Assembly: GCA_036002325.1 (NCBI GenBank)
Contig: DASYTJ010000087.1
Span: 149,188 to 213,187 of the forward strand
Source of the DNA: Thermoanaerobaculia bacterium
Lineage (GTDB): Bacteria > Acidobacteriota > Thermoanaerobaculia > Multivoradales > UBA5704
Direction of reading: 5' to 3'
Length of the DNA stretch: 64,000 bases
Of this stretch, positions 1-64,000 are shown piece by piece; within the stretch, counting starts at the first letter, position 1, and every line of letters starts with the position of its first letter. The notes below the pieces were generated by a model. The model made no database searches. It saw nothing but the letters and a program-made list of their open reading frames with translations, and was not told the origin of the DNA. The translations under genes were made by a program, and so were the position numbers.

Positions 1-2646
1 CCGATACGGCGAGCAGGAGACGTAGTCGAGCCCCACGCGCTCGAAGAAGTCGATCGACTGGGGGTCGCCGCCGTGCTCGCCGCAGACGCCCAGATGCAGA
101 TGCTCGCGGGTGGCGCGGCCTTTCTCGCAAGCCATCTGGACGAGCTGGCCGCAGCCCTCGTCGTCGAGGCTTTGGAAAGGATCCCACGGCAGCACCTTCT
201 GCTCGACGTACTGGGGCAGGAAGCGTCCGGCGTCGTCTCGGGAGTAGCCGTAGGTCATCTGCGTCAGGTCGTTGGTCCCGAAGGAGAAGAAATCGGCATG
301 GCGGGCGATCTTGTCGGCCACCAGCGCCGCCCGCGGCACCTCGATCATGGTGCCGATGAGGATATCGAGCTTCATCCCCTCTTCCCGCAGCACACGCTCG
401 ACGACGGTGGTCGTCATCTGCCGCAGGCGAATCATCTCCTGCTCCGTACCGACGAGGGGGTGCATGATCTCGGCCAGCACGATGTCGCCGGCACGGCTGC
501 GGACACAGGCGGCGCGGACGATGGCCTCGACCTGCATCTCGTAAATCTCGGGCGCGGTGATCCCCAGACGGCAGCCGCGGAGCCCGAGCATGGGATTGGC
601 CTCGGCCAGGACCTCGGCGCGCGCCTTGACGTCGGCCGCGTCGATCCCCATCTGCTCGGCGAGGACGCGCAGGGCCTTCTCCTCCTTGGGCAGGAACTCG
701 TGCAGCGGCGGATCGAGCAGGCGGATGGTGATGGGTTTGCCGTTCAGCGCGGCGAAGATCCCCTCGAAGTCCTTCTGCTGCATGGGCAGCAGCCGCGCCA
801 GCGCCGTGCGCCGCACCTCGTCGGTGCTCGCCAGGATCATCTGCCGCACCCAGGGGATGCGCTCGTCGTCGAAGAACATGTGCTCGGTGCGGCAGAGCCC
901 GATGCCCTGGGCGCCCAGCGCCGCTGCCACGGCGGCGTCGCGGGGCGTGTCGGCGTTGGCGCGGATGCGCAGGCGCCGCTCGGCGTCGGCCCACTCGAGG
1001 AGCCGGTTGAAGACGCGCGAAGCCGCCGACGGCGCGGCGCCGTCGAGGAGCACGCGCAGCACTTCGGACGGACGGGAGGCCAGGGCCCCGGCGATCACCT
1101 CGCCGGTCGAGCCGTCGATGGACAGCTCGTCGCCTTCGTGGAAGACGCGGTCGCCCACCCGCACCTCGCCGGCGTGCTCGTCCACCTCCAGGGCGCCGGC
1201 GCCGACGATGCAAGGCTTGCCGAGGCCGCGGGCGACGACCGCCGCGTGCGAGGTCATGCCGCCGCGGGAGGTAAGGATACCGGCCGAGGCGTGCATGCCG
1301 ACGATGTCCTCGGGCGAGGTCTCGGCGCGCACCAGGAGCACCGGACCGGCGGCGGCCATCTCGGCGGCGCGGTCGGCGGTCAAGGCGATCTTGCCGGAAG
1401 CGGCGCCGGGACCAGCGGGCAGACCATGGGCCAGGAGGTCGCCCTCGGTGACCGCCTTCTTCTTCTGATCGGCGTCGAACTCCGGCGCCAGCATCTGGGC
1501 GAGCTGCGTGGGCTGGACACGGTCCAGGGCCTCGCGCTCGTCGATCAACCCCTCCGCCACCATCTCGACCGCGATGCGGATCGCCGCCGGGCCGGTGCGC
1601 TTGCCGGCGCGCGTCTGCAGCATGTAGAGCGTGCCGTGCTGGATGGTGAACTCGACGTCCTGCATGTCACGGAAGTGGCGCTCCAGCCGGCCGCAGATCT
1701 CCTCGAGCTGGCGGTGGGCTTCGGGGAAGTCGGCGCCGAGGCCGCCGTTGCCGTCGGCGGGGACGATGTCCTTCGGCGTGCGAATGCCGGCCACGACGTC
1801 CTCGCCCTGGGCGTTGGTCAGGTACTCGCCGTAGACCCGCCGCTCGCCGGTGGCGGGATTGCGGGTGAAGGCCACGCCGGTGGCGCAGTCGGCGCCGCGA
1901 TTGCCGAACACCATCGTCTGGACGTTGACCGCGGTGCCGAGCAGGCCGGTGATCTTCTCGAGTCGCATGTACTCGCGCGCCCGCGGGTTGTTCCAGCTCT
2001 CGAAGACGGCGCCGATGGCCCCCCAGAGCTGCTCCTTGGGTTCTTGCGGGAACAGCTTGCCGTGCTCCTCGATGGTGCGCTCGAAGGCCGCGACAACGCC
2101 GCGCAGCGACTCCGGGGTCAGCTCGAAGTCGTTAGTGGCTCCCTGGCGTTTGCGCGCGTCGCCCAGGATCTTCTCGAATGCGTGATGCGGCACGCCCAGC
2201 ACCACGTCGCCGTACATGGTGAGGAGGCGCCGGTAGGCGTCGAGCAGGAAGCGCTCGTCCACGCCGCGGGCGATCAGCGCTTCGATGATCGCGTCCGTGA
2301 GGCCCAGATTGAGCACGGTGTCCATCATTCCCGGCATCGACCGGGCGGCGCCCGAACGGACCGAGACGAGCAGGGGGTTTTCCGGATCGCCGAAGCGCTG
2401 GCCGGTCCTCTCCTCGACCAAGGCGAGATGCCGCGCTACTTCGTCCTCCAAGCCTTCGGGATAAACGCCACCGTGCTGGTGGTAATAGGCGCAGACCTCT
2501 GTCGTGATGGTGAATCCAGGAGGCACTGGAATCCCGAGCCGGCTCATCTCCGCCAGCCCCGCTCCCTTGCCTCCGAGGAGATCTTTCTGTTTCCCGTTCC
2601 CTTCCGCCGTACCACCGCCGAACGCGTAGACATGCTTGGCAGACAT
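1..2646 (-). CDS. ppdK: Pyruvate, phosphate dikinase (PPDK); partial, C-terminus cut by the window edge. The + ORF 73..2883 is its shadow.
   Basis: Reverse-strand translation from ATG (complement of 2644-2646) gives MSAKHVYAFGGGTAEGNGKQKDLLGGKGAGLAEM..., the canonical PPDK N-terminus. About 882 codons run to the window edge with no stop. Confidence 0.9.
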   Translation of the reverse strand, partial: MSAKHVYAFGGGTAEGNGKQKDLLGGKGAGLAEMSRLGIPVPPGFTITTEVCAYYHQHGGVYPEGLEDEVARHLALVEERTGQRFGDPENPLLVSVRSGAARSMPGMMDTVLNLGLTDAIIEALIARGVDERFLLDAYRRLLTMYGDVVLGVPHHAFEKILGDARKRQGATNDFELTPESLRGVVAAFERTIEEHGKLFPQEPKEQLWGAIGAVFESWNNPRAREYMRLEKITGLLGTAVNVQTMVFGNRGADCATGVAFTRNPATGERRVYGEYLTNAQGEDVVAGIRTPKDIVPADGNGGLGADFPEAHRQLEEICGRLERHFRDMQDVEFTIQHGTLYMLQTRAGKRTGPAAIRIAVEMVAEGLIDEREALDRVQPTQLAQMLAPEFDADQKKKAVTEGDLLAHGLPAGPGAASGKIALTADRAAEMAAAGPVLLVRAETSPEDIVGMHASAGILTSRGGMTSHAAVVARGLGKPCIVGAGALEVDEHAGEVRVGDRVFHEGDELSIDGSTGEVIAGALASRPSEVLRVLLDGAAPSAASRVFNRLLEWADAERRLRIRANADTPRDAAVAAALGAQGIGLCRTEHMFFDDERIPWVRQMILASTDEVRRTALARLLPMQQKDFEGIFAALNGKPITIRLLDPPLHEFLPKEEKALRVLAEQMGIDAADVKARAEVLAEANPMLGLRGCRLGITAPEIYEMQVEAIVRAACVRSRAGDIVLAEIMHPLVGTEQEMIRLRQMTTTVVERVLREEGMKLDILIGTMIEVPRAALVADKIARHADFFSFGTNDLTQMTYGYSRDDAGRFLPQYVEQKVLPWDPFQSLDDEGCGQLVQMACEKGRATREHLHLGVCGEHGGDPQSIDFFERVGLDYVSCSPYR

Positions 2647-2764
2647 CTCGTTTTCCCTCCAGACCGCACGGCTTCTCGCCGGCGGGGTGATTCTATGTCA
2701 GGGGCTGAGAGGCGGGCCTATGGTGCTTCGCGATGGGAATTGACCCGGCCTTCGATCATCCTCC

Positions 2765-5275
<2,511 letters not shown>

Positions 5276-5354
5276 AACACGATCCTATAAGGCGGCAGGA
5301 CGGAAATGGTAGACTGGCAGAGCTCAAGCACGAGCTGCTTCTGGAAGCACTGCG

Positions 5355-5690
5355 ATGACGGAAATTCAGACCATCGAAAGCCTCGCCACGCTCGACGAGT
5401 TGCTCGAGACCTCGCACCGGAAGCCGGTCTGGGTCTTCAAGCACAGCCTGACCTGCGGCATCTCGAGCTTCGCCTGGACCGAGTTCCGGCGCTTCGCCGA
5501 GCAGGCATCCGATGAGGGAACGGTCTACGCGGTCATCGAAGTGCAGAACGCTCGCACCGTCTCGACCGCCCTGGCCGAGCGCATCGGCGTGCGCCACCAG
5601 ACGCCCCAGGCCATCCTGCTCCGCGACGCCCAGGCGGCGTGGCACGCCAGCCATTATGAGATCAGGGTGCAGGCGTTGAAGAAGGCCTGA
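5355..5690 (+). CDS. ytxJ: Bacillithiol-system monothiol thioredoxin-like protein YtxJ
   Basis: 111 aa with a single-Cys T-C-G-I-S motif (YtxJ has TCPIS) and a thioredoxin-like length and pattern. It diverges from the phosphoesterase gene. Confidence 0.6.
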   Translation: MTEIQTIESLATLDELLETSHRKPVWVFKHSLTCGISSFAWTEFRRFAEQASDEGTVYAVIEVQNARTVSTALAERIGVRHQTPQAILLRDAQAAWHASHYEIRVQALKKA

Positions 5691-5705
5691 GGATCTCCCC
5701 GGAAG

Positions 5706-6776
5706 CTACGGCGTTTTCCCGCTCCACTTGGACGCGCTGCCCAACTCGAAGCCGTCGTAAAAGATCGGATCCGTCCGCACGCAGTCGCCGGTGTAATTGA
5801 ACCGCTGGCCGCCGGCGACCATTTGAAAATCGGTCACCCGCAAGGCTCTCAGGTCGAGCGGACCCAGGAGCGTGTCCCATTTGGCCGTGGTGAAACGGTC
5901 GCTCTGGGCGGTCAGGGCGATGGTGCCGCCGTCCGCGAGGAACATGCCGTACTTCTGCAGCGCTCGGGCCACCACCCGGGATGCTTCATTCGGCAGGCTC
6001 TGCAGCGGGTAGTCGGCCCGCAATCGCAGGCGCGCGCCGTAGGGCGGAGCCGTGGTGGGCCCGCTGGTCGCGAAGGTCGAGTGCGTCGCCGGATAGACGT
6101 ACACCTTCCGGCGCATGCGGCTGTTGGGCAGGATGAAACGGATGGCGTGATCGATGTACCCCGCCGCGACCTCGTCGGCGTTGAACAGCAGGGGCGCGAT
6201 GGGAAAGCCGGCGGCGTCGGCGCTGGTGCAGTCGTTGCCGCGGGCCCCCGGCGGATAGGTGAGCTTCATGTTCCACACGGCGAGGCAGCCGCCGTAGAAG
6301 TCGCCGCCGACGAGGTCGGCCCGCCACATCTCGTACAGGCGGTTGCTCGGCCGGTGGACGACGATCAGATGGCAGTCGCCGTCGCTGGCGCACTGGTATC
6401 CGGTTTCACCCTCGAGAGCGCCGCCGGCCGGCACGGGAACCTGCGCGAAGTCGCAATCGGGATCATAGAAATCGCCGGTCGGGGTGAAGCTGCGGAACGG
6501 CGTCGAGGCGTCCGCCTCCAGCACCTCGATCGAGAAGTCGATCTGCATGGTTCCGCCGCCCCAGCCGCCGACGCTGGAGAGCCAGGAGATCACCGCCGCC
6601 GACTCGGAGTCGACGGGAGCCGCCGAGATGTCCTGATACCACGGCGCGTCCGCCGGGAAGTAGGGTCCATGTCCGGCCGGCGGCTGAGCCTGAGCGCCCG
6701 CCGCCGCGGCGAACAGGCAGAGCCCGGCGAAGGCTGCGCAGTGCCACAGCAGTTCCTTCCATACCCGGATTGCCAT
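5706..6776 (-). CDS. Secreted hypothetical protein (signal peptide, Cys-containing)
   Basis: 356-aa ORF. The N-terminus MAIRVWKELLWHCAAFAGLCLFAAAAGAQAQ is signal-peptide-like. No recognisable domain. Confidence 0.5.
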   Translation of the reverse strand: MAIRVWKELLWHCAAFAGLCLFAAAAGAQAQPPAGHGPYFPADAPWYQDISAAPVDSESAAVISWLSSVGGWGGGTMQIDFSIEVLEADASTPFRSFTPTGDFYDPDCDFAQVPVPAGGALEGETGYQCASDGDCHLIVVHRPSNRLYEMWRADLVGGDFYGGCLAVWNMKLTYPPGARGNDCTSADAAGFPIAPLLFNADEVAAGYIDHAIRFILPNSRMRRKVYVYPATHSTFATSGPTTAPPYGARLRLRADYPLQSLPNEASRVVARALQKYGMFLADGGTIALTAQSDRFTTAKWDTLLGPLDLRALRVTDFQMVAGGQRFNYTGDCVRTDPIFYDGFELGSASKWSGKTP

Positions 6777-6809
6777 GAGGCGATTCTACAGGAAGCCAAG
6801 CCGGCCGTA

Positions 6810-7400
6810 TTACGTCGACGGCTCCCAGAGCGCGATGTCGATGCATTCTGCTGCGCATTCGCGCGAAAACTCTTCGACCTCGAAGACGTCGATATAGGGG
6901 TCCCGCTGCTCTCGAATCGCGAGGAGGGTGGGTTCGGCTGCGGACAGGAGGCCCGCTTCGCGGAGGAATGTACCCAGTCTCACCGGCTCCGAATTCATCC
7001 AGGGCCACTGCACGACGCACCCCGCGTAGACCGGCCACCTGACGTCGAAATCCTCCCGGTTCTTCAGGCGGGCGAAGGCGTCCTGGCCGAAATCGGGCCG
7101 GCCACCCTCCAGGGCGAGACCGATCCGGGTCCACAGCGCCAGCTCATCGGATGGGTCCTCGCGCAGGCGAAACGCACAGAAATCCCCGAGGCGATTCGAG
7201 TTCACGGTCTGCACCGCGTAGCCCGGCTGCCAGACCCAATGCGAGCGAGGCAGCTCCTCGACGATTTCGATCGCCTCCAGCAAGGCAGCCTTGGTCTTCG
7301 ACAGGAGATCGCTGCCACCGAGCACTCGAGATCGATAACCGGGGAAACCGGCCCCGAAAGTCCTAGCGAAGAACTCTTCGGCCGCGCCGGCCATGATCAA
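6810..7400 (-). CDS. Hypothetical protein
   Basis: 196-aa ORF. Its 5' end overlaps the stop of the upstream DUF1304 gene by 4 bp (7397-7400), consistent with co-transcription downstream of ku. Confidence 0.45.
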   Translation of the reverse strand: MIMAGAAEEFFARTFGAGFPGYRSRVLGGSDLLSKTKAALLEAIEIVEELPRSHWVWQPGYAVQTVNSNRLGDFCAFRLREDPSDELALWTRIGLALEGGRPDFGQDAFARLKNREDFDVRWPVYAGCVVQWPWMNSEPVRLGTFLREAGLLSAAEPTLLAIREQRDPYIDVFEVEEFSRECAAECIDIALWEPST

Positions 7401-7756
7401 CGCGCGAGCAGCACGAGCGCCAGCGCGAGGGCGCCCGGAACGGCTTGGACCCAGAGGATCTTCCGGCTGGCGGTGGCGGCTCCGAAGATACCGGCGATGA
7501 CCACGCAGACGAGGAAAAAGATCTTGACTGCGAGGCCGGCCGAACCGAGGAGGAGGCCCCAGACGAGCCCCGCGGCCAGGAAGCCGTTGTAGAGGCCCTG
7601 GTTGGCGGCGAGCGACGCCGTGGCCTCCGCCATCTCGCGCGTCAGGCCGAACGTCTTGCGGCCGAAGGGCTTCTTCCAGAGGAACATCTCGAGCACGAGG
7701 AAGTAGAGGTGCAGGACGGCCACCAGACCTACCGCGACATCGGCCACGGTTCCCAT
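7397..7756 (-). CDS. DUF1304 family small membrane protein
   Basis: 119 aa with several hydrophobic helices (VAVGLVAVLHLYFLVLEMFLWKKPFGRKTFGLT...), a typical DUF1304 pattern. It starts 6 bp after the ku stop. Confidence 0.55.
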   Translation of the reverse strand: MGTVADVAVGLVAVLHLYFLVLEMFLWKKPFGRKTFGLTREMAEATASLAANQGLYNGFLAAGLVWGLLLGSAGLAVKIFFLVCVVIAGIFGAATASRKILWVQAVPGALALALVLLAR

Positions 7757-7762
7757 GGCGAT

Positions 7763-8677
7763 CTAGCGCCGCGAGCTCTTCTTCTTCGGCTCCGCGGTTT
7801 CCCCGTCGTCTGCCGGCACAGCTTTGAGGGTGGTGCCGCCAGAGCGCTTGGCGGGTTTGCGGTCGGCGAGCGAGATGGGCTTCTCAGACGCGGACGGCTT
7901 CGCCGCGGCGAGGCTCGCCTTGAGGGCCGCCATGAGGTCGATCACCTGTGCCTTCGGCGCCTCGGCCGGCGCGGCGGTGATCTCCTCGCCCTTGACCTTG
8001 CGCTCGATCAGATCGCGCACCTGCTGGCGCTGCTTGTCCTCATAGTTCTCGGGATGGAACTCGTCGTTGGCGACCTGCTCGATGAGCTGCATCGCCAGCT
8101 TGAGCTCTGACTCCTTGACCTCGAGGTTCGCCGGACCGATAGGCACCTCGGAGAAGTCCCGCAGCTCGTCGGCGTAGCGGAGCTGTTGCATCACCAGACC
8201 GTTCTGGTAGGGCCGCAGGAGCACGAGCTGGTCCTTGCCACGGGCCTGGTAACGGGCGAGCGCCGCCCGCCCGGTCTGCTTCATCGCCTCGGCGAGCAGC
8301 CGGTAGGGACGGTCGCCCCCCTTGTCGGATCCCAGATACCACGACTTCTCGAAGTAGACCGGATCGATCTGATCCAAGGGGATGAACTCGGAGATCTCGA
8401 TCGCGTTGGTGGCCTCCGGCTGAAGGGCCTTGAGCTCCGCATCGTTGAACAGAACGTACTGCCCCTTGGCGTACTCGTAGCCCTTGGCCACGCCGTCCTT
8501 CTCCACCACCTCGTTGTCGACAGGACAGATGTACTGCTGCTTGAGCCGCGAGCCGCACTTCTTGTGCAGCATATTGAATTGAACTCCGACCGAGCTTTCG
8601 CCGGTGGAATACAGCTTGACGGGGATGGTAACGAGACCGAAAGCGATGGTGCCGGAGGCAAAGGGACGGGCGCTCAT
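7763..8677 (-). CDS. ku: Non-homologous end joining protein Ku
   Basis: The 3' 304 codons of the long minus ORF 7763..10855 encode MSARPFASGTIAFGLVTIPVKLYSTGESS..., a classic Ku N-terminus and core. The rest of that ORF is antisense read-through of ligD. An alternative start lies 22 codons upstream (8743). Confidence 0.85.
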   Translation of the reverse strand: MSARPFASGTIAFGLVTIPVKLYSTGESSVGVQFNMLHKKCGSRLKQQYICPVDNEVVEKDGVAKGYEYAKGQYVLFNDAELKALQPEATNAIEISEFIPLDQIDPVYFEKSWYLGSDKGGDRPYRLLAEAMKQTGRAALARYQARGKDQLVLLRPYQNGLVMQQLRYADELRDFSEVPIGPANLEVKESELKLAMQLIEQVANDEFHPENYEDKQRQQVRDLIERKVKGEEITAAPAEAPKAQVIDLMAALKASLAAAKPSASEKPISLADRKPAKRSGGTTLKAVPADDGETAEPKKKSSRR

Positions 8678-8857
8678 GAAAGGGTAATATACGCCGATTG
8701 CGTTTTGAAAGGAAACAGAATCGGCCGTGTACCGTTCGCTCATAAATTGAAAACCTCGCCCCCTTCCCGCACGCCGGACCCCGCCCGCGTTATCCGCGAC
8801 GAGCTCGCCCGGCTCGGAGCTCCCCGCTCGCCGGTCGATCCGGCCACGGTCCAGGTG

Positions 8858-10747
8858 ATGAAACCGGAGATTCGGGAGCGGCCGTTCAGCCGCGCCGGCT
8901 GGATCTTCGAGCTGAAGCACGACGGCTTCCGCATGCTGGCCGCCGGCGGCCTCGGCGCGGCGCGGCTGCTCTACAAGAAGGGGCGAGACACCACGCGCGT
9001 CTTCCCGGAAGTGGCCGAGGCCGTGGCGGGCCTCCCGTTCGGCTCGCTGCTCCTGGATGGCGAGGTGGTGGTGCTCGACGAGGAGGGCCGTCCCGACTTC
9101 AACAAGCTTCACAAGCGGGGTCTGGGGACGCGGCCGGTGCCGCCCTCTCAGATCACCGACCCAGCCGTGCTCTTCGTCTTCGATCTCCTGGCCTTCGAGG
9201 ACTTCGACCTCCGGCCGTTGCCGCTGCTCACGCGCAAGGCGTTCCTGCGCCGGGTAGTTCCCGGTGAAGGCCTGGTTCGCCTCTCCGATGAGATCCCGGA
9301 GCGGGGCGAGGACCTCTACGCCGCCGTGATCGGGATGGGGCTCGAAGGCATCATCGGCAAACGCGCGGACTCGCCCTACCGCGCCGGCCGCTCGGCCGAC
9401 TGGCTGAAGGTCAAGGCCGCCCGGACCGGAGACTTCGCCGTCATCGGGTTCGATCCGGTCCCCGGAAGTCCCAAGGGGTTCCGCGCGTTCTACCTCGCCA
9501 CGCGCCAGGGCTCTGACAGCTGGCAGTTCGTGGGCTCGGTGGGCACCGGCTTCACCAGCGGGGACGTAGCCGAGATCTGGCCCCGCCTCGACAGCGCCCG
9601 CCGGCCCCGTCCCGTCGTCGCCGTTCCCCCCGAAGATCAATTGAAGACAGCCATCTGGATCGAGCCCCGGATCGTCGTCGAAGTGCGGTACAAGGACTGG
9701 ACGGAGGGCGGGCACCTGCGCCACGCGGTCTTCTTGCGGCTGCGGGACGACAAGACCGTCGACGAATGCACGCCGCCCGGCGGAGAGAGGATGGAGGAGC
9801 AGGAGCCGCCCGGTGAGCCGCCTGCGGAGACGCCCCCCGCCGAGCCTCCCGCTGCTGCGGGACCCGTTCCCTTCACCAATCTCGACAAGGTCTTCTGGCC
9901 GGAAGAAGGCATCACCAAGGGAGATCTCGTCGAGTTCTATCGTGCGATCGCGCCCTGGATGCTTCCCTTCCTCCGCGATCGCCCGCTCGTCCTGGATCGC
10001 TACCCGAATGGCGTGGCCGGCAAGTCGTTTTTTCAGAAAACCGTCCCCGCAGGCACCTCCGGCCGCTTCCGCACGGTGTTCCTCGACGCCGGAGGCTCGG
10101 ACCGCGGCCACGAATACGTGCTCTGCGATGACGTGGAAACTCTGCTCGAGCTGGTGAACCTGGCGGCCATTCCGTTCCACATCTGGGCGAGCCGCGTGAC
10201 CGACGTCGAGCGTCCGGACTGGTGCATTCTCGATCTCGACCCGAAGTCTGCGCCGTTCACCCACGTCGTCGCCATCGCCCGCGCCGTGCGCGAGCTGTGC
10301 GAGGAAATCGAGCTGCCGAGCTTCATCAAGACGAGCGGCGGCAGCGGCCTGCACGTGCTGATGCCGACCGGCGGCCAGCTCGATTTTGATCAGGTCCGCC
10401 AGCTCGCTGAGCTGCTGGCCGGTGTCATCGTGGCTCGCATGCCGGCGATCGCCACCACGGCCCGGGCCATTCGCGCCCGCGAAGGCAGGGTTTACGTCGA
10501 CGCCTTGCAGAACGGCCGCGGCAAGCTCCTCGTCGCGCCCTATTCCGTGCGGCCCCGTCCGGGAGCGCCCCTTTCGACGCCCCTGCAGTGGAACGAGGTG
10601 AATGATTCCCTGGACGTCCGCGCCTTCAACATCAAGACCGTACCGCCACGGGTTCGCAAACTGAAACAGGACCCGCTGCTGCCCGTGCTGGACGTCAAAC
10701 CGGATCTGGAACGGAGCCTGGGGCTGCTGAGCGAGCGGCTCGGCTGA
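8858..10747 (+). CDS. ligD: ATP-dependent DNA ligase LigD: ligase domain plus primase-polymerase domain, with no phosphoesterase domain
   Basis: Ligase motif I ELKHDGFR (KxDG adenylation lysine). A Pro/Glu-rich linker is followed by the Pol domain (FTNLDKVFWPEEGITKGDLVEFYRAIAPW..., KTSGGSGLHVLMP). Start could be ATG 8858, GTG 8855 or TTG 8747. It diverges from ku. Confidence 0.85.
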   Translation: MKPEIRERPFSRAGWIFELKHDGFRMLAAGGLGAARLLYKKGRDTTRVFPEVAEAVAGLPFGSLLLDGEVVVLDEEGRPDFNKLHKRGLGTRPVPPSQITDPAVLFVFDLLAFEDFDLRPLPLLTRKAFLRRVVPGEGLVRLSDEIPERGEDLYAAVIGMGLEGIIGKRADSPYRAGRSADWLKVKAARTGDFAVIGFDPVPGSPKGFRAFYLATRQGSDSWQFVGSVGTGFTSGDVAEIWPRLDSARRPRPVVAVPPEDQLKTAIWIEPRIVVEVRYKDWTEGGHLRHAVFLRLRDDKTVDECTPPGGERMEEQEPPGEPPAETPPAEPPAAAGPVPFTNLDKVFWPEEGITKGDLVEFYRAIAPWMLPFLRDRPLVLDRYPNGVAGKSFFQKTVPAGTSGRFRTVFLDAGGSDRGHEYVLCDDVETLLELVNLAAIPFHIWASRVTDVERPDWCILDLDPKSAPFTHVVAIARAVRELCEEIELPSFIKTSGGSGLHVLMPTGGQLDFDQVRQLAELLAGVIVARMPAIATTARAIRAREGRVYVDALQNGRGKLLVAPYSVRPRPGAPLSTPLQWNEVNDSLDVRAFNIKTVPPRVRKLKQDPLLPVLDVKPDLERSLGLLSERLG

Positions 10748-10902
10748 CGTCGCGCAAGAAGTCGCGATATCCTTCGGGACCTGAGCCGGACGCGTTCCAG
10801 GCGGTTCTCGGGACGCTCGGGCTCGGGCATGACGATGTTCTCCGCCGAGCCTCATCCTATCCCTCTGGACAAGTCTCCGCCGACTGTCCCGGAGGCGAGG
10901 CC

Positions 10903-15801
<4,899 letters not shown>

Positions 15802-15894
15802 TGCTGGCGTTTGCGGTCTCCCTCCATCCCTTGCAAATGCCAGTAGGTGCCGCCCTTGAGCCATGCCTCGTGACCCGCGGCGAGGGCGCTCGCG

Positions 15895-17556
15895 TCACTG
15901 ATACTTCAAGATGACCCGGCGAGCGAACCGGTCTTGCAAGGCTTGAATCCCGCGGTCGCTGAACGCATTCCTGGCGACCTCCAGCCGGGCCAGCCGCGCC
16001 AGGGAGGGAGCACTCGCGAGGAGCTCGGCTTCCACATCCCCGAGCTCGGAATAGTTGAGATTGAGCGCTCTGAGGTTGCCAAGGTATGGGGAGGCAACGA
16101 GAGCCTCGATTCCCCGGCGTCCGGGCCGGCTGCCGTGCAATTTGAGCTGCCGCAGCCGGGAGAGGCTCGGCGCATTCGCCAGCGCCACGACTCCGGCCTC
16201 GCCGATGCCCGCATTGAACAGGTCGAGCAGTCTCAGGTCCGTCAGACCAGGGCAGGCCGTCAGCATGGCAATGCCCTGGTCGAGGACACGATTGTCACCC
16301 AGGCCGAGAGCCTGTAATCGAGACAGATCGGGCGATTCCAAAAGCGCCCGCAAACCCCGTTCGCCGATCTGGTTGCGGTTGAGGTTGAGCACCTGCAACT
16401 GCGATAGCCAGGCCGAGCCCACGATAGCCTCGACGCCCGCATCTCCAATGCTGTTGTCGTCCAGATCGAGCATCCGCAGCCTGGTCCAGTGTGAGGCGCG
16501 GGCCAGAGCCTTCGCTCCGTCATCACCAAAATCGTTGTACCCGAGAGCGAGCACTTCCAGCCCGAACAAGTAGGGCGAAGCCGCCAAAGCCTCGATCCCC
16601 GGTACGCCGATACCGCCGCTGCTCAGGCCGAGCATCCGCAGCCCGGCCACGCGCGGTGAGTCTGCCAGCACGGTCACACCTGCATCCCGCAACTTACAGG
16701 AGAGGAGGTCGGTGTCTCCTCCAAGCCATAGTCCGGTCAGCCTCTCCATCAGGGGGGATCCAGCCAAGGTCTCAACTCCTTGCCGATCCCTGAGGAAGGG
16801 GTTGCTGCCCAGGTTCAGAGCCGTGAGCCGCGGTAGATGCGGAGAGTAAGTCAAGGCCTCGACGCCGCGGCGGCCGATGTCGTGACAGCTCAAGCCCAAG
16901 GTGGTCAGGCGGGACAGATACGGACAGGATGCCAGCGCGCCGAGATCCTTGTCGGTAATGCAGTCCATGTTGTAGTGATAAATCGCCATTCCGCCGAGAT
17001 CGAGAGCCTTCAGCCGGGCCACCGCAGGCAGGGCAACAAGGGATTTCATCAGTCCGGCCGGGCGATAGAGCCAGACGTTCTGCACCGGGGCCGACCGGAA
17101 GAGGCGGTCCGCGTCGTTCACGAACGCTCGTCCTTCCATGTAGACCGTGTCGACAAGCCCGCGATGGAACTGCCAGCCATACAGGGGCTTCTCGATCTGC
17201 CTCGGACGCTCCTGGAAGTCCCGCAGCTCGCCCGGGCTCATGCGACATGGCCGGACGGATTCTTGTACGGGACGGATCCAGGTCTCTTCGTGCAGGTCCA
17301 GCAACTGTTGTTCGCGATCGAGCAGATCGGACGGCACCGCCGCCGTCAAGCTGGGCAGGTCGCAGTTCCAATCCTCGAACAGCCAATGCGGGAAGGTGGG
17401 AAGGACCGGATCCCGGGGAACCTTGGCCAGCTCACACTGGACGCGGATGAGCTCGGCGCGCGGATTACCATTCAGACCATCGGCAAGAGCCAGGCGCGGA
17501 CCATCGTCGTCCGGATTCTCCAGAATCGCTTCGAAAAAAGCGTCTTCACCGGGCAT
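15895..17556 (-). CDS. TIGR02996 repeat-companion domain protein with leucine-rich (RNI-like) repeats
   Basis: N-terminus MPGEDAFFEAILENPDDDGPRLALADGL matches the TIGR02996 signature. It is followed by ~15 LRR-like units of ~24 aa (LxxLxLxxNxIGDxGxxAL). Confidence 0.7.
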   Translation of the reverse strand: MPGEDAFFEAILENPDDDGPRLALADGLNGNPRAELIRVQCELAKVPRDPVLPTFPHWLFEDWNCDLPSLTAAVPSDLLDREQQLLDLHEETWIRPVQESVRPCRMSPGELRDFQERPRQIEKPLYGWQFHRGLVDTVYMEGRAFVNDADRLFRSAPVQNVWLYRPAGLMKSLVALPAVARLKALDLGGMAIYHYNMDCITDKDLGALASCPYLSRLTTLGLSCHDIGRRGVEALTYSPHLPRLTALNLGSNPFLRDRQGVETLAGSPLMERLTGLWLGGDTDLLSCKLRDAGVTVLADSPRVAGLRMLGLSSGGIGVPGIEALAASPYLFGLEVLALGYNDFGDDGAKALARASHWTRLRMLDLDDNSIGDAGVEAIVGSAWLSQLQVLNLNRNQIGERGLRALLESPDLSRLQALGLGDNRVLDQGIAMLTACPGLTDLRLLDLFNAGIGEAGVVALANAPSLSRLRQLKLHGSRPGRRGIEALVASPYLGNLRALNLNYSELGDVEAELLASAPSLARLARLEVARNAFSDRGIQALQDRFARRVILKYQ

Positions 17557-17569
17557 GTAAAGTCCTCCC

Positions 17570-19678
17570 TTACCCCGCCTTCGCCCGCGCCTCCGCCTTG
17601 TCCACTACCATCTCCGTCAGCTTGGCCGTGCGGGAGACCGCGCGGCCGATGGCCTGCAACAGGGCGATGCGGTTGGCGCGCACCCCTTCGTCCTCGGCCA
17701 TCACCAGCACCTCGACGAAGAAGCGATCCAGCACCGGCGCCAGATCGGCGATGCGGCGCAGGCAGCGCTCGTAGTCGGCGGCCGCGGCGGCCTCGTCGAT
17801 ATCGGCGCGCAGCTCCTCGAAGGCGGCGGCGAGGTCCTTCTCCGCCGGCTCGGCAAGGAGCACTTCGTCGAGCGGTTGCTCGGCGGCGTCCTTGACGATG
17901 TTGGCGATGCGCTTGGCCGCCAGCACGACGGAAAGGAAGGCGGCCTCTTCGCGCACCTGGTGCAAGGCGTCCACTCGCGCCTTGAGGTCCGGCAGGCTGG
18001 AGACGCCCACGGCGAGGGCCGCCTCGATCTCGTCGTAGGCATAGCCGGCGAGGCCGAGGAGGTAGCGAATGCGGTCAAAGAGGAAGGGGCGCAGATCGTC
18101 CAGGATCTCCTCGGCGCTGCGAGTCAGCTTGTCGCCATAGAGGCGGGCCGCCTCGGCGGCAACCTTCCCGAGATCGACCGCCAGGCCGCCTTCGAGCGCG
18201 ATGCGCACCACCCCCTGGGCGGCGCGGCGGAGACCGAAGGGGTCCCTGCTGCCGGTGGGAATGAGGCCGAGGCCGAAGATCCCCACCAAGGTATCCATGC
18301 GATCGGCGAGCCCCGTGACCTGACCTGCCCGGCCGCGAGGGATGCGGTCGTCGGTCGACGCAGGGAGGTACTGGTCGTAGACCGCCTGCCAGATCTCCTC
18401 CGGTTGACCCTCCTCGCGGGCGTAGATGCCCCCCATCACGCCTTGGAGGGAGGTGAACTCCTTGACCATCTCGGTCGCGAGGTCCACCTTGAGCAGGCGG
18501 GCCGCTTGGGCCGCCCGTGGCTTCTCTTCCGCCCAGCCGAGCTGGTCACAGATGAATGCGGAGAGGGCGACCAGCCGCTCGGTCTTGGCGGCGTAGCTCC
18601 CCAGACGCTCGTGGAAGGCGAGGCGCGCGAGCTGCTCGGCGCGATGGGCGAGCCCCGCCTTGCGGTCCTCGCCGTAGAAGAAGCGGGCGTCGGCCAGACG
18701 TGCGGCCACCACCCACTCGTTGCCCGAGCGGGCACGGCCCTGCTCGTCGTCCGGCCGGTCCATGACGGTGAGGAAGTACGGCAGGAGCCCGCCATCACCG
18801 TTGGGAGCGGCCACCGTCAGCGCGCTCTGGTGGTCGCGCAGGCTGGTCGACAGGACCTCGGCCGGCAGCTCCATAAAGGTGTCGCCGAAGCGGCCTTCCA
18901 GCACGCCGGGGATCTCGCAGATGGCGGTGAGCTTGTCGAGCAGGACGGGATCGTCGACCAGCCGGCCGCCCAAGGCTTCCGCCCGCGAGCGCATGGTCTC
19001 GTGGAGGACTCGTCGACGCTCCTCCGGCCGCACCTCGACCTGGCGCGCGGCGAGCTGGCGTTTGTAGTCTTCGGCGCCGGCCACGCGGAACGGCTCGGGC
19101 GAGAGAATGGGATGACCCTCCGTCTCATCGCCGGCCGCGACGCCGAAAAAATCAAACGGCACCACAGCACCGTCGAACAGGGAAACGACGCCGTGAACCG
19201 GCCGCACCCAAGGGCCTTCTCCACTCCCCCAGCGCATGGTCTTGGCCCAGGAGATGGCGGCGAGCACGCGCGGCACGACTTCGGCCAGCACCTCGCGGGT
19301 GGGACGGCCGTCGATCTTCTTGCTGGCGGCCAGATACTCGCCCTTGTCCGTCTTCACCCGTGCCAGCTCCTCGGGAGCCACCCCGGTGCGCTTGGCGAAG
19401 CCGAGCAGGGCCGGGGTCGGCGAGCCGTCGGCGGCGAAAGCGGCGCGCACCGGCGGCCCCATCACCTGCTCCTCGCGGTCGGGTTCGCGCTCGGGAAGTC
19501 CGGCGAGGATCAGCACCAGCCGGCGCGGGGTGAAGCCGGTCTCCACCTCGCGGGGACCGATGCTGCGCGCCATCAGCTCCTCGAAGACGCGCGTCGCCAG
19601 CTCGCGCACCCCGGGCTCCAGCATGCGGGCCGGGATCTCCTCGCTCCTCACCTCCAACAGATATTCACCGCGCGGCAT
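17570..19678 (-). CDS. glyS: Glycine--tRNA ligase beta subunit
   Basis: 702 aa beginning [19 protein letters not shown], typical of GlyS. It overlaps the glyQ stop by 14 bp. Confidence 0.9.
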
Positions 19679-20591
19679 CGGCCACCTCCGCAGACGCCGC
19701 GTTCATCGCCTCGCGGGCCTCGCCCTGGAGCAGCGGGAAGCCCTGCTTCTCCCGGCTCTCCACGTAGGCCCGGGCGCAGCCGACGGCCAGGTCGCGCACC
19801 CGCTTCATCAGGCCCACCCGCTCGGTCACCGAGACGGCGCCGCGGGCGTCGAGCACGTTGAAGAGGTGCGAGCACTTCAAGGCGCATTCGTAGGCGGGCA
19901 GCACGAGGCCGGCCTCCAGGCAGCGGTTCGCCTCGCGCTCCCAGCCCTCGAACTGGCTCTGCAGAAACGGCACGTCCGCCAGCTCGAAGTAGTAGCGGGA
20001 CAGCTCGTACTCCTCCTGCTTGCGCACCTGGCCGTAGTCGATGCCCGCCACCCAGTCGATCTCGTAGATGCTCTGCGAGAGCGACAGGAACATGGTGAGC
20101 CGCTCCAGGCCATAGGTGATCTCGGCGCTGATCGGCTTGAGCTCCAGGCCTCCCGCCTGCTGGAAATAGGTGAACTGGGTGATCTCCATGCCGTCGAGCA
20201 TCACCTGCCAGCCGACGCCCCAAGCGCCGAGCGTCGGCGCCTCCCAGTTGTCCTCCTCGAAACGCAGGTCGTGCTTCGTGAGGTCGAGCCCGATCGCCTC
20301 CAGGCTGCGCACGTAGAGCCGCTGGATGTCGAGCGGCGAAGGCTTCAGGATCACCTGGAACTGGTGATGCTTGCCGAGCCGGAACGGGTTGTCGCCGTAG
20401 CGGCCGTCGGCGGGCCGGCGCGACGGCTGCACGTAGGCCACGCGCCAGGGCTCCGGCCCCAGCACGCGCAGGAAGGTGTCCGGGTGCATGGTGCCCGCGC
20501 CCACCTCCAGGTCAAGCGGCTGCTGCAGCACGCAGCCCTCGCGAGCCCAGAACTCCGACAGCTTGAGAATCAACTCCTGGAACGTTTGCAT
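19665..20591 (-). CDS. glyQ: Glycine--tRNA ligase alpha subunit
   Basis: 308 aa, [20 protein letters not shown]..., highly conserved GlyQ. Confidence 0.9.
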
Positions 20592-20609
20592 GATGAGCGC
20601 GAGAGCGTA

Positions 20610-21372
20610 TCAGACCTTCGCCAGCGTCGCCTGCATCACCTCGTAGCTCCTCAGCTCGTGCTGCAGGAAATGCCGCCGCACGTGAGCGCAGAGGTTCTCG
20701 ATCTCGTGCAGCACGGCGGCCGGAGGCACCCGCTTTGCCACAGCCGGCAGGCTCTCATGGCTGATGCGGCGCAGGAACTCCAGCGACGCGGGAGAGACCG
20801 CGAAACCGCTGCGGCCGCCGCAGTCCAGGCACAGCAGCATCTCTCCGGAGCGCGGCAGCATGGCTCCCTCCGGCGGGAACGGCGAGCCGCAGGAGGGACA
20901 CGCCTCGGGCGCGGGGAAGATCCCCGCCAGCCGCAGCATCCAGGCCTCGAAGTAGCGGGCGGCGAGATCGCGGTCCACCCCGGCCAGCAAGGCTTGCACG
21001 GTGGCGTCGAGCAGCCGGTAGAAGTGGTCGGAGGCCTCCCCCTCCTGCGCGAACTCCAGCAGGTGGTCGGCGAGATAGCTGCCGAGCAGGATCCCTTCGA
21101 GGTCCGTCTGCAGCGGATGGGCCGTGCGCACCAGCTCCACGGAGGAGATCCGCGACAGGTCCCTCCCCTCCTTCTCGAACCAGGTCACCTGCGCCTTGGC
21201 GAGCGGCTGGAGCTGGCCGCCGAAGCGGCTGTGCTTCACTCGCGCGCCTTTCGCCACCCCCTTCTTCTTGCCGTGCTCGCGGGTGAGAAAGGTGACGATG
21301 CGGTCGCGATCGTAGAGGTCCGTTACGTCGAGGATCAGCGCCTCGGCGGTCTGCAAAGCCATCGCGTGCATG
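20610..21372 (-). CDS. recO: DNA repair protein RecO
   Basis: C-terminal 250-253 codons of ORF 20610..21962: M(HAM)ALQTAEALILDVTDLYDRDRIVTFLTREHGKKKGVAKGAR matches the RecO N-terminus, and a Zn-finger CxxC...CxxC region is present. The upstream 200 codons of the same open frame lie in the repeat array and are probably not coding. Confidence 0.8.
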
Positions 21373-21479
21373 CTAGCACAAGGCGCCGGCCGGAATCGGG
21401 TAAGTTGTTGATTCAGAGGAACTAATCCAGGGATTACGACACCTGCCGCCGCCTCCGGCGGACGGTCTGACGGAGCCGG

Positions 21480-21880
21480 CGCACGGTCCACCCGCGACGG
21501 CGCACCATGCAACGGGGCCGCCAGCACGTGCAACGGCGCCGTTGTACCGTGCGCCGGAGGCGGCGGTAGGCGCGCCGGCGCCGTTGCGCCGTCCGCCGGC
21601 TGCCTCGCACCGGCCAACGGACTCCTCGCACCGTCGGCCGGTCCCCTCGCGCCATGCAAGGCCTCCGTTGCCCCGTGCGAGGGAGCCGTTGCACCGTGTA
21701 AGGGAGCCGTTGCACCGCGCGAGGAAGGCCTCGCACGGCGCGAGGAACCCCGTGGGCGTTGCCACCGCTCCCTTGCACCGTGCGAGGCATCCGTTGCGCT
21801 CTGCGAGGGACCCGTCGGACGTTGCGAGCGGTCCGTTGGGCCGCTCAAGGCAGCCGTCGCTCCGTACAAGGCAAAGGTCC
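21480..21880. repeat. Array of ~15 degenerate 21-bp units (consensus CCGTTGCACCGTGCGAGGGAG) in both orientations, including near-palindromes
   Basis: Read directly. Forward tandem units run at 21661-21876, each starting CCGT(T/C)G and ending GCGAGGRAG or CAAGG. Reverse-oriented units (GCACCATGCAACGG, GCACGTGCAACGG, CCTCGCACCGGCCAACGG...) lie at 21501-21660. A near-palindrome GCACGTGCAACGGCGCCGTTGTACCGTGC sits at 21524-21552. Confidence 0.8.
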
Positions 21881-21949
21881 AGCGCCGGTGACGCAGGAAC
21901 CTTGACTGAAACTTGCAAGGGAGCCCGCCGGCTAGATACGCTTTCGCTA

Positions 21950-22318
21950 GTGGAAGAACCACCGGCTCATGCGCTCGATTTCCTGAAAAGGGCGATCCAG
22001 GCCCTCGGCTTCACCCAGAGGGAAGTGGAACGCCAGTTGGGGCTGTCGCGGGGCTATCTCTCCCGGCTGTTCAGGGGTCGGATCGAGCTCAAAACGGATC
22101 ACGTGGTGCAGATCGCCAGAGCGCTCCAGGTGGATCCCAACGAGTTCTACCGGCTGGCGTTCCGGAAGTCCATCGGCGAGCCCTACAGGGAAACTCAGCG
22201 CCTGCAACAGACGACCGGTCTCCTGGCTCCGGAGCCGTCGCCCGAGGAGCTCGCGGAGATCCAGAAGGACATCGAACGGATCGTGAAGCGGGCGCTCGAC
22301 AGAAAGCAGGGATCGTGA
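21950..22318 (+). CDS. XRE-family helix-turn-helix transcriptional regulator
   Basis: HTH_3-like segment ALDFLKRAIQALGFTQREVERQLGLSRGYLSRLFRGRIELKTDHVVQIARALQVDPNEFYRL. Taken from an in-frame GTG start at 21950. The ORF is open upstream to 21542 through the repeat array, so the start is uncertain. Confidence 0.5.
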   Translation: MEEPPAHALDFLKRAIQALGFTQREVERQLGLSRGYLSRLFRGRIELKTDHVVQIARALQVDPNEFYRLAFRKSIGEPYRETQRLQQTTGLLAPEPSPEELAEIQKDIERIVKRALDRKQGS

Positions 22319-22366
22319 AGCTGCCCTGCGATTGGGCCAGCGTTTCTGGAGATTGCCGGCATCGCT

Positions 22367-23743
22367 CTACTCCTCCCACGCCCGCGCCTCGAAACGCAGG
22401 TTGGGGCCGAAGTCCGCGTGCCACCGCAGGAAGTCCGCCACCTCCAGCACCTTGGCCACCGTGGCGGTCCGCATCCGGAAGGCGTCGCGCAGCAGGATGA
22501 CCGCCTGCAGGGCCTCGCGCTGGATTTCGAGCGTCGAGAACAGCGTGGCCGCTTCGGTGGCGAGATGCTCCGCCTCCCTCCCCCTCCCTTGGGCAAGGAG
22601 AGAAGCCGTGAGGTCGAGCATGGCGATGCCGGCGAAAACCGAAAGGCCAGCCTGGGCATACCCTTCCCGTACCTCGCGGAACAAGGCCTCCGCCCGCTGG
22701 TAGCCGCCCTCGCCAAAGGCGATGCGCGCCTCCAGATGCCGAAACTTGATCCGATTGATACGCCCTCCGGGATGCAACAGGCGGCGGGAGTGGAGGAGCC
22801 GGTGCTTCTTCGCTTCCGCGATGCGGCCGCTGTCCACCAAATAGAGGATGAGATTGTGGGCGGCGGCGCAGGCGAGGCCGGGATCGCGCTCCGTGTCGAT
22901 CATCTCCAGGCTCTGCTTCTGGCGCTGGACGGCGAGATCGAAGCGGCCTTCGAGATAGGCGTAAACGCCGAGCTTGACCAGCGTGTAGCCGACGAGGTGC
23001 CGGTCGCCCCGCCCTTGATGGAAGGTGAGCATCTGGTGGAGCTTCTGCGTGGCGGGGCCGAAACTCCCGCGCTGAGCCAGCAAGGTGGCTTCGAACTCCA
23101 GGAGCCGCATCTCCAGCAGGCGGTCGCCGGTGCCCTGCTCGAAGAGGTGCCGGGCATCCCCCAGGAATTCGCGCGCGTCGCCGAACCGGCTGGTCACGCG
23201 GCAGGCGTTGCCGAGGTCGGCGTAGGCCCGGGCCTGGAGGTCGCACCTCAAGGGCCGGCCGTAGATGGCCTCGTCCAACCGAAAGGAAGCCACCACTCCC
23301 TGCTCGGCGAGCTCGATCATCCGCGCAGGGTCCTCGAAGCGGAGCTGCCAGCTCCGGTCGAGCAAGGCCCACATGCGAGCCAGGGGTTGCATGGCGCGGG
23401 GGAGCTTGCGGCCGGCGGCGAGGAGCTTCAGGCACCGGTCTGCCTCCGCCCGCTGCTCCCGCAGATGGCGGGCGAGCGCCAGCGGTTTCGCGGCCGCCCG
23501 CTCGATGACGGCCTCATACGCGGCCCCCTCTTCCGGGGTAGGCCGCCGCGCCGGCGCCAGGCCCAGCAGCGTGGTGAGCGCCGGCGGCAGCGAGGCGAGG
23601 CACGCCGGGCACCGCGCGAACAGGAGGTGGCGCACGACCTCTTTCTCCCGGCTCGGCGGCAGGCGTTCCTGGCCGAGAGCCGACAGCTCCTCACCGCTCG
23701 GGTGCTCCGATCCTCTGGTCTTCACTGGGGAGACTATTATCAC
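22367..23743 (-). CDS. TPR-like repeat protein
   Basis: 458 aa of helical repeat-like sequence with multiple LxxAxxxxG/AY patterns. It is convergent with the XRE gene. The minus ORF 22089..23435 and the + ORF 22418..24346 overlapping it are shadows. Confidence 0.5.
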   Translation of the reverse strand: MIIVSPVKTRGSEHPSGEELSALGQERLPPSREKEVVRHLLFARCPACLASLPPALTTLLGLAPARRPTPEEGAAYEAVIERAAAKPLALARHLREQRAEADRCLKLLAAGRKLPRAMQPLARMWALLDRSWQLRFEDPARMIELAEQGVVASFRLDEAIYGRPLRCDLQARAYADLGNACRVTSRFGDAREFLGDARHLFEQGTGDRLLEMRLLEFEATLLAQRGSFGPATQKLHQMLTFHQGRGDRHLVGYTLVKLGVYAYLEGRFDLAVQRQKQSLEMIDTERDPGLACAAAHNLILYLVDSGRIAEAKKHRLLHSRRLLHPGGRINRIKFRHLEARIAFGEGGYQRAEALFREVREGYAQAGLSVFAGIAMLDLTASLLAQGRGREAEHLATEAATLFSTLEIQREALQAVILLRDAFRMRTATVAKVLEVADFLRWHADFGPNLRFEARAWEE

Positions 23744-23863
23744 ATACGCGGAAGCGAAGGACCAGAGATTCCCGAAAGGGGGGCCCTACTCCGGAGCGCC
23801 GGCCCCGGCCGCTTCGGCCAGGGGGGCCGGGACTCGGCGCTCCGATGGAAATCTCCAGGCCGC

Positions 23864-24172
23864 CTACCCTTGGGGGTCCGTTGCGCTCGTCGAGCTCGTG
23901 GGCGGAGGTTGGGGCGTCGACGTGGCGCTGGAACAGCCACCGGCGGGATCAATTACCGGACCACATTTTTGCATCGGAGGTGGGATGCCGCCCGGCTCCA
24001 CAGGCCCGCCGGTCCCCGGCCAGAGCTGAGCGATCCATTCCAAAGCTCTTTCGAACCAGCCAGGGCCGGTCGTCAGGTCCCTCCAGCCGTCGGCGTGAGC
24101 GGGCGCGGCGAGTGCGAGGACGGCCGCGAGGGCCAGTACGGCGGCGGCGCGCCGGATGCGTTGCAGGTCCAT
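23864..24172 (-). CDS. Small secreted hypothetical protein with a Pro/Ser/Thr-rich tail
   Basis: MDLQRIRRAAAVLALAAVLALAAPAHA|DG... has a signal peptide with an AHA-DG cleavage site. The ATG is preceded by AAGGAGAGGAGAG. Confidence 0.4.
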   Translation of the reverse strand: MDLQRIRRAAAVLALAAVLALAAPAHADGWRDLTTGPGWFERALEWIAQLWPGTGGPVEPGGIPPPMQKCGPVIDPAGGCSSATSTPQPPPTSSTSATDPQG

Positions 24173-24474
24173 CTCTCCTCTCCTTCTGACCGTGGGCCGG
24201 CCGGGAGCCGCCATGGCGCCGACGCCCGCGGCCGTAACAGCCTAGTGTGGCCAACGCTCTCCAGTGTGGCACGGGTGGAAGAATTTCGGGCGCAGGGCGT
24301 ACGAATCTCGTACGCTCACCGCCTCGCCGGCTCCGCTGGAGCATGACCATGAGAGTCGGCGCCGCGACGCCTACGGCAATCAATTCCGCTTCCAGTCGGC
24401 TGCGAAGCTGAAGGTGTTGAGGCCGGCAGGACTAAGGAGCCGTTGTAGGAACCAGGGCTCTTCGACGGGAGCTC

Positions 24475-25764
24475 TCAGTGCTCGTCGAGCTTCTTGCCGT
24501 CCTTCTTCAATTGGGGGTGCTGAAGGAAGGTGGGCTGATCCTCATCGATGACCGTGCGGACTTCGCTGAGGGGAATCGTGAACTTCTCCGGCTCGACCGG
24601 TATGTTGGTTTCAAGACTCTTGACCATGAAGTGGAGGCTGATCATGCGCTTGCCATCATCATCCAATCCCGTCAGGTAAATGTGATGAGGAAATGGATAG
24701 GTGCTGCCTTTGACGCGGAGATAGCGCGTAAAATCAACAACCCGAAAGACCTTACCTCCGGGCCGGACGTACTCGATCTTCGAGACGAGATCACGGTTCG
24801 GCAGGATCGTCACTCGGTAATAGAAGGGACGGCCTTGGAGATCCCCTCCCGGGAGGATCAACTTTCCTTCCTCGCCTTTCTTCACCACGCCTCGCGCCTC
24901 GCCGACCCGCGCTTGCCACCGCGTCTCGTCGGCGATGGCGTCGAGAGTCAACTCACAGGCCGGGCAGCTATCTCCCTCTGGGCTCAGGAAAGCCACCGGG
25001 AGATAAAGGGGATTCATGAAGGGCGCGGGAACCTGAGTTGGAGGCTCTCTGTAAAGCGAGAGTCTGGAATCGGCTTCGAACAGGAGCTGATAGCGCTCTC
25101 CGTCGTACGCCGATACGAGTCCTGAAGCCAGACCGAGCCGCGCGTCCGCCGTCGACCGCGAGCGGTACTTCTGGCCCTCCAGCCAATACTCGAACGCGCC
25201 TTCACCCGTTCGATGAGGGAAGTTGAGCCAGACTCCGGCCTCCAAGTGGGCGGCACGGAGGTTTTTATAAAAACCCCGCAGCCGGTCCAGCGTTCCCTGA
25301 TAGCGGCCGGCAAGCTCGCGGCTGCCCTCTTCTGGAAGGTAGAGGGGCTCGGGCTGGCGTGGGACCTGGGATCGCAAAGCCTTGTCGGCATTCAGCATTT
25401 GGTTCAGCTCGGACACCGAATACTCGCAAGGGACGCCGCCTCCTGCCGGTCCACAGTCGCAAGCTCCCCCGCCTCCCCCGGCTGTATCGTCGCAGACACT
25501 CGCACCCAAGAGGTTTCCACAGGCACAACGGAGAATCATGTAGCAGCTGACCGTCCCGCACGCCCCCCCCGTGTTCCAGCCCGAATCCGTATTCGCGAGA
25601 AGGGAGAGAGGCCTCAGACTTGTAGGAATGGCGAGGCAATCCGCCTCCGTAGGGTCGGTGCAGGTTGTCAGGGCTGTGTGGCACTGATAGGGGAGAGCCA
25701 GAACGGGAAGGAGTAAGAAAGCTGCCCCCAAAATGGTGGATTTCGCCCAGCGAGCTTTCGCCAT
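24475..25764 (-). CDS. Secreted Cys-rich hypothetical protein
   Basis: 429 aa with a signal peptide and an N-terminal Cys/Gly-rich segment (CGTVSCYMILRCACGNLLGASVCDDTAGGGGGACDCGPAGGGVPCEY). No confidently recognisable domain. Confidence 0.5.
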   Translation of the reverse strand: MAKARWAKSTILGAAFLLLPVLALPYQCHTALTTCTDPTEADCLAIPTSLRPLSLLANTDSGWNTGGACGTVSCYMILRCACGNLLGASVCDDTAGGGGGACDCGPAGGGVPCEYSVSELNQMLNADKALRSQVPRQPEPLYLPEEGSRELAGRYQGTLDRLRGFYKNLRAAHLEAGVWLNFPHRTGEGAFEYWLEGQKYRSRSTADARLGLASGLVSAYDGERYQLLFEADSRLSLYREPPTQVPAPFMNPLYLPVAFLSPEGDSCPACELTLDAIADETRWQARVGEARGVVKKGEEGKLILPGGDLQGRPFYYRVTILPNRDLVSKIEYVRPGGKVFRVVDFTRYLRVKGSTYPFPHHIYLTGLDDDGKRMISLHFMVKSLETNIPVEPEKFTIPLSEVRTVIDEDQPTFLQHPQLKKDGKKLDEH

Positions 25765-25982
25765 GGCTCATCTCCCTGTGATCAACAGAGGAAGCTTTGC
25801 GTGTTTCCACAACTTTGTCAAGTCTGTAATCGCCTGGGTAGTGCGCGGTTTTGAAATCGGGACCTCTTCCCCTCAACGGCCCCGTGGGCTAGCGTGATCC
25901 CAGGCGGAATGAACCGCCAAGCGGCCCCGGCACGGGACGGAACCCCGCACCGGAGCCTGACCCGGACAGGAGGACACGCCCC

Positions 25983-26399
25983 ATGCCCGAGCTAGCAGCA
26001 CAGTCTATCGCCTCAACCCGCATCCTGCCGCCGCCCGCCCGCTACCCCTACACCGGATGGGAGACGGCCTGCGTCTTCAGGGAGACGTTCCTTTCCTGGC
26101 TGACGCCGCCCGGAGCCGCCAACGCCTTCCGGACGGTCGGCAATCTGTTCTTCGACCTAATGCTGAATGCCGACGACTGGCCGATGCCCTCGGAGTCGCC
26201 TGTCCGGCGCGAGCTGCGCGCCGCCGCTCAGGATCTCCGTTTCGTCCAGGGCTGGCTGGCGACGGCCCTGGAGACGAACGACATGAAGCAGATGCACCCG
26301 GAGGACGCGTACTTCCTGCGGCTCGCGGGACGACTCGCCCCGCAGGTCGGCCGCATCGCCGCCACGATCGAAACCGCGCTCGGGGAGGAACTGCGATGA
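25983..26399 (+). CDS. Hypothetical protein (transposon cargo 1)
   Basis: 138 aa, preceded by CAGGAGGA about 9 nt upstream. Its stop overlaps the next ORF start (ATGA). Confidence 0.4.
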   Translation: MPELAAQSIASTRILPPPARYPYTGWETACVFRETFLSWLTPPGAANAFRTVGNLFFDLMLNADDWPMPSESPVRRELRAAAQDLRFVQGWLATALETNDMKQMHPEDAYFLRLAGRLAPQVGRIAATIETALGEELR

Positions 26400-26632
26400 G
26401 TTGGGCCAGCAAACCGAGCTACCCGCATGACGCCTTGAACACGCTTACGATACGGGCGACCGACCGCCAACTCGCGAACTGGACGATGGAAGCGAAGCGC
26501 ACCGGCAGGGCTCGCGGCGCCGCAATCGCCTACCTCGCGGATCTCGGCTGCACGTTTCTCCAGGCGTGGCGGGACACCAACTACGATTGGGCCTGCGCTA
26601 TGGAGCAAGGCCCGATCACGAAGCACGACTGA
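26396..26632 (+). CDS. Small ribbon-helix-helix-like protein (cargo 2)
   Basis: 78 aa. NTLTIRATDRQLANWTMEAKRTG-RARGAAIAYLADLG fits a beta-strand / helix / helix RHH layout. It is translationally coupled to cargo 1. Confidence 0.35.
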   Translation: MSWASKPSYPHDALNTLTIRATDRQLANWTMEAKRTGRARGAAIAYLADLGCTFLQAWRDTNYDWACAMEQGPITKHD

Positions 26633-27062
26633 TTCAGGGACGGGCGGCATCTTCGGGTGCCGCCCGTGTTACCATCGAAGCCATGGAACACGACCCCGCC
26701 ATCCGCCCGAAGCGCCCCCGCGACCCGTTCAAGGCGGCTCACGAGATCTTCCGGGAAGCTATCGGCGAGAAGCCGCGCACCGAACCCCGCCCCAAGAAGC
26801 GCCCTTCCTCAAAGAAGCCCGCCGGCAAGCCTGAGTCGAACCGTAACACGGCCTGACGTTTTTTGGCTCCCCGAGTGTCTTGAAAACCTGACTTAGGTGG
26901 TATAATCGCGCCGTAAAAGCAGGGCGGGGCCGCCCGCGTGGGGCGGGCGGTTCCCTAAAACTTGTGGCGCAGCTCCCTCGGACCGAGGGATGGAAGTCGT
27001 GGACGCCTTCCATCCTGCCAAAAATCACTGCTCCGAGTCAAGAGCCGGAAAGGAGCAGTACT

Positions 27063-27395
27063 ATGTCAGTTTCCTGGTTAGGCTATGACTTCGATGTCTA
27101 CGACCCCCTAACAACCACGTGGAACGACGTGGGCGGCGTCTACATTTTCGCCGGCACAAACCACCAGAACGAATGGGCTCCCCTGTACATTGGACAGGCG
27201 GACAGCTTCCACAATCGCATCCCATGCCATGAAAGGTGGGCCGAGGCGGCGCTGCTGGGGGCCACCCATGTTCACGCGATGACGGTTCCGCAGGCGGCCA
27301 ACCGGGCAAGGATCGAGCATGAATTGTGTTTGGCCTATCAGCCGCCTTTGAATACCCAGCTTCGTTCGTTGGCCGGCTTCCGTCGCGGGGCGTAA
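27063..27395 (+). CDS. GIY-YIG-like nuclease-domain protein (cargo)
   Basis: 110 aa. GVY...(14)...YIG, then R 8 residues later, then an IEHE..N signature. AGGAG lies 8 nt upstream. An AT-rich consensus promoter TTGAAA-N17-TATAAT sits at ~26879-26907 upstream. Confidence 0.45.
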   Translation: MSVSWLGYDFDVYDPLTTTWNDVGGVYIFAGTNHQNEWAPLYIGQADSFHNRIPCHERWAEAALLGATHVHAMTVPQAANRARIEHELCLAYQPPLNTQLRSLAGFRRGA

Positions 27396-27497
27396 TTCGG
27401 AAGTAGGTAAGCGTTTCCTGGAGCCGCTGAAGAGTCGCAAGCTCTCCGTCACTCTGCGGCTCCAGGCACAGTGCGCGCCGCCGCCAATACACGCGCA

Positions 27498-28454
27498 TTA
27501 CGCCGCCTCCCTCTGTTGTTTCTTGTATGGCCCGCGCTTCCTCCCGGTCACGGTATCGGGTAGAAGCGCGACCATTTCCTCAACACTCCACAGGTGCGCC
27601 GTCACCCCCGCCGCCATGGCCGGGGTGACGCGGAGGGAGCGGTGGATGCGCACGTAGTTGTAGTGGAACGTGAAAAGCCCGAACGCCGCGACGTGGTTCC
27701 GCAGCATCTTGGAGAAACCGTTCGTGAGGCGGGTGTAGCGGCGCATCATCATCCGCACCGTCAGGTTGCTCCGCTCCACTAGGGACGTGCTGATAGCGGA
27801 CTTGTCGGGATCTCCGGTGATGACCGCCTTCATCTGCCGGACGCACGGCTGCGGGCTGTAGCGGTGGTCGGGATCGGGCGGACCGGCCTTGAACTCCTTC
27901 ACGAGCTGCGCGAAGTCCACCTCGGAGCCAAACGCCGTTTCGACCGCTTCCAGGTACATGCGGTGTCCGTCCGTCACCAGCATAACGCGGTGCGCGAGCC
28001 GAGAGGCGAGGTCGCGCATGAATACCGTTGCATGCTCCGCGTCCCGGTGGCCGATGTGGAAGGCCGGGATCAGCTTCGACACCGGGTCAACGGCGGTGAA
28101 GGCCCACAGATCGCCGTAACCGAGGACGCCAACGTTCTCGGGCCGGACATTCTTCGCCTTGCAGCGGCAGAACGCCCAAATCTCGTCCACCTCCAGGCGG
28201 CGGCACTGGAGGCTCCGCAGGTTCTCGTCCATGTAGCGGATGCACTCTTCTCCCAGGTCCAAGCCGAGCTTTGCTACCGCATCGTAGGAGACACCCACCA
28301 GACGGGACGTGGCGCGGAGAGAATTCCCCTCGCACAGAGCCGCAGCGATGGCGGCGCGCTTTGCCGGTTTGAGGACGTTCGCCACGGCCAGAATTTTACA
28401 GCTAAGCCTATGAAAAATCAAGGACTTAGGCCGAAAAATCGGGAGGATTTTCAA
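27498..28454 (-). CDS. IS1-family transposase (fused InsA-InsB type)
   Basis: 318 aa. The N-terminal HTH resembles InsA (RAAIAAALCEGNSLRATSRLVGVSYDAVAKL). The DDE region resembles InsB (RLEVDEIWAFCRCKAKNV...LVTDGHRMYLEAVETAF). The gene starts 43 bp inside the right IR (IR inner end 28497). Confidence 0.85.
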   Translation of the reverse strand: MKILPIFRPKSLIFHRLSCKILAVANVLKPAKRAAIAAALCEGNSLRATSRLVGVSYDAVAKLGLDLGEECIRYMDENLRSLQCRRLEVDEIWAFCRCKAKNVRPENVGVLGYGDLWAFTAVDPVSKLIPAFHIGHRDAEHATVFMRDLASRLAHRVMLVTDGHRMYLEAVETAFGSEVDFAQLVKEFKAGPPDPDHRYSPQPCVRQMKAVITGDPDKSAISTSLVERSNLTVRMMMRRYTRLTNGFSKMLRNHVAAFGLFTFHYNYVRIHRSLRVTPAMAAGVTAHLWSVEEMVALLPDTVTGRKRGPYKKQQREAA

Positions 28455-28624
28455 GGCTTCTTCTTGGCAAAAAGCGTGCCGAGATCGGTGCTTTAAATTT
28501 CAAAACCGCGCACTACCATCGCCTGCCCCCGTACGCCGCCGTACGAATCTCGTCTATCTCGCGGCCGCCGCTCTCCCGCGATTCGTACGTGCGCTAGACT
28601 TTGCCCCATCCGAGGAAGGCCGCC

Positions 28625-29596
28625 ATGGCTGTCAGCGAACCCATAGCTCCGATCTCCGCCGACGATCCGAACCGCGATCTCGGTTTCGGCGCCGTCGTCG
28701 TCCGCGAGAGCCGCAAGCGGCTGCTCAACCGGGACGGCAGCTTCAACGTCGTGCGCGAGGGCTTAAGCTTCTTCCAGACGCTCAGCCCCTACCACTTCCT
28801 CCTCACCACGTCCTGGCCGCGCTTTCTCGGGCTCATCGTCCTCTTCTTCCTGGTGACCAATACCGTCTTCGGGCTAGCCTACTTCGCCTGCGGCCCGGGA
28901 CAGATCGCGGGCTCGAATGCGACTCGCCTTCATAGTCAGTTCCTCGAGGACTTCTTCTTCAGCGTGCAGACCTTCGCCACCATCGGCTATGGGGGGATGC
29001 ATCCGGTCGGGCTGGCGGCAAACCTGCTGGTCACCCTGGAGTCGCTGGTGGGACTGTTGGGCTTCGCCCTCGCCACCGGCATCCTCTTCGCCCGCTTCTC
29101 GCAGCCGACGGCGAAGATCCTCTTCAGCAAGAACGCCATCATCGCTCCATACCGCGGCATCACCGCCTTCGAGTTCCGCATCGCCAACGCGCGGAGCAAC
29201 GAGATGATCCAGGTCGAGGCCCGCGTGCTGCTCAGCCGTTTCAGGCCCGACGGCGGCGGCAATCGCGATTTCATCCCTCTCAAGCTGGAGCGCGACAAGG
29301 TGGTGTTCTTCCCGCTCGCCTGGACCATCGTCCATCCCATCGACGAGGAGAGCCCGCTCTGGGGGGCCACTCGCGAGGACTTGAAGAATTGGGACGCGGA
29401 GTTCCTGGTGCTGCTCTCCGGGATCGACGAGACTTTCTCGCAGACGGTCCACACCCGCTCGTCCTACAAGGCCAGCGAGATCATCTGGGGCGCCCGCTTC
29501 GCGAACCTCTTCAACTCCCCGAAGCCGGACGGAACCCTGTCCATCGACGTCGGCCGGCTGCATCAGGTCGAGAAGGTGTTGCCGCCGGCGAGGTGA
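28625..29596 (+). CDS. Inward-rectifier-type (KirBac-like) potassium channel
   Basis: Two TM helices flank a pore loop with the TIGYG selectivity filter, plus a Kir-type cytoplasmic domain. ATG 28625 has GAGGAAGG upstream; an alternative ATG lies at 28601. Confidence 0.8.
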   Translation: MAVSEPIAPISADDPNRDLGFGAVVVRESRKRLLNRDGSFNVVREGLSFFQTLSPYHFLLTTSWPRFLGLIVLFFLVTNTVFGLAYFACGPGQIAGSNATRLHSQFLEDFFFSVQTFATIGYGGMHPVGLAANLLVTLESLVGLLGFALATGILFARFSQPTAKILFSKNAIIAPYRGITAFEFRIANARSNEMIQVEARVLLSRFRPDGGGNRDFIPLKLERDKVVFFPLAWTIVHPIDEESPLWGATREDLKNWDAEFLVLLSGIDETFSQTVHTRSSYKASEIIWGARFANLFNSPKPDGTLSIDVGRLHQVEKVLPPAR

Positions 29597-29603
29597 CCCC
29601 AGC

Positions 29604-30506
29604 TCACTCCACGCCGAGATCGACGTCGCGGTCCAGCGCCGCCAGCACGGCCTTGTTCTCGCGCCAGTCGGGCTCCAGGCGGACGTTGAGGTCGAGATAG
29701 ACGCGGCGCTCGAGATACTGCTCGAGGTCGAGGCGGGCGGCGGTGCCGATCGCCTTGATCATCTGGCCCTGGCGGCCGACGACGATCTTCTTCTGGCCCG
29801 GGCGTTCGACGAGGATGGAGGCGTAGATGCGGATGAGGTCCTTCTCGTCGTCGTCTTCCCAGCGCTCGATGACCACCGCCGTCGTGAAGGGGAGCTCCTC
29901 GCTGGTCAGCTCGAGCACCTTCTCGCGAATGCGCTCGGCGGCCAGGAACCGCTCGGGGTGGATGGTCAGCAGCTCCGGATCGAACAGGGGCTCCCCCTCG
30001 GGGAGCAGGTTCCAGAGAATGTCGAGCAACCGGTCGCAGTTGTCGCCCTTGGCGGCGCTGATCGGCACGATCTCCGTAAACACGCCGGTCTTGGCGTACT
30101 GCGCGATACGCGGCAGGATCTCGGGCTTCTTGATGCGGTCGATCTTGTTGAGCGCGAGCACCCGCGGACCCTCGGCCTTGCCGACCAGATCGAGGGTATA
30201 GGCGTCGCCCGAGCCGAACCTCTCGGAGACGTCCACCAGCAGGCAGGTGACATCGGCCTCGTTCATGGCGTCCAGGGCGTAACGCACCATCTGCCGGTTC
30301 AAGCGGTGGAGGGGCCGGTGAATGCCGGGGGTGTCGTAGAACACCATCTGGCCGTGCTCGTCCGTGAGGATGCCGACGATGCGGTGCCGGGTGGTCTGCG
30401 GCTTGTTGGAGACGATGGCCAGCTTCTCCTGCAGAAGATGGTTCATCAGGGTCGACTTGCCGGCGTTGGGCCGGCCGACCAGGGCGATGGTGCCGGACTT
30501 GGCCAT
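29604..30506 (-). CDS. era: GTPase Era
   Basis: GRPNAGKST P-loop, DTPG, NKID motifs and a KH domain. 300 aa. Confidence 0.9.
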   Translation of the reverse strand: MAKSGTIALVGRPNAGKSTLMNHLLQEKLAIVSNKPQTTRHRIVGILTDEHGQMVFYDTPGIHRPLHRLNRQMVRYALDAMNEADVTCLLVDVSERFGSGDAYTLDLVGKAEGPRVLALNKIDRIKKPEILPRIAQYAKTGVFTEIVPISAAKGDNCDRLLDILWNLLPEGEPLFDPELLTIHPERFLAAERIREKVLELTSEELPFTTAVVIERWEDDDEKDLIRIYASILVERPGQKKIVVGRQGQMIKAIGTAARLDLEQYLERRVYLDLNVRLEPDWRENKAVLAALDRDVDLGVE

Positions 30507-31792
30507 CAGGCCTCCGCCTCCTGCGCCTCTTCGGCCGCTGCGATCTTCTCCACGCGAACGGTCTGGATGCGGCGGTCGGCGACCCCTTCGACGGTAAAGC
30601 GCAGGCCGTGGCTCTCCACCGTCTCCCCCACCTGCGGCACGTAGCCCAGCACGCTGAAGATCAGGCCGGCCACCGTCTCGTATTCCGGGTCCTCGATCTC
30701 CACGCCGAACAGCTCGTCGAGCAGCTCGATATGGGCACGGCCGTCGAGCCGGTAGGCGCCGTTCTCCAGCGGTTCCAGCTCGGCCGCCAGCGCCTCGTGC
30801 TCGTCCATGATCTCGCCGACGATCTCCTCGAGAAGGTCTTCCACGGTCACCAACCCGGCCGTGCCGCCGTACTCGTCCACCACGATCGCCACCTGCTGAA
30901 AGCGTGCCTGCAGCTCCCGCAGCAGCTCGGAGAGCAGCTTGGTCTCGGGGATGAAGAGCGCCGGCTTCAGCAATTCGCGCACGGCGGGCGGCTCGGGGCT
31001 GCGGACGGCGCGCAGCACGTCACGGATATGCAGGATGCCGATGACGTGGTCGATCGAGTCCTCATAGATCGGCAGGCGCGAATGGCCGGACTCGATGAAG
31101 CGGTCGGCCAGGGCGTCGAGGCCGGAGTCGACCGGAGCGCAGATCATATCGATGCGCGGCGTCATCACGCTGCGCGCCTGAGTATCGCTGAAGCCGACGA
31201 TACCCCACAGCCACTCCCCCTCCTCGGGCTCCAGGATGCCTTCACGAGTGCCCACGTCGATGAACGCCTCGATCTCTTCGTCGGAGGCTTCGGTCTCCTC
31301 TCCTTCCTCATGACGCAGGAAAGCCTCGGTGGGGACGAGCGGCCCGAGAACCGCCACCAAGGGCGAGAGCACCCACAGCGCCACGCGGTAGATCCGGGTC
31401 AAGGAGCGGAGCGCTCGCTCCGGGTCCTGCCCCACCAGGGTGCGGTTGAAGGCCTCGGTCGCCGCGATGAGCAGCACGACGACGGCGAGCGCCCAGAGGA
31501 CCGGGTAGGCGCGATGCCAGCGAGCCAGCAGCGCGGCCAGGAGCGCTGCGAAGACGACGGGGAGCGTCCGGGCGAGCAGCGACAGAAGGTAACGGAAGAC
31601 CCCGAAGCGGACGGGCGCCGCCGACAGCGCCAGCAGCGAGCCGCCGGCCTCCTCGGCCCAGTGGCGGAGCCGGATCGGACCGCTGCGCTCCAGCAGAGCC
31701 GAGAGCACCGCCGCCAGCACCGCCAGAGGAGCCACCAGCGCCAGTCCCCAGAGCAGGATGCCCGGCGAGAGCAGCGCGTCGTCGTCAGTCAT
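30506..31792 (-). CDS. CorC/HlyC (CNNM) family transporter-associated protein (DUF21 + CBS pair + CorC_HlyC)
   Basis: Start [14 protein letters not shown]; four TM helices, then CBS domains, then a C-terminal transporter-associated domain. The ORF-track N-terminal extension to 31927 overlaps ybeY and is unlikely to be real. Confidence 0.8.
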
Positions 31793-32225
31793 GTCCTTCC
31801 CCGCGCAGCCAGGTCCGGCGCAGCCGCCGCTCCAGCCGCTCCATCTCCCCCTCGTCCGTCTCGTGATCGTAGCCCAGACAGTGCAGGACGCCGTGCAGCA
31901 GCAAGGTCTTGAGCTCGCGGTCCACATCGTGCCCGGCCGCCGCGGCCTGGCGGCGCGCCGTGGGAACCGAGATCAGAATGTCCCCCAGGTGCCCGGCTTC
32001 TCCCGGAAAGGAAAGAACGTCGGTGGTCCTGTCCTTGCCGCGGAAATGACGGTTGACGCGCCGCATCTCGCGGTCGCCCACGAAACGCACGCCGAGGCTC
32101 TCCGCCCGCGGCGCCAGCGACGACGCCAAGGCCGCGAGCCACGGGCGCAGCCGGCGCGTTGCGGCCTCCGGATAGTGGTTGGGGTTCTGCAGGACGAGCT
32201 CGGTGGGTTGGGCCGGATCGTTCAC
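31785..32225 (-). CDS. ybeY: rRNA maturation endoribonuclease YbeY
   Basis: HGVLHCLGYDHETDEGE metal-binding motif. 146 aa. Confidence 0.85.
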   Translation of the reverse strand: MNDPAQPTELVLQNPNHYPEAATRRLRPWLAALASSLAPRAESLGVRFVGDREMRRVNRHFRGKDRTTDVLSFPGEAGHLGDILISVPTARRQAAAAGHDVDRELKTLLLHGVLHCLGYDHETDEGEMERLERRLRRTWLRGEGHD

Positions 32226-32238
32226 GGATTGTTTACGT

Positions 32239-34602
32239 TCAGGAGGCCTGACGGATCGTTCTCTTCTCCCGTTTCGGCCCGGCGTTGAAATCGAAGCCAG
32301 GGTAATCGATCCGCTGGTGGAAGATGTTGGCGAGCACCCGGTCGAACGATTCCGAGACGGTGCGCAGGTCCGACAGGGTCAGGTCGGTGTAGTCGAGCTG
32401 GCCATCTTGCAGGCAATCGTCGAGAATGGTGCGAATCAGCGCACGGATCTTGGCCGGCGAGGGTTCGGCCAGCGTCCGGCTCGCCGCCTCGACGGCGTCG
32501 GCGAGCATGAGCACTCCCATGACCTTGTTCCGCGGCCGCGGCCCCGGGTAACGGTACTTCTCCTCGGTCACGTCGCCGGGGTCCCCCTTCTGCTCGACCG
32601 CCCGGCTGTAGAAGAAGCGCATCAGGCGCGTGCCATGGTGCTGGCGGATGGCGTCCTCGATCACCCGCGGCAGGTTGTGCTGCCGCGCCAGCTCCACTCC
32701 CTCCTTGATGTGGTTGATGAGGATCAGCGCGCTCATCGACGGCAGCAGCTTGTCGTGGCGGTTGTGGCCGGGACGCTGGTTCTCGATGAAGTAGTCGGGG
32801 CGCAGCACCTTTCCCACGTCGTGGTAGAGACCCGCCGCGTAGGCCAGCACCGGGTCGGCGCCGATCGCCTCGCAGCCTTCCTTGGCCAGATTGGCCACCA
32901 TCAGGGAGTGTTGGAAGGTGCCGGGGGCTTCGAAGGCCAGACGCCGCAGCAGCGGCAGGTTGGTGTTGGAGAGCTCCACCAGCTTGATGTCGGTGGTGAG
33001 CCCCAGCAGCCACTCCAGGATCGGCAGGGCGAAGCTCGCCGCGGCGGTGACCAGGAAGCCGCCGGCCAGGGCGCAGACGAGGTCGAAGCTCACCTGCATG
33101 GAGCTGCGGTCCGCGGCGGGCAGCGCGGTCAGGACCAGCACCATCACCACATTGACGGCTCCCACCACCAGACCGACGCGGGCGATAACCAGACGATAGC
33201 GGAACTGGGCGTGGTCGAGCGTATGAATCGCCGCCAGCGAGCCGGCGAGGCTGTAGAAGACCACCCACAGGCCGTCGCCGTCGATGGTCAGGCGAGAGGA
33301 AAGCACCGAGAAGAGAACCGCGAGCACGAGGGCGGATCTGCGTCCCAGCAGCAGGGTCGCCAGCAGGGCGAGGGAAGCGAAGGGGATGGCGTAGGCCCAG
33401 CTCCGGACCGAGTTGAAGGGCACAGCCTCGAACGCACCGGAGAGGGCGTTGGCCACCAGGAACGAAAACTTCGCCGCCAGCAGCGACAAGAGAAGAAGCA
33501 GCAGGCTCTCGCAGAACAGCCGATCGCGGCTGTGGTCCGCCACCCGCTCTTCCCTCTCCGCGAACCAGATCACCACCGCCACCAGCGACAGCAGCGAGAG
33601 GGTGGCGACGAGAGGCGGGAGCTGCCGCCGGAGCTGCCTTTCGCCGCGCATCTGGGCCAGGATGCGGGCGTGGGCGGCGTCGATCAGGTCGCCCTTGCGG
33701 ACGATCACCTGCCCTTTGCGGATCTGGTTGAAGACCTGCCCGACGGCGGCGGCGGCCGCCGCCTGCCGCACCAGCGTCTCGCTGCGGTTGAGCAGCAGGT
33801 TGGGCGTCAGATTCTCCAGCAGCAGATCGACCAGCAGGCGGCGCTCCAGGGAGGAGTAGCCGCTCCAGCCGCGGACCTCCGACTCGAAGAATTCGCGCGC
33901 CTCGCCGGGATAACCCAGGTTTTCGAAAAGGTCCAGGTGGACCCGCTCACTGCCGGTCGCCAGGTTGCGCAGGGTGATACCCCGCATGCGGTTCTCGAGC
34001 AGCAGATCTTTGTTGGCGACTACGCCGCGCCGTAACGCCTGGGTGAGGGCGCCGCGCAGGCTGTCCTCGAGCTCCGGCGAGAAGCCCTTGCGCAGCAGCA
34101 ACTGGATTCGCGCCGGGGTGAGCTTGAGAGCATCGGGGGATGGCGGCGCCGCCAGCTCGCGGGCGATCGCCTCGCGCGCCGCCTCGGTGCCGCCGCCATC
34201 GGCGGCCGTCCGCGCCAGCAGGCGCCGGCCGCGGGAGAAGAGCTGGGCGATCTGAGCGTCGCGCTCCCCGATCAATCCGGGGTCGAGGTCATAGACCGGC
34301 AGGACGGTCTCGCGGGCGTCCCGCTGCTTGGCCCGGGTGGCCTCCTCGTCGCTGAGCAGCAAATCGCGTGAGGCGACGTAGTCACGGTCGGCGATGGTGC
34401 CCGGTACGGCGCGATTGGAAAACAGGAACGCCCCGGGCAGGAGACACCACGTTCCCAGGACGAGAAACAGAGCGAGCCAGAGGAGGGGCATCTCCACCAT
34501 GCGGTCCCAGGCTTCCCGCGGGCGCAACCGCTTACCGAGGCGGATCGCGCCGGTGACCGGGCGGATCTGGGTGACGGACGTCGTGTCCCTGTCGCGGGCC
34601 AT
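32239..34602 (-). CDS. pgpH: 7TM-HD membrane phosphohydrolase (PgpH/YqfF-like, c-di-AMP phosphodiesterase family)
   Basis: 7 TM helices followed by an HD domain (YHDVGKV ... IRQHHGTRLMRFFY). Sits in the conserved position between phoH and ybeY. Confidence 0.8.
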   Translation of the reverse strand: MARDRDTTSVTQIRPVTGAIRLGKRLRPREAWDRMVEMPLLWLALFLVLGTWCLLPGAFLFSNRAVPGTIADRDYVASRDLLLSDEEATRAKQRDARETVLPVYDLDPGLIGERDAQIAQLFSRGRRLLARTAADGGGTEAAREAIARELAAPPSPDALKLTPARIQLLLRKGFSPELEDSLRGALTQALRRGVVANKDLLLENRMRGITLRNLATGSERVHLDLFENLGYPGEAREFFESEVRGWSGYSSLERRLLVDLLLENLTPNLLLNRSETLVRQAAAAAAVGQVFNQIRKGQVIVRKGDLIDAAHARILAQMRGERQLRRQLPPLVATLSLLSLVAVVIWFAEREERVADHSRDRLFCESLLLLLLSLLAAKFSFLVANALSGAFEAVPFNSVRSWAYAIPFASLALLATLLLGRRSALVLAVLFSVLSSRLTIDGDGLWVVFYSLAGSLAAIHTLDHAQFRYRLVIARVGLVVGAVNVVMVLVLTALPAADRSSMQVSFDLVCALAGGFLVTAAASFALPILEWLLGLTTDIKLVELSNTNLPLLRRLAFEAPGTFQHSLMVANLAKEGCEAIGADPVLAYAAGLYHDVGKVLRPDYFIENQRPGHNRHDKLLPSMSALILINHIKEGVELARQHNLPRVIEDAIRQHHGTRLMRFFYSRAVEQKGDPGDVTEEKYRYPGPRPRNKVMGVLMLADAVEAASRTLAEPSPAKIRALIRTILDDCLQDGQLDYTDLTLSDLRTVSESFDRVLANIFHQRIDYPGFDFNAGPKREKRTIRQAS

Positions 34603-34604
34603 GG

Positions 34605-35570
34605 TCAGAGGCCCATTCGCTCGCTCTTGCGTTTCTCGAAATCGTCGTAGGCGGAGACGATCTTCTGCACCAGGGCGTGACGCACCACGTCCCGCTGGTC
34701 GAAGTAGAAGAACTTGATCCCCTCGACGCCCGAGAGCACCTCCTGAGCCTCGCGCAGACCGGACGTCCGACCCTGGGGCAGATCCACCTGGGTCACGTCG
34801 CCGTTGATCACCGCCTTGGAGTTGAAGCCGATGCGGGTCAGGAACATCTTCATCTGCTCGGTCGTGGTGTTCTGGGCTTCGTCGAGGATAATGAAGCTGT
34901 CGTTGAGCGTGCGGCCGCGCATGAAGGCGATGGGGGCGATCTCGATGATCCCCCGTTCGAGCATCCGTCCCACCTTCTCGTAGCCGATGATGTCGTGCAG
35001 CGCGTCGTGAAGGGGGCGCAGATAGGGATTCACCTTCTCTACCAGGTCGCCGGGGAGGAAGCCGAGCTTCTCGCCGGCCTCGACCGCCGGCCGCGCCAGA
35101 ATGATGCGGCGAACCCGCTTCTCCAGCAGCGCCGCGGCGGCCATGGCCACCGCGAGATAGGTCTTGCCGGTGCCGGCGGGTCCGATCGAGATGACGATGT
35201 CGTGATCGATCATCGCCTGCACGTAGAGCTGCTGCTTGAAGCTGCGGGGCGCCACCAACCGCCGCACCGAAGCGAGCATCCCTTCGGGCAGGAAGAAGCT
35301 CACCAACGACGTCTCCGGCGCCTCGGCGACGACGCGGATCGCCGTCTGCACGTCGCCGGGCCGGAAGCGGTACCCCTTTTCGGTCACGGCTGTGAGCTCC
35401 GCGAGCAGGCGCTCGACGACCTGCACCCGCTCGGGGTCGCCGTTGATGTGGATCTCGCTGCCGCGCGCGGTCAGGGTGACGTCGAAGGTGCGCTCGATAC
35501 GCCGCAGGTTCTCGTCCTGGGTTCCGAAGAGGGTGTCGAGACCCTCTTCGGCGAGAGTGACTTGGGTCAT
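34605..35570 (-). CDS. phoH: PhoH-like ATPase
   Basis: Starts MTQVTLAEEG. Walker A GPAGTGKTYLA; 321 aa. The longer ORF to 35942 is an N-terminal read-through. Confidence 0.85.
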   Translation of the reverse strand: MTQVTLAEEGLDTLFGTQDENLRRIERTFDVTLTARGSEIHINGDPERVQVVERLLAELTAVTEKGYRFRPGDVQTAIRVVAEAPETSLVSFFLPEGMLASVRRLVAPRSFKQQLYVQAMIDHDIVISIGPAGTGKTYLAVAMAAAALLEKRVRRIILARPAVEAGEKLGFLPGDLVEKVNPYLRPLHDALHDIIGYEKVGRMLERGIIEIAPIAFMRGRTLNDSFIILDEAQNTTTEQMKMFLTRIGFNSKAVINGDVTQVDLPQGRTSGLREAQEVLSGVEGIKFFYFDQRDVVRHALVQKIVSAYDDFEKRKSERMGL

Positions 35571-35628
35571 CGCGGTTCGTTTCTCGGGGCCGCTGCCGTC
35601 CCGAAGGACTTCAGTGTAGCAGACCCTC

Positions 35629-36489
35629 TCATTTCTTCCCGTAGTCGTAGAACCCCCGCCCGCTCTTCTTGCCCAGGCGGCCGGCGAAGACCATCTGCTT
35701 GAGGAGCGGCGGCGGCGCGAAACGCTTTTCACGGTACTCCTCGAACATGATGTTGGCGATGTAGTAGGTGGTGTCGAGGCCCACGAAGTCGAGCAGGGTG
35801 AACGGGCCCATGGGATAGCCGCAGCCGAGCTGCATCCCCTTGTCGATGTCCTCGACGCTGCCCACCCCCTCCTCCAGGGCGCGGACGGCGTCCAGCAGGT
35901 ACGGCACCAGCAGGCGGTTGACCACGAAGCCCGAGTTGTCACGGCAGGCGATGGGCTCCTTGCCGAGCGAGCGGGCGAACTCGAAGGCGCGGTCGAAGGT
36001 CTCGTTCGAGGTCAGGATGGTGCGCACCACCTCGACCAGCTTCATCACCGGCACCGGGTTGAAGAAGTGCAGGCCCACGAACCTGTCCGGCCGCCGGGTG
36101 AACATGGCCATCTGGGTGATGGTGAGGGACGACGTGTTGCTGGCGAAGATCGCGTCCTCTTTGACCACCTCGTCGAGAGCGCCGAAGGTCTTCCGCTTCT
36201 CTTCCAGGTTCTCGACGATGGCCTCCACCACGACGTCGCAGTCGGCGAGGGCGGCGAGGTCCACGGTGCCGGACAGGCGGCCGACCGCCTCGTCGCGGAC
36301 CGCCGCGTCGAGCTTGCCTTTCTCCACCGCCTTGGCGAGGGAGCCGTGGATCTTCTCGACACCCTTTTCCACCAGCTCCTCGGAGACCTCCCGCACCACC
36401 GTCTCGTAACCCGCGCGCGCGGCGACCTCGGCGATGCCCGAGCCCATCAGGCCGCAGCCGAGGACTCCCACCTTCTTGATCTTCTTCAT
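35629..36489 (-). CDS. hbd: 3-hydroxybutyryl-CoA / 3-hydroxyacyl-CoA dehydrogenase
   Basis: VGVLGCGLMGSGIA Rossmann motif with 3HCDH N- and C-terminal domains. 286 aa. Confidence 0.85.
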   Translation of the reverse strand: MKKIKKVGVLGCGLMGSGIAEVAARAGYETVVREVSEELVEKGVEKIHGSLAKAVEKGKLDAAVRDEAVGRLSGTVDLAALADCDVVVEAIVENLEEKRKTFGALDEVVKEDAIFASNTSSLTITQMAMFTRRPDRFVGLHFFNPVPVMKLVEVVRTILTSNETFDRAFEFARSLGKEPIACRDNSGFVVNRLLVPYLLDAVRALEEGVGSVEDIDKGMQLGCGYPMGPFTLLDFVGLDTTYYIANIMFEEYREKRFAPPPLLKQMVFAGRLGKKSGRGFYDYGKK

Positions 36490-36550
36490 CGAACCCTCCT
36501 ATCTGGATCTCAATTCGTGATAGTTCAGTTGCTCGTTGGACTTCGGCGGG

Positions 36551-36716
36551 CATGCCCTCCGAAGCCTCACCCCCTGTCCCCCTCTCCCTGACGGGCGAGG
36601 GGGGACGCCCAGGAGGGCGATTGCCCAAAAAGTAGGCCCCCCTATCGGCAAGGAGGTTGTGGATCGTCCCCCCTCGCCCGTCAGGGAGAGGGGGACAGGG
36701 GGTGAGGCTTCGAAGC
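36551..36716. repeat. Long-armed palindromic repeat element, copy A (~50-bp arms, ~60-bp loop)
   Basis: Left arm CCCTCCGAAGCCTCACCCCCTGTCCCCCTCTCCCTGACGGGCGAGGGGGGA (36555-36605) and its reverse complement (36666-36714). A near-identical element lies at 62155-62352, with homologous loop sequences (GATTGCCnAAAAAGGTAGGCC). Confidence 0.8.
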
Positions 36717-36750
36717 GTAAACCCGTCCGCAGTCCCGATCCTACTGAATC

Positions 36751-37191
36751 CTAACTGCCATGTTGTGTCTCCAGGATCTCCCTTCCCTCTTCTCCCGCGA
36801 GCCGCGCCAGCTTCAGCGCCGCGGCGCCGGGCACCGCGAAGGGCAGGCGCTCGGCCCATTCCACCACCTTCACGCCGGGCCCGGCCAGCAGCTCCTCCAG
36901 GCCCAGCGCGGCGGCCTCCCCGGAGTCCAGCCGGTAGAGATCGACATGCACCAGACGCCCGCCCTTTCCCCGATGTTCGCGGATGAGGTTGAACGTGGGC
37001 GACTGCACCTCGCGGGGATCGATCCCCAGGCCTTCGCCGATTCCTCGTGTCAAGACCGTCTTACCGCTGCCCAGATCGCCCGAGAGCAGGAGGACGCCGT
37101 CCGGCGACAGCTCCCGCGCGAGGTCCATCCCCAGAGCGCGGGTCTCCTCTTCGCTGCGGGTAAGCCAGCGCCTCAAGGGCGCGCTCCTAAC
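36751..37191 (-). CDS. tsaE: tRNA threonylcarbamoyladenosine biosynthesis protein TsaE
   Basis: P-loop GDLGSGKT, SPTFNLIREH, and VHVDLYRL. A probable GTG start at 37191 abuts the nnr stop. The ORF-track start is 37230. Confidence 0.75.
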   Translation of the reverse strand, partial: VRSAPLRRWLTRSEEETRALGMDLARELSPDGVLLLSGDLGSGKTVLTRGIGEGLGIDPREVQSPTFNLIREHRGKGGRLVHVDLYRLDSGEAAALGLEELLAGPGVKVVEWAERLPFAVPGAAALKLARLAGEEGREILETQHGS

Positions 37192-38812
37192 GCAGCCGCG
37201 GCCGCCGTCCGTGGCCGCGCTCGGGGGCATGCTCGTGGCCTGCCTCCGTCTCCTCCTCGCCGGCGGTCTTGAGCTCGGCGAAGGCGGCAGGCAGGATTTC
37301 GATCAGATCGCCGGCGGCGAGGGGGATTTCGCCCAGACGGCCCGCGGCGAGATCGCCCGCCAAGCCATGGAGGTAAACGGCGGCGACTGTGGCGTCGAGA
37401 GCGTCGAGGCCTTGCGCCAGCAGGCCGGCGATCAGGCCGGTCAGCACGTCGCCGGTGCCGCCGGTCGCCATCCCCGGATTGCCCGTGGGGTTGACGAACA
37501 CCGCCGTGCCGGAGGCGACCAGGGTGAGGTGCCCCTTGAGCACGACGATGGCACCCGTCTCCTCGGCCGCGCCGCGAGCCGCCGCCACCCGGTCTTCCTG
37601 GATCTGCGAGGTCGAGATGCCGAGCAGGCGCCCCAGCTCGCCGGGATGCGGCGTCAGGATGGTCTCCGCCCGCCGGCCGGCCAGCTCGCCGGCGCGGCCG
37701 GCGAAGGCGTTGAGGCCGTCGGCGTCGAGCACCAGCGGCAGCGGACACTCGAGGGCGATGCGGCGAATGGCTGCCGCCGTGGCCGGCTCCTGTCCCAGGC
37801 CCGGTCCCATGGCGAGCACCGCCTTGCCCTCGGCCGCATCGAGCAGGACGTCCGCGGCCCGCTCGGCGATCTGGCCCGCGGCGCCCGCCGGCAGCCCCAA
37901 GGTCATCGACTCGACGGAGCCGAGGTCCACCGTCTGCAGAATCGGCTCCGGCACCGCCGCCGTCACCAGACCGGCGCCCGCGCGCACGGCGGCGCGCGCG
38001 GCGAGGATGGCGGCACCCGCTTTGCCGGGAGATCCCGCCGCGATCAGCGCGTGCCCATAGTCCCCCTTGTGCGAGCCGGGCTCGCGCTCCGGCAGCAGGT
38101 CGGCGAGCTCCTCGCCCATCAGCAGGTGGAGGTCTCCCGTCTCCTCTTCCACCTCCTCCACCAACCGCGGCGGAATCCCCAGATCCGTCACCACCATCTC
38201 GCCCACCGCGTCCGCCGCCGGCGGGAAGACGTGCGCCACTTTGGGAGCGGCAAAGGTCACCGTGAGGTCGGCCTGGACGTGCGGGCCGATCGGCCGCGAC
38301 TGGCTGCCCGCGAGGCCGCTCGGCAGGTCCACGGCCACACAGGGCGCCGGTAAGGTGTTGATGGCTTCCACGACCTGCGCGAACAGCCCCTCCAGAGGCC
38401 GGCCGAGCCCCGTTCCGAACAGCGCGTCGACCACCAGGTCGCACTCGGCCGCCGCCTCGACCGCCGGCGCCAGGCCCTCCTCGGAAGAGACCTCGAGGAT
38501 GGGAAGCTCGGCCTGGCGGCAGATCCCGAGCTGCACCGCGGCGTCGCCGGAGAGCTCACGGCCGCCGGTAACCAGAAAGACCCGCACCTCCCAGCCGCGC
38601 ACCGCGAGGTGGCGCGCCACCGCCAGACCGTCGCCGCCGTTGTTGCCCGGCCCGCAGAAGACCGCCGCCGACTCGGCGTCGCCGAAAGCGCGGCCCATGG
38701 CCTCAACCACTCCGATGGCGGCGTTTTCCATCAGCACGAGGCTGGGCACGCCGAGATCCTCGATGGCGGCGCGGTCGACCTCGCGCATCGCTTCAGCGGA
38801 GAGGATCCTCAC
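37187..38812 (-). CDS. nnr: Bifunctional NAD(P)H-hydrate repair enzyme Nnr (epimerase + ADP-dependent dehydratase)
   Basis: YjeF-N (GPGNNGGDGL) and YjeF-C/carbohydrate kinase regions (GSPGKAGAAILAARAA, GMATGGTGDVLTG). The start is GTG ~38812 or ATG 38842. Confidence 0.85.
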   Translation of the reverse strand: MRILSAEAMREVDRAAIEDLGVPSLVLMENAAIGVVEAMGRAFGDAESAAVFCGPGNNGGDGLAVARHLAVRGWEVRVFLVTGGRELSGDAAVQLGICRQAELPILEVSSEEGLAPAVEAAAECDLVVDALFGTGLGRPLEGLFAQVVEAINTLPAPCVAVDLPSGLAGSQSRPIGPHVQADLTVTFAAPKVAHVFPPAADAVGEMVVTDLGIPPRLVEEVEEETGDLHLLMGEELADLLPEREPGSHKGDYGHALIAAGSPGKAGAAILAARAAVRAGAGLVTAAVPEPILQTVDLGSVESMTLGLPAGAAGQIAERAADVLLDAAEGKAVLAMGPGLGQEPATAAAIRRIALECPLPLVLDADGLNAFAGRAGELAGRRAETILTPHPGELGRLLGISTSQIQEDRVAAARGAAEETGAIVVLKGHLTLVASGTAVFVNPTGNPGMATGGTGDVLTGLIAGLLAQGLDALDATVAAVYLHGLAGDLAAGRLGEIPLAAGDLIEILPAAFAELKTAGEEETEAGHEHAPERGHGRRPRLR

Positions 38813-39489
38813 GCCGCACCCTTCACCGGCAGCCGCCCCCAAGCCGCGAGCAACTCGCGAGTTCGCGGACAGCCGAGGTCGCCATGAATCATCTCCTCGA
38901 CCAGACGGCGCAGGTCTTCCGGGGTGTCCACGTCCGTCGCTATCGGCAGCAGCTCGGTCGCGAGGCCCAGCTCGCGGCAGCGTTCGAGCGTCGCCGGCAG
39001 CACTTGCTCAGTGCTCCAGGCGATCTCCGCGAAAAGGCGCCGGGAGACCGCACCAGCGCGGAGGGCGATCAGGTAATAACCGCCGTCTTCGGCGGGGCCG
39101 AGCACGACGTCGGCGCCGGCTTCCACCTTCTCGAAGGCGAGGTGCACCATCGCCAGCGGCAGGGTGGGATGATCGCTGCCGAGGGCCGCCACGGCGGCGG
39201 CCTCCGCCGCCGCCGCGGAAAGAGCGCGATAGAGGCGCTCGCCGAGGTCCCTTCCCTCCTGGCGGATTCCCGGCGCCGGTTCTGACGGCACCTCCTCCGC
39301 CGGCTCGAGCGCCCAGGCGAGTCGCAGCTCGAAGTCGCCTCCCCGCAGCCGTGCGAGCAGATCCGCGAGGAACGCGGCGTGCAGCTCCGCTGCCTCGGCG
39401 GCGGTAAGATCGCCGATCAAGCGAGTCTTGACCCGCCCCTCCCGGGCAGGTTTGGTGAAGAGCAGCAGGCGGCGGGAAGAGGCGGACAC
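38809..39489 (-). CDS. DUF2064 family (TIGR04282-like, GT-A fold) protein
   Basis: N-terminus MSASSRRLLLFTKPAREGRVKTRL matches the conserved DUF2064 start. Confidence 0.55.
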   Translation of the reverse strand: MSASSRRLLLFTKPAREGRVKTRLIGDLTAAEAAELHAAFLADLLARLRGGDFELRLAWALEPAEEVPSEPAPGIRQEGRDLGERLYRALSAAAAEAAAVAALGSDHPTLPLAMVHLAFEKVEAGADVVLGPAEDGGYYLIALRAGAVSRRLFAEIAWSTEQVLPATLERCRELGLATELLPIATDVDTPEDLRRLVEEMIHGDLGCPRTRELLAAWGRLPVKGAA

Positions 39490-39497
39490 GGGCGGGA

Positions 39498-40277
39498 TTG
39501 TATCTGATGATTCTGACCCTCCTCACCGACTTCGGCACCGAGGACTACTACGTCGCCGCGGTGAAGGGCACCGTCCTGAGGCTCGCGCCGGGAACAGCGC
39601 TGGTCGACGTATCGCACCAGGTGCCGCCCGGCGACATCGAGACCGCCGCCTTCCTGCTCGCCGCGGCGGCGCCCGCCTTCCCGGCCGGAACCGTGCACCT
39701 CGCGATCGTCGATCCGGGCGTGGGCAGCGGCCGGCGCATCCTCGCGGCGCGGACCTCCTCGGCCTGGTTCGTGGCGCCGGACAACGGGCTCCTGACTCCG
39801 GTGCTGAAGGAGGCGGTCTCCATCCGCTCGGTCGAGAAAGGCGACCTCTTCCTGGCCGGCCCGGGCGAGACCTTCCATGGCCGGGACCGCTTCGCCCCGG
39901 TGGCCGCGTGGCTGCTGCGCGGCGAGCCGGAGGCGGAGCTGGGACCGGAGATCGGCGACCCCAGGCAGCTTTCATGGCCGCGGCCGGGCCGGCAGCCGGG
40001 ACGGCTCTCGGGGCGGGTGATCCACGTCGACCGCTACGGCAACCTGGTGACCGACATCCCCGCCGCGTGGCTGCCCTCCGGTCCCTGCCGCGCGGAGGTG
40101 GCGGGACGGGCAGCCCAACGCCGGGCCAGCCACTACGCCGAGATTCCCGCCGGCGAGGCGGCCCTGCTCCCCGGCTCTCTGGGCACCGTCGAGCTGTCGC
40201 TGAACGGCGACGACCTGTCACGCCGGTGGCAAGTCAGCCGGGGAGCCGCCGTCGAAATCCTATGGAACGAATCTTGA
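39498..40277 (+). CDS. SAM hydroxide adenosyltransferase family protein (DUF62; chlorinase/fluorinase superfamily)
   Basis: MILTLLTDFGTEDYYVAAVKG... HVDRYGNLVTD. A conserved N-terminal SAM-binding TDFG motif and a C-terminal barrel. Confidence 0.7.
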   Translation: MYLMILTLLTDFGTEDYYVAAVKGTVLRLAPGTALVDVSHQVPPGDIETAAFLLAAAAPAFPAGTVHLAIVDPGVGSGRRILAARTSSAWFVAPDNGLLTPVLKEAVSIRSVEKGDLFLAGPGETFHGRDRFAPVAAWLLRGEPEAELGPEIGDPRQLSWPRPGRQPGRLSGRVIHVDRYGNLVTDIPAAWLPSGPCRAEVAGRAAQRRASHYAEIPAGEAALLPGSLGTVELSLNGDDLSRRWQVSRGAAVEILWNES

Positions 40278-40403
40278 AGGGAAGTCTGGAGCGCCGTCAT
40301 CGTGTGTGCAAAACGGTGACGGTTGTTTCAGGGTTTCGGCTACAATGGGCGAGAGTCCGAGGCCGCGTGTGCCCGAGTGATCTGTGGGAAGGAGCGTGTG
40401 GCC

Positions 40404-40592
40404 ATGACCAAGTGGGAGTACAAGATCATCAACATTCGCAGCGAAAACTACCGCCTCGATCCGAACGCCGCAACGCAGCTCAACCAACTGGGCGAGGAGG
40501 GCTGGGAGCTCGTTTCGATCACCTCCGTCAATTTCAAGACCGGCGCGACCGACAACATCGCCATGGTCTTCAAGCGGCCCGTCGCCGGCTGA
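40404..40592 (+). CDS. DUF4177-like small protein
   Basis: MTKWEYKIINIRSENYRLDP...LGEEGWELVSI. GGAAGGAG lies upstream. 62 aa. Confidence 0.45.
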   Translation: MTKWEYKIINIRSENYRLDPNAATQLNQLGEEGWELVSITSVNFKTGATDNIAMVFKRPVAG

Positions 40593-40608
40593 CCGCCGAG
40601 CACCGCCT

Positions 40609-40827
40609 CTACCGCTTGAGCTTCTTGCGCCGCCGGCCGCGGCGCAGCGCCAGCGCGAACCCTGCGGCGCCGACCGCCACCGCCATCAACAAGTACTTTC
40701 GTTTCGGAAAAAGGCCCACCTCGGTCTGAACCGCGGTACGTACCTCGGAGAGCCGCTGCTCTGCCGCGCGGCGGCTCTCCTCCAAGCGGCGCTCGGCCTC
40801 GCGACGGGCCTCTTCCAAGCGGCTCAT
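40609..40827 (-). CDS. Small coiled-coil, C-terminally membrane-anchored protein (ElaB/YqjD/DUF883-like)
   Basis: 72 aa with a charged coiled-coil N-terminus and a single C-terminal TM helix (LLMAVAVGAAGFALAL). Typical partner of the holin-like gene immediately upstream. Confidence 0.45.
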   Translation of the reverse strand: MSRLEEARREAERRLEESRRAAEQRLSEVRTAVQTEVGLFPKRKYLLMAVAVGAAGFALALRRGRRRKKLKR

Positions 40828-41279
40828 GGCAGATCCCTCCCCAGCGGTTCCCCGCCCTCAGCGACGGGCTCAACATCCAGCGCCTTGGGCTGCGCCAGCA
40901 GCCCGTGCTGCCACCAGTCGAGATGACTGTCCACCCGCCGCCGCACGGTCTCGACGGGGTTCTCGACCTTGCGCAGCCGGGTGACGCCAAGCCAGGCCAG
41001 CAGACCCGTCGTCAGCAGGAAGAGCAGCAGCACGGCCAGGGAAGCTCCCCACCACGGCAGCCAGATATGGAGCAGCGCGATCAGGACGAACAGCAGGAGG
41101 CCGACGATCCAGAACAGCAGGATCAGGGCGGCGCCCAGCAGCCCCAGCGCCGAACCCAGATAGCGGCCGGAGCGATGAAAATCCTCCTGCAGCGTGGCCA
41201 GCTCCGCCCGCCAGACTTCCAGCAGCGATTCGCCCAGCGCGCGAATCAGTTCGATCCAGCCTGCCATCCCGCCCCCCAT
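40824..41279 (-). CDS. Phage-holin-family (YqjE-like, 3-TM) membrane protein
   Basis: 151 aa with three hydrophobic helices. Overlaps the next gene by 4 bp. Confidence 0.45.
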   Translation of the reverse strand: MGGGMAGWIELIRALGESLLEVWRAELATLQEDFHRSGRYLGSALGLLGAALILLFWIVGLLLFVLIALLHIWLPWWGASLAVLLLFLLTTGLLAWLGVTRLRKVENPVETVRRRVDSHLDWWQHGLLAQPKALDVEPVAEGGEPLGRDLP

Positions 41280-41290
41280 TTCCCCAATGT

Positions 41291-43054
41291 TCAGCGGCCG
41301 ACGCTCAGCCCGCGGCTGACGAAGGAGGCCTGCGCCGCGACGTCGTCACGCACCCCCACCGATACTCGCTGGTCGCCGCCGCGCATCAGCAGGGTCACTG
41401 AGTAGACGAATTGCTTGTCCTTGGCGGCGGCGATCTCGGCCTTGGGAATGCTGATCGGCACTGGCGCCTGCTGCACGTCCGAGGTGCGGCCGCCCGAGTC
41501 TACGGCGGCGACGAACAGGCGTACCTTGGCGTCCTCCGTCTGCTCCCGCGGCACCAGCACCAGCTTGCCGATCGGGATGCGCACCATCACCGGCACCAGA
41601 TAGTAGCCGTCGTCCCGCGGCTTCGGTTGACCGAACTCCAGAGAGACGCCGAGGGGGTTCTCCTCGAACGGGAAGTTCAGGGCAGCCAGCGTGCCGTCGG
41701 TCATCCGGGCATCCGTGCTCTTGTCGCGGTAGCCCTCCCGGTGCCGCACCGCCAGGTCCTTGCGATTCTTCACCTTCACTTCGATCTTGTAATAGCGGCC
41801 GTCGCCGTAGTGATTCGGCGTGTAGCCCAGCGAGTAATAGGTGTTGAAGTCGCGGGCGATGGTCTCGAGCTGCGGCATGACGACGTTGGTGTTGATAATC
41901 GCCTTGCCACCCGTCTTCTCGGCCAGGAGCTGAAGGGTGCTCTGCAGGTTCGAGAAGCGCACCGAATCGATGAGCTGCGAAAGGCCCGGCGCGTTGGTCG
42001 TGCCCCGGTTCTCGGCGGTGACCGACTCGTAGGCGCGCAGGCCCGCGGCGTCGATCGTGTAGAAGGTGACACGGTTGGCGTTCGCCTGGGCCGCCAGCTC
42101 GTTGAGGCGCCGCGAGACGTCGAACTCCAGCGTCTGCGTGAGGCTGGTGCTCTGGTCGCTGTATTTGTTCAGCACGGCGTAGAAGACGTCCTGGCCGGCG
42201 ATCATCTGCAGGCCGTCGCTCACGTACACCACCGCCTTGCGCCCGGGCATGCCGGCCAGGGCGTCGATCATCTTCTTCAAGGCGTCGATGGAGAACTGCA
42301 GGTCATTGTAGGTGGACTGGGCGTAGGTACGAGCGTAGCCTTCGGCCTCGGCGACCGTCTGCGAATCCTCGATCCGCTGCAGCGTGTCGCGGCGCTCCGA
42401 GTCGGCGTGTACGCCCTGGGCAGAGATCGTCTCCAGCTCGTTCATTGCAGCAGCGATGAGGCTCGCATCGCTGGTGAAGGTGCGCCGGATGTGCAGCTCG
42501 CGGTCGTAGGTCACCAGCATGAGCTGATCGTCCTTGCCCAGCTTCTGGCCGATGAAGGCGCGCAGCTCGCGCATCACGCGGTTGCGGTTGAACGGCCGCA
42601 GATTGAAGTTGTCGATGTAGATGACCAGCCGCAGCCGCTGGTCCTCCGGAGTTCGCACCGTCTCGAGCGTCGGTGGCGCGGGCGCCGGCGGCGCTCCGGG
42701 AGCGGCAGGTGCCGGCGCGGCCGCGACTTCCTCGGGAGGAGTCGTGGCCTTGCCGGCGTTGACGGCGTAGAAGTTGGTGATCTCCACCGGCCGGCCGTTC
42801 TCGAAGATCTGGAAGTCTTCCCGGCGCAAGCCGGTGACCGGCTTGCCCTGCTTGTCGGTGACGAAGACGTCGACGTTGACGACGCTGACGTTGACGATAT
42901 CGATGAACGGCTCCTGATCCGTCTGGGCGGCGGCGGGCGCCGCCGGCTTGTCGATCTGACCGGGCTTGCGCATCTGAGCGCCGGCCGCGGTCAGCGAGCC
43001 TGCGGCCGCCAGGAGCAGCCAACCTGCTGTAAGAAAACGCTGCGATGAGCTCAT
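41291..43054 (-). CDS. VWFA-related Acidobacterial domain protein (TIGR03436), paralog 1
   Basis: Signal peptide; conserved FIDIVNVSVVNVDVFVTDKQGKPVTGLRREDFQIFENG N-terminal module, then a VWA-like region (LVIYIDN...AVVYVSDG). Confidence 0.75.
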   Translation of the reverse strand: MSSSQRFLTAGWLLLAAAGSLTAAGAQMRKPGQIDKPAAPAAAQTDQEPFIDIVNVSVVNVDVFVTDKQGKPVTGLRREDFQIFENGRPVEITNFYAVNAGKATTPPEEVAAAPAPAAPGAPPAPAPPTLETVRTPEDQRLRLVIYIDNFNLRPFNRNRVMRELRAFIGQKLGKDDQLMLVTYDRELHIRRTFTSDASLIAAAMNELETISAQGVHADSERRDTLQRIEDSQTVAEAEGYARTYAQSTYNDLQFSIDALKKMIDALAGMPGRKAVVYVSDGLQMIAGQDVFYAVLNKYSDQSTSLTQTLEFDVSRRLNELAAQANANRVTFYTIDAAGLRAYESVTAENRGTTNAPGLSQLIDSVRFSNLQSTLQLLAEKTGGKAIINTNVVMPQLETIARDFNTYYSLGYTPNHYGDGRYYKIEVKVKNRKDLAVRHREGYRDKSTDARMTDGTLAALNFPFEENPLGVSLEFGQPKPRDDGYYLVPVMVRIPIGKLVLVPREQTEDAKVRLFVAAVDSGGRTSDVQQAPVPISIPKAEIAAAKDKQFVYSVTLLMRGGDQRVSVGVRDDVAAQASFVSRGLSVGR

Positions 43055-43106
43055 AGACCTCTTTCCTTCCCGACTCTGTCCGGCGCCGATTATACGGGAC
43101 GAGCGC

Positions 43107-44759
43107 TCACTTGGCCGGCGGTACGACTTCGATCGATCCCGTGAGGATCTTGCCGCTCAAAGGATCGAAGATCGCCAGCGTCAGGCGATGCGGCAGCCGT
43201 CGCAGCTTGAGCCGGGTCTCGTAGCGAATCGATGCTCCTGCCTGCGGCTGGGTGTCGGAGCGCAGCGTCACCGGGATGACCGGCACGGCCGAGCGGCTGC
43301 CGCTGGTAGCCACGGCGGCCACCCGCAGCTCCAGCTCGGCCGCATACTTGCCGTCCAGCGGCACGAAAGTGACCGCGTCCACGGGGATCGCCAGGACGAT
43401 CGGAACCTGCATCTCCCGGCGTCCCGAGGCCACCGGCTGTCCCGCCTGGATGGCCAGCGGCACCGAGTCGGGCGCGCCGCCGAAGAGCATGGCGCTCTCC
43501 ACCATCATCGAGGTCTCGGCCTTGCGCGAGAGGTCGAGGAAATCCTCCCGCGAGCGGACCTTGAATCCCGGCTTCAGCACCTCCACCACCACTTTGTGGC
43601 GTTTGTCGTTGCCCTGCCAGGAAGGCGTGAAGCCGAGCCAGTAGTAGGACCGCGTATCGGAGTCCACCACCTGCAGCAGCTCGCTGCTCTGCGAGTTCAG
43701 CAGCGCCTTGCCGCCGGTCTGGGCGGCGGTGAACTGCAGTGATGCCTGGTGCTCCTGTTCGCGGATGTTGATCCCGCCGGGCAGCGGTCCGGCGAGGGCG
43801 GCGTCGGCCACCGCGGCTTCCACCCCCGGCACGTCCACCGGGTAGATGGTGTAGCCGAGGCGATTGGCCGTGTCCACCAGCGGCCGGAAGATGTCCTCGC
43901 CGCGCGGCACGTCACGGTCGAGAATGGGCCGGTTCGGGTTGTTGACCACATAGTCGGCGGGCGAGAACGGCCAACCGCCGGCCAGCAGCAGCATCACCTT
44001 GCGCCCAGGAGGCGAGGCGAAGCCGCGCAGCGTGCTCGCCGCCGCCGCCACCGCCCGTTCGGTCTGGGCCGACAGCCGGTCCGCGTACTCCAGCTCTTCG
44101 ATGTCGAGCCGCTGCGCGAACGCCGAACGGGGACCCGGCTCGAAGGTCACTCCCGCGACGCGCCGCGAGGCCTCGAAGCTCCGCAGCTCCGCCAGGCGAG
44201 CGACGCCGAATGCACGGCGGCCGATGGCCTGCTCGATCGCCTGTCCGAGCTGCCGCTGGGAGTTCGTCCAGCTCGACAGCATGTCGACCCCGCCGCCGTC
44301 GTAGGCCACGATCGCCATGCGGTCTTCCGGCGCCAGCCGGGAGAGCTGCCCCTTGAGATCGCGCAGCACCTCGTCCCGGCGCGGACCGATCGAGAAGTAG
44401 TCGTCGATGAACACGAGATAGCTGTTGCCGACGGGGCTCCCCGGAGCCAGGCTCGGCAGACCGTGTACCGTCTCCTCCGCCGCGTCCAGGGCGATCGCCT
44501 GGCCGCCCCGCACCTCGTTGAAGTACTCGACGGGAACCGTCTTGCCGTCCACCTTGAGGCGGAAGTCGCCCGGCTTCAGACCCTGCACCCGGTTACCCTG
44601 CTTGTCGGTGACCACCGCCTCGACGTTGACCACCCGCACTTCGATCTGCTCGCCGAAGACGCCCGACGGCTGCTCGGCCGGCGGCTGCTGGGCGAAGCCC
44701 GGCGCCAGCGCCGCGAGCAGCAGCACCGTGATCGGCAAATTCCTAGAGTGGATTTTCAT
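43107..44759 (-). CDS. VWFA-related Acidobacterial domain protein (TIGR03436), paralog 2
   Basis: MKIHSRNLPITVLLLAALAPGFAQQ signal, then IEVRVVNVEAVVTDKQGNRVQGLKPGDFRLKVDG. The ORF-track start at 44801 is probably an over-extension. Confidence 0.75.
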   Translation of the reverse strand: MKIHSRNLPITVLLLAALAPGFAQQPPAEQPSGVFGEQIEVRVVNVEAVVTDKQGNRVQGLKPGDFRLKVDGKTVPVEYFNEVRGGQAIALDAAEETVHGLPSLAPGSPVGNSYLVFIDDYFSIGPRRDEVLRDLKGQLSRLAPEDRMAIVAYDGGGVDMLSSWTNSQRQLGQAIEQAIGRRAFGVARLAELRSFEASRRVAGVTFEPGPRSAFAQRLDIEELEYADRLSAQTERAVAAAASTLRGFASPPGRKVMLLLAGGWPFSPADYVVNNPNRPILDRDVPRGEDIFRPLVDTANRLGYTIYPVDVPGVEAAVADAALAGPLPGGINIREQEHQASLQFTAAQTGGKALLNSQSSELLQVVDSDTRSYYWLGFTPSWQGNDKRHKVVVEVLKPGFKVRSREDFLDLSRKAETSMMVESAMLFGGAPDSVPLAIQAGQPVASGRREMQVPIVLAIPVDAVTFVPLDGKYAAELELRVAAVATSGSRSAVPVIPVTLRSDTQPQAGASIRYETRLKLRRLPHRLTLAIFDPLSGKILTGSIEVVPPAK

Positions 44760-44830
44760 TCCGGATTTTCTCCATTCTGCCTGTCCACAACAACGCAACA
44801 ACCCGCAGCCGTCATTTCTTTCTCAGGCGC

Positions 44831-46351
44831 TCATCGCCCACGCTGCAGCGGCGCGTACTCCGCCTGGCCCCAGATGGAGGTTTCATGGACCGGATCGCGG
44901 ACCGTGAACACCAGCCGCTGCGCGGCGTCGCGCAGCTTGACCACCGTGCGGAAGCGGGCGAAGGTGCCGGCGCGCGGCGAGGCCGCGAGCTCCACCTTCA
45001 GGCGCGCCGTGGGCAGGTCGGCGCGCCCGCCGCGGCCGTCCATCGCCACCACGGCGAGCGGCGCCTCGGCGAGGAAGCCGCTCGCCTGCGGCATCAGGGC
45101 CAGCGACTCGACGGGAACGCCGATCACCACGGGAACCTCGACGCGGCCGCGGCCGGCCCGCCGCGGCTCGCCGAGCTGGACGATCAGCCGCCGGTCGCGC
45201 TCGGCGCCGCCGAAGAGGATCACGCTCTCGGCCTTCATGGCGTTCTCCGTCCGCCGGGAGAGATCGGAAAACCCGGAGCGGGCCCGCACCGTCAGATCCG
45301 GCCGCCGCGGCTCGACCGCGATCCGATGACGGCGGTCGTCGGCCTTCCAGGCGGGGGTGAAGCCGAGCCAGTAATAGGAGCCCGTGTCCGCCACCACCTG
45401 GCGGAAGACCTCCATCTTGGCGGAAACCACGGCCCGGCCGCCGGTCGTGCGAGCGAGGGCGTCGAAGGCCGTGACCTCCCGCGCATCGGATTTCGCGGTA
45501 TCCGCGGGATAGATCGTGTAGCCGAGCCGGTTGGCCGCTTCGATCATAGGCCGGTAAAGCTGCGGTGCGACACCCATCGACCACGCGGCGGAGACGAACA
45601 GCAGGATCTTGCGGCCCGGCGGAACCTCGAAGCCGCGCAACGCTCCGGCAGCCGCGGCCGCGGTCTTGCCGAGCTCGGTGCGGGCCTCCGGGCTGATCCG
45701 CCCCGACGTGTCATTCAAGAACGCCGCGATCTGATCCCCTTCGAAGCTGTCCGCGTTCTCCAGAATCCAGTCCACGTCCTGTTGCAGCTTGCGTTGCTGC
45801 GCCAGTGTCTGGTTACCCCTGGCGGGACGTCTGCGCGCCTGCTCCAGCGCCGCTGCGAGTGCCGCGCGGTCGCGGGTCCAGGCGCTCAGGACGTCGATCC
45901 GCGAGCCGTCGAATGCCAGCACGGCCATCTGATCGGCGTCCGCGAGCAACGTCAGATCGCGCTGCAGCCTCTCCAGCGCCGCGTTCCGCACCGCGGCGAG
46001 CGAAAACGCCTCGTCGATGTAGATCAGATAGCTCCGTCCCACCGCCTCGCCCGCGGTCAGCGGCGGAGCGGCCCCGCCGGTGTCCGCGGTCATCGCCTTG
46101 CCGTCGAGCACCTCGGTGAAATACTCGATGGGCACCTCGCCGCCGTCCACCAACAGGCGAAAATCCTTCGCCGTCAGACCCCGGACGGGTTTGCCCTTGC
46201 CATCCGTGACCATCGCTTCGACGTTCACCACCCGCACGTCGATCGATTCGCCGAAGACCTGTTCCGGCGGCGCCTGCTCCTGAGGGTAGGCCGACGACAG
46301 CGCTCCGGCCAGCAGGAACATGCCGATGAAGGCCCGCGTATGCTTCACCAT
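44831..46351 (-). CDS. VWFA-related Acidobacterial domain protein (TIGR03436), paralog 3
   Basis: MVKHTRAFIGMFLLAGALSSAYPQ signal with a strong GGAGGAGG SD, then IDVRVVNVEAMVTDGKGKPVRGLTAKDFRLLVDG. The ORF-track start is 46408. Confidence 0.75.
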   Translation of the reverse strand: MVKHTRAFIGMFLLAGALSSAYPQEQAPPEQVFGESIDVRVVNVEAMVTDGKGKPVRGLTAKDFRLLVDGGEVPIEYFTEVLDGKAMTADTGGAAPPLTAGEAVGRSYLIYIDEAFSLAAVRNAALERLQRDLTLLADADQMAVLAFDGSRIDVLSAWTRDRAALAAALEQARRRPARGNQTLAQQRKLQQDVDWILENADSFEGDQIAAFLNDTSGRISPEARTELGKTAAAAAGALRGFEVPPGRKILLFVSAAWSMGVAPQLYRPMIEAANRLGYTIYPADTAKSDAREVTAFDALARTTGGRAVVSAKMEVFRQVVADTGSYYWLGFTPAWKADDRRHRIAVEPRRPDLTVRARSGFSDLSRRTENAMKAESVILFGGAERDRRLIVQLGEPRRAGRGRVEVPVVIGVPVESLALMPQASGFLAEAPLAVVAMDGRGGRADLPTARLKVELAASPRAGTFARFRTVVKLRDAAQRLVFTVRDPVHETSIWGQAEYAPLQRGR

Positions 46352-46640
46352 CCGCCTCCTCCTCTCGCACGGGTGATGCTGGTACTTCGACGTGGCAGGT
46401 ATGAGCAAGGAGAGTGCCGGCGGTTTTCACAGGGAAGAGAGGGCCGCTCGTCCTCTCGCGAGGACAGCCGGAGACGATCCGAGGACGCGCCTCGCTACTC
46501 GATCAGCCGCTGGAGGATCGACGGCGGCACCAGTTTGCGCAGTTCCGCGGCTGGAAGAGCGCACCGACGCGCTCGAGCTCTCCCGCGACCAGAGCGAGAG
46601 CGAGGTCGAGCGGCGCGACCTCCGCGGACCCCCTGCGTCG

Positions 46641-46672
46641 TAGTTGCAACTGACAACTATATCTGCTAGACT
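46641..46672 (+). promoter_or_regulatory. Palindromic operator TAGTTGCAACTGACAACTA overlapping a sigma70-like promoter (TTGCAA-N17-TAGACT) for marR
   Basis: AGTTGCAACT is a perfect palindrome. The -10 element ends ~7 nt before the marR ATG (46680), suggesting a leaderless or very short leader. A near-identical site occurs at 47237. Confidence 0.55.
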
Positions 46673-46679
46673 GCCTTCG

Positions 46680-47189
46680 ATGAGCAAGGCGAACCTCCTC
46701 CCGATCGTCACCCAGGACCCCGCCCTGGCGCGGGACACCGAGGAGCTGTACGACGCGCTCGAGGACCTCCTCCGCGTCTACCAGTTCCGCGACCGTGACC
46801 GCATCTGCTGCTTCGACGTCTCGGTCTCGCAGTGCTACGCCCTGGAGGGGCTGGTCCGCCGGGGCAACATGACCTTGAACGATCTGGCGGCCCATCTCTA
46901 TCTCGACAAGAGCACGGCGAGCCGGGTCGTGGACGCGCTGGAGCGGAAGGGCTACGTGGCCCGCACCCCGCATCCCAAGGACCGCCGCGCCGTGCTCCTG
47001 GAGGCGACGACGGCAGGCCGCTCGCTCGAAGGGAAGATCCGGGAGTCGATCCTCGCCGAGGAACGCCAGCTCCTCGCCGACTTCACCCCGGAGGTCCGTC
47101 AGGCCATGACGCAGCTCATCCGCCGCCTCGCCCGCGCCGCCAACACGCAGGTCGGGACCGCGGGCGGAAGCTGCTGCAGCGTTCCGTAA
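46680..47189 (+). CDS. MarR-family transcriptional regulator with vicinal cysteine pairs
   Basis: Winged-helix core (LNDLAAHLYLDKSTASRVVDALERKGYVARTPHPKDRRAVLLEAT). Cys pairs at RICCFD and a C-terminal GGSCCSVP. Confidence 0.7.
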   Translation: MSKANLLPIVTQDPALARDTEELYDALEDLLRVYQFRDRDRICCFDVSVSQCYALEGLVRRGNMTLNDLAAHLYLDKSTASRVVDALERKGYVARTPHPKDRRAVLLEATTAGRSLEGKIRESILAEERQLLADFTPEVRQAMTQLIRRLARAANTQVGTAGGSCCSVP

Positions 47190-47191
47190 CC

Positions 47192-47229
47192 GCCGCGCGC
47201 CGGGATCAGATCCCGGCGCGCTTTTTGTT
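47192..47229 (+). terminator. Rho-independent terminator after marR
   Basis: GCCGCGCGCCGGGA-TCAGA-TCCCGGCGCGC stem-loop followed by TTTTTGTT. Confidence 0.7.
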
Positions 47230-47236
47230 GAACCGA

Positions 47237-47255
47237 TAGTTGCAAGTGACAACCA
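47237..47255 (+). promoter_or_regulatory. Second copy of the operator (TAGTTGCAAGTGACAAC), upstream of arsM
   Basis: 17-bp motif differing at one position from the marR-proximal site. AAAGGA RBS, then the arsM ATG at 47270. Confidence 0.5.
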
Positions 47256-47269
47256 GAAAGGATTGAACG

Positions 47270-48130
47270 ATGAGCACCGAGACTCCATCCCTTCCCTCCA
47301 TCTCGACGGACCAGCCGCTCGATCCCGCCGCGCTCCGCGAGGTGGTCCAGGCCAAGTACGGCGAGGCGGCGCGCAGCGTCCGGAAAGGCGCCACCGCCTC
47401 GTGCGGCTGCGGCTGCGGCTCCAGCCCCGACCCGATCACGTCGGACCTCTACCAGCAGGCCGAGACCGCGGAGCTGCCCGCCGAAGCGGTGCTCGCCTCG
47501 CTCGGCTGCGGCAACCCCACGGCTCTCGCGCAGCTCGCTCCGGGCGAGGTGGTGCTCGACCTCGGCTCCGGCGGCGGCATCGACGTGCTGCTCTCCGCGA
47601 AGCGGGTCGGCCCCACCGGCAAGGCTTATGGCTTGGACATGACGGACGACATGCTCGCGCTGGCGCGCGAGAACCAGCGCCGGGCCGGGGTCGACAACGT
47701 CGAGTTCCTGAAGGGCGAGATCGAGGCGATCCCGCTGCCGGAGAGCGCGGTGGACGTGATCATCTCCAACTGCGTCATCAACCTGTCGGCGGACAAGCGG
47801 CGAGTGCTGGCCGAGGCCTTCCGCGTGCTCAAGCCGGGTGGCCGCTTCGCCGTGTCGGACGTCGTCGTGCGCGGCGAGATGCCCGCGGCTCTCCGCCGCA
47901 ACGTCGAGCTGTGGATCGGCTGCGTCGCCGGCGCGCTGGAAGAGTCGGACTACCGGCGCCTCCTCGCCGAGGTCGGGTTCGAGGCGATCGAGGTCGAGCC
48001 GACGCGCATCTACCGCGCCGAAGACGCCCGCGCCTTCCTGCACGAGGCCGGGATCGAGGCGACCGGGGTCGACGAGGTCGACGGCAAGGTGATGAGCGCC
48101 TTCGTCCGCGCGCGCAAGCCGCGGGCCTAG
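47270..48130 (+). CDS. arsM: Arsenite S-adenosylmethionine methyltransferase
   Basis: Conserved N-terminal Cys cluster (SCGCGCGS), SAM-binding [11 protein letters not shown], and ISNCVINLS with the catalytic Cys. 286 aa. Confidence 0.8.
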
Positions 48131-49080
48131 GCCGACGGCTCGTCTTGCCGTTGCATCCAGAAGCTGGCCCCGCCCCACCACGTCGAGCGTGGGAAGGCGC
48201 GCTGGAAAGCTTCCGCGTGCTGCGCGCCGAGAAATGCGTTGGCGAGCAGCACGCGGAAGCCGGAGTTGAAGATCAGGAAGGCGTGGAGGAGGTACTGCTC
48301 GGTCCAGAAGTGGTGGAGATCCATCACCCACTCGCGTGGAACCTCGCGCGGCAGAAACACGTCGTGGACGTGCACGATGACTCCAGGCGCAAGGCGAGGG
48401 AGAACCTCGAGAAACAGAAAGTTGACGTCGCCGCCGCACCGGACCACGTGGGAAGAGTCGATGAACAGGACGTCGTTCGCCGCCAGCGACTCGAAGACGG
48501 AATAGCCGACGGTCTGCACCTTCTCCGCGATCAGCTCGACGTCGAGGCGACGTAAGAAATCGGGTGGGTACGGCTCGATGCAGGTGATCCGTCCGCCCTG
48601 GTTCGCCGCCACGGCGCGCCGCGCCAGCAGCGTGGAGTGCCCGGAGCCGACCTCGACGATGCGGCGCGGTTTTGCGTGGCGCAACATCGCGTAGAGCACG
48701 AGCGCGTCCGTGCCGCCGAACATCGGATTGTCCAGGTAGAACTCCGTCTCGCTCCGCGGCTTCTCGAAGGGGACATCCTCCAGCTCCGAAGCGTAGCGGC
48801 CGAGCTCCGCGAGCAAAGCCAATTGGGCGTCGACTCGCATATCGATGCCGGCGAGCGCCGACTGGCGGCTCCACAGCTCCGCTCCGAGCTCGCGCGTGTC
48901 GGGAATCGGCTCATAGAAGTGAACCGGCGTGACGTGAAACCCGTGCTCCTGCCAGAGCTCGAAGAGCGCGGGTTTGTCGGCGAGGGGTCGCATCGCCTCC
49001 GCCAGCACCGCGGCCCGTTCGTTGTCCGGCAGCCGCCCCAACGAGGCGAGCAGTCGATTTTTGCGTCGGGGCCACAGCAT
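48127..49080 (-). CDS. Class I SAM-dependent methyltransferase (Methyltransf_24-like)
   Basis: IVEVGSGHSTL motif, 317 aa. Convergent with arsM, with a 4-bp overlap. Confidence 0.55.
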   Translation of the reverse strand: MLWPRRKNRLLASLGRLPDNERAAVLAEAMRPLADKPALFELWQEHGFHVTPVHFYEPIPDTRELGAELWSRQSALAGIDMRVDAQLALLAELGRYASELEDVPFEKPRSETEFYLDNPMFGGTDALVLYAMLRHAKPRRIVEVGSGHSTLLARRAVAANQGGRITCIEPYPPDFLRRLDVELIAEKVQTVGYSVFESLAANDVLFIDSSHVVRCGGDVNFLFLEVLPRLAPGVIVHVHDVFLPREVPREWVMDLHHFWTEQYLLHAFLIFNSGFRVLLANAFLGAQHAEAFQRAFPRSTWWGGASFWMQRQDEPSA

Positions 49081-49165
49081 CGGCCGTGAGACTACACCAC
49101 CGACGCGAGTTCAGCGGCAAGAATCGGATAGTTCCGATCTCTCCCCTTCCCTAGGATTCCTCTCC

Positions 49166-49876
49166 ATGACGAGCAAAATCGTCAACAAGGAGAGCGAAAT
49201 GCATAGAACGATCGATCCGGCCATCCTCTACTTCGGCACGCCGGTGGTGCTGGTGAGCTCGCTGAACGAGGATGGATCGACCAACGTGGCGCCGATGTCC
49301 TCGGCGTGGTGGCTCGGCTGGAGCTGCCTGCTGGGATTCGGGGCACGGTCGAAAACGCCGGCGAACATCCTGCGCACGGGAGAGTGCGTATTGAACCTGC
49401 CGTCCGTCGATCAGGTCGCCGCCGTCGACCGGCTGGCGCGGCTCACGGGGTCGAACCCGGTGCCGCCCCATAAGGTCGCGATGGGCTATCGGTACGAACC
49501 GGACAAGCTCGGCGCGGCAGGGCTCACGCCCGATGTGTCAGAGGTCGTCGCACCGCCGCGGATTCGCGAGTGCCCGGTTCAGCTCGAAGCCGTGCTCGCA
49601 AGGCCTCACCCCATCGCCGAGAGCGATCCCGACCGGAAAGGAAAACTGATCGCCTTGGAGGTGCGCATCGTCCGGGTGCATATCGAAGAACGGCTGCGGC
49701 TTCAGGGATACGACGACCGCATCGATCCGGACGCCTGGCGTCCGCTCATCATGAGCTTCTGCCAGTTCTACGGTCTGGGAGAAAGAGTGCATCCTTCGCG
49801 GCTGGCCGAGATTCCCGAGTCCGCCTATCGCCCGCGGCCCCTGGCTGCTGCCGCGACTTCGGTGGCCGTCTCTTAG
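49166..49876 (+). CDS. Flavin reductase-like FMN-binding protein
   Basis: PVVLVSSLNEDGSTNVAPMSSAWWLG matches the flavin reductase-like domain. An alternative start lies at 49199. Confidence 0.6.
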   Translation: MTSKIVNKESEMHRTIDPAILYFGTPVVLVSSLNEDGSTNVAPMSSAWWLGWSCLLGFGARSKTPANILRTGECVLNLPSVDQVAAVDRLARLTGSNPVPPHKVAMGYRYEPDKLGAAGLTPDVSEVVAPPRIRECPVQLEAVLARPHPIAESDPDRKGKLIALEVRIVRVHIEERLRLQGYDDRIDPDAWRPLIMSFCQFYGLGERVHPSRLAEIPESAYRPRPLAAAATSVAVS

Positions 49877-49922
49877 AGCGCCAGCAGCTCGCTCAAGCAG
49901 CTTGCTGCCGAGCCGTCCCCGA

Positions 49923-52433
49923 TTACGGGACCTTGTACCAAGCGCTGGTGTCGCCGCTCTCGAAGCCATCGGCAAAAATCAGGCTGGTCCGGACGCGCAC
50001 GATCTGGGCCACCGACGGTACGCCGCCGCCATTGAGGATGAACAGCATGTAGTGGCCTGGCGGTACCAGGTTCGCGCTGGCGGGTGCCGTTACCGACAAC
50101 CCCCCTGTCGCCTGCGAGAAGTTGAGCCGATGGATCCGCTGGTTTTGATTGAATGCATGCGTCGTTGACGAAAGCCGGATCAAGCTCACGCCGGCGATGC
50201 TCTGCGGCGTCAGCGTGCCTACGAAGAAGGTCTGTCCATAAAGGATCTGCTGCGGAGCCGCGGTGATCGTCGGACGCGCCCCGTTGAAAAGGTAGGGAGG
50301 CGAGTAGATCTCGATGTTCGGCTGTGGGCTTCCGCCGATTGGGTCGGGATGCCCGCCGCCGGCGATGAGCACGCGCCCGTCCGGCAGAAGCAGAGCATTT
50401 GAATGGTAGCCCCGGTAGCGGGTGTAACCGGCCATGATGGACCAAGTCTCCGTGGCCGGATTCCACAGCTCCGCGTACAGCATCGATCCCGCCGGGTTAT
50501 CGAATCCGGGAAAGCTGCTGCCGCCGGTCACCAGCACCTTGCCATCGGGCAGCAGCGTAGCGTTGAGCTGCCGCCGCCCGGCGGACAGCGGGGCCACGGT
50601 GCGCCAGGCAGGGATTGGAGCGGTCAGATCGATCACTTCGGCGCTAGCGCTAGGCAAAATCGTCGGAGTGGCATTGGGATCCGGCTCGCGCGGATTCCCG
50701 CCCACGATGAGCACCTTGCCGTCGTCGTACATTACCGAAGAGCCATAATCACGATAGGTCAGACTGCTGCCGCCAACATCGGTCCAAGCTCCCGTCCCTG
50801 AGGTGTCGAGGTACCGCGCCATCTGTTGCGGACCCGCGGCAAAAACCTTGCCGTTCGGCGCCTGGTAGAGAAATGGATAGAAGTCCGCCCAGTCCGGATA
50901 ATTGCCCTGCATAGCTGTGCTGAGATTCCGCCAAGTTGCGGTCGCCGGGTGCCATACCTGCGGCACGACGTTCACGTTGCCATAGCCCGTCGTCGTACCT
51001 GCCAAGACCAGGACGTCACCGTTGGCGAGAGTGGTGTTCGTGGGATACCAACGGCCCGCATTCATCGGGCTGAGCAATTGCCATGAATTGGCGACAGGGT
51101 CATAAAGGCTGGCCTTGGTCTCACCCACGCCGTCGTTGATGTGTCCGCCGGTGACCAGCAATTTGCCGTCCTCCGTGAAGGAGTGCCCGCTGCAAAAGAG
51201 ATCGTATCCCGGGAGCGCCAGAGTGGTGACGGTCTGTGTCGCCGGATCCCAGAGACGCGGATCGCCATCCCAGCCGTTCGTGTCATGATGACGATCCCAT
51301 AGGATCACTTTGCCGCTGGGAAGAAGATGCATGTGGATGGGCACAACCGGCAACGACAGGACCGGTCCCCACTGACCGCTCACCGCAGGGGTGTCGTCAT
51401 CCACGATGTTGATCGTCGCCGTCTGCGGGTTGCCCAGCGTTGCGCCCGTAGGAGCGCTCAGTGATACTGAGAAGCTCTCGTTGGCTTCGGGGGACGCATC
51501 GTTGAGAATGGGCACGCTGAAGACCTTGCGGGTTTCGCCGGCAACGAAAGTGAGCGTTCCCGAAGTCGCGGCGTAGTCGGACCCGGCACCGGCAGCGCCG
51601 TTGGCCGTGGAGTACTGCACCATCACGGTCCCGCTGCTGCCACCGCTGCGGTCGGCCACGACTACGGCAGGTCCGGCTTCTCCTGTCGTGTAGGAGGCGG
51701 AGCTCAGACTGAGGACCTGCGGTGGTTGACCGATTTGAATCGAGATGAACTCCGCGTCGCTGAGCGCCGTCGCCCCGGCCTGAGTGGCCCTGAAGAGGAT
51801 GAAGCCGTATGTGCCGGCGACGGGAGATGGCCAATAGAACCTGCCGTTAGCCCCGTCGAAGGTTGCCCCTGGCGGCAGGTTCTGAGCGCCGAGCGTAGTG
51901 CCATCCCCGTCCGGATCGGAAGCGGAAACGAAGAATTCAAGCGGCTGGCCCGTCGTTCCAGTCCTGTCTCCGATGGGATTTAGGATAGGAGAGCGGTTTG
52001 AGGTCGAGCTCGCGGGCTGGGTGGCGGAAGAGACCTCAGCACCCCCAGGATTGAACAGGCGAGTTACCCAGAGAAAGCCGGAATAGTCGAAGACATCCAT
52101 GTTTTGGACAATCACGAGTTGCCCGGACGAATTGGTCCCGCCGCTGTTGTCGATCGAGAAGATCCGCTCACACCATTGGCCGCTGGCGCAGAAGAAACTG
52201 CCCGTCTCCAACAGCCAGACTTTGAGCGTGGAGACACCCGTTTGCAGCCCGCTATATTGAAAACACAGCACCGGCGAATAGCTAGCGAGCGGCGTATTTC
52301 TTGGTAGGACCGTCGGAACGTCGCAGAATCCGATACTGCCTTGAGCCAGCAACGGCGACCCCGCGATGATGGAGCAGAGACACACTGCACCCCTGATCAA
52401 CGCCTGCGCTGTTCGGCTGCGGTCCGCGATCAT
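49923..52433 (-). CDS. Secreted galactose-oxidase/glyoxal-oxidase-like protein with Kelch repeats, DUF1929 and a Calx-beta domain
   Basis: Calx-beta signature ([39 protein letters not shown]), Kelch-like repeats, and a C-terminal Ig-like DUF1929 ([33 protein letters not shown]). Start at MIADRS or upstream MYRSHS (52466). Confidence 0.6.
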
Positions 52434-52611
52434 CGAGATCTCTCCAATCGAATGCGATCGATACACAGCATACGCTCAATTTCAATGACAAGGAAGGAAA
52501 GAGAGGGATGGCTATATCCACAGGAAGGACGGCGCACCCCTCCGGCGGGTGTAACGTCAATTCGCCTGGTCGCGCGGCAAGACTCGGAGCACGTCGAGGA
52601 CGTGGGCCAAC

Positions 52612-53694
52612 TCAGTAAGGCTCGCGTCCGAAGAGGAGCTCGATTCCAAGGCCGATCATCGCCGAGCCCTCGCGCGGCTCGTCGCGCTCGAAGCGGGGCC
52701 ACGTGTAGCCGACGACCAGCTCGCCGAAGAGGTAGGGCTTGCCCACCGGCTGGCGGTAGATCGCGCGCGTGCCGTACTCCTGGAGCTTGACCTCGGCCCG
52801 CGTGGCGCCGCGCACGAACAGCTCTCCCGCCACCGCTCGATACTGGCGAAGGTTGTGGTAGGCGAGGGCCGCCGAGCGCCACGTGACCCCCTCGGTCGAC
52901 TCCGAGAACGTGCCGACGTTGCCCCAGCGCAGGAGAAGGTCGCGGCGCAGGACGTGGTCGAAGTCGAGGCTGGTGGTGGAACCGAACCCTTCGCGGTTTT
53001 CCCAGAAGACGGTCTCCCGGAAGCGCCAGACTTCGCGGGAGCCGACGAAAACGTTGCGCCGGTAGCGGGTCTGGGCGAAGACCTCGGGCGAGCTCTTCAC
53101 CCTGGCGCCGACGCGGAAGTCCACCTTGCTCGCCCAGCGGCCGGGAGGCGAATAGCCGAGGCCGGCGAGCCACTTCTCCTGGGTTTCCAGACCGAAGACC
53201 GAGGAGCGGACGGCGAACCCCTCCCGCCGGTCCTCGACGAACTCGTCACGGTCGTCGCGGCCGAGGAAGATGTTGACCCGCCGCTCGAGATTGGGCAGGT
53301 CATAGCGCAGCCGCAGACGTCCCTTGACGTCGATCCCCTCGAACTCCGTGTAGAGAGTCGACAGCTCGACGCGGCCGGAGGTTTGACGCGCGCTGCGGAC
53401 GTCAGCCTCGCCGCCGAAGAGGCCGTCGAACCAGAGGGTGGCGCCGCAGAAAGTCTCCTCGAGCACCTGGCGCGTCTCCTCGATCAGCTCCCCTTCCGCC
53501 GGCGGCGCCTGGCGGCAGAGGTCGCGCAGCTTCGGCGGTCGGCTCTCGGGTGTGCCAGGTCCGGCAGGAGCAACCGCCGGCGCGGGTTCGGCCGGCGTTG
53601 CAGGCGGTTCGCTTTGCGGTTCACTGTTCGAGACCTGGGCCGATGCCATCGACGACCAGACCACGCTCAGGATCAACCACGCGGCAACTCGCAT
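52612..53694 (-). CDS. Secreted/outer-membrane hypothetical protein
   Basis: 360 aa with a signal peptide and a Pro-rich linker. An aromatic C-terminal ...GREPY end suggests a beta-barrel. Confidence 0.45.
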   Translation of the reverse strand: MRVAAWLILSVVWSSMASAQVSNSEPQSEPPATPAEPAPAVAPAGPGTPESRPPKLRDLCRQAPPAEGELIEETRQVLEETFCGATLWFDGLFGGEADVRSARQTSGRVELSTLYTEFEGIDVKGRLRLRYDLPNLERRVNIFLGRDDRDEFVEDRREGFAVRSSVFGLETQEKWLAGLGYSPPGRWASKVDFRVGARVKSSPEVFAQTRYRRNVFVGSREVWRFRETVFWENREGFGSTTSLDFDHVLRRDLLLRWGNVGTFSESTEGVTWRSAALAYHNLRQYRAVAGELFVRGATRAEVKLQEYGTRAIYRQPVGKPYLFGELVVGYTWPRFERDEPREGSAMIGLGIELLFGREPY

Positions 53695-53797
53695 AAGGCT
53701 CCTCCATCCTCTCCCGTTTCAGCCATGCAGCCGTTTTATAGAAGATTGCGCATCCAAAGAGATCACGGTAAATTGATCGCCTAGAGGAGGAACATTC

Positions 53798-53992
53798 ATG
53801 AAACAGCACCGGCTCCTGCTCCTGATTCTTGCACTGGTCATGCCCATCATTGCGATCGCTCCGCGGTCCACGGTCGCCGCGCCGGCCGACTGCGCCACTC
53901 AATGCCAGCGGGATTATGAGCGCTGCAGCGCCCGCGGCCTCGACTCGATCGCCTGTATGTCGCGATACGAAACCTGCCTGGCGAGTTGCTAG
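53798..53992 (+). CDS. Small secreted Cys-rich peptide (6 Cys; mature ~37 aa)
   Basis: Strong GAGGAGG SD 7 nt upstream. Signal peptide MKQHRLLLLILALVMPIIAIAPRSTVA, then ADCATQCQRDYERCSARGLDSIACMSRYETCLASC (C-x3-C-x6-C...C-x6-C-x3-C). Confidence 0.5.
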   Translation: MKQHRLLLLILALVMPIIAIAPRSTVAAPADCATQCQRDYERCSARGLDSIACMSRYETCLASC

Positions 53993-54209
53993 CGCGGCTC
54001 GCCCGCCGCATGCGCCCGCTCCCATCGGCTCTCCTCATTGTCCTGCAGCTGGCGAGCGGCATGGAGAGCGCAGGCGAATACGGAGATCAGACAGCCTCAG
54101 GCGGGTGCCAGCCTGCCTTCACCCAAGCTCGAGCTTAGGCAATATCCGCAGCGGTTGCGGGCCTGTTCAGCTATGCGCTCGCGAAGCTCTCTGGAAATAT
54201 AGACCGAGC

Positions 54210-54620
54210 TCATCTCCCGGCCAGGATCTTGGACACGTCGTGACCGCGCTCCTTCAGGAGCCGTGCCGCTTCAGCGCGCAACAGCACCGCCTGGTCGTAC
54301 TGATGAACCAACTGCTCCAACGCCTCCTTCTCGGCCGGCGTCAGTCCCTCTCGCTGCTGTTTGAAGTTGAGAGTCTCGAGCTGCGCTCTAGCATCTTCGG
54401 CAAGGGGATTCTGGACGGCGCGCCACAACTCCTCGTCGTTCAGAAGCTGGAGATCCGCGATGGGCTTGGCCACATCATGAACCAACGCCTCCTCCTCAGC
54501 GGCTGTGGCAACTGCTTCCAGGAGCTCCGCCTCCAGACTTCGGTGTGCTTGTTCAGCGCGGTTCTGGAAATGACTGTACAGTTGGGGCGGGAGTCGAAGC
54601 GTTACTGCATGAGCGGACAT
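54210..54620 (-). CDS. Ribbon-helix-helix (CopG/antitoxin-like) protein with a helical C-terminal extension
   Basis: MSAHAVTLRLPPQLYSHFQNRAEQAHRSLEAELLEAVA fits an RHH beta-strand followed by two helices. GGGGAGA SD upstream. No cognate toxin gene is adjacent. Confidence 0.5.
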   Translation of the reverse strand: MSAHAVTLRLPPQLYSHFQNRAEQAHRSLEAELLEAVATAAEEEALVHDVAKPIADLQLLNDEELWRAVQNPLAEDARAQLETLNFKQQREGLTPAEKEALEQLVHQYDQAVLLRAEAARLLKERGHDVSKILAGR

Positions 54621-54673
54621 ACGGTCTCCCCGCATATTGTAATCATGATATCAGGTCCCCGCGGCTATTCCTT

Positions 54674-56212
54674 CTAGCGCGGCTCGCCCGCCGCATGCGC
54701 CCGCTCCCATCGGCTCTCCTCGTCGCGCGGCAGCCGGCGAGCGGCATAGAGGGCGCACGCGAGGGAGAGCACGTTGGCAAGCAAGGCCCAAAGCAGCGCC
54801 GGGCGCAGATCGCCGAGCGCCACGCTCAGACGTCCGACCGTATAGGGTCCCAACGCCAGGCCGATGAAGGTGACGACCAGGAGATAGGCCGCCGAAGCGA
54901 CGGCGCGCATGCGCGGCAGGACGAGCTCCTGCACCGTCGATGCCCCAGGGCCGAGCCACAGCGACGAGACGATCAGCAACGGCACGGAGGCCACGTAGGC
55001 CAGCTTGGGATTCGACGCTCTCAGGAACAGAATCGCGAACGGTATCGCCAACACCGCCGCGAGCATCGTCACCCGCAGACGGCCGGTGGGCGAACGCCGC
55101 AGGAACCGATCGGCGAGAATCCCTCCCAGCGTCACCCCCAACCAGCCGCAGGCGGCGGAGATCCCACCGAGAATGAGACCCGCACGAGCGAGGCTCTCGC
55201 CATGCGCGCGGATCATGTAGGGAGCGATCCAGAAGCCGTAGCTGTAACTGGTGAAGGCGAGCAGCGCGATGGACAGGTTGGCGATATTCAGAGACGGCGT
55301 CCGCAGCACGAGCGCGAAGCAGGCGGGGTCCCGCAGCCGCAGCCCCTGCCCCCAGGAGACCGCGGCGTAGAGGCCGATACCCAACGAGTACCACTGCGCC
55401 GGATTGTCCAGCCAGCGGGTCAGCGCGGCGGCACCCGCGACACAGAGAGCCGCCGTCAGCAGGTTCGCCGACAGCGTTCGCCAGCGGCCGCCGCGCAGCC
55501 ACAGGTTCACCAGCGTGAACGGCGGCAGCACCGCCGCGAGCTCGCGGAAGAACTCCCGCCAAGGACGGGCCTCGGCGGTGGTCGCGACGCCGTCCGCCTG
55601 GCCGCGCACCGGCTCACGCAGCGAGCGGACCCACAGGGAGAGCAGGAGACCGGGCAGGCCCACCACCATGAAGGCCACCTGCCAGCCGTGCAGCCCCAGC
55701 GGCGGCGCCGTCCCGGCCCAGGCGGCGTCCCAGCGGTTGACGATCAGGCCGCCGATACCCAGCCCCAGACCGGCTCCGATATAGATGCCGCTCGAGTAGA
55801 CGCCGAGAGCGGTAGCCCGCCGCCGGGCAGGAAAGTAATCGGAGAGCAGCGAGTAGGCCGCCGGGCTGGCGCTCGCCTCGCCGACGCCGACGCCGAAGCG
55901 CGCCAGCGCGAGCTGCGCGAAACTCCCGGCCATCCCCGAGAGCGCGGTCATGGCGCTCCAGGCGGCGAGACCCCAGGCGATCAGCCGCCGCCGGTCCCAG
56001 ACGTCGGCCAGGCGGCCGAGAGGGATGCCGAAAATGGCGAAGAAGACGGCGAACGCGGTGCCGTAGAGGTAGCCCATCTGGGCATCCGTCACGCCGAGGT
56101 CGGACTTGATGCGCTCGGCGAGGATGGAGAGGATCTGGCGGTCGATGAAGTTGAAGACGTAGACGACGACCAGGACGCCGAGGACGTAGCGGGGGTAGCG
56201 CTCCTCGTTCAT
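54674..56212 (-). CDS. MFS transporter
   Basis: 12-14 predicted TM helices and an MFS motif (GRLADVWDRRRL). Start MNEERYPRY. Its last ~100 bp are duplicated at 53990-54090. Confidence 0.8.
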   Translation of the reverse strand: MNEERYPRYVLGVLVVVYVFNFIDRQILSILAERIKSDLGVTDAQMGYLYGTAFAVFFAIFGIPLGRLADVWDRRRLIAWGLAAWSAMTALSGMAGSFAQLALARFGVGVGEASASPAAYSLLSDYFPARRRATALGVYSSGIYIGAGLGLGIGGLIVNRWDAAWAGTAPPLGLHGWQVAFMVVGLPGLLLSLWVRSLREPVRGQADGVATTAEARPWREFFRELAAVLPPFTLVNLWLRGGRWRTLSANLLTAALCVAGAAALTRWLDNPAQWYSLGIGLYAAVSWGQGLRLRDPACFALVLRTPSLNIANLSIALLAFTSYSYGFWIAPYMIRAHGESLARAGLILGGISAACGWLGVTLGGILADRFLRRSPTGRLRVTMLAAVLAIPFAILFLRASNPKLAYVASVPLLIVSSLWLGPGASTVQELVLPRMRAVASAAYLLVVTFIGLALGPYTVGRLSVALGDLRPALLWALLANVLSLACALYAARRLPRDEESRWERAHAAGEPR

Positions 56213-57117
56213 TTCTTCGGCGATGCTGCCAGCAGGTCGAGAAGCATCCGGGACAGCGTGCGCGGGCAATGCACCTGCGGCATGTGACCGCAGCGGGGCA
56301 ACGGATGGAGCCGCGCGTCCGGCAGGAGAGAGGTGAGCCGGCGGCCGTAGTCGAGCGGCAGCACGCCGTCCTCCTCGCCCCAGATGAGATCGACCGGCGC
56401 CTTGATTTCGGCCGCCCGGGTCTCCAGGAAGTCCTCACGCCGCAGGCCGGCGACCAGGCGCGGCGCGGGCCCGGCGGCGACCCTCTGCACCACCGCGTCC
56501 AGCTCCGCGTCGGACGCCATGGGCACGTGAGGACCGCGGATGGCAGCCACCAGACGCTTCGCCTCGTCGCGGTTCTTGGGCGCGAGCGGCACCTGCAGAA
56601 CGGCGAAGATGCCGGAGCTGCTGATGCCGATGACGCGCTCGACCCGCTCGGGGTGGCGCGAGGCGTAGAGGAGTGACACCCAGCCGCCGAGAGAGTTGCC
56701 GATCAGGATGGCCGGCTGGCCGGGGCTCCGCGCGTCAAGCAGCGCGCCGAGGCTGTCCGCGAGGTCCCCCACCGGCAGCGGGCCTTCCGCCGGACCGCTC
56801 TCGCCATGGCCGGGCAGATCGGGAACGAGCAGGTGATATCGCCGGACGAGAACCGGCACGACGTCATGCCAATCGCCGGCCTGACTGCCGCTGCCGTGGA
56901 GAAGCACGACGGTCTTCCCCGCGCCCCCTTCGTAGTAGCGCAGCGAGCCGCGCGGGCCCTCGACCGTTCCGGGACGCAGGCCGGCGGAGACCAGGGCGGC
57001 GCGGGTCTCCGGAGCCGCGGTCGTCTTCGGCAGGCGCGGCTCCGGGGTCTGGGCAGCGCAGCCTGCGACAAGGAGCGAAGCAAGCGCCGGGATCGGGAGG
57101 GACCGAATGGCGCGCAC
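56209..57117 (-). CDS. Alpha/beta hydrolase (lipoprotein signal peptide)
   Basis: LLVAGCA lipobox; GNSLGG nucleophile elbow; HGxG. Confidence 0.7.
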   Translation of the reverse strand: MRAIRSLPIPALASLLVAGCAAQTPEPRLPKTTAAPETRAALVSAGLRPGTVEGPRGSLRYYEGGAGKTVVLLHGSGSQAGDWHDVVPVLVRRYHLLVPDLPGHGESGPAEGPLPVGDLADSLGALLDARSPGQPAILIGNSLGGWVSLLYASRHPERVERVIGISSSGIFAVLQVPLAPKNRDEAKRLVAAIRGPHVPMASDAELDAVVQRVAAGPAPRLVAGLRREDFLETRAAEIKAPVDLIWGEEDGVLPLDYGRRLTSLLPDARLHPLPRCGHMPQVHCPRTLSRMLLDLLAASPKK

Positions 57118-57141
57118 GCTTATCGATTTGCAACGTCGAGG

Positions 57142-57369
57142 TTAGACAGCGGCTGCGAAGACCTTCTCGACCTCTTCGGGAACCGCAATCGGAACGAAGA
57201 AGCGTCCAGGATAGAGATAGTCCTCACCGGACTCGTCGATGACGCGGATGAGGTCATCCTGTTCCGCGCGTGTATCTGGCAGGCGCTGGTAGATCTTCCG
57301 TAACTCGAGAGACGCGGGGTAGCCGGAATTATCCACGCAGACCACGTAGAGCGCTTCTTGTTTTTCCAT
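57142..57369 (-). CDS. Small hypothetical protein (75 aa)
   Basis: A 31-codon ORF (MIELENGSIRLHWYEAHGIGRQELKFKRYLD, ~57381-57476) lies immediately upstream. No domain recognised. Confidence 0.35.
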   Translation of the reverse strand: MEKQEALYVVCVDNSGYPASLELRKIYQRLPDTRAEQDDLIRVIDESGEDYLYPGRFFVPIAVPEEVEKVFAAAV

Positions 57370-57532
57370 GATCCTAGTCTAGGTAGCGCTTGAACTTGAG
57401 CTCTTGTCTTCCTATGCCGTGTGCCTCGTACCAGTGTAGCCGGATGGAGCCGTTTTCGAGTTCGATCATACCAATGCCCTTCCGTTTGCGCCAATGGGTC
57501 CGGCGATGAGGCGGAAGGGCGGCACCCCTGGT

Positions 57533-58585
57533 CTATCGTCCGGCCGTAACCGCCGCCAGGCGCTCCTTCAGATGCGACACGATCTTCGGCCCGTGGTCGC
57601 GGGAGTTCTCGATGAAGATGCGGTCCGTCCAGCGGCCGGCCTGCAGGGTGCCGGCGATGTAGAGGCCGGGGACGTTCGACTCGCAGGTCTCGGGATCGTA
57701 GGCCGGAATCAACGTCTCGGGATCGACCTCGACGCCGCAGTGCCGTTCAAAGGCGGCGTCCGGCACATAGCCGATGAGCACGTAGGCGGCCTGGGCGGGC
57801 AGGACTTCGGGTCCGGCCGGGCCCTCGACCTCGATCGCTCCCTCCGGGAGGAAGGCGCGTACGACGGTATGGAAGCGCGCGGGGATGGAGCCTTCCTCGA
57901 TGCGGTTCTCCATGTCCGGCTTGAGCCAATACTTGACACCCGGCTTGAGGGCCGGCCCGCGGTGGACCAGGCTCACCCGCACGCCGTTGCGCCACAGGTC
58001 GAGGGCCGCTTCGACGGCGGTGTTGCCGGCGCCGATGACGACCACGTCCTGGCCGAAATGCGGGAAGGGTTCCTTGTAACGGTAGGAAACCCAAGGCAGA
58101 TCTTCGCCGGGGACAACCAGCCGCCGCGGATTGACGAAGTAGCCGGTGGCGAGGGCCACGGCGCGGGCGCGGAGCGTGCGCGACCCCTGCCTCTCCCGCC
58201 GGGTGTGGACGACGAACTCCTCGCCTTCCCTGCGCACCTCCTCGACGTTTTCGTAGAGGGCCAGGGGAACCTTGTAGTGGTCCACCACGAGGCGGTAGTA
58301 CGCGAGGGCCTGCCGGCGAGTGGGCTTGTCGTCGGGGATGGTGAACGGGATATCCGCGATCTCCAGCCGGTCGCGGGTGGTGAAGAACTCCATGAACGTG
58401 GGATAGCCCTGGATCGCGGAGGTCAGCGGGCCGCGGTCGACCAGCAGCACGGAGAGTCCCTGCCGGCGCGCTTCGGCGCCGATCGCGATGCCGGTGGGCC
58501 CGGCGCCGACGACGAGAAGGTCGAGGGGTTCGGTCAAAAGGGGTCTACCTCCACAGATAGAAATGATCCACCGGCCCGTGTCCAT
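57533..58585 (-). CDS. ypdA: YpdA-family putative bacillithiol disulfide reductase (FAD/NAD(P)-binding)
   Basis: Strong end-to-end resemblance to Bacillus YpdA (LLVVGAGPTGIAIGAEARRQGLSVLLVDRGP...PTFMEFFTTRDRLEIADIPF...NVPGLYIAGTL). Confidence 0.75.
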   Translation of the reverse strand: MDTGRWIISICGGRPLLTEPLDLLVVGAGPTGIAIGAEARRQGLSVLLVDRGPLTSAIQGYPTFMEFFTTRDRLEIADIPFTIPDDKPTRRQALAYYRLVVDHYKVPLALYENVEEVRREGEEFVVHTRRERQGSRTLRARAVALATGYFVNPRRLVVPGEDLPWVSYRYKEPFPHFGQDVVVIGAGNTAVEAALDLWRNGVRVSLVHRGPALKPGVKYWLKPDMENRIEEGSIPARFHTVVRAFLPEGAIEVEGPAGPEVLPAQAAYVLIGYVPDAAFERHCGVEVDPETLIPAYDPETCESNVPGLYIAGTLQAGRWTDRIFIENSRDHGPKIVSHLKERLAAVTAGR

Positions 58586-59345
58586 TCCCTTTCCCTACCG
58601 GATAAGCCGCGGCCATGGCGCCGTGCAGATATTGAATGGCTCCTTCGACGGCCTTCGGCAGCGGGTCCCCCGCTGCCAGGCGCGCGGCGATGGCCGAGGA
58701 GAGGGTACAACCTGTGCCATGGGTCGAGGTGGTGCGGAGGCGCGGGTGCGCAAAACGATGGACTTGACCGGCCGCGAGGAGCAGATCAACCACCTCGTCG
58801 CCCTCGGCATGCCCGCCTTTGGCGAGCACGGCAGGTCCCTTGGCGGCCAAGGTCTCAGCCGCCCGGAGCCGCTGTTCCTCGCTCGCGGCCGGCTGCCCGG
58901 TCAGCGTCTCGAGCTCGGGGACGTTCGGCGTCACCAGCGTCGCGAGCGGCAGGAGCTCCGTCGCGAGGGCCTCGACGGCGTCCTCGCGCAGCAGCCGGTC
59001 GCCGCTCTTCGCCACCATCACCGGGTCCAGGACGACTGGAACGCTGGTCCCCGCGAGATGCGTCCGCAGGCGGTCCGCCACGGCGTGGATGACCCCGGCG
59101 CTCCCCAGCATGCCGATCTTGACGGCATCGGCACCGATATCCTCCAGGACGGCATCGATCTGGGCCGCCACCATCTCCGGCGGCACCTCCAGAACGGCCC
59201 GCACCTCGCGGGTGTTCTGGGCCGTCAACGCGGCGATGACGCTCATGCCGTAGGCGCCGTGCGCCGCGAAGGTCTTGAGGTCGGCCTGGATGCCCGCGCC
59301 GCCGCCGGAGTCCGAGCCGGCGATGGTGAGGAGACGGGCCCTCAC
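58545..59345 (-). CDS. thiD: Hydroxymethylpyrimidine/phosphomethylpyrimidine kinase
   Basis: [20 protein letters not shown] start and PfkB-family ThiD motifs. Confidence 0.85.
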
Positions 59346-60148
59346 GCTTCCCGCGCCTGGAGCCTCTGCCGTCTCACCCAGGCGATCCCCAGCGCGATCA
59401 CCAGCACGGCCATGCTGATGACCTGGGCCAGAGTGAAGTTGCCGAAGAAGCGGTCGTCCTTGGCGCGCAGGAACTCGATCAGGAACCGCTCGACAGCCAT
59501 AAGACCGAAGACGGTGAGAGCGACCGTGCCGGTTTGGGGACGGCGCTTGAAAAGCCAGACGGCGAAGGCCCAGACGGCCAGCGCGATGGCGGTCTCATAG
59601 AGCTGCGTCGGGTGGACGCGCACCAGCGCATCGTCCGGCACCGAAGAGGGCACCTGCATGTGAAAGATCTGGCGCAAGTTTCCCGCCGTGGTCTCGGGCA
59701 GCCCCACCGGGAAGGCGACGCCCCAGGGCAGATCCGTGGGCCGGCCGTAGTCGTCGCCGACCAGGAAGCAGCCGATGCGGCCGATGGCATAGCCGAGGGC
59801 GAGCGCCGGCGTCGCCACGTCCAGCATCGGCCAGGCGGGGAGGCGCCGCCGCCGCATCATCCACAGCACGCCGGCGGTGCCGAGGATGAACCCGCCGTAC
59901 CAGACGAGCCCTGAGCGGTCGAAGAGCAGCCGCCAATCCATGTTGAGGATGGCGTAGTAGATCTTGGCGCCGAGGATGCCGCCCAGCCCCGCGGCGAAGA
60001 CAATGGCGCTCGCGTCCTCGTCGTCGCCGATGCCCAGCCGCTTCATCCCCCAGCGGAGCTGGAGGTAGCTGCCGAGGAAAGAGAAGACCAGCATCACCCC
60101 GAACGGGCTGATGGAAAACGAGCCGATGTGGAAGATTTCTTTGATCAT
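59342..60148 (-). CDS. lgt: Prolipoprotein diacylglyceryl transferase
   Basis: Start [17 protein letters not shown]. Lgt signature [23 protein letters not shown]. Confidence 0.85.
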
Positions 60149-60482
60149 GATGGGAGGGGCCGCGGCCCGGCGCAATCGTAGCACGGGGTAGCCGATCCCC
60201 AGGACCAGTCACATCGGCGGTTGCCGCGCCGCCGGCCCTCACCACCCCAACCCCTCCTCTCCCACCGCACACCCTTCCGCCGGGAGAGGAGGGGCTCTGA
60301 AAAAACAAACTTCATCCGTCTCCCTCCTCTCCCGGAGGGCGGGCGTGAGGTGGGAGAGGAGGGCCGGGGAGGTGAGGGGCCCGGCGGCGGGATAGCGCTA
60401 GAGGAGATCGACGACGGCCGAATCGGGCCAAAGGCAGCTCGGCCGGCCGCCGGGATACACTACCCGCTCAGGGAACCACACG

Positions 60483-60731
60483 ATGGGCGACGACGACCGG
60501 GTGACGTACGAAGCTTCCCTCGGAGAGCCGGTAGCCGGCGAGCCGGTGCGGCTGTACGTCTGGGTTCGCCGGTTCCGAGGGGAGGAGGAGCTGACGGGCC
60601 GCTACGAGGTCTTCGAGGATCTGGCGCGCCTCGACGACTTCATCGCCCGCGTCTCGGCCTCCGGCGTCGACGTGGCCGGGCTCAACAGCGCACGCCAGCG
60701 CTTCGCCGAGAGCCTGGGCAAGACCCCCTGA
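60483..60731 (+). CDS. Small hypothetical protein
   Basis: 82-aa ORF upstream of, and possibly co-transcribed with, the DHH gene. Confidence 0.35.
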   Translation: MGDDDRVTYEASLGEPVAGEPVRLYVWVRRFRGEEELTGRYEVFEDLARLDDFIARVSASGVDVAGLNSARQRFAESLGKTP

Positions 60732-60743
60732 GACCGCCGCCTC

Positions 60744-61841
60744 ATGATCACCGAGGCCACCCGCGAGTGCTTCGCCGCGCTGACGGAGATGATCCAGCGC
60801 CAAGGCCGGGGCGGCCGCTGGCTCGTCCTCACCCACGACAACCCCGACCCCGACGCGCTCGCCTCCGCCCAGATCCTGGCGCGGGTGCTGCGGCAGGCGT
60901 TCCGCCAGAAGGTCACCGCCGCCTACGGCGGCATCATCGGCCGCGCCGAGAACCGCGAAATGGTGCGCAGCCTGCGCCTCTCCTTCAGCCACATCCGCCA
61001 CCTGAGCTTCAAGAACTACCGCCACTTCGCGCTGGTGGACACCCAGCCGCGCAGCGGCAACAATCAGCTCCCGCCGCGGATCGTGCCGGACATCGTGATC
61101 GACCACCATCCGGTGCGGGCCAATACCCAGACCGGCCCGTTCTACGACATCCGGCCGAAGTACGGCGCCACGGCCACCATTCTCGCCGAGTACATGCTCG
61201 CCGCCGGGGTCCAGCCCACCCATGCCCTGGCCACGGCGCTGATCTACGCCCTCCGCTCCGAGACCCAGGACTTCGCCCGCGAGTACGCCGGGCCCGACAA
61301 GGCGATTCACGACCTCTTCTTCCCGCGCGCCAACCACCGGCTCCTCGCCCGCATTCAGAGCCCGCGCCTGCCCTTCACCTACTTCAGCAACCTGCACGAC
61401 GCCCTGGAGAACATGGAGTCGGTCGACTCGCTCATCCTCAGCCATCTCGGCCCCATCGAGCAGCCGGACATCGTGCCCGAGATCGCGGACCTGCTGCTGC
61501 AGATGGAGGGGAAGACCTGGGCTCTCGCGACCGGCTACTACCAGGACCGTCTCTACCTCTCGATCCGTACCACCAACACCCGTGCCGACGCCGGCGGTCT
61601 GATGCGCCGGGTCATCGGCCGCCGGGGCAAGGGAGGCGGACACGGAATGATCGCCGGCGGCTGGATCGATGCGAGCAAGGTCACCGGCCCCGCCGAGCGG
61701 CGGGAGATGCAGAAACGGCTGGGAATCCGGCTGGCGAAGGAGCTGAAGAAGAACCCCGAAAAGATCGGCAGAATCGAGCTGCGGGTGAAGGCCGAGGAGC
61801 CGCCGGCGGAAGCGAAAGAGGGATCCAAGAAGACAGTTTGA
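60744..61841 (+). CDS. nrnA: DHH-family phosphoesterase (NrnA-like bifunctional oligoribonuclease / pAp phosphatase)
   Basis: DHH motif (LTHDNPDPDALASAQIL, IDHHP) and DHHA1 (GGGHGMIAGG). Confidence 0.7.
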   Translation: MITEATRECFAALTEMIQRQGRGGRWLVLTHDNPDPDALASAQILARVLRQAFRQKVTAAYGGIIGRAENREMVRSLRLSFSHIRHLSFKNYRHFALVDTQPRSGNNQLPPRIVPDIVIDHHPVRANTQTGPFYDIRPKYGATATILAEYMLAAGVQPTHALATALIYALRSETQDFAREYAGPDKAIHDLFFPRANHRLLARIQSPRLPFTYFSNLHDALENMESVDSLILSHLGPIEQPDIVPEIADLLLQMEGKTWALATGYYQDRLYLSIRTTNTRADAGGLMRRVIGRRGKGGGHGMIAGGWIDASKVTGPAERREMQKRLGIRLAKELKKNPEKIGRIELRVKAEEPPAEAKEGSKKTV

Positions 61842-61842
61842 A

Positions 61843-62112
61843 TTACCGCTGCCGCCGGACGATGCGCTCTAGAGCCCGTCGGTCGAGCCGCACCTTGGCG
61901 ACCGGCTGGCCGTCGCGCAGCAGCACCGGGACGACGTCCGTATAGCGGGCCCGCAGCTCCGGCTCGGCGTCGACGTCGCGAGGCGACCAGGTCAGGCCGA
62001 ACGAAGGGAGAATTTCGTCGAGCAGCCCGGCCATCTCATCGCAGAGGTGGCAGCCTTCGCGGGTGACGAGCTCGTAGGAAGCGGATGGGATCGTGCGGTG
62101 GAACAGTTTCAT
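61843..62112 (-). CDS. Glutaredoxin-like (thioredoxin-fold, CxxC) small protein
   Basis: 89 aa with a CHLC active-site-like motif near the N-terminus. DUF836/glutaredoxin-2 type. Confidence 0.5.
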   Translation of the reverse strand: MKLFHRTIPSASYELVTREGCHLCDEMAGLLDEILPSFGLTWSPRDVDAEPELRARYTDVVPVLLRDGQPVAKVRLDRRALERIVRRQR

Positions 62113-62154
62113 TCCGGGCGTGGTGGACCGTAGCGGTTCAGGCTGGCTGTGAAT

Positions 62155-62352
62155 TTCGGACCGGTATGCCCTCCGAAGCCCTCACCCCCTGTCCCCCTCT
62201 CCCTGACGGGCGAGGGGGGACCCGTCATAACCCGATTGCCGAAAAAAGGTAGCCTCGACCTCGGCGAGATCCCTTCGCATGCGTTCCCCCTCGCCCGTCA
62301 GGGAGAGGGGGACAGGGGGTGAGGCTTCGGAGGGCATGCGGGTCCGCAGTCT
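62155..62352. repeat. Long-armed palindromic repeat element, copy B
   Basis: Arms TCGGACCGGTATGCCCTCCGAAGCCCTCACCCCCTGTCCCCCTCTCCCTGACGGGCGAGGGGGGA and its reverse complement, with a single-base bulge. The loop is homologous to copy A. Confidence 0.8.
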
Positions 62353-62377
62353 TCGATCGAGCTGAACCACTACCTGC

Positions 62378-63916
62378 TCACTCCCACTCGATCGTCGCCG
62401 GAGGCTTGCTCGTCACGTCGTAGACGACCCGGTTGACCCCCTTCACCTCGTTGACGATGCGATTGGCGACGCGGCCGAGGAGCTCGTAGGGCAGCGGGCT
62501 CCAGTCGGCGGTCATGAAGTCGGCGGTCTCCACGGCGCGCAGGGCGACGACGTTCTCGTAGGTGCGGTAATCGCCCATCACGCCGACGCTCTTGACCGGG
62601 AGGAGGACGGCGAAGGCCTGACTCGTCTTGTCGTACCAGCCGCTCTCGCGCAGCTCGTGGAGAAAGATCGCGTCGGCTTCCTGGAGCAGCGCCACCCGTT
62701 CGGGCGTGACCTCGCCCAGGATGCGCACGGCGAGGCCGGGACCGGGGAAGGGATGCCGGGTGAGGATCTGCTCGGGAAGCCCCAGCTCGCGGCCGAGCTG
62801 GCGCACCTCGTCCTTGAACAGGAAGCGGAGCGGCTCGACCAGCTCGAAGCCCAGCTCCTCGGGCAGCCCGCCGACGTTGTGGTGGGATTTGATGACCGCC
62901 GAGGGCCCTTTGACCGAGACCGACTCGATGACGTCCGGGTAGAGGGTGCCCTGGGCGAGGTAGTCGGCGCCTTGAATCTTCTTCGCCTCGTCCTTGAAGA
63001 CGTCGATGAACACGCGGCCGATCGTCTTCCGCTTCTGCTCCGGATCCTCGATCCCCGCGAGCTCGGAGAGGAACCGCCGGCTCGCGTCGACCGCCAGCAC
63101 CGGGATGCCGAGCCCGTCGTGCAGGCTGTGCATCACCTGCGCCGCCTCGTCCTTCCTCAGTACACCGGTGTCCACGAAGATCGGCGTCGAGCGCTCGCCC
63201 ACGGCGCGCTGCAGCAGGGCCGCGACCACCGAGGAGTCGACGCCTCCCGAGAGGGCGCAGATCACTCTCCCCTCCCCTACCCGCTCGCGCACGGTGGCCG
63301 TCGCCTCCTCCAGGTAGGAGGCCATCCGCCAATCGCCGCGGGCGTCGCAGATGCCATACAGGAAGTTGCGGAGGATCTCGCCGCCGGAGACGGTGTGCGA
63401 GACCTCCGGATGGAACTGAATGCCATAGAGGCGGCGTTCCGGAGCTTCAAAGGCGACCACGCCTGCGTTGCCAGTGGTGGCCGTCGCGCGGAAGCCGGGC
63501 GGCAGGTGGCGCAAGCGGTCGCCGTGGCTCATCCAGACCGTCTCGCACGCCGCGAGCCCCTCGAACAGCCGGCCGGACTCGGCGATCGAGATCTCGGCCC
63601 GGCCGTACTCGCGGCGGCTCGAGCCCTCCACGCCGCCGCCGAGCTCGTGCGCCATCACCTGCATGCCGTAGCAGATCCCCAGCACCGGCACGCCGAGCCG
63701 GAACAGCGCGGCGTCGGCGCTGGGCGCGCCGGGCTCGTAGACGCTCTGCGGGCCGCCGGAGAGGATCAGGCCGAGCGGCTGCCGGCGGCGGATCTCCTCC
63801 AGGGGCAGGTCGAACGGATGGACCTCGCAGTAGACCCGGTTCTCGCGCACCCGGCGGGCGATCAACTGGGTGAACTGGCTGCCGAAGTCGAGGATGAGGA
63901 CAATTTGGTGGTTCAT
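62378..63916 (-). CDS. guaA: GMP synthase (glutamine-hydrolysing)
   Basis: GATase domain ([20 protein letters not shown]) and ATP-PPase SGGVDSSV motif; C-terminus ...PPATIEWE. 512 aa. Confidence 0.9.
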
Positions 63917-64000
63917 AGCTCCGTTTCCGACTTCAATTCCCGCGTCATCAGCTCCTCCACCGCCCGCCGGGGGTCCTTGCCGTGATAGAGCACCGCCACC
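63913..64000 (-). CDS. 3' end of an unidentified upstream gene (partial); its stop overlaps the guaA start (ATGA)
   Basis: Reverse-strand frame reads ...[28 protein letters not shown]. Too short to assign. Confidence 0.3.

What the first reader, a model, noticed from the sequence alone, without database searches (positions are those of the whole stretch)
5706..10747. NHEJ locus in which ku is apparently co-transcribed with three uncharacterised genes (DUF1304 membrane protein, a 196-aa protein, a 356-aa secreted protein); LigD has the order ligase-polymerase with no phosphoesterase domain
ku and ligD are divergent, so one shared regulatory region is likely. Downstream of ku on the same strand lie DUF1304 (6-bp gap), then a 196-aa ORF (4-bp overlap), then a secreted 356-aa protein (33-bp gap). 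This tight packing suggests an operon linking Ku to membrane and secreted proteins of unknown function; whether they are NHEJ accessory factors is speculative. LigD has the ligase domain (KHDGFR) first, then a Pro/Glu-rich linker, then the Pol domain, with no PE domain. That is a less common arrangement than PE-Lig-Pol or Pol-PE-Lig.
Basis: partly seen in the sequence, partly recalled or inferred. Interest (0 to 1): 0.55.

Follow-up and report, generated by a model that had tools for sequence, protein, structure and literature searches.

The report
Ordinary Ku–LigD locus with incidental neighbours
This is a normal two-gene bacterial DNA end-joining locus (Ku plus a ligase-polymerase LigD of the known Bacillus type); of the three unknown genes packed behind ku, only the small membrane gene stays with ku in close relatives, and the other two are unrelated neighbours.

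Summary
The gene layout is as described, with small corrections. ku (7763-8677, -) and ligD (to 10747, +) are divergent. DUF1304, a 194/196-aa ORF and a 356-aa secreted protein follow ku with gaps of 6, 2 (or -4) and 33 bp. LigD is Lig-Pol with no PE domain.

The accessory-factor reading does not hold.
- 356-aa family: more than 6000 homologs. Ku, LigD, DUF1304 and the 196-aa gene are absent within 10 kb in 80 of 80 species genomes.
- The 356-aa gene has its own -10 box (TAGAAT or TACAAT) 6-7 nt before the ATG in 16 of 17 Thermoanaerobaculia loci. Its fold matches phage minor tail proteins.
- 196-aa gene: an orphan helical protein. Elsewhere it sits beside DinB, ParE or 23S_rRNA_IVP genes, never beside ku.
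- DUF1304: follows ku only in the closest subclade (7 of 8 loci with Ku at least 86% identical). More distant DUF1304 genes (81% or less) are unlinked.
- Sister clades carry a MerR-TPR gene behind ku instead.

Lig-Pol without PE is the known B. subtilis arrangement. Distant relatives here still have PE-Lig-Pol.

Verdict: an ordinary NHEJ locus, with a shallow lineage-specific ku-DUF1304 pairing and a variable downstream slot. Interest is low.

The parts
8747..10747 (+). ligD: ATP-dependent ligase (adenylation + OB domains), a Pro/Glu-rich linker, then a primase-polymerase domain. No PE domain. The start is uncertain: TTG 8747 or 8705, with ATG 8858 as the minimal start.
   Evidence: Pfam A_M, A_C and LigD_Prim-Pol; TIGR02776 503 bits. 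The N-terminal extension is conserved as coding sequence. KHDGFR, DLD and SGGSGLH motifs are read in the translation.
8678..8746 (.). Short divergent ku/ligD control region.
   Evidence: Alignment of 25 spacers. The divergent arrangement is conserved in about 30 loci.
8686..8691 (-). -10-like box TATATT, 8 nt upstream of the ku ATG. Inferred to be a leaderless-type ku promoter.
   Evidence: TATATT, TATACT or TATAAT lies 8-9 nt from the ATG in about 35 Ku loci of 60-89% identity. Promoter function is inferred, not shown.
7763..8677 (-). ku, 304 aa, with a Lys-rich C-terminal tail.
   Evidence: PF02735 166.7 bits; TIGR02772 292.5 bits.
7397..7756 (-). DUF1304 small membrane protein, 119 aa, pI 9.9, GRAVY 1.18. 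It starts 6 bp after ku.
   Evidence: PF06993 144.7 bits. Ku-linked only in homologs of at least 83% identity. pI and GRAVY.
6810..7394 (-). Orphan acidic all-helical cytoplasmic protein, 194 aa from ATG 7394 or 196 aa from TTG 7400.
   Evidence: 21 close homologs. 101 representative clusters by profile search. No Pfam, PADLOC, PHROG or PDB match. AF2 pLDDT 85 with 10 helices. pI 4.65.
6783..6788 (-). -10-like box TAGAAT, 6 nt upstream of the ATG of the 356-aa gene. Inferred to be that gene's own leaderless-type promoter.
   Evidence: TAGAAT, TACAAT or TAGAGT lies 6-7 nt from the ATG in 16 of 17 Thermoanaerobaculia-type loci that share no upstream context. Eight such ORF starts occur in the window against 2.7 +/- 1.8 in shuffles.
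5706..6776 (-). Secreted 356-aa protein with a Sec signal peptide (...AGAQA/QPP) and six invariant Cys. It belongs to a very large, highly conserved, unnamed family.
   Evidence: More than 6000 homologs at E <= 1e-3. Invariant residues. AF2 pTM 0.79. No PDB fold match. BFVD matches to phage minor tail proteins at E 4e-15 to 4e-8. phrog_17388 at 1.2e-5.
5355..5690 (+). Flank: ytxJ/brxC monothiol bacilliredoxin-like gene, convergent with the 356-aa gene.
   Evidence: PF11009 104 bits; TIGR04019. The same flank is present in L129, where a PIN/MazE pair replaces the 196-aa and 356-aa genes.
10903..15801 (+). Flank: 1632-aa fused biotin carboxylase/carboxyltransferase (ACC-like), syntenic with ligD/ku in relatives.
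   Evidence: The ORF is listed. The same neighbour carries Pfam CPSase_L_D2, Biotin_lipoyl, ACC_central and Carboxyl_trans in the loci.

Best explanation
The locus is a standard two-component bacterial NHEJ module in a Thermoanaerobaculia (Acidobacteriota) genome.

Mechanism, inferred from family knowledge:
- Ku dimers thread onto broken DNA ends and recruit LigD.
- The LigD primase-polymerase domain fills or extends ends, and its ATP-dependent ligase domain seals them.
- LigD lacks the 3'-phosphoesterase domain, as in B. subtilis.

Transcription:
- ku and ligD are transcribed divergently from a very short spacer.
- ku appears to have a leaderless-type promoter, with a -10 box 8 nt before its ATG.

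The three genes behind ku are not NHEJ components.
- DUF1304 is a small membrane protein. It became the gene after ku only in a shallow subclade. In this window it is probably read through from the ku promoter, together with the 194-aa orphan gene.
- The 356-aa gene encodes a secreted protein with a phage-tail-protein-like fold, probably acting on the cell surface or on polysaccharide. It has its own promoter and only happens to lie here.
- The stretch between DUF1304 and ytxJ is a variable slot that holds different cargo in different relatives.
For: Shown here:
1. Ku and LigD identities and domain content. Motif I KHDGFR and the Pol DLD and SGGSGLH motifs are in the translation.
2. Divergent ligD/ku is conserved in about 30 loci at Ku 57-89% identity.
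3. No PE domain in the window. PE-Lig-Pol is present in distant loci L114, L116 and L123, so PE loss is clade-specific.
4. Lig-Pol without PE is documented for B. subtilis (PMC8656161).
5. The 356-aa gene has none of Ku, LigD, DUF1304 or the 196-aa gene within +/-10 kb in 0 of 80 species genomes, and no shared neighbour in more than 9 of 80.
6. The 356-aa gene has a fixed-distance TAGAAT/TACAAT box in 16 of 17 loci with unrelated upstream sequence.
7. It has a signal peptide and six invariant Cys.
8. Its fold matches phage minor tail proteins.
9. 196-aa homologs lie beside DinB, ParE, 23S_rRNA_IVP or TPR genes, not ku.
10. DUF1304 follows ku in 7 of 8 loci with Ku >= 86% identity. It follows ku in none of about 25 loci with Ku 55-78% identity and readable downstream sequence; 18 of these have a MerR-TPR gene and 3 have DUF72.
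11. DUF1304 homologs of 81% identity or less are unlinked to ku in 4 of 4 cases.
12. L129 has the same flanks (Ku-DUF1304 ... BrxC-838 aa) but a PIN/MazE pair in place of the 196-aa and 356-aa genes.

Inferred: promoter function of the -10-like boxes, leaderless transcription, and read-through of ku-DUF1304-194.
Against: - No transcript data exist. Read-through from ku into all three genes cannot be excluded: there is no terminator between them and the gaps are 6, 2 and 33 bp.
- ku-DUF1304 adjacency with 4-20 bp gaps recurs in several distinct contigs (L087, L088, L129-L131). This could reflect selection rather than shared descent.
- The 356-aa gene lies near ku-DUF1304 in four contigs of the same subclade (the window, the P0008 contig, L088, L090).
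- The function of the 356-aa protein rests on predicted-structure similarity only (TM 0.44-0.60, about 17% identity).
Confidence: 0.8

Rival explanations
1. One reading: ku, DUF1304, the 196-aa gene and the 356-aa gene form one operon, and its products are accessory factors of NHEJ, for example by tethering repair to the envelope.
For: All four genes are on the same strand with gaps of 6, 2 (or -4) and 33 bp, and no terminator-like site above chance. The same four-gene order occurs in one other contig.
Against: - 0 of 80 loci with a 356-aa homolog have Ku nearby.
- The 356-aa protein is exported (signal peptide, invariant Cys), so it cannot reach chromosomal ends.
- It has its own conserved -10 box.
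- The 196-aa gene lies in non-Ku contexts elsewhere.
- In the other four-gene contig, ku and DUF1304 are 650 bp apart.
Confidence: 0.04
2. A narrower coupling: in this Thermoanaerobaculia subclade ku and DUF1304 (with or without the 194-aa gene) form a real bicistronic unit. They would be co-regulated for the same physiological state, such as stationary phase or desiccation, without DUF1304 taking part in end joining.
For: DUF1304 follows ku in 7 of 8 loci with Ku >= 86% identity. The gaps are 4-20 bp in five of them, while the genes further downstream differ. The window's 6-bp gap has no room for a promoter.
Against: - The pairing is shallow: absent at Ku <= 78% and at DUF1304 <= 81% identity.
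- L086 (Ku 86%) lacks it.
- In L089, L090 and L001 the gap is 84-650 bp and a TAGAAT or TAGGAT box precedes DUF1304.
- DUF1304 is reported in taxa such as Staphylococcus and Streptococcus, which lack Ku (my own knowledge).
Confidence: 0.15
3. The 194-aa and 356-aa genes are cargo of a small variable or mobile islet inserted between DUF1304 and ytxJ, possibly related to defence or toxin-antitoxin systems.
For: - The same slot holds PIN/MazE in L129.
- It holds a different 160-aa ORF in L088 and nothing in L090.
- An AbiEii-like gene follows it in the P0008 contig.
- 196-aa homologs lie next to ParE/PhdYeFM, and in L002/L003 lie 3-6.5 kb downstream of SIR2 and SMODS genes on the same contigs.
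Against: - No PADLOC or PHROG hit for the 194-aa protein.
- No integrase or transposase was seen in this stretch. Flanking repeats were not searched for.
- GC content is uniform.
- The 356-aa family is a conserved, mostly single-context chromosomal gene in 80 species.
Confidence: 0.3

Closest known systems
Bacillus subtilis NHEJ pair YkoV (Ku) / YkoU (LigD)
   Same: A two-component Ku + LigD system. LigD has the N-terminal ligase and C-terminal polymerase domains and no phosphoesterase domain (PMC8656161 section 5; PMC3656841).
   Different: The sequences are only distantly related: NF007211, the Bacillus-type equivalog, scores 289 bits against a cut-off of 774. The genes here are divergent; in B. 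subtilis they are co-directional (my own knowledge). PE loss here looks independent, since more distant relatives of this Ku clade keep PE-Lig-Pol.
Pseudomonas aeruginosa / Agrobacterium LigD (PE-Lig-Pol)
   Same: The Lig-then-Pol order is the same. The best full-length model is TIGR02776, and NF004628 aligns over positions 253-857 of 870, which is everything after the PE part.
   Different: The N-terminal 3'-phosphoesterase domain is missing.
Pfam DUF1304 (PF06993) small membrane proteins
   Same: Full-length match at 144.7 bits.
   Different: No function is known. The position after ku is specific to a shallow Thermoanaerobaculia subclade.
Actinophage minor tail proteins (e.g. Gordonia phage Guillaume A0A411B1R7; phrog_17388)
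   Same: The predicted fold of the 356-aa protein aligns over about 340-360 columns with a domain of these proteins (Foldseek E 4e-15 to 4e-8, prob 1.0). There is also a weak sequence-profile hit.
   Different: The phage proteins are 750-985 aa multidomain tail components, one with parallel beta-helix repeats. This one is a stand-alone secreted cellular protein at about 17% identity. No biochemical function is known for either.

Membership tests
Bacterial NHEJ (Ku + LigD) | Ku homolog with the Ku70/80 beta-barrel core | tested here: met
   PF02735 166.7 bits; TIGR02772 292.5 bits against a cut-off of 150.
Bacterial NHEJ (Ku + LigD) | ATP-dependent ligase with an adenylation domain (motif I KxDG) and an OB domain | tested here: met
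   PF01068 and PF04679. KHDGFR is in the translation. TIGR02779 261.8 bits against 227.75.
Bacterial NHEJ (Ku + LigD) | LigD primase-polymerase domain | tested here: met
   PF21686 280 bits; TIGR02778 246.4 bits against 214.7. DLD and SGGSGLH motifs are present.
Bacterial NHEJ (Ku + LigD) | ku and ligD adjacent in the genome | tested here: met
   Divergent, with a spacer of 180 bp or less. Conserved in about 30 related loci.
Bacterial NHEJ (Ku + LigD) | End-joining activity | not testable with these tools
   Needs biochemistry or genetics.
Three-domain LigD (with 3'-phosphoesterase) | PE domain (PF13298 / TIGR02777) in LigD or nearby | tested here: not met
   No PE family hit in LigD. No PE-like sequence in the 64-kb window, with a positive control in L114, L116 and L123. 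The rest of the genome was not available.
B. subtilis-type LigD (Lig-Pol, no PE) | Domain order ligase then polymerase, with PE absent | tested here: met
   Ligase at residues 11-299 and Pol at 353-606 of the 629-aa minimal protein. The architecture is described in PMC8656161.
B. subtilis-type LigD (Lig-Pol, no PE) | Orthology to the Bacillus protein (NF007211 equivalog cut-off) | tested here: not met
   289 bits against a cut-off of 774. The architecture is the same, but this is not the same orthologous group.
   356-aa gene: 0 of 80 genomes. 196-aa gene: only the window and one other contig. DUF1304: only at Ku >= 86% identity.
   A conserved -10-like TAGAAT lies 6 nt before the ATG of the 356-aa gene, so an independent promoter there is likely. 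None is possible in the 6-bp and 2-bp gaps. No transcript data exist.
Pfam DUF1304 | Score above the PF06993 gathering threshold over the full length | tested here: met
   144.7 bits against 26.9; residues 10-116 match profile positions 1-110 of 110.

The most novel reading that the evidence does not exclude
In this Thermoanaerobaculia subclade, DUF1304 (and here the 194-aa orphan protein) is expressed from the leaderless ku promoter as part of one dormancy or DNA-damage unit. That would give the first functional context for DUF1304: a membrane protein co-regulated with end joining. The 356-aa protein, which is not linked to NHEJ, would be the founding member of a very large, unnamed family of secreted proteins that share a fold with phage minor tail proteins.
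Probability: 0.12. Interest if true: 0.45.

Novelty: new member of a known kind. Interest (0 to 1): 0.15.

Why it matters
Little changes for NHEJ biology. The locus adds an acidobacterial example of the PE-less Lig-Pol LigD. It also shows that tight packing behind ku is not evidence for accessory factors here.

Some by-products may be useful:
- A conserved -10 box at a leaderless distance from the ku start gives a testable promoter for this uncultured class.
- ku in sister clades has a much more widely conserved downstream partner, a MerR-TPR protein. That is a better candidate NHEJ-linked regulator than anything in this window.
- The 356-aa family (more than 6000 homologs, 50-83% identity across phyla, no Pfam or PDB relative) is a large uncharacterised family of secreted proteins and deserves its own annotation.

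Tried and rejected
- Foldseek against the PDB for both unknown proteins: nothing below E 0.5.
- Profile searches of both families against PDB sequences: nothing meaningful.
- PADLOC for all three downstream proteins: no hits.
- PHROGs: only one weak hit, for the 356-aa protein.
- Pfam scan of 60 distant members of the 196-aa family: no shared family, only scattered fusion partners.
- tblastn of the 356-aa protein against 50,697 phage genomes: one marginal hit. The phage link therefore rests on structure, not sequence.
- Rfam scan of the whole window: nothing.
- Generic sigma-70 promoter and terminator scan: uninformative. The -10-only, leaderless-type boxes were found only by aligning upstream regions.
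- All-against-all clustering of neighbours of the 356-aa gene, to find a functional partner: none in more than 9 of 80 loci.
- JGI's name 'serine/threonine-protein kinase' for 356-aa homologs: rejected, because there is no kinase domain in Pfam or NCBIfam.
- The PF04185 'Phosphoesterase' domain of the 836-aa neighbour: considered as a possible stand-in for PE and rejected. It belongs to the phospholipase C / acid phosphatase family, not the LigD 3'-phosphoesterase (my own knowledge of the two families).

Full report
**1. What is in the sequence**

The ORF list and translations give the following genes, read along the minus strand from ku.
- ku: 7763-8677, 304 aa.
- DUF1304: 7397-7756, 119 aa.
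- An ORF at 6810-7400 (196 aa from TTG) or 6810-7394 (194 aa from ATG).
- An ORF at 5706-6776, 356 aa.
- ligD lies divergently on the plus strand and ends at 10747.

Family scans give these results.
- Ku: PF02735 166.7 bits; TIGR02772 292.5 bits against a cut-off of 150.
- DUF1304: PF06993 144.7 bits.
- LigD: DNA_ligase_A_M + DNA_ligase_A_C + LigD_Prim-Pol; TIGR02776 503 bits against a cut-off of 373. No PE family is hit.
- The 196-aa and 356-aa proteins hit nothing in Pfam or NCBIfam.

The junctions read directly from the sequence.
- TAG-ATCGCC-ATG between ku and DUF1304: 6 bp.
- TTGATCATG at the DUF1304/196-aa junction: a 4-bp overlap with the TTG start, or a 2-bp gap with the ATG start.
- 33 bp between the 196-aa stop and the 356-aa ATG.

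NCBI's identical protein is 194 aa, and most homologs, including the closest, start MA.AAEE, with no extension matching the TTG start. The ATG at 7394 is therefore the likely start. The source is a Thermoanaerobaculia MAG, judged from the names attached to the identical proteins.

**2. LigD**

The ORF upstream of ATG 8858 is conserved as coding sequence (..IR.EL.RLGAPR..VDP..) in 24 related loci. The true start is therefore further upstream, at TTG 8747 or 8705. The ku-ligD spacer is then only a few tens of bp. ku lies immediately upstream, so no N-terminal PE domain is possible.

I used a PE-domain sequence recalled from memory as a tblastn query. This makes it a lead, not a reference. It found nothing in the 64-kb window (best E 0.17). 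It did hit L114, L116 and L123 at about 1e-31, directly upstream of their Lig-Pol parts. This serves as a positive control. It also shows that more distant members of this Ku clade (Ku 57-61% identity) have PE-Lig-Pol, while the window's clade (Ku at least 70%, about 30 loci with ku directly abutting ligD) has lost PE.

Lig-Pol without PE is the textbook B. subtilis arrangement (PMC8656161 section 5, citing de Vega 2013, PMC3656841). This protein is not an ortholog of the Bacillus one, since NF007211 scores 289 bits against a cut-off of 774. The architecture is real but not novel.

**3. Is the 356-aa gene tied to ku?**

The family is very large: more than 6000 proteins at E <= 1e-3 among 8000 scored candidates, and the 120 best are 67-83% identical. 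A scan of one genome per species returned 80 loci from Thermoanaerobaculia, Vicinamibacteria, Acidobacteriaceae, Myxococcota, Phycisphaera and Spirochaetales.

tblastn with Ku, LigD, DUF1304 and the 196-aa protein found none of them within +/-10 kb in any of the 80 loci. Relaxing to E <= 0.05 added only two weak matches to the ligase domain, and still no Ku. Clustering all neighbouring ORFs gave no partner present in more than 9 of 80 loci.

The protein has a Sec-type signal peptide (...FAAAAGAQA/QPP) and six invariant cysteines. AlphaFold gave pLDDT 76.8 and pTM 0.79. Foldseek found nothing in the PDB. It did find five strong matches among predicted viral structures, at E 4e-15 to 4e-8 and TM (query) 0.44-0.60. 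These include a Gordonia phage minor tail protein and a phage protein with parallel beta-helix repeats. A weak profile hit to phrog_17388, 'minor tail protein', agrees with this. An exported protein with a tail-protein-like fold has no evident route to chromosomal DNA ends.

**4. Promoters**

Aligning the 70 nt upstream of the 356-aa gene across loci shows TAGAAT, TACAAT or TAGAGT ending 6-7 nt before the ATG in 16 of 17 Thermoanaerobaculia-type loci. The sequence further upstream is unrelated between these loci. In the window the box is at 6783-6788.

ku has the same kind of element: TATATT, TATACT or TATAAT, 8-9 nt before the ATG in about 35 loci. In the window it is at 8686-8691.

Across the window, 8 ORF starts of at least 100 aa carry such a box 5-9 nt upstream, against 2.7 +/- 1.8 in shuffles. 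These include ku, the 356-aa gene and the 836-aa neighbour.

I infer -10-only, leaderless-type promoters. This is not shown. On this reading the 356-aa gene brings its own promoter wherever it sits.

**5. The 196/194-aa gene**

Only 21 close homologs exist in 5.8 billion clusters. A profile search of 1.84 billion representatives found 101. None of them shares a Pfam family over the homologous region.

The protein is acidic (pI 4.65) and all-helical (pLDDT 85). It has no PDB, PADLOC or PHROG match.

Its contexts are as follows.
- DUF1304-196-357 behind LigD/Ku in one other contig, where ku and DUF1304 are 650 bp apart.
- DinB-196-TPR, on contigs that also carry SIR2, QueC (in L002 only) and SMODS genes 3-6.5 kb upstream.
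- PhdYeFM-ParE-196, or 196 alone.
- TPR-39aa-196.
- 23S_rRNA_IVP-196.

It is a patchy accessory gene, not a partner of Ku.

**6. DUF1304**

Among Ku loci from metagenomes and from the DUF1304 look-ups, the pattern depends on Ku identity.

| Ku identity to the window | Loci | Gene after ku |
|---|---|---|
| at least 86% | 8 | DUF1304 in 7 (gaps 4, 11, 16, 16, 20, 84, 368 nt) |
| 55-78%, downstream sequence readable | about 25 | DUF1304 in 0; MerR-HTH + TPR gene at about +24 nt in 18; DUF72 in 3; AhpC-like, polysaccharide lyase, M19 peptidase or UDG in others |

DUF1304 homologs of 81% identity or less are not next to ku in 4 of 4 cases. In L089, L090 and L001 the gap is larger, and a TAGAAT or TAGGAT box precedes DUF1304.

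L129 has the same outer flanks as the window (Ku-DUF1304 ... BrxC-838 aa). It carries a PIN/MazE pair where the window has the 194-aa and 356-aa genes. L088 has a different 160-aa ORF in the slot, and L090 has none.

The conserved unit is therefore ku-DUF1304 at shallow depth, followed by a variable slot.

**7. Mechanism**

Two things are shown: the domain content and the conservation of the divergent pair. Three things are inferred from family knowledge:
- Ku rings bind the ends and recruit LigD.
- The Pol domain fills or extends, and the ligase seals.
- 3'-end cleaning by PE is absent from this protein, as in B. subtilis.

Two further points are inferred from this analysis. ku is transcribed from a leaderless-type promoter, with probable read-through into DUF1304 and the 194-aa gene, because the gaps leave no intergenic room for a promoter. 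The 356-aa gene is transcribed from its own promoter.

**8. Verdict**

This is an ordinary NHEJ locus of a known architecture. Its downstream neighbours are lineage-specific and, for two of the three, demonstrably unlinked to ku elsewhere. The synteny criterion is met for the 196-aa gene. Only the ku-DUF1304 pairing survives, and only within a narrow subclade.

Interest is low. The side observations are listed separately: the MerR-TPR partner of ku in sister clades, the large unnamed secreted family, and the leaderless-type promoters.

Noticed in passing
L093-L107 (e.g. L094:7956-8846), L119:3984-4781, L120, L124: In sister clades (Ku 55-78% identical) the gene about 24 nt downstream of ku is a 265-300 aa protein with an N-terminal MerR-type HTH and C-terminal TPR repeats (18 loci). 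This partner of ku is conserved far more deeply than anything in the window, and it has no homolog in the window. It could be an NHEJ-linked regulator.
   Followed up: partly
window 5706-6776 (-): The 356-aa secreted protein belongs to a family with more than 6000 homologs that are 50-83% identical across Acidobacteriota, Myxococcota, Planctomycetota and Spirochaetota. It has no Pfam or PDB relative. It has six invariant Cys and a predicted fold shared with phage minor tail proteins. JGI's label 'serine/threonine-protein kinase' for many members looks wrong, because no kinase domain is present.
   Followed up: partly
window 8686-8691, 6783-6788, and upstream of ORF starts at 5275, 21362, 28385, 39489, 49166, 54635: -10-like hexamers (TAnn[AT]T) lie 6-9 nt before start codons, which suggests leaderless transcripts. 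There are 8 such ORF starts in the window against 2.7 +/- 1.8 in shuffles. The ku box GTATATTAC is nearly palindromic and could also face ligD.
   Followed up: partly
L129:1518-2158; L088:1756-2238; the P0008 contig: The stretch between DUF1304 and ytxJ is a variable slot. It holds PIN/MazE in L129, an unrelated 160-aa ORF in L088, nothing in L090, and the 196-aa and 356-aa genes in the window. In the P0008 contig an AbiEii-like gene follows them, and a PIN gene with a 71-aa partner sits between ACC and ligD.
   Followed up: partly
L130:1-4860: This locus has a ku-DUF1304 pair (Ku 86% identical) directly next to the ACC-like gene, with no ligD between them. ligD must be elsewhere in that genome or lost.
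   Followed up: no
L114:2295-2627, L116:6456-6788, L123:500-826: More distant relatives of this Ku clade keep a PE domain fused upstream of Lig-Pol. PE was therefore lost within the lineage leading to the window.
   Followed up: partly
L002/L003:1360-8609: A 196-aa homolog overlaps the stop of a DinB-like gene and lies downstream of SIR2_2 and SMODS genes (QueC too in L002) and a 23S_rRNA_IVP gene. This looks like a defence-island-like neighbourhood.
   Followed up: no
window 10903-15801 (+) and 2765-5275 (-): A 1632-aa fused biotin carboxylase/carboxyltransferase is syntenic with ligD/ku in relatives. An 836-aa secreted beta-propeller + PF04185 phosphoesterase is syntenic on the other side.
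   Followed up: no
window 5732-5770 (-), C-terminus of the 356-aa protein: The C-terminal tail DPIFYDGFELGSASKWSG is present only in the Thermoanaerobaculia-type members. More distant homologs end at about residue 335. Its role is unknown.
   Followed up: no

Follow-up and report, generated by a model that had tools for sequence, protein, structure and literature searches.

The interval between recO and a gene for an XRE-family regulator in the genome of a Thermoanaerobaculia bacterium is filled by GC-rich repeats of 21 bp, and the question is what such an array does there. Thermoanaerobaculia are an abundant soil lineage, almost unstudied, and no published description of such arrays was found in our literature searches. 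A sequence-only reading of the 64,000-nucleotide stretch that we analyzed (the window) had offered three answers: an operator or iteron-like array for the XRE regulator and the neighboring TPR protein, a lineage-specific minisatellite, or a translated extension of RecO or of the XRE protein. We followed these up in the window and at homologous loci.

Anatomy of the repeat array

The array consists of 20 units, spaced at exactly 21 bp between positions 21455 and 21874 (420 bp in total), without a single insertion or deletion even where the orientation of the units switches. Its G+C content is 74%, that of the flanks 60–66%. The sequence-only reading was right that a tandem 21-bp array fills the gap between recO and the XRE gene, but its count of about 15 units has to be raised to about 20, and its end moved from 21962 to 21874. 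At lags 21, 42 and 63 the autocorrelation of the sequence was 0.61–0.63, 0.59 and 0.57, respectively, compared with approximately 0.28 elsewhere; the top value obtained in 2000 shuffles (lags 5–59) was 0.41. Tandem Repeats Finder (TRF) reported a match at 21665–21815 (period 21, 7.2 copies, consensus CCGTTGCACCGTGCGAGGGAG) and a second one, of 3 copies, at 21589–21650. The units are on average 57% identical in pairwise comparison (background 28%). Matches to the consensus with three or fewer mismatches were found five times where 0.03 were expected, and there were none outside the array.

Each unit has the architecture of a quasi-palindrome, CCGTTGCAC-C-GTGCGAGGG-AG, and adjacent units follow each other head to tail with a 2-bp spacer. 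Taken over all units, the consensus CCGTCGCAC-C-GTGCGACGG has a fully palindromic 9-1-9 layout (p = 0.001), and the information content of the unit is mirror-symmetric around position 10. The mixed orientation of the units, which had been noted before, was borne out: forward units prevail in the XRE-proximal block, mixed and reverse units make up the distal block (Table 1). It arises in part because even a single unit has a quasi-palindromic 9-1-9 layout. The distal block contains 66-nt inverted arms (21455–21520 with 21534–21599). A CRISPR array was considered and rejected: the units abut with only the 2-bp spacer between them, and there are no unique spacers of similar length.

Table 1. Features of the recO–Kir channel region (positions in the window)
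Feature	Position	Strand	Remarks
recO	20610..21362	-	250 aa; true start ATG at 21362
Conserved extended -10 of recO	21370-21378		TGCTAGCAT; 7 nt upstream of recO start
Lineage-specific island, ~7.2 kb	~21385..28600	.	between recO and the Kir-type K+ channel gene
Island edge	21385..21454	.	AT-richer junction and one marginal degenerate unit (21434-21454)
21-bp repeat array	21455..21874	.	20 quasi-palindromic units in one register, 74% G+C
Distal block	21455..21664	.	10 units, mixed/reverse orientation, CCCTCGCACnGTGCAACGG type
XRE-proximal block	21665..21874	+	10 units, mostly forward (CCGTTGCACCGTGCGAGGGAG), pairwise identity 63.5%
TTGAC-N7-TGCAA imperfect palindrome	21902..21918	+	overlaps putative XRE -35; from cross-locus comparison
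Putative XRE -35, TTGCAA	21913-21918	+
Putative XRE -10, TACGCT	21937..21942	+	18 nt past the -35, 7 nt before the GTG start
XRE-family HTH gene	21950..22318	+	122 aa; HTH_3 at residues 12-66; HEV8580851.1
TPR partner protein	22367..23725	-	452 aa from the NCBI start; HEV8580852.1; convergent with the XRE gene
Small secreted protein	23864..24214	-	116 aa, signal peptide; beside the TPR gene
IS1-like transposase	27498-28454	-	within the island
Kir-type K+ channel gene	28601-29596		beyond the island

An inserted island carries the array at its edge

A repeat of this kind had been called unexpected in a recO promoter region, and its surroundings account for the oddity. Homology of the recO upstream region to that of relatives stops at approximately 21381–21384, and the array is part of an insertion of about 7.2 kb placed just upstream of the conserved extended -10 of recO. 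In close relatives recO lies about 45 bp from the Kir-channel gene, with no island between the two genes. The island contains the array, the XRE and TPR genes, genes of secreted proteins, orphan genes and the IS1-like transposase; Pfam and NCBIfam scans of its genes detected only HTH_3, TPR and the transposase. Judging from these sequence comparisons, the array is part of a horizontally inserted island and is not a feature of the recO promoter.

Arrays of period 21 or 42 accompany homologous XRE genes

Arrays with a period of 21 or 42 were present within approximately 1.1 kb of the XRE homologue at 17 of 22 informative loci. Loci with an XRE homologue had roughly one array every 8 kb, whereas the 441 kb of recO loci had about one every 110 kb. 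All XRE-linked arrays found have a period of 21 or 42, and their unit sequences differ between loci. In the approximately 0.62 Mb that were scanned lag 21 was dominant, and the periods were all multiples of 3 except for a few lag-20 segments. Palindromic cores were also seen in other arrays (GGACCCGCGGGTCC, AACCCGCGGGTT, GGTGGACnGTCCACC). The core ACCCGCGGGT is common to three XRE subfamilies, which are only about 36–50% identical to the XRE protein of the window. Frequent companions of the XRE-linked arrays are a TPR partner and a small secreted protein. On the reading preferred below, the array of the window is the local copy of a conserved cis element, which travels with the regulator family in Thermoanaerobaculia and related soil bacteria. 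It is tied to an uncharacterized module of regulator, TPR protein and secreted protein that is widespread and multi-copy in Thermoanaerobaculia, and the period of 21 or 42 combined with near-palindromic cores offers a simple signature for finding such modules. Paralogous modules occur elsewhere in the same metagenome-assembled genome (VGX68_06600 and VGX68_16290), and a near-identical JGI contig (144,840 bp) carries the proteins P0114 and P0115. A metagenome scan was run with an alignment of 11 XRE sequences.

The XRE gene, its promoter and its partners

The promoter elements of the XRE gene were deduced from their conservation across loci; a scan for consensus promoters and terminators found nothing. 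Comparison of upstream regions showed that homologous loci carry TTGAC-N7-GTCAA as the counterpart of the imperfect palindrome at 21902–21918, and in most of them TAnACT or TACGCT stands 6–9 nt ahead of the start codon. As at the homologous loci, the XRE mRNA is probably leaderless. The promoter palindrome is a candidate for the true XRE operator and appears better suited to this role than the array, whose units are 19-bp quasi-palindromes and which ends 38 bp upstream of the putative -35.

The XRE and TPR genes are linked, because they are conserved convergent neighbors in at least 13 loci and because distant homologues of the two proteins are single HTH-TPR polypeptides. In the window the HTH and the TPR domains are encoded by separate genes, alongside which a signal-peptide protein of about 110 aa is conserved; homologues of the small secreted protein lie beside the TPR gene in L042, L046, L066 and L069. 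The TPR protein is predicted to form a TPR superhelix of the peptide-binding type: its structural model (pLDDT 91) matches the TPR domains of LGN, Rap and NprR at TM scores of about 0.45–0.53.

Direct recognition of the units by the XRE protein is not supported

Across the homologues the recognition helix of the XRE protein (S33–G43) is nearly invariant, whereas the unit cores vary strongly: an identical LSRGYLSRLF helix is found with five different cores. Because of this mismatch the sequence comparison does not support direct recognition of the units by the XRE protein. Co-variation between operator and helix, a trait of Cro/C1 (XRE) operators, was not seen across the compared loci, and the presence of a separate promoter palindrome (TTGAC-N7-GTCAA) also counts against the array as the XRE target. 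The proposal of an operator or iteron-like array for XRE and TPR thus stands in part: the arrays do accompany the XRE homologues and the two proteins are linked, but the comparison gives no support to direct recognition by the XRE protein.

Known XRE systems show both the attraction and the limits of the comparison. The half-sites of the P2 C repressor are two helical turns apart (PMC1904263), and the 4:2 Xre-RES complex binds adjacent palindromes (PMC12204516). The locus resembles such Cro/C1-type operators in having an XRE-HTH gene beside repeated sites with two-turn spacing, and in having a partner that could bridge DNA-bound dimers. It differs in that the known cases comprise 2–4 promoter sites that match the specificity of the repressor, whereas here the cores vary and the recognition helix is constant.

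A phased DNA platform as a tentative explanation

The exact 21-bp period, the dyad symmetry, the association with a regulator family, the constraint on the cores, the turnover that preserves the period and the XRE–TPR partnership led us to propose that the array is a protein-binding or architectural element, phased at two helical turns and belonging to the XRE module. This is the reading we prefer, although we give it somewhat less than an even chance. With 21 bp corresponding to two turns of B-DNA, the near-palindromic sites would all face the same side of the helix, and the double-stranded array, placed just upstream of the promoter of the XRE-family regulator, would form a phased platform with many sites. 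A dimeric or oligomeric protein could bind along it cooperatively and build up an extended nucleoprotein structure, or the segment could be intrinsically curved; the resulting structure or curvature would then control the adjacent module or insulate it. The XRE–TPR complex of the module is a candidate for the binder, as is another factor. Slippage or recombination of whole units would renew the array in such a way that the period is kept and the unit sequence drifts.

The constraint on the cores was seen in the comparison of the L069 and L066 arrays, in which core positions are 88% and other positions 62% identical (p = 5e-7), a contrast that could partly reflect the alignment of non-orthologous units. 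Several observations count against the phased platform. XRE homologues without an array occur (L049, L054, L058, L072, L077), as do period-21 arrays without an XRE-family gene within 3 kb (L009, L016, L024, L026). The L069 and L066 arrays are 74% identical and a neighboring gene 91%, which means that the array changes faster. The dyad symmetry of the whole unit is individually significant in some arrays only and weak in several. The array of the window is degenerate, with 57% identity between units, and this points to weak constraint on each site.

A similar layout is known from ARG boxes, 18-bp imperfect palindromes about 3 bp apart, i.e. about 21 bp from centre to centre, which are bound by hexameric ArgR. 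Both combine a near-palindrome of 18–19 bp with a spacer of 2–3 bp into a 21-bp period on one face of the helix. However, ARG boxes are paired and overlap promoters, whereas the 20 sites of the array are all placed upstream of the promoter, and no ArgR-like gene is nearby.

If the phased platform is functional, it would be an unusually long case (12–24 sites) of helically phased multi-site DNA recognition on a chromosome. A more far-reaching version is speculative and, in our estimate, improbable: the array would be the scaffold of an undescribed signaling module of Acidobacteriota, RRNPP-like but outside the Firmicutes, made up of a split XRE-HTH, a peptide-binding TPR receptor and a secreted pro-peptide, whose regulator complex would polymerize along 12–24 two-turn-phased sites into a long filament and act as an ultrasensitive switch or as an insulator at the island edge. 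In its broadest form, this version would make palindrome arrays phased at 21 bp a clade-wide class of architectural DNA elements in Thermoanaerobaculia.

A minisatellite without sequence-specific function

The array could also be a self-propagating minisatellite (VNTR) without a sequence-specific function. The 21-bp unit would have arisen once beside an ancestral XRE module and would have been inherited with it, the period being passed on while the sequence drifted; replication slippage and template switching at the quasi-palindromes would expand, contract, invert and homogenize the units. As far as behavior is concerned, the suggestion of a lineage-specific minisatellite fared well. The arrays of the near-identical strains L070 and L069, whose flanking genes are 97–99.6% identical, differ by exactly one 21-bp unit. 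The arrays are of varying age, from near-perfect and recent (L079, 42-bp repeats 96% identical) to decayed, as in the window. Unit sequences vary greatly without following the XRE helix, blocks of switched orientation are what template switching at quasi-palindromes typically produces, and the array together with an adjacent small gene behaves as an indel cassette of about 980 bp with a junction at the array edge. The faster evolution of the array relative to the adjacent gene fits as well.

Such an origin leaves three observations unexplained: that independent arrays away from XRE genes (the four named above) also have a period of 21 or 42, that the cores have stayed palindromic and are more strongly conserved than the spacers, and that an array free of constraint should have lasted next to a gene family whose divergence reaches down to 36% identity. 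Minisatellite or VNTR loci of bacteria (e.g. of the MIRU type) likewise have head-to-tail units, whole-unit copy differences in close strains and a period divisible by 3, but the arrays described here differ from them in the conserved tie to one regulator family over deep divergence, the constant period of 21 and the dyad-symmetric units. We regard a minisatellite as the main rival of the phased platform, possible but less likely than not. Even if the array were only that, it would be a clean VNTR marker for telling strains apart in metagenomes.

An RNA-level or REP-like element

The array might instead act at the level of RNA or of single-stranded DNA, as transcribed stem-loops comparable to REP/BIME elements or to amplified terminators; it would stabilize or terminate the transcript of a divergent small gene, or be mobilized like REPs. 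At many loci the array begins about 25–80 bp past the stop codon of such a gene, but the window lacks the gene and no obvious promoter reads into the array. Stems of 5–8 bp are possible in each unit, and folds of both strands have a z score of about -7. However, the predicted fold, which is of equal quality for the two strands, pairs the inverted blocks over long range and does not form hairpins of single units. Within-unit covariation was not found: 104 of 189 arm pairs (55%) could pair, and 110 were expected from arms of different units. Selection for hairpins was rejected on this ground, as pairing within units was no higher than between them. A scan of 21000–22400 against Rfam gave no match over threshold, only a hit to RT-19 (21.9 bits, gathering threshold 78.3, E = 0.12) that we take as chance.

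REP families carry GTAG or CGTC tags (PMC3733652); the all-unit consensus contains CGTC...GACG, and the units of L042 contain GTAG. In the consensus, however, CGTC sits inside the paired arm and there is no unpaired tag, and the island has no RAYT gene. A dispersed REP family was rejected, since no core copies outside arrays were found in the 64-kb window, in about 130 kb flanking other arrays or in 600 kb of loci (one site lay inside the L043 array). REP/BIME elements are likewise short, GC-rich intergenic palindromes, sometimes clustered or arrayed, alternating in orientation and often just downstream of genes, but a REP is present in tens to thousands of dispersed copies, maintained as a hairpin and equipped with an unpaired tag; here the units keep a strict 21-bp register and have neither of these last two traits. 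An RNA-level role is in our judgement quite improbable.

Iterons or a partition centromere

Tandem sites at a spacing of two helical turns, next to the gene of a small DNA-binding protein, resemble iteron and centromere arrays. This array lies right at the border of a 7.2-kb island with a transposase and could have come from an integrated plasmid-like or mobile element, in which case an initiator or a centromere-binding protein encoded by the island would bind it. The gamma origin of R6K contains seven contiguous 22-bp iterons, and the lambda origin four 19-bp iterons with dyad symmetry. Like iterons in general (tandem, degenerate 17–22-bp sites at about two helical turns, beside the gene of a small DNA-binding protein), the array has all these properties, but there is no initiator gene, the context is a chromosomal island and not a replicon, the 20 sites are three to five times the typical number, and the unit sequence does not co-vary with the neighboring protein. 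Long tandem arrays with inverted repeats upstream of the gene of a binding protein, expected to form a nucleoprotein filament or superhelix, are also known from partition centromeres, such as sopC of F (twelve 43-bp repeats, each with an inverted repeat) and parC of pSK41 (20-bp repeats). Here, in contrast, no partition NTPase (ParA, ParM or TubZ) was found in the island or at the homologous loci, and there is no plasmid context.

Other results weigh in the same direction. The island genes contain no Rep, integrase or relaxase domain, the TPR protein had no match among 72,556 plasmids, and viral contigs gave only two distant HTH matches in the scan with the XRE alignment. Homologous modules stand in varied chromosomal contexts, and the array, with its high G+C content, is not adjoined by an AT-rich unwinding element. 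This origin is very unlikely.

The array is non-coding DNA

The idea that the array is translated, as a heptad-repeat extension at the N-terminus of RecO or XRE or as a separate low-complexity protein, can practically be dismissed: RecO starts at 21362, with the RecO_N domain beginning at residue 1 of the 250-aa protein, the XRE protein is annotated with 122 aa by NCBI (homologues have 114–142 aa), and conservation within the units follows the dyad and not the codons. What had suggested it was a period divisible by 3 and open reading frames. Two ORFs in frame with the genes do exist (20610..21962 on the minus strand, 450 aa; 21542..22318 on the plus strand, 258 aa), but not all frames are open as had been stated: frame +1 has 3 stops and frame -0 has 2, which leaves 4 of 6 open, among them those in frame with recO and XRE, and the codon at 21962, taken for an ATG, is GTG. 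The recO upstream regions and RecO N-termini of relatives, which the sequence-only reading had proposed to compare, gave a clear answer. At 40 orthologous loci RecO aligns from residue 1 and has no extension, and the array is absent upstream; close orthologues all share the start ATG, and the closest have just about 45 bp upstream of it.

For the three codon phases the information content is 0.84, 0.91 and 1.05, so that the third position is the most conserved. Among loci the frame varies relative to the core, with stops present in some, and the translated frames had no significant Pfam match. Between orthologous arrays there was no synonymous excess in any frame (maximum 0.32), a comparison that discriminates weakly, as the control on the neighboring gene gave 0.40 versus 0.17 and 0.35. 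Gene callers at times extend ORFs into such arrays (L078, L079), and the long spurious ORFs that the arrays create can mislead them into extending recO, XRE and neighboring genes.

The array consists of quasi-palindromic units in one register

The tandem 21-bp array noticed between recO and the XRE gene in the sequence-only reading proved to be genuine. TRF reported two period-21 arrays, and 20 recognisable units could be placed from 21455 to 21874 in one 21-bp register with zero indels. Autocorrelation was 0.61-0.63 (lag 21), 0.59 (lag 42) and 0.57 (lag 63), compared with ~0.28 elsewhere; in a shuffle control (n=2000) no lag exceeded 0.41. Pairwise unit identity was 57% (background 28%). With up to 3 mismatches allowed, the unit consensus matched the 64-kb window five times (0.03 expected), always inside the array and nowhere else; in 600 kb of related loci it was found only in one homologous array. 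Some details had to be corrected: there are ~20 units rather than ~15, the array ends at 21874 and not at 21962, stops occur in two of the six frames, and the codon at 21962 is GTG, not ATG.

The unit is a quasi-palindrome, in which half-sites CCGTTGCAC and CCCTCGCAC flank a central base and are followed by a 2-bp spacer. The mixed orientation described earlier was also seen: the ten units nearest to the XRE gene are forward, and the distal ten are mixed or reversed, giving inverted arms as long as 66 nt. Pooling the two orientations makes the all-unit consensus, CCGTCGCAC-C-GTGCGACGG, a perfect 9-1-9 palindrome (p=0.001). Information content along the unit is mirror-symmetric.

Features of the window and of related recO loci (L handles)
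Feature	Position	Strand	Remarks
Period-21 array	21665-21815		TRF; 7.2 copies, consensus CCGTTGCACCGTGCGAGGGAG
Second period-21 array	21589-21650		TRF
recO extended -10, TGCTAGCAT	21370-21378	minus	7 nt before ATG; conserved in relatives
Putative XRE -10, TACGCT	within 21937-21950	plus	~7 nt upstream of start codon
IS1-like transposase	27498-28454	minus	terminal gene of island
Kir-type K+ channel gene	28601-29596		counterpart of gene adjoining recO in relatives
Self-complementary long inverted-repeat elements	36538-36758; 62155-62377; 60227-60389		~160-220 bp
Period-21/42 arrays, no XRE-family gene within 3 kb	L009 6760-7120; L016 10143-10381; L024 3814-4046; L026 9941-10219		Thermoanaerobaculia recO loci

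The array lies in an island next to recO

The array is not a recO promoter feature, since it sits in an island without counterpart in the closest relatives. In these (loci L001, L002 and L004) the recO start codon and the gene of a Kir-type K+ channel are ~45 bp apart. The window has ~7.2 kb between these genes (about 21385-28600), absent from all three loci and containing the array, the XRE gene, the convergent TPR gene, genes of secreted and orphan proteins, and the transposase gene. A lower-GC gene of the island (24475-25764) encodes a secreted protein of 429 aa that matched no family. Similarity to the relatives resumes at the conserved extended -10 of recO, so recO probably retains its own promoter. 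Since further relatives have other insertions (1.8-4.9 kb) at the same site, it is an insertion hotspot.

Arrays accompany an XRE-TPR-secreted protein module

XRE homologues were gathered from public proteins and metagenome contigs, and their loci were inspected. A period-21 or -42 array was present within ~1.1 kb of the XRE gene in 17 of the 22 loci with sufficient flank. It lies directly upstream of the XRE promoter in the window, L042, L044, L067, L079 and probably L075 and L078; in the remaining array loci it is just past a small divergently transcribed gene, except in L061, where it is downstream of the XRE gene. Array density was ~1 per 8 kb in XRE loci versus ~1 per 110 kb in 441 kb of recO loci. 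The recurrent order is array, optional small gene, XRE gene and, pointing towards the latter, the genes of the TPR protein and a small secreted protein. This trio is conserved in the window (21950-24214), L042, L046, L066, L069, L070 and others; the signal-peptide protein has ~110 aa, a W..WPG motif and a C-terminal DPxG motif.

The TPR family has ~100 members, most from Thermoanaerobaculia. Three paralogues occur in this MAG; besides the window's TPR protein there are at least two, on other contigs (P0018, VGX68_06600, and P0044, VGX68_16290), 72% and 64% identical to it, so the module is multi-copy per genome. Distant homologues are single HTH-TPR polypeptides, a Rosetta-stone link between XRE and TPR. 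The confident TPR model (pLDDT 91) is a predicted peptide-binding-type superhelix resembling LGN and the bacterial Rap and NprR receptors (TM ~0.45-0.53). The trio may represent an RRNPP-like module for signalling in a non-Firmicutes lineage, and may be more interesting than the array.

The period is constant among arrays of unrelated sequence

Every array has a period of 21 or 42, despite different unit types: TTGCACnGTGCAA, GGTGGACnGTCCACC, GGACCCGCGGGTCC, AACCCGCGGGTT, CACCGGCCGGTG, AACCGCGAA/TTCGCGGTT and CACGGCGACTTG. Many arrays have palindromic cores, the symmetry being individually significant only in some, and L075 and L009 likewise mix orientations in a single register. When the L069 and L066 arrays are compared, core positions show 88% identity and others 62% (p=5e-7), a contrast that non-orthologous unit alignment could inflate. 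L054 and L069 differ by gain or loss of a ~980-bp cassette (L069 2962-3942, L054 1287-1328) comprising the array and the adjacent divergent gene (201 aa). They are otherwise collinear (85-91% identity); the cassette's left junction is the array's outer edge, and L054 has a single degenerate unit-like remnant, GATCGCGGTC.

The arrays without a nearby XRE gene suggest a clade-wide preference for the 21-bp period. That of L009 fills the gap from recO to glyQ, which is normally ~20 bp. One XRE-less array is AT-richer, with units TCGAATTnnAATTCGA.

Candidate binders and the putative XRE promoter

Adjacency points to the XRE protein as a candidate array binder, possibly bridged by the TPR protein. 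Of the suggestion that the array is their operator, the association with XRE loci was borne out, but these comparisons do not support specific core recognition by XRE: the recognition helix hardly varies, the identical LSRGYLSRLF helix accompanies five different cores, some XRE homologues (e.g. L054) have no array, some arrays have no XRE gene within 3 kb, and there is a better candidate for the XRE operator, namely another conserved palindrome (TTGAC-N7-GTCAA, which in the window reads TTGAC-N7-TGCAA) that overlaps the divergent promoters. The motif TTGCAA-N17/18-TAnnCT suggests an XRE promoter, with just 6-9 nt separating it from the start codon in most loci, so XRE mRNAs would be leaderless. 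The recO -10 is likewise ~7 nt from its start, a spacing held in most related loci and implying leaderless mRNAs. A sub-threshold Rfam match to RT-19 sRNA over the XRE start (21934-22026, minus; 21.9 bits, gathering score 78.3, E=0.12) is probably due to chance.

Possible roles of the array

We tentatively propose a phased protein-binding or architectural array of the XRE-TPR module, which whole-unit slippage would renew. Its sites would be held on one helix face, a constraint on double-stranded DNA. Such a constraint is favoured because the two-turn period is constant despite unrelated sequences, the register survives orientation switches, and arrays are retained next to a gene family diverged to ~36% identity. 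The geometry resembles multi-site XRE operators (PMC1904263, PMC12204516), which have far fewer sites and an operator-helix match that is absent here, and ARG-box pairs, which also have far fewer sites. The literature searched contained no description of such 21-bp arrays.

The main rival, in which a self-propagating minisatellite is passed on together with the module, is somewhat less likely. It accounts for array turnover and unit diversity, but leaves the universal 21-bp period and the kept palindromic cores unexplained. Of the lineage-specific minisatellite suggested earlier, the behaviour was supported: exactly one 21-bp unit separates L069 from L070, two strains that are nearly identical. 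The array behaves like a VNTR, yet has a conserved genomic partner.

An RNA-level or REP-like element is unlikely. Arms pair no better within than between units, so hairpin selection is unlikely; predicted folds are equally good for both strands and arise from long-range inverted blocks, not unit hairpins. No core was found outside its own array in ~130 kb of flanks, which disfavours a dispersed REP-type family by the criteria of PMC3733652. Downstream of the XRE homologue in L058 (4470-4740), REP-like hairpins (GGGGCAGCGRCTGCCCC) are clustered at a period of 41 bp; they differ in kind from the 21-bp arrays. The three inverted-repeat elements of the window may be MITE-like palindromic elements; those at 36538 and 62155 are ~78% similar and hold short CCTCTCCC/GGGACAGG repeats.

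Iteron arrays and tandem-repeat centromeres have similar geometry, but the array has far more sites, is not on a replicon and lacks an initiator gene and a partition NTPase, which makes this reading quite improbable.

Least credible is a translated extension of RecO or XRE, as once considered: the RecO_N alignment begins at residue 1 of the 250-aa RecO (ATG 21362), from which all close orthologues in Thermoanaerobaculia MAGs align, and the XRE protein has 122 aa in the NCBI annotation (homologues 114-142 aa). Coding was rejected because unit conservation is dyad-symmetric, not codon-periodic, with the third codon position most conserved; in homologous arrays the frame relative to the core varies by locus and stops occur in some; two orthologous arrays showed no synonymous excess in any frame; and translated array frames had no significant Pfam match. 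Metagenome gene calls read through the arrays of L078 (2283-2741) and L079 (1294-1707), one lengthening a VapB-like antitoxin gene by ~60 repeat codons; thus 21-bp arrays give rise to spurious ORFs or gene extensions when annotated automatically.

What the first reader, a model, noticed from the sequence alone, without database searches (positions are those of the whole stretch)
36551..36716. Two copies of a ~170-200-bp long-armed palindromic repeat element (near-perfect 50-65-bp arms, homologous loops) in intergenic gaps of same-strand gene pairs
Copy A lies between tsaE and hbd, and copy B (62155-62352) between guaA and the glutaredoxin-like gene. They share arms (CCTCACCCCCTGTCCCCCTCTCCCTGACGGGCGAGGGGGGA and its complement) and loop motifs (GATTGCCnAAAAAGGTAGGCC ... 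TCGGCnAG). Both sit just downstream of a stop codon and upstream of the next gene on the same strand. The size and structure fit a MITE or REP-like mobile palindrome. Alternatively it could be a structured RNA or terminator-insulator element, since the ~50-bp GC-rich stem would be an extremely stable hairpin. A third, related C/T-rich double-hairpin (CCCTCCTCTCCC / GGGAGAGGAGGG, twice) lies at 60236-60365 upstream of lgt.
Basis: seen in the sequence. Interest (0 to 1): 0.55.

Follow-up and report, generated by a model that had tools for sequence, protein, structure and literature searches.

The report
BoxC/triplex-motif doublet repeat in Thermoanaerobaculia
The two long palindromes are real copies of a high-copy intergenic repeat of an uncultured acidobacterial lineage. 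Each arm carries the already known, widespread BoxC / "intrastrand triplex" motif, so this is a new family of a known kind of bacterial repeat and not a new type of element.

Summary
Copy A (36521-36753) and copy B (62130-62373) are end-to-end palindromes. They fill the tsaE->hbd and guaA->glutaredoxin-like gaps; the genes are on the minus strand. A 41-nt core is identical in all four arms.

That core is the known BoxC / PIT / TM motif (Holder 2015): CCCTC[T/G]CCC-loop-GGGAGAGGG-loop-GGGGTGAGG. It includes the same G.A mismatch as the commonest E. coli type. The third element (60236-60379) is another TM doublet of a different subfamily.

Almost all are Thermoanaerobaculia MAGs, with dozens of copies in one MAG, many at contig ends.

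The closest relatives have empty sites: about 22 nt between tsaE and hbd, and guaA overlapping glrx by 4 nt. So both copies are insertions into tight gene pairs.

Across copies and between orthologous copies, the TM core and the adjacent CTGCCCTYCGAAG are nearly invariant, while the outer arms decay or are deleted. Arm variants do not covary. There is no orientation or gene-context bias, no consistent target duplication, no Rfam match and no canonical terminator.

Best reading: a non-autonomous, REPIN/MITE-like dispersed repeat built from an inverted TM pair, with its mobiliser unknown. I rate it a new member of a known kind, of moderate interest.

The parts
36521..36753 (.). Copy A, whole palindromic element (233 bp) between tsaE and hbd
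   Evidence: Inverted symmetry from TAGTTCAG to CTGAATCCTA. DNA fold -93.8 kcal/mol, z = -15.5. The orthologous gap in relatives is about 22-60 nt with no element.
36565..36604 (+). Copy A, left BoxC/TM motif: head CCTCACCCCC, loop TGT, stem CCCCCTCTCCC, loop TGAC, stem GGGCGAGGGGG
   Evidence: Identical in all four arms. Same three-block architecture as E. coli TM_ECO.
36605..36667 (.). Copy A centre: non-palindromic and conserved across the family (GATTGCCCAAAAAGTAGGCCCCCCTATCGGCAAGG)
   Evidence: Family consensus TTGCCGAAAAAGGTAGCCTCCTATCGGCAA has about 1-1.9 bits per position. On the gene strand it contains a weak hairpin plus a T5 run.
36668..36707 (-). Copy A, right BoxC/TM motif (reverse complement of the left one)
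62130..62373 (.). Copy B, whole palindromic element (244 bp) between guaA and the Glrx-like gene, bracketed by GTAGCGGTTCAG ... CTGAACCACTAC
   Evidence: The guaA and glrx genes overlap by 4 nt in the 91%-identical relative, and in the 93% relative the guaA stop abuts a 5'-shortened glrx.
62180..62219 (+). Copy B, left BoxC/TM motif
62285..62324 (-). Copy B, right BoxC/TM motif
60236..60379 (.). Third element: TM doublet of another subfamily. Heads CCCTCACC / GGTGAGGGG face outward, stems are CCCCTCCTCTCCC / GGGAGAGGAGGGG, loops are 18 nt. It lies in the divergent gap between an 82-aa ORF and lgt.
   Evidence: The corresponding gap is 102 nt in the relative carrying P0002, against 298 nt here.
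36751..37230 (-). tsaE. Its stop codon TAG (36751-36753) lies in the terminal GCAGTTAG|GATTCAG of copy A.
   Evidence: Pfam TsaE 2.5e-33. The C-terminus differs from relatives L216 and L217, and a remnant of the old 3' end is visible downstream of the element.
35629..36489 (-). hbd (3-hydroxyacyl-CoA dehydrogenase), downstream of copy A
   Evidence: Pfam 3HCDH_N 2.8e-65
62378..63916 (-). guaA, upstream of copy B
   Evidence: Pfam GATase / GMP_synt_C. The best homologues are from Thermoanaerobaculia.
61843..62112 (-). Glutaredoxin-like gene, downstream of copy B
   Evidence: Pfam Glrx-like 4.9e-13. The N-terminus MKLFHR..PSASYEL is shared with relatives L300 and L298.

Best explanation
Copies A and B belong to a high-copy, non-coding, intergenic repeat family of Thermoanaerobaculia (Acidobacteriota). 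Each element is an inverted, heads-outward pair of the known BoxC / PIT / TM 'intrastrand triplex' motif. The pair is extended by a conserved CGGnCTGCCCTYCGAAG inner arm, a conserved non-palindromic centre of about 65 nt, and decaying outer arms of about 57 nt ending in (GTAG)..GGTYCAG. SHOWN: the elements are dispersed insertions. In this genome they entered two tightly packed, probably co-transcribed gene pairs. Copy A replaced the last codons of tsaE and supplies its stop codon. Copy B separated guaA from a gene that abuts or overlaps it in relatives. The two arms are maintained as sequence, not as base pairs. INFERRED: the whole palindrome is the unit of spread and is moved in trans by an enzyme not encoded in the element. 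I favour a single-strand, hairpin-recognising, REPIN-like (HUH-type) mechanism over DDE cut-and-paste. The reasons are that the conserved part is an internal imperfect hairpin with a short conserved head, the termini are the least conserved part, and no target duplication is seen. The near-invariance of the TM core comes from recognition by that enzyme or a host protein, from gene conversion among the many copies, or from both. As a side effect, read-through transcripts carry a GC-rich stem of about 100 bp with a few small bulges. That stem is likely to be cut by RNase III or to uncouple expression of the flanking genes.
For: Identity of the arms with BoxC/TM: compare the sequence with Table 1 of PMC4666352. 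The E. coli motif is CCCTCGCCCC-TTT-GGGGAGAGGG-TTA-GGGTGAGGGG. Here it is CCCCCTCGCCC-GTCA-GGGAGAGGGGG-ACA-GGGGGTGAGG, with the same G.A mismatch.

Of the 80 listed, 61 come from one MAG, and many copies sit at contig ends. About 50 complete doublets were recovered.

Insertion: empty orthologous sites at both loci.

Non-coding: the centre length varies from 62 to 68 nt.

Core constraint: information content is near the maximum over the inner arm plus TM and near zero in the outer arms. In the orthologous copies L145/L186, the TM arms differ only by one substitution and 1-nt run-length changes, while the outer arms are about 67-70% identical and the flanking genes 88-92%. Outer arms are deleted in one partner of L152/L215 and of L166/L173.

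Sequence conservation rather than pairing: left/right concordance at the T/C site is 0.42, against 0.42 expected.

No context or orientation bias. Genuine GTAG-headed REPINs sit in the element's loop and are polymorphic between orthologues, which fits an exposed single-stranded loop.
Against: No mobilising gene was found. No TM-bracketed ORF occurs in 94 loci plus the window, and 10 window ORFs showed no transposase. Exact insertion boundaries, and so the presence or absence of a target duplication, could not be fixed, because the closest empty sites are only 86-93% identical at the protein level. A TA lies within 10 nt of 9 of 24 well-preserved termini, so a TA duplication is not excluded. 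Orthologous copies shared by different species show that many copies are old, so current mobility is unproven. Conservation of the core could reflect a host function and have nothing to do with transposition. Holder et al. found no link of the E. coli motif to mobile elements.
Confidence: 0.6

Rival explanations
1. It is a classical MITE: a deletion derivative of a DDE-transposase insertion sequence. It would be moved by cut-and-paste through its terminal inverted repeats (..GGTYCAG) and would make a short target duplication, possibly TA.
For: It has long terminal inverted repeats, small size, many dispersed copies and empty orthologous sites. About 40% of arms keep GGTYCAG at a fixed -56 to -58 from the core. 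Both window copies and L125 have TA/TAG just outside that motif.
Against: The termini are the least conserved part and the internal TM hairpins the most conserved, which is the opposite of what is expected when a transposase binds the ends. The TA sits at variable distance and in only 9 of 24 arms. No IS with these ends was found in the 94 loci, in plasmids or in phages.
Confidence: 0.15
2. It is primarily a host-functional element kept by selection. It could act at the RNA level (mRNA-stabilising or RNase III processing hairpin, attenuator, insulator between genes). Or it could act at the DNA level (binding site for a nucleoid or replication protein, or a non-B DNA triplex/cruciform/G4 switch).
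For: The TM core is strongly conserved across paralogues and between orthologous copies of different species, while neighbouring non-coding DNA diverges. The motif, including its mismatch, is conserved from E. coli to Acidobacteria. The stem is extremely stable. A weak hairpin plus T5 run lies in the centre on the gene strand of both window copies.
Against: Closest relatives do without it at both loci. There is no orientation bias relative to read-in genes (4 versus 3). There is no preference for 3' ends: divergent about 8, convergent about 6, tandem about 9. The arms show no compensatory change. No U-tract follows the long stem. PIT/TM motifs showed no promoter or terminator activity and no stable triplex in vivo in E. 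coli.
Confidence: 0.2
3. It is a structured non-coding RNA gene or cis-regulatory RNA with a conserved loop.
For: The centre is conserved and the predicted fold is very stable.
Against: There is no Rfam hit at gathering thresholds and only sub-threshold generic miRNA-hairpin hits. The element occurs in both orientations relative to transcription and in divergent promoter regions. There is no covariation. The loop is repeatedly interrupted by nested REPIN insertions without loss of the element.
Confidence: 0.03

Closest known systems
BoxC / PIT / TM_ECO intrastrand-triplex motif of E. coli and more than 260 other prokaryotes (Bachellier et al. 1990s; Hoyne et al. 2000; Holder et al. 2015, PMC4666352). 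Kaplan et al. 2016 (PMC5100583) read the same motif as a G-quadruplex/hairpin switch.
   Same: The three blocks (CCCTC[T/G]CCC, GGGAGAGGG, GGGTGAGG), 3-4-nt loops and G.A 'mm' mismatch are the same. It is strictly intergenic and multi-copy, occurs as inverted pairs, and has unstable flanks.
   Different: In the family copies recovered here, which were found by searching for this core, the motif occurs almost always as a doublet, with few solo or truncated copies. The heads face outward, whereas the five E. coli pairs face inward; both types occur in viral contigs, 4 versus 10. The pair sits inside a 175-245-bp composite with a conserved 65-nt centre, a conserved CTGCCCTYCGAAG inner arm and outer arms. 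Copy number per genome appears higher: dozens in one fragmented MAG against 23 in MG1655.
REPINs / BIMEs (REP doublets mobilised by RAYT HUH transposases; Bertels & Rainey 2011, PMC3116915, listed but not read; the comparison rests on my own knowledge)
   Same: It is an inverted pair of a short imperfect hairpin with a conserved flanking head. The doublet is the repeating unit, forms a long hairpin, is intergenic and shows no evident target duplication.
   Different: The head is CCTCACC/GGTGAGG and not GT[AG]G. The arms are longer. No RAYT was found next to the motif. True GTAG-headed REPINs of two types are separate elements in these genomes and insert into this element's loop.
Correia (CREE/NEMIS) elements of Neisseria and ERIC/IRU of enterobacteria (own knowledge)
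   Same: These are palindromic intergenic repeats of 100-250 bp that are co-transcribed with neighbouring genes. They form long RNA hairpins; Correia hairpins are RNase III substrates.
   Different: Those families have well-conserved termini, Correia elements make a TA duplication, and neither contains a BoxC/TM motif. None of these functional properties was tested here.

Membership tests
BoxC / PIT / TM intrastrand-triplex motif | Three consecutive blocks: a pyrimidine block, a complementary purine block, and a third purine block that mirrors the second. Loops are 1-6 nt. | tested here: met
   CCCCCTCGCCC-GTCA-GGGAGAGGGGG-ACA-GGGGGTGAGG is read directly. The block-by-block match to Table 1 of PMC4666352 is.
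BoxC / PIT / TM intrastrand-triplex motif | Conserved block sequences CCCTC[T/G]CCC / GGGAGAGGG / GGGTGAGGG, including the frequent mismatched ('mm') form | tested here: met
   All four arms carry the G (that is, C on the other strand) 'mm' variant.
BoxC / PIT / TM intrastrand-triplex motif | Intergenic, multi-copy, and sometimes in inverted pairs | tested here: met
   The pairs here are heads-out, while E. coli pairs are heads-in.
BoxC / PIT / TM intrastrand-triplex motif | Forms an intrastrand triplex in vitro | not testable with these tools
   This needs CD/NMR. Only the triad register was checked by eye.
MITE (DDE-transposase dependent) | Terminal inverted repeats, under about 500 bp, non-coding, many dispersed copies | tested here: met
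MITE (DDE-transposase dependent) | Target-site duplication of fixed length flanking each copy | tested here: inconclusive
   No consistent direct repeat was found. TA lies within 10 nt of 9 of 24 termini. Empty sites are too diverged to fix the boundaries.
MITE (DDE-transposase dependent) | Termini shared with an autonomous IS, and termini the best-conserved part | tested here: not met
   Termini are the least conserved part. No bracketed ORF was found in 94 loci plus the window. There are no matches beyond the TM part in plasmids or phages. The genome sampling is incomplete.
REP / REPIN (RAYT-associated) | Short imperfect palindrome preceded by a conserved GT[AG]G head | tested here: not met
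   The head of the TM arm is CCTCACC / GGTGAGG. GTAG occurs only at the outermost tips of copy B and L125, and as G(A)TAG..CTAC in the centre.
REP / REPIN (RAYT-associated) | Inverted doublet that forms a hairpin and behaves as the repeating unit | tested here: met
   Found as doublets in about 50 of about 54 internal occurrences.
REP / REPIN (RAYT-associated) | A RAYT (Y1 HUH transposase) gene flanked by the repeat in the same genome | not tested
   Only 8-kb loci around the repeats were available.
Intrinsic (Rho-independent) terminator | GC-rich hairpin followed at once by a U-tract, downstream of genes in a fixed orientation | tested here: not met
   No T-run follows the long stem. There is only a weak internal hairpin plus T5. 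Copies occur in both orientations and in divergent gaps.
Curated structured RNA family (Rfam) | Match to a covariance model at the gathering score, and covariation supporting the pairs | tested here: not met
   0 hits at gathering. Only sub-threshold miRNA-hairpin hits appeared. Arm variants are independent.

The most novel reading that the evidence does not exclude
BoxC/TM motifs, whose origin and mode of spread have been unexplained since the 1990s, may be the recognition hairpins of a REPIN-like replicative system. The Thermoanaerobaculia doublets would then be an active or recently active population moved by an unrecognised hairpin-specific (HUH/RAYT-like) enzyme. Three observations point this way: an invariant internal hairpin plus head, GTAG...CTAC at the tips of the best-preserved copies, and a G(A)TAG..CTAC loop that repeatedly hosts genuine REPINs. 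The near-perfect conservation of the core, including its mismatch, from E. coli to Acidobacteria would then reflect enzyme recognition and not triplex function.
Probability: 0.12. Interest if true: 0.65.

Novelty: new member of a known kind. Interest (0 to 1): 0.33.

Why it matters
The main result is a clarification. A striking stem of about 100 bp between housekeeping genes is a lineage-specific family of an already described and very widespread repeat motif (BoxC/PIT/TM). It is not a new regulatory RNA or a new class of element.

It has some value beyond that. It extends the motif, down to its conserved mismatch, to an uncultured acidobacterial class. In the MAGs recovered by the core search it is found in dozens of copies and almost always as a doublet.

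It also gives clean natural comparisons: empty versus filled operon junctions, orthologous copies with an invariant core and decaying arms, and nested REPINs. These could be used to ask what recognises or mobilises these motifs.

There is a practical point for metagenomics too. These elements break short-read assemblies: many copies sit at contig ends.

Tried and rejected
(1) Rfam at gathering score on the whole window and at E<=1 on copy A. Only sub-threshold generic hairpin (miRNA) hits appeared. tRNA/tmRNA search found none.

(2) Looked for a mobiliser. There is no '+ ... -' TM-bracketed ORF at 300-3500 bp in 94 loci plus the window; every such pair was simply two neighbouring elements. Pfam on 10 ORFs from the lower-GC parts of the window found no transposase.

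(3) Target-site duplication. Flanks of arms with a clear GGTYCAG terminus show no consistent repeat. Empty sites from relatives (L216, L217, L299) are too diverged to place the junction to the base.

(4) Compensatory change between arms: none.

(5) Orientation and gene-context bias: none.

(6) Terminator reading: only a weak internal hairpin plus T5.

(7) Plasmid and phage collections: only the 45-nt TM part matches, on two cyanobacterial plasmids.

(8) The exact-protein look-up of TsaE failed, because its start is called differently in the source. The hbd look-up identified the source contig.

(9) L299 at first suggested that 53 extra nt belong to insert B. This was rejected, because the Glrx N-terminus encoded there is ancestral.

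(10) Coding potential of the small ORFs inside the elements was rejected, because the centre length varies from 62 to 68 nt.

Full report
OBSERVATION

The two palindromes are real and larger than reported. The repeat finder gives arms 36547-36607 / 36665-36725 (61 nt, 92% complementary) and 62180-62221 / 62283-62324 (42 nt, 98%), plus cross-copy matches of 59 nt at 98%. A 26-mer from the arm occurs four times in the window, against 0.00 expected. Aligning both copies on both strands shows 41 invariant bases in every arm, CCTCACCCCCTGTCCCCCTCTCCCTGACGGGCGAGGGGG. Weaker symmetry runs out to (G)TAG..GGTTCAG / CTGAACC..CTA(C). Copy A is therefore 36521-36753 and copy B is 62130-62373.

Predicted folds are extreme. 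As RNA they are -187.5 and -181.5 kcal/mol (z = -15.0 and -12.2). As DNA, copy A is -93.8 kcal/mol (z = -15.5).

The order is nnr-tsaE-[A]-hbd-phoH and guaA-[B]-glrx-like.

The window comes from JGI metagenome 3300036861, contig Ga0376049_0000077, 144.8 kb. GuaA's best homologues are from Thermoanaerobaculia, Acidobacteriota.

WHAT THE ARMS ARE

The blocks were conserved and the flanks unrelated. A literature search identified it as the BoxC repeat of E. coli. It was re-described as the PIT element and then as the 'TM' intrastrand-triplex motif (Holder et al. 2015, PMC4666352). Kaplan et al. 2016 read it as a G-quadruplex/hairpin switch.

The commonest E. coli form is CCCTCGCCCC-TTT-GGGGAGAGGG-TTA-GGGTGAGGGG. 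The G-rich strand of our arm is CCCCCTCGCCC-GTCA-GGGAGAGGGGG-ACA-GGGGGTGAGG. It has the same three blocks, the same loop sizes and the same G.A mismatch ('mm' type).

E. coli MG1655 has 23 copies, five of them as inverted pairs. The motif is reported from more than 260 genomes. According to that paper it is always intergenic and shows no promoter or terminator activity. It forms a triplex in vitro but not detectably in vivo, is associated with local instability, and has no known link to mobile elements.

The third element (60236-60379) is another inverted TM pair with longer stems (CCCCTCCTCTCCC / GGGAGAGGAGGGG) and 18-nt loops. All three window elements therefore belong to one motif class.

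FAMILY AND DISTRIBUTION

Of the 80 listed, 61 are from one MAG (Thermoanaerobaculia MAG097, JBIOVX01). The rest are from three other Thermoanaerobaculia/Acidobacteriota MAGs, plus one solo motif in a Myxococcales MAG.

There are 39 pairs exact in both arms, including the two window copies. About 50 doublets are found when up to 3 mismatches are allowed. Of the 61 unpaired exact matches, 45 lie within about 250 nt of a locus end; most of these appear to be contig ends, so the palindrome appears to break short-read assemblies. Most internal 'single' matches have a slightly diverged partner arm. A full copy also lies in a 1.5-Mb contig (L171), so the structure is not an assembly artefact.

ANATOMY

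Conservation across copies is sharply zoned.
- It is near maximal from CGGnCTGCCCTYCGAAG through the TM motif to GACG on both sides.
- It is moderate in the centre. The centre is not palindromic and marks the element's orientation. Its consensus is CTGCGAAGGGtTTTGCCGAAAAAGGTAGCCTCCTATCGGCAAGACcGGCTGTGAATCGTC.
- It is close to background in the outer 57 nt. About 40% of arms keep GGTYCAG at -56 to -58 from the 26-mer, and subfamilies share further outer-arm sequence.

Centre length varies from 62 to 68 nt, which excludes coding.

Nine exact-pair copies have 100-111-nt centres. Seven of them carry a nested, GTAG-headed REPIN-like doublet of one of two types. The types are GTAGGGTGCGCTGTGCGCACC... 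and GTAGGGGCGGGGCTTGTCCCCGCCCC.... The insert sits where the intact centre reads G(A)TAG-GAGG-CTAC.

TESTS OF FUNCTION-LEVEL READINGS

(a) Pairing versus sequence. At the polymorphic arm positions the two arms of a copy vary independently. At -19 (T/C), concordance is 0.42 against 0.42 expected. Within-copy arm identity barely exceeds between-copy identity: 0.741 versus 0.712 in the inner zone, and 0.547 versus 0.537 in the outer zone against a baseline of about 0.52. The arms are conserved as sequences, not as a stem.

(b) Context. Copies lie between convergent (about 6), divergent (about 8) and tandem (about 9) genes. In tandem contexts the centre points either way, 4 versus 3.

(c) No Rfam family reaches threshold.

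(d) No U-tract follows the long stem. Only a weak hairpin plus T5 lies in the centre on the gene strand of both window copies.

These results argue against a structured RNA gene or a dedicated terminator.

INSERTION

The nearest relatives that keep tsaE-hbd synteny are L216 (hbd 87% identical) and L217 (86%). They have about 22 and about 60 nt between the genes and no TM motif. Comparison with the window shows that the old tsaE 3' end and the hbd ribosome-binding region (ATCCAGATAGGAGGG) survive downstream of the element. The present tsaE stop codon TAG (36751-36753) lies in the element terminus GCAGTTAG|GATTCAG.

For guaA-glrx, the 91%-identical relative has the two genes overlapping by 4 nt. 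In the 93% relative (L299) the guaA stop abuts a 5'-shortened glrx. The Glrx N-terminus MKLFHR..PSASYEL is ancestral, so the insert is 62113-62377 (265 nt). In that relative the gap matching the third element is 102 nt, against 298 nt here.

These are dispersed insertions.

AGE AND CONSTRAINT

Three orthologous pairs of elements exist among the fetched loci.

In L145/L186 the flanking DNA, largely coding, is 88-92% identical. The two inner-arm-plus-TM segments of 57-58 nt each differ by one substitution plus 1-nt run-length changes. The outer arms and the left part of the centre are only about 67-70% identical.

In L152/L215 and L166/L173, one partner lacks an entire outer arm (56 and 51 nt). 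The 51-nt segment is flanked by an ACCGCTC direct repeat. L173 carries a nested REPIN that L166 lacks.

Many copies therefore predate speciation. The core is held constant by selection, by enzyme or protein recognition, or by gene conversion, and its surroundings are unstable, as Holder et al. reported for E. coli.

MECHANISM (INFERENCE)

Three features resemble IS200/IS605 ends and REP/REPIN systems more than DDE-type MITEs, where the transposase-bound termini are the conserved part (established knowledge of those families). They are an invariant internal imperfect hairpin with a short conserved head, poorly conserved termini, and no visible target duplication.

I therefore favour spread of the whole palindrome by a trans-acting enzyme that recognises a hairpin in single-stranded DNA. 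No such enzyme was found, and a TA duplication is not excluded. The repeated occupation of the loop by true REPINs fits the loop being exposed as single-stranded DNA, but does not prove it.

For the host, the likely consequence is a GC-rich RNA stem of about 100 bp, interrupted only by a few small bulges, inside two formerly compact transcription units. This was not tested.

COMPARISON AND NOVELTY

The arm motif meets every testable defining feature of BoxC/PIT/TM. The composite differs from the E. coli pairs in several ways. The heads face outward; both arrangements occur elsewhere, with 10 heads-in and 4 heads-out among viral-contig pairs. It has a conserved 65-nt centre, a conserved inner arm and outer arms. 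Copy number also appears higher. Outside the TM part it matches nothing in plasmids or phages. I found no paper on such repeats in Thermoanaerobaculia.

It is a new family of a known kind of repeat. It is not a new kind of element.

Noticed in passing
L154, L167, L173, L176, L177, L196, L203 (type 1); L169, L194 (type 2); compare window 36620-36650: GTAG-headed REPIN-like doublets are nested in the centre of family copies. The two types are GTAGGGTGCGCTGTGCGCACC...GGTGCGCACAGCGCACCCTAC and GTAGGGGCGGGGCTTGTCCCCGCCCC.... They sit exactly where the intact centre reads G(A)TAG-GAGG-CTAC. The insert is polymorphic between orthologous copies: L173 is filled and L166 is empty. The loop looks like a recurrent target for a RAYT-type system.
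   Followed up: partly
L152 vs L215; L166 vs L173: At orthologous copies in different MAGs, a whole outer arm (56 nt and 51 nt) is present in one and absent in the other. The 51-nt segment is flanked by an ACCGCTC direct repeat. The TM core is untouched in both cases.
   Followed up: partly
L298 4187-4751; L300 3436-3870 (orthologous to window about 62113-62377): In two other relatives the same guaA-glrx junction holds different inserted genes in place of the repeat. L298 carries a nucleotidyltransferase/HepT-like toxin-antitoxin pair, and L300 carries a nucleotidyltransferase gene alone. The junction is a recurrent insertion point.
   Followed up: no
L299 1783-1893: In the closest relative (GuaA 93% identical) the Glrx-like gene lacks about 9 N-terminal codons. 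It starts at a GTG that overlaps the guaA stop (GTGA).
   Followed up: partly
L201 about 6280-6560; L196 about 3060-3390: These are hybrid doublets. One arm is of the window's subfamily. The other has a different TM hairpin: the CCTCCTCTCCC type, like the third window element, or CCCCCCTCTCCAGC..GCTGGAGAGGGGG. This suggests recombination or arm exchange between subfamilies.
   Followed up: no
window 21442-21570 and 21589-21815: A non-coding stretch upstream of recO holds two repeat features. The RecO domains map to the part of the ORF at 20610 to about 21360. One feature is a 44-nt inverted repeat (82% complementary). The other is about 10 degenerate tandem copies of a 21-nt unit, CCGTTGCACCGTGCGAGGGAG.
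   Followed up: partly
window 53989-54077 and 54674-54762: An 89-nt direct repeat at 90% identity. The second copy is the 3' end of an MFS transporter gene (54674-56269, minus strand), so the first looks like a duplicated gene-end fragment.
   Followed up: no
window about 24000-30000 and 50000-54000: These stretches have lower G+C (0.62-0.64, against about 0.68-0.70 elsewhere). Several of their ORFs have no Pfam hit, and one encodes an 847-aa Kelch/galactose-oxidase-like/Calx-beta protein (49923-52466). They may be acquired DNA.
   Followed up: partly
L193 about 2030-2440 (Myxococcales UBA1203): This is the only non-acidobacterial hit among the 80 loci listed. It is a solo copy of the identical 26-mer, inside a cluster of other, different TM-like motifs with an AT-rich spacer.
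   Followed up: no

What the first reader, a model, noticed from the sequence alone, without database searches (positions are those of the whole stretch)
53798..54780. Orphan RHH gene flanked by direct repeats derived from the 3' end of the MFS gene, adjacent to a small secreted 6-Cys peptide gene
A 48-bp perfect direct repeat (CTAGCGCGGCTCGCCCGCCGCATGCGCCCGCTCCCATCGGCTCTCCTC) occurs at 53990-54037 and 54676-54723, followed by ~50 bp at ~80% identity. The distal copy is the genuine 3' end of the MFS transporter gene. The proximal copy is a non-coding remnant located right after the stop of the Cys-rich peptide gene. The ~640 bp between them carries only the RHH/antitoxin-like gene. Duplication of a gene's 3' end around an insert is the usual footprint of site-specific integration that reconstitutes the target gene (an attL/attR-like arrangement). 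It can also be the footprint of a decayed larger element. The insert holds an orphan antitoxin-like regulator and no toxin.
Basis: seen in the sequence. Interest (0 to 1): 0.55.

Follow-up and report, generated by a model that had tools for sequence, protein, structure and literature searches.

The report
Recombination scar beside decayed RHH–HNH module
A small two-gene "addiction-type" module (DNA-binding RHH protein plus HNH nuclease) was inserted just after a transporter gene and left a duplicated copy of that gene's end as a scar; the nuclease gene has since been gutted, so this is an ordinary but well-documented example of gene-cassette turnover at a hotspot.

Summary
The direct repeat is real: 89 nt at 53989-54077 and 54674-54762, made of 48 perfect nt plus 41 nt at 78% identity. 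The distal copy is the true 3' end of an intact 512-aa MFS gene. The proximal copy is a dead remnant that abuts the stop of a real, conserved 64-aa Cys-rich peptide gene.

The RHH gene is not an orphan by origin. Overlapping its stop codon (ATGA) lies an HNH nuclease pseudogene: codons 1-28 plus the last ~15 codons, with about 100 catalytic-core codons deleted. Relatives carry the intact RHH + 142-aa HNH pair.

In seven orthologous MFS loci, the position just 3' of the gene holds four different toxin-antitoxin-type modules or their wrecks: RHH-HNH, PIN, ParE and DUF433. One locus has no module called or detected. A second genome (L005) has an independent MFS-end duplication around a PIN module, with different end points.

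I found no integrase, no att-like foreign arm and no terminator. The remnant shares lineage-specific substitutions with the resident gene.

Best reading: a homology-anchored insertion displaced or duplicated the gene end, as in Rhs "C-terminal displacement". The last 48 nt were homogenised later and the nuclease then decayed. This is interesting as an example but not novel in kind.

The parts
54674..56212 (-). Intact MFS transporter gene (512 aa), the conserved anchor gene
   Evidence: Pfam MFS_1 2.7e-38. Identical to P0121, with orthologs at 81-87% identity. Translation verified MNEERYP...AGEPR*. Upstream synteny is conserved in L005, L091, L092 and L093.
54674..54762 (-). Distal repeat copy: the functional last 29 codons plus stop of the MFS gene. 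Positions 54674-54721 form the 48-nt perfect block (EESRWERAHAAGEPR*).
   Evidence: It encodes the ortholog-like C-terminus ACALYAARRLPRDEESRWERAHAAGEPR*.
54621..54673 (-). 53-nt leader between the MFS stop and the RHH start. It holds overlapping palindromes ATCATGAT/TGATATCA (54642-54653), a candidate RHH operator, and a TACAAT -10-like hexamer.
   Evidence: Sequence read. Homology to the L002 cassette leader starts at GGACCTG, 18 nt after the MFS stop. Operator function is inferred, not tested.
54210..54620 (-). RHH gene (136 aa). N-terminal Arc/FitA-like ribbon-helix-helix plus a ~90-aa helical C-terminal part. Sits in the antitoxin position of an RHH-HNH pair.
   Evidence: Sub-threshold Pfam Arc (8e-4) and FitA-like_RHH (1e-3) hits. 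292 homologs of ~137 aa in Acidobacteriota/Thermoanaerobaculia. Followed by HNH in L002.
54087..54213 (-). HNH nuclease pseudogene. Its ATG overlaps the RHH stop (ATGA). Codons 1-28 lie at 54130-54213; in the +1 frame the last ~15 codons plus TGA lie at 54087-54134. About 302 nt, including the whole H-N-H catalytic core, are deleted.
   Evidence: Translations. tblastn with the L002 HNH gives 8e-9 and 6e-4. A 109-sequence HNH family profile hits positions 1-29 (E 2e-12) and about 128-141 (E 2.7e-6) in two frames. The intact 142-aa partner in L002 has Pfam HNH 1.2e-10.
54078..54086 (.). 9-nt spacer (ATACGGAGA) between the HNH stop and the remnant; the right-hand junction of the insertion
   Evidence: It has no homology to either side.
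53989..54077 (-). Proximal repeat copy: a displaced, non-functional remnant of the MFS 3' end. Positions 53989-54036 are identical to the gene; 54037-54077 have decayed.
   Evidence: It reads ACALHAARQLQDNEESRWERAHAAGEPR*. Five amino-acid changes fall at residues conserved in orthologs. It shows no terminator and no unusual fold.
53798..53992 (+). Neighbouring gene for a 64-aa secreted-looking peptide with 6 Cys. It is convergent, and its TAG overlaps the CTA of the remnant. It is not part of the inserted module.
   Evidence: ORF, no Pfam hit. One true homolog, P0241 (73%, 64 aa, same ...CLASC* end), sits beside the same 360-aa neighbour but not beside an MFS gene.

Best explanation
The segment is a recombination scar at a hotspot for small toxin-antitoxin-type modules, immediately 3' of a conserved MFS transporter gene in a clade of Thermoanaerobaculia (Acidobacteriota).

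Proposed history:
1. A ~1-kb promoter-bearing two-gene module (RHH protein + 142-aa HNH nuclease) entered between the MFS gene and the convergent Cys-peptide gene.
2. Entry was by recombination anchored on homology to the end of the MFS gene, not by a dedicated site-specific recombinase. Either a small circular intermediate carrying the last ~89 nt of MFS plus the module integrated by a single crossover, or there was one-sided homologous plus illegitimate joining (HFIR).
3. Either route leaves an intact MFS 3' end in front of the module and a second, now useless copy of the last 89 nt behind it.
4. The 41 nt of the remnant farthest from the stop then drifted. The terminal 48 nt stayed or became identical, through gene conversion or through repeated crossovers confined to that block.
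5. A ~302-nt internal deletion with frameshift later removed the HNH catalytic core.
6. This left the RHH gene, with its palindromic leader, as a surviving orphan regulator/antitoxin.

Shown: the anatomy, the pseudogene, the site polymorphism, the second independent duplication, the absence of recombinase genes, and the substitution polarity.
Inferred: the recombination route, the homogenisation, the toxin/antitoxin roles, and any present function of the orphan.
For: 1. RHH-HNH is a genuine two-gene unit.
- In L002 the RHH homolog (75% identity) is followed, with the same ATGA overlap, by a 142-aa HNH gene.
- 27 of the top 120 RHH hits share their longest-contig length with one of the top 120 HNH hits.
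- The window keeps HNH profile positions 1-29 and about 128-141 in different frames.

2. The site is a cassette hotspot. Of 7 orthologous MFS loci with DNA (81-88% identical):
- the window has RHH-HNH;
- L005 and L092 have a 120-aa protein + PIN module, collinear at 86%;
- L094 has a decayed PIN-module antitoxin;
- L006 (with L007/L008, same MFS protein) has Unstab_antitox + ParE;
- L093 has a lone DUF433;
- L091 has nothing.
- None of these module families occurs in 82 more distant loci covering 626 kb.

3. A second, independent duplication exists.
- L005 has a 97-nt repeat (-69..+28 relative to the MFS stop, 88% identical, spacing 983) around its PIN module.
- It is followed by a 30-nt fragment identical to an internal piece of the L002 HNH gene.
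- None of about 70 distant family loci with enough downstream sequence has such a duplication.

4. The remnant belongs to this lineage.
- Of the 9 differences, 6 are derived in the remnant and 3 in the gene.
- Both copies share 3 derived states absent from 5-6 of 6 orthologs, one of them inside the diverged block.

5. The divergence is non-uniform.
- All 9 mismatches fall in 41 of 89 nt (P = 5.5e-4).
- Zero mismatches in 48 nt at the neighbouring rate has P between 7e-6 and 5e-4.
- This implies later homogenisation or restricted crossover.

6. No integrase or transposase is nearby, and there is no terminator or stable structure.

7. There is mechanistic precedent.
- HFIR-type displacement leaving orphan immunity genes in Vibrio T6SS clusters (PMC5361080).
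Against: - No recombination breakpoint is visible in the MFS gene. Its distance to orthologs is star-like, so the test lacked power.
- I could not obtain an exact empty site (MFS converging directly on the Cys-peptide gene). The only Cys-peptide homolog lies next to a different gene, without DNA available.
- The sharp switch from 48 perfect nt to 78% identity, and the very tight bracketing of the module (18 nt and 9 nt), are also what a site-specific core would give.
- Gene conversion is inferred, not observed.
- Only two genomes show the duplication and the L005 history is not fully resolvable.
- The toxin/antitoxin activity of this RHH-HNH family has not been tested anywhere I could find.
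Confidence: 0.6

Rival explanations
1. attL/attR of a small site-specific integrative cassette. A circular RHH-HNH element carries an attP that mimics the MFS 3' end, and a recombinase supplied in trans integrates it. The 48-nt block is the core and the 41-nt diverged segment is the element-borne arm.
For: - The boundary between the perfect 48 nt and the 78% segment is sharp.
- The repeat ends exactly at the MFS stop, so the gene is reconstituted.
- The repeats bracket the module tightly.
- The same gene end is used in two genomes.
Against: - No recombinase gene lies within +-5 kb or among the tested neighbouring ORFs.
- The L005 repeat has 12 mismatches spread over its length, including the 'core', and has different end points.
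- L092, L006 and L093 occupy the site without repeats.
- RHH modules in L002 and L003 have no MFS-like tail and no flanking duplication.
- The supposed element arm shares a lineage-specific derived base with the host gene.
- The repeat has no hairpin or attC-like structure.
Confidence: 0.15
2. Purely local rearrangement. RHH-HNH was ancestral downstream of MFS. The remnant is a templated patch or tandem-duplication product copied from ~0.7-1 kb upstream during repair of a break, followed by deletions. No incoming DNA was involved.
For: - The remnant carries this lineage's own derived bases.
- L005 shows a patchwork of short fragments at its junction: MFS end + 28-nt leader + 30-nt HNH piece + hairpin. 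This is typical of repeated illegitimate repair.
- An HNH trace in L005 suggests RHH-HNH is old at this locus.
Against: - A simple tandem duplication of the 685-bp unit would leave a second RHH-HNH copy after the remnant. Instead the remnant abuts the Cys-peptide stop exactly, so an extra precise deletion is required.
- It does not explain why different modules occupy the site in relatives.
Confidence: 0.17
3. The proximal copy is maintained because it functions, for example as a bidirectional terminator, an RNA-stability element for the Cys-peptide or RHH transcripts, or a protein-binding site. Selection would then explain the 48-nt identity.
For: - Zero changes in 48 nt next to 22% divergence.
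- A 10-bp hairpin can form between the last 10 nt of the Cys-peptide ORF and nt 6-15 of the remnant (first fold).
Against: - No terminator-like site lies at the remnant.
- Folding energies are not better than shuffles (z -1.3 to +0.5).
- The L005 remnant has decayed throughout.
- Orthologs such as L092, L094 and L006 vary freely in these 48 nt.
- The hairpin covers only 10 of the 48 nt.
Confidence: 0.05

Closest known systems
C-terminal (3'-end) displacement at Rhs/CDI loci, and sequential displacement of T6SS effector-immunity modules (Jackson et al. 2009, PMC2935791; Kirchberger et al. 2017, PMC5361080)
   Same: - A conserved anchor gene keeps an intact 3' end next to a newly arrived module.
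- The old 3' end is pushed downstream and retains homology to the anchor.
- Different strains carry different modules at the same anchor.
- Protective partner genes (immunity / antitoxin) outlive their toxins.
- The proposed routes are homologous recombination with circular intermediates, or HFIR. No dedicated recombinase is needed.
   Different: - Here the anchor is a housekeeping-type MFS transporter, not a polymorphic toxin.
- The displaced 89 nt has no alternative function and is only a scar.
- The cargo is a separate two-gene TA-type operon, not a new gene tip.
- Only one displaced end per locus is seen, not a long array.
Integrative elements that target the 3' end of a gene and carry a replacement end (attL/attR)
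   Same: - Direct repeats of a gene's 3' end bracket the inserted DNA.
- The gene stays intact.
- There is a perfect identity block followed by a diverged segment.
   Different: - No integrase is present.
- The insert is only ~0.7 kb (about 1 kb before the HNH deletion).
- There is no shared core between the two independent cases.
- The diverged arm derives from the host lineage.
Minimal mobile elements of Neisseria (alternative cassettes between conserved genes, exchanged by transformation and homologous recombination; term as used in PMC3082526 and PMC1797815; concept recalled from my own knowledge of Saunders & Snyder)
   Same: - Alternative small gene cassettes without mobility genes occupy one chromosomal position beside a conserved gene in related genomes.
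   Different: - Only the upstream flank (MFS and the genes before it) is conserved here. Downstream synteny differs between genomes.
- The duplication of the anchor end is not a feature of those elements.
Type II toxin-antitoxin modules with RHH antitoxins (Arc/CopG/FitA-like), and orphan antitoxins
   Same: - Two small translationally coupled genes (ATGA overlap).
- The upstream gene has an N-terminal RHH-like segment.
- A palindrome lies in the leader.
- They occur among other TA modules (L003; MFS hotspot).
- The nuclease partner has decayed while the RHH gene stays intact.
   Different: - The nuclease is a 142-aa HNH protein closest to the Septu PtuB-type HNH (PADLOC 7.5e-14), not a classical type II toxin fold.
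- The RHH protein has an unassigned ~90-aa C-terminal part, no Pfam hit above threshold and no PDB relative.
- Toxicity and neutralisation are untested.

Membership tests
Type II toxin-antitoxin module (RHH antitoxin + nuclease toxin) | Two small adjacent, co-oriented, translationally coupled genes | tested here: met
   An ATGA overlap joins RHH and HNH in L002, and joins RHH and the HNH pseudogene in the window.
Type II toxin-antitoxin module (RHH antitoxin + nuclease toxin) | Antitoxin with a recognised DNA-binding domain (RHH) | tested here: inconclusive
   Arc (19.6 bits against a cut-off of 20.4) and FitA-like_RHH (19.3 against 27) are both below Pfam thresholds. There is no PDB relative.
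Type II toxin-antitoxin module (RHH antitoxin + nuclease toxin) | Intact toxin gene | tested here: not met
   In the window, HNH profile positions ~30-127, including the catalytic core, are deleted and the frame is shifted. The gene is intact in L002.
Type II toxin-antitoxin module (RHH antitoxin + nuclease toxin) | Toxin is growth-inhibitory, is neutralised by the antitoxin, and the operon is autoregulated | not testable with these tools
   Needs expression and EMSA experiments. Only the palindromes at 54642-54653 are seen.
Site-specific integrative element (attL/attR) | Integrase/recombinase encoded in or next to the element | tested here: not met
   No such Pfam family appears among the called genes within +-5 kb or among ten long ORFs at 39-49 kb and 62-64 kb. 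Several of those ORFs had no Pfam hit at all, so a divergent enzyme cannot be strictly excluded.
Site-specific integrative element (attL/attR) | Identical core sequence at both junctions, shared by independent insertions | tested here: inconclusive
   The window has a 48-nt perfect block. L005 has a longest perfect run of 27 nt and 6 mismatches within the corresponding 48 nt, with different end points.
Site-specific integrative element (attL/attR) | Element-borne arm of foreign origin | tested here: not met
   The diverged 41-nt arm shares a derived base with the resident gene that all 6 orthologs lack, and it keeps ancestral states at 3 sites.
Site-specific integrative element (attL/attR) | Unoccupied site in relatives | tested here: inconclusive
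   L091 has MFS followed by 214 nt and the next gene, with no module. However, its downstream gene differs from the window's, so it is not an exact empty site.
3'-end displacement by homology-anchored recombination (Rhs/T6SS-type) | Conserved anchor gene is intact, with a displaced homologous 3' fragment downstream of the new module | tested here: met
3'-end displacement by homology-anchored recombination (Rhs/T6SS-type) | Different modules at the same anchor in related genomes | tested here: met
   Four module types plus one locus without any, across 7 orthologous loci.
3'-end displacement by homology-anchored recombination (Rhs/T6SS-type) | Donor-derived segment or breakpoint in the anchor gene | tested here: inconclusive
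   The sliding-window identity shows no change of nearest relative, but all orthologs are about equally distant.
Integron cassette array | IntI integrase, attI, and structured attC sites flanking the cassettes | tested here: not met
   No integrase was found. The repeat folds no better than shuffles.

The most novel reading that the evidence does not exclude
The end of this MFS gene could be a dedicated capture site. Small promoter-bearing toxin-antitoxin cassettes, each travelling with a short 'portable homology arm' copied from the gene's end, would be excised as ~1-kb circles and re-inserted next to the gene. The newest cassette would lie closest to the gene and older ones would be pushed outwards. 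That would be an integron-like array built either without a dedicated recombinase or by an unrecognised one. The HNH nuclease might itself create the breaks that make the site recombinogenic.
Probability: 0.1. Interest if true: 0.7.

Novelty: new member of a known kind. Interest (0 to 1): 0.3.

Why it matters
It gives a clean, dated-by-sequence example of how tiny addiction-type modules without mobility genes turn over at a fixed chromosomal spot in Acidobacteriota, a group that is uncultured and rich in TA modules. It shows three things:
- Duplicated gene ends around such modules need not mean site-specific integration.
- "Orphan antitoxins" should be checked for gutted partner genes before being called orphans.
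- A large, apparently uncharacterised RHH + 142-aa HNH (PtuB-like) gene pair exists: at least 292 RHH and at least 1,999 HNH proteins. It is a candidate toxin-antitoxin or defence module worth testing.

None of this overturns current understanding.

Tried and rejected
- Genome-contig scan with the MFS protein returned only two distant loci.
- The metagenome scan with an ortholog alignment saturated on members at 42-69% identity and missed the close orthologs. I used it only as a background set.
- P0082, the sister-MAG RHH, could not be located on a contig. It turned out to be just a shorter gene call of the same protein, so there is no within-species polymorphism information.
- The P0124 and P0241 contexts came without DNA.
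- The sliding-window search for a recombination breakpoint in MFS was uninformative.
- A tblastn extension of the remnant homology upstream of -89 (MFS residues 10-31) was rejected as an alignment artefact. DNA identity there is about 48% and the same DNA matches the HNH C-terminus in another frame with a better score.
- The 'LNRP' match at HNH profile positions 118-125 was likewise treated as chance, because it overlaps DNA firmly assigned to the HNH N-terminus.
- Terminator or structured-RNA function of the repeat was rejected.
- Simple tandem duplication was rejected because no second module copy follows the remnant.
- The integron model was rejected (no integrase, no attC-like fold).
- My interim note of '49 + 40 nt' was wrong by one. 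The correct figures are 48 + 41.
Full report

Yes, with small corrections.
- The repeat finder reports one 89-nt direct repeat at 53989-54077 and 54674-54762, spacing 685 and 90% identity.
- A base-by-base check gives 80/89 identical. The first 48 nt are perfect (53989-54036 / 54674-54721), followed by 41 nt with 9 mismatches, 78%.
The '~50 bp at ~80%' is really 41 nt at 78%.
- A 32-nt piece of the repeat, allowing up to 3 mismatches, occurs only at these two places, and never in 100 shuffles.
- The window equals part of JGI metagenome contig Ga0376049_0000077, 144,840 bp.

**2. Anatomy, on the minus strand (the sense strand of the main genes)**

- MFS gene, 54674-56212: 512 aa, intact, Pfam MFS_1 2.7e-38. 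The distal repeat copy is its last 29 codons plus the stop. The 48-nt perfect block is exactly EESRWERAHAAGEPR plus TAG.
- A 53-nt leader follows. It contains two overlapping 8-nt palindromes (ATCATGAT and TGATATCA, 54642-54653).
- RHH gene, 54210-54620: 136 aa. Arc and FitA-like RHH hits fall just below Pfam thresholds, and no solved relative exists.
  - In L002, a 294-kb Acidobacteriota contig, the RHH homolog (75% identity) is followed in the same ATGA arrangement by a 142-aa protein, MTSAYISKKLRELVAEQAGYRCGYCLSS...SWVEAGWHPPND. It has Pfam HNH 1.2e-10 and HNH_5 6.2e-10.
  - The window keeps codons 1-28. In the +1 frame it keeps ARAWVKAGWHPPEAV*.
  - A profile built from 109 family members matches positions 1-29 (E 2e-12) and about 128-141 (E 2.7e-6) in two different frames.
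  - So about 302 nt, including the whole catalytic H-N-H core, have been deleted with a frameshift.
- The HNH stop (54087-54089) is separated by only 9 nt from the proximal repeat copy (53989-54077).
- In the MFS frame the proximal copy still reads ACALHAARQLQDNEESRWERAHAAGEPR*.
- Its CTA overlaps the TAG of the convergent 64-aa Cys-rich peptide gene (53798-53992).

**3. The RHH-HNH pair is a widespread unit**

- The RHH family has 292 hits of ~137 aa, mainly in Acidobacteriota/Thermoanaerobaculia MAGs.
- The HNH family has at least 1,999 hits, nearly all exactly 142 aa.
- 27 of the top 120 RHH hits share their longest-contig length with a top-120 HNH hit. This includes seven contigs longer than 12 kb, where coincidence is implausible.
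- The HNH protein is most similar to Septu PtuB-type HNH nucleases in PADLOC (7.5e-14) and to the Cas9 HNH domain among solved structures (6e-6).
- I found no paper describing this pair as a toxin-antitoxin system. The TA assignment is therefore inferred from gene organisation and neighbourhood.
- True orphans exist elsewhere. The L003 RHH is followed by DinB genes with no HNH trace.

**4. Comparative picture of the site**

Orthologous MFS genes are 81-88% identical at the DNA level. They were recovered with their context from six other genomes.

| Locus | What lies directly 3' of MFS | MFS-end repeat |
|---|---|---|
| Window (L004) | RHH + HNH pseudogene | yes, -89..0 |
| L005 | 120-aa protein + PIN | yes, -69..+28 |
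| L092 | same PIN module, collinear with L005 at 86% | no |
| L094 | decayed piece of the PIN-module antitoxin (tblastn 9e-6) | no |
| L006 (L007/L008: same MFS protein, other contigs) | Unstab_antitox + ParE | no |
| L093 | lone 55-aa DUF433 gene | no |
| L091 | nothing for 214 nt, then the next gene | no |

- In L092 a 20-nt deletion has removed the MFS stop.
- Upstream synteny is conserved in the window, L005, L091, L092 and L093. Downstream gene order differs between genomes.
- None of these module families appears in 626 kb around 82 more distant loci.
- The position directly 3' of this MFS gene is therefore a clade-specific hotspot for small TA-type modules, which are seen in all stages of decay.

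**5. A second duplication**

- L005 carries a 97-nt direct repeat (88% identity, spacing 983) around its PIN module. It comprises the last 69 nt of MFS, including the stop, plus 28 nt of the PIN-module leader.
- Its end points differ from the window's (-69..+28 against -89..0). Its 12 mismatches are spread over the repeat, with 6 of them inside the stretch that is perfect in the window.
- Directly after the L005 remnant comes a 30-nt string identical to an internal part of the L002 HNH gene (RISARDPESG). That string is found nowhere else in 94 loci. An RHH-HNH module therefore once sat at this locus in that lineage too.
- None of about 70 distant family loci with enough downstream sequence has a duplicated MFS end.
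- RHH modules at other sites (L002 after uvrB, L003 after a MazE-like gene) are not flanked by duplicated gene ends and carry no MFS-like tail.

**6. What the substitutions say**

- The 9 differences between the window copies all lie in the 41 nt farthest from the stop (hypergeometric P = 5.5e-4). At that local rate, 48 unchanged nt have P between 7e-6 and 5e-4.
- Polarised against six orthologs:
  - 6 differences are derived in the remnant. Together the nine differences change five amino acids at ortholog-conserved residues (Y>H, R>Q, P>Q, R>D, D>N), which means neutral decay.
  - 3 differences are derived in the functional copy.
- Both copies share three derived bases that 5-6 of the 6 orthologs lack. 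One of them lies inside the diverged block.
- Hence:
  - (a) The remnant descends from this lineage's own MFS end, not from a foreign attP arm.
  - (b) The two copies have been separate long enough for both to change.
  - (c) The terminal 48 nt were homogenised later, or are the only place where exchanges occur.
- Gene conversion between direct repeats 685 bp apart is the simplest cause. It becomes self-limiting once the neighbouring block has diverged. This step is inferred.

**7. Alternatives tested**

- Terminator or structured element: no terminator-like site lies at the remnant. Folding is no better than shuffles on either strand (z -1.3 to +0.5). Only a local 10-bp hairpin forms with the end of the Cys-peptide ORF.
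- Site-specific integration: no integrase, transposase or other recombinase family is found among genes within +-5 kb or among ten long ORFs further out. There is no common core between the two independent duplications, and the arm is of host-lineage origin.
- Simple tandem duplication: this would leave a second module copy, which is absent.
- Donor-derived 3' segment in MFS (the HFIR prediction): no breakpoint is visible, but the orthologs are equidistant, so the test has little power.

**8. Most likely mechanism**

- The module entered by recombination anchored on the conserved end of the MFS gene. There are two possible routes:
  - a single crossover with a ~1-kb circular intermediate carrying [last ~89 nt of MFS + module];
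  - one homologous and one illegitimate junction.
- Both routes yield the observed order: intact gene end, module, displaced gene end, old downstream DNA.
- This is the mechanism proposed for displaced Rhs tips (homologous recombination with circular intermediates; PMC2935791). It is also proposed for orphan immunity genes in Vibrio T6SS clusters (PMC5361080).
- The L005 structure fits the same scheme. Its homologous segment included 28 nt of leader, which implies re-acquisition of a PIN module by a genome that had deleted most of its earlier modules.
- After insertion the HNH gene lost its core, and the RHH gene remained full length.
- Whether the orphan is still useful is untested. Possible roles are as a regulator, or as protection against related incoming modules in analogy to orphan immunity genes.

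**9. The Cys-rich peptide**

- It is a real gene. One homolog cluster matches at 73% identity, with the same length and the same C-terminus. In a 2.1-kb contig that homolog lies next to the same 360-aa neighbour.
- There it converges on a Pyr_redox_3 gene rather than an MFS gene.
- It shows no link to the RHH family. Its adjacency to the remnant reflects the pre-insertion gene order, not a functional association.

**10. Verdict**

- The claims 'only an orphan RHH' and 'attL/attR' are not correct.
- The locus is a recombination scar at a TA-module hotspot, holding a decayed RHH-HNH pair. It is a new instance of a known kind of process.
- Confidence in the anatomy and the pseudogene is about 0.95. 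Confidence in a homology-anchored, recombinase-independent origin is about 0.5-0.6.
- Interest is modest (0.3). It would be higher only if a dedicated capture mechanism were shown.

Noticed in passing
L091:6588-6698 and L091:8570-8681: A 112-nt sequence is repeated at 93% identity. One copy lies in the intergenic gap just after the MFS gene at the module-free site and the other lies 2 kb away. It may be a small dispersed (MITE-like) element.
   Followed up: no
L092:6180-6210: A 20-nt deletion relative to L005 removes the MFS stop codon. The MFS ORF then runs into the PIN-module leader and ends ...EPVL* instead of ...EPR*, with the antitoxin ATG only 10 nt later.
   Followed up: partly
L005:7537-7620: The junction is a patchwork: MFS-end remnant + 28-nt PIN leader, then a 30-nt HNH internal fragment, then a GC-rich hairpin with a T-run. 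The 9-mer CCGGATCTC at the start of the HNH fragment also occurs at the start of the L005 PIN gene (6941-6949), a possible microhomology used in a deletion.
   Followed up: partly
window 53980-54003 (+): A 10-bp hairpin (GGCGAGUUGC-UAGC-GCGGCUCGCC) can form between the last 10 nt of the Cys-peptide ORF and nt 6-15 of the remnant copy. There is no T-run, and the distal copy cannot form it.
   Followed up: partly
L002:5001-5839 and family-wide: The RHH (~137 aa) + HNH (142 aa, PtuB-like) gene pair is abundant in Acidobacteriota metagenomes (at least 292 and at least 1,999 proteins). The RHH partner has no Pfam family above threshold, no PADLOC hit and no PDB relative. The pair looks like an undescribed TA or defence module.
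   Followed up: partly
window 39428-48874: Seven long ORFs (261-594 aa) on both strands in this stretch gave no Pfam hit at E<=1e-4. Some overlap each other and may be wrong-frame ORFs of a GC-rich region. The real gene content there was not resolved.
   Followed up: no
L003:3907-5414: The orphan RHH homolog in L003 sits in a run of TA-type genes (HigB-like toxin, HTH_3 antitoxin, MazE-like), followed by two tandem DinB_2 paralogs that share a 133-nt repeat at 74%.
   Followed up: no
contig of P0241 (JGI 3300056388, no DNA held): The Cys-peptide gene and its 360-aa neighbour are conserved as a pair in another lineage. There they lie next to a Pyr_redox_3 gene. In that genome the hydrolase-MFS-module block is either absent or located elsewhere.
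   Followed up: partly
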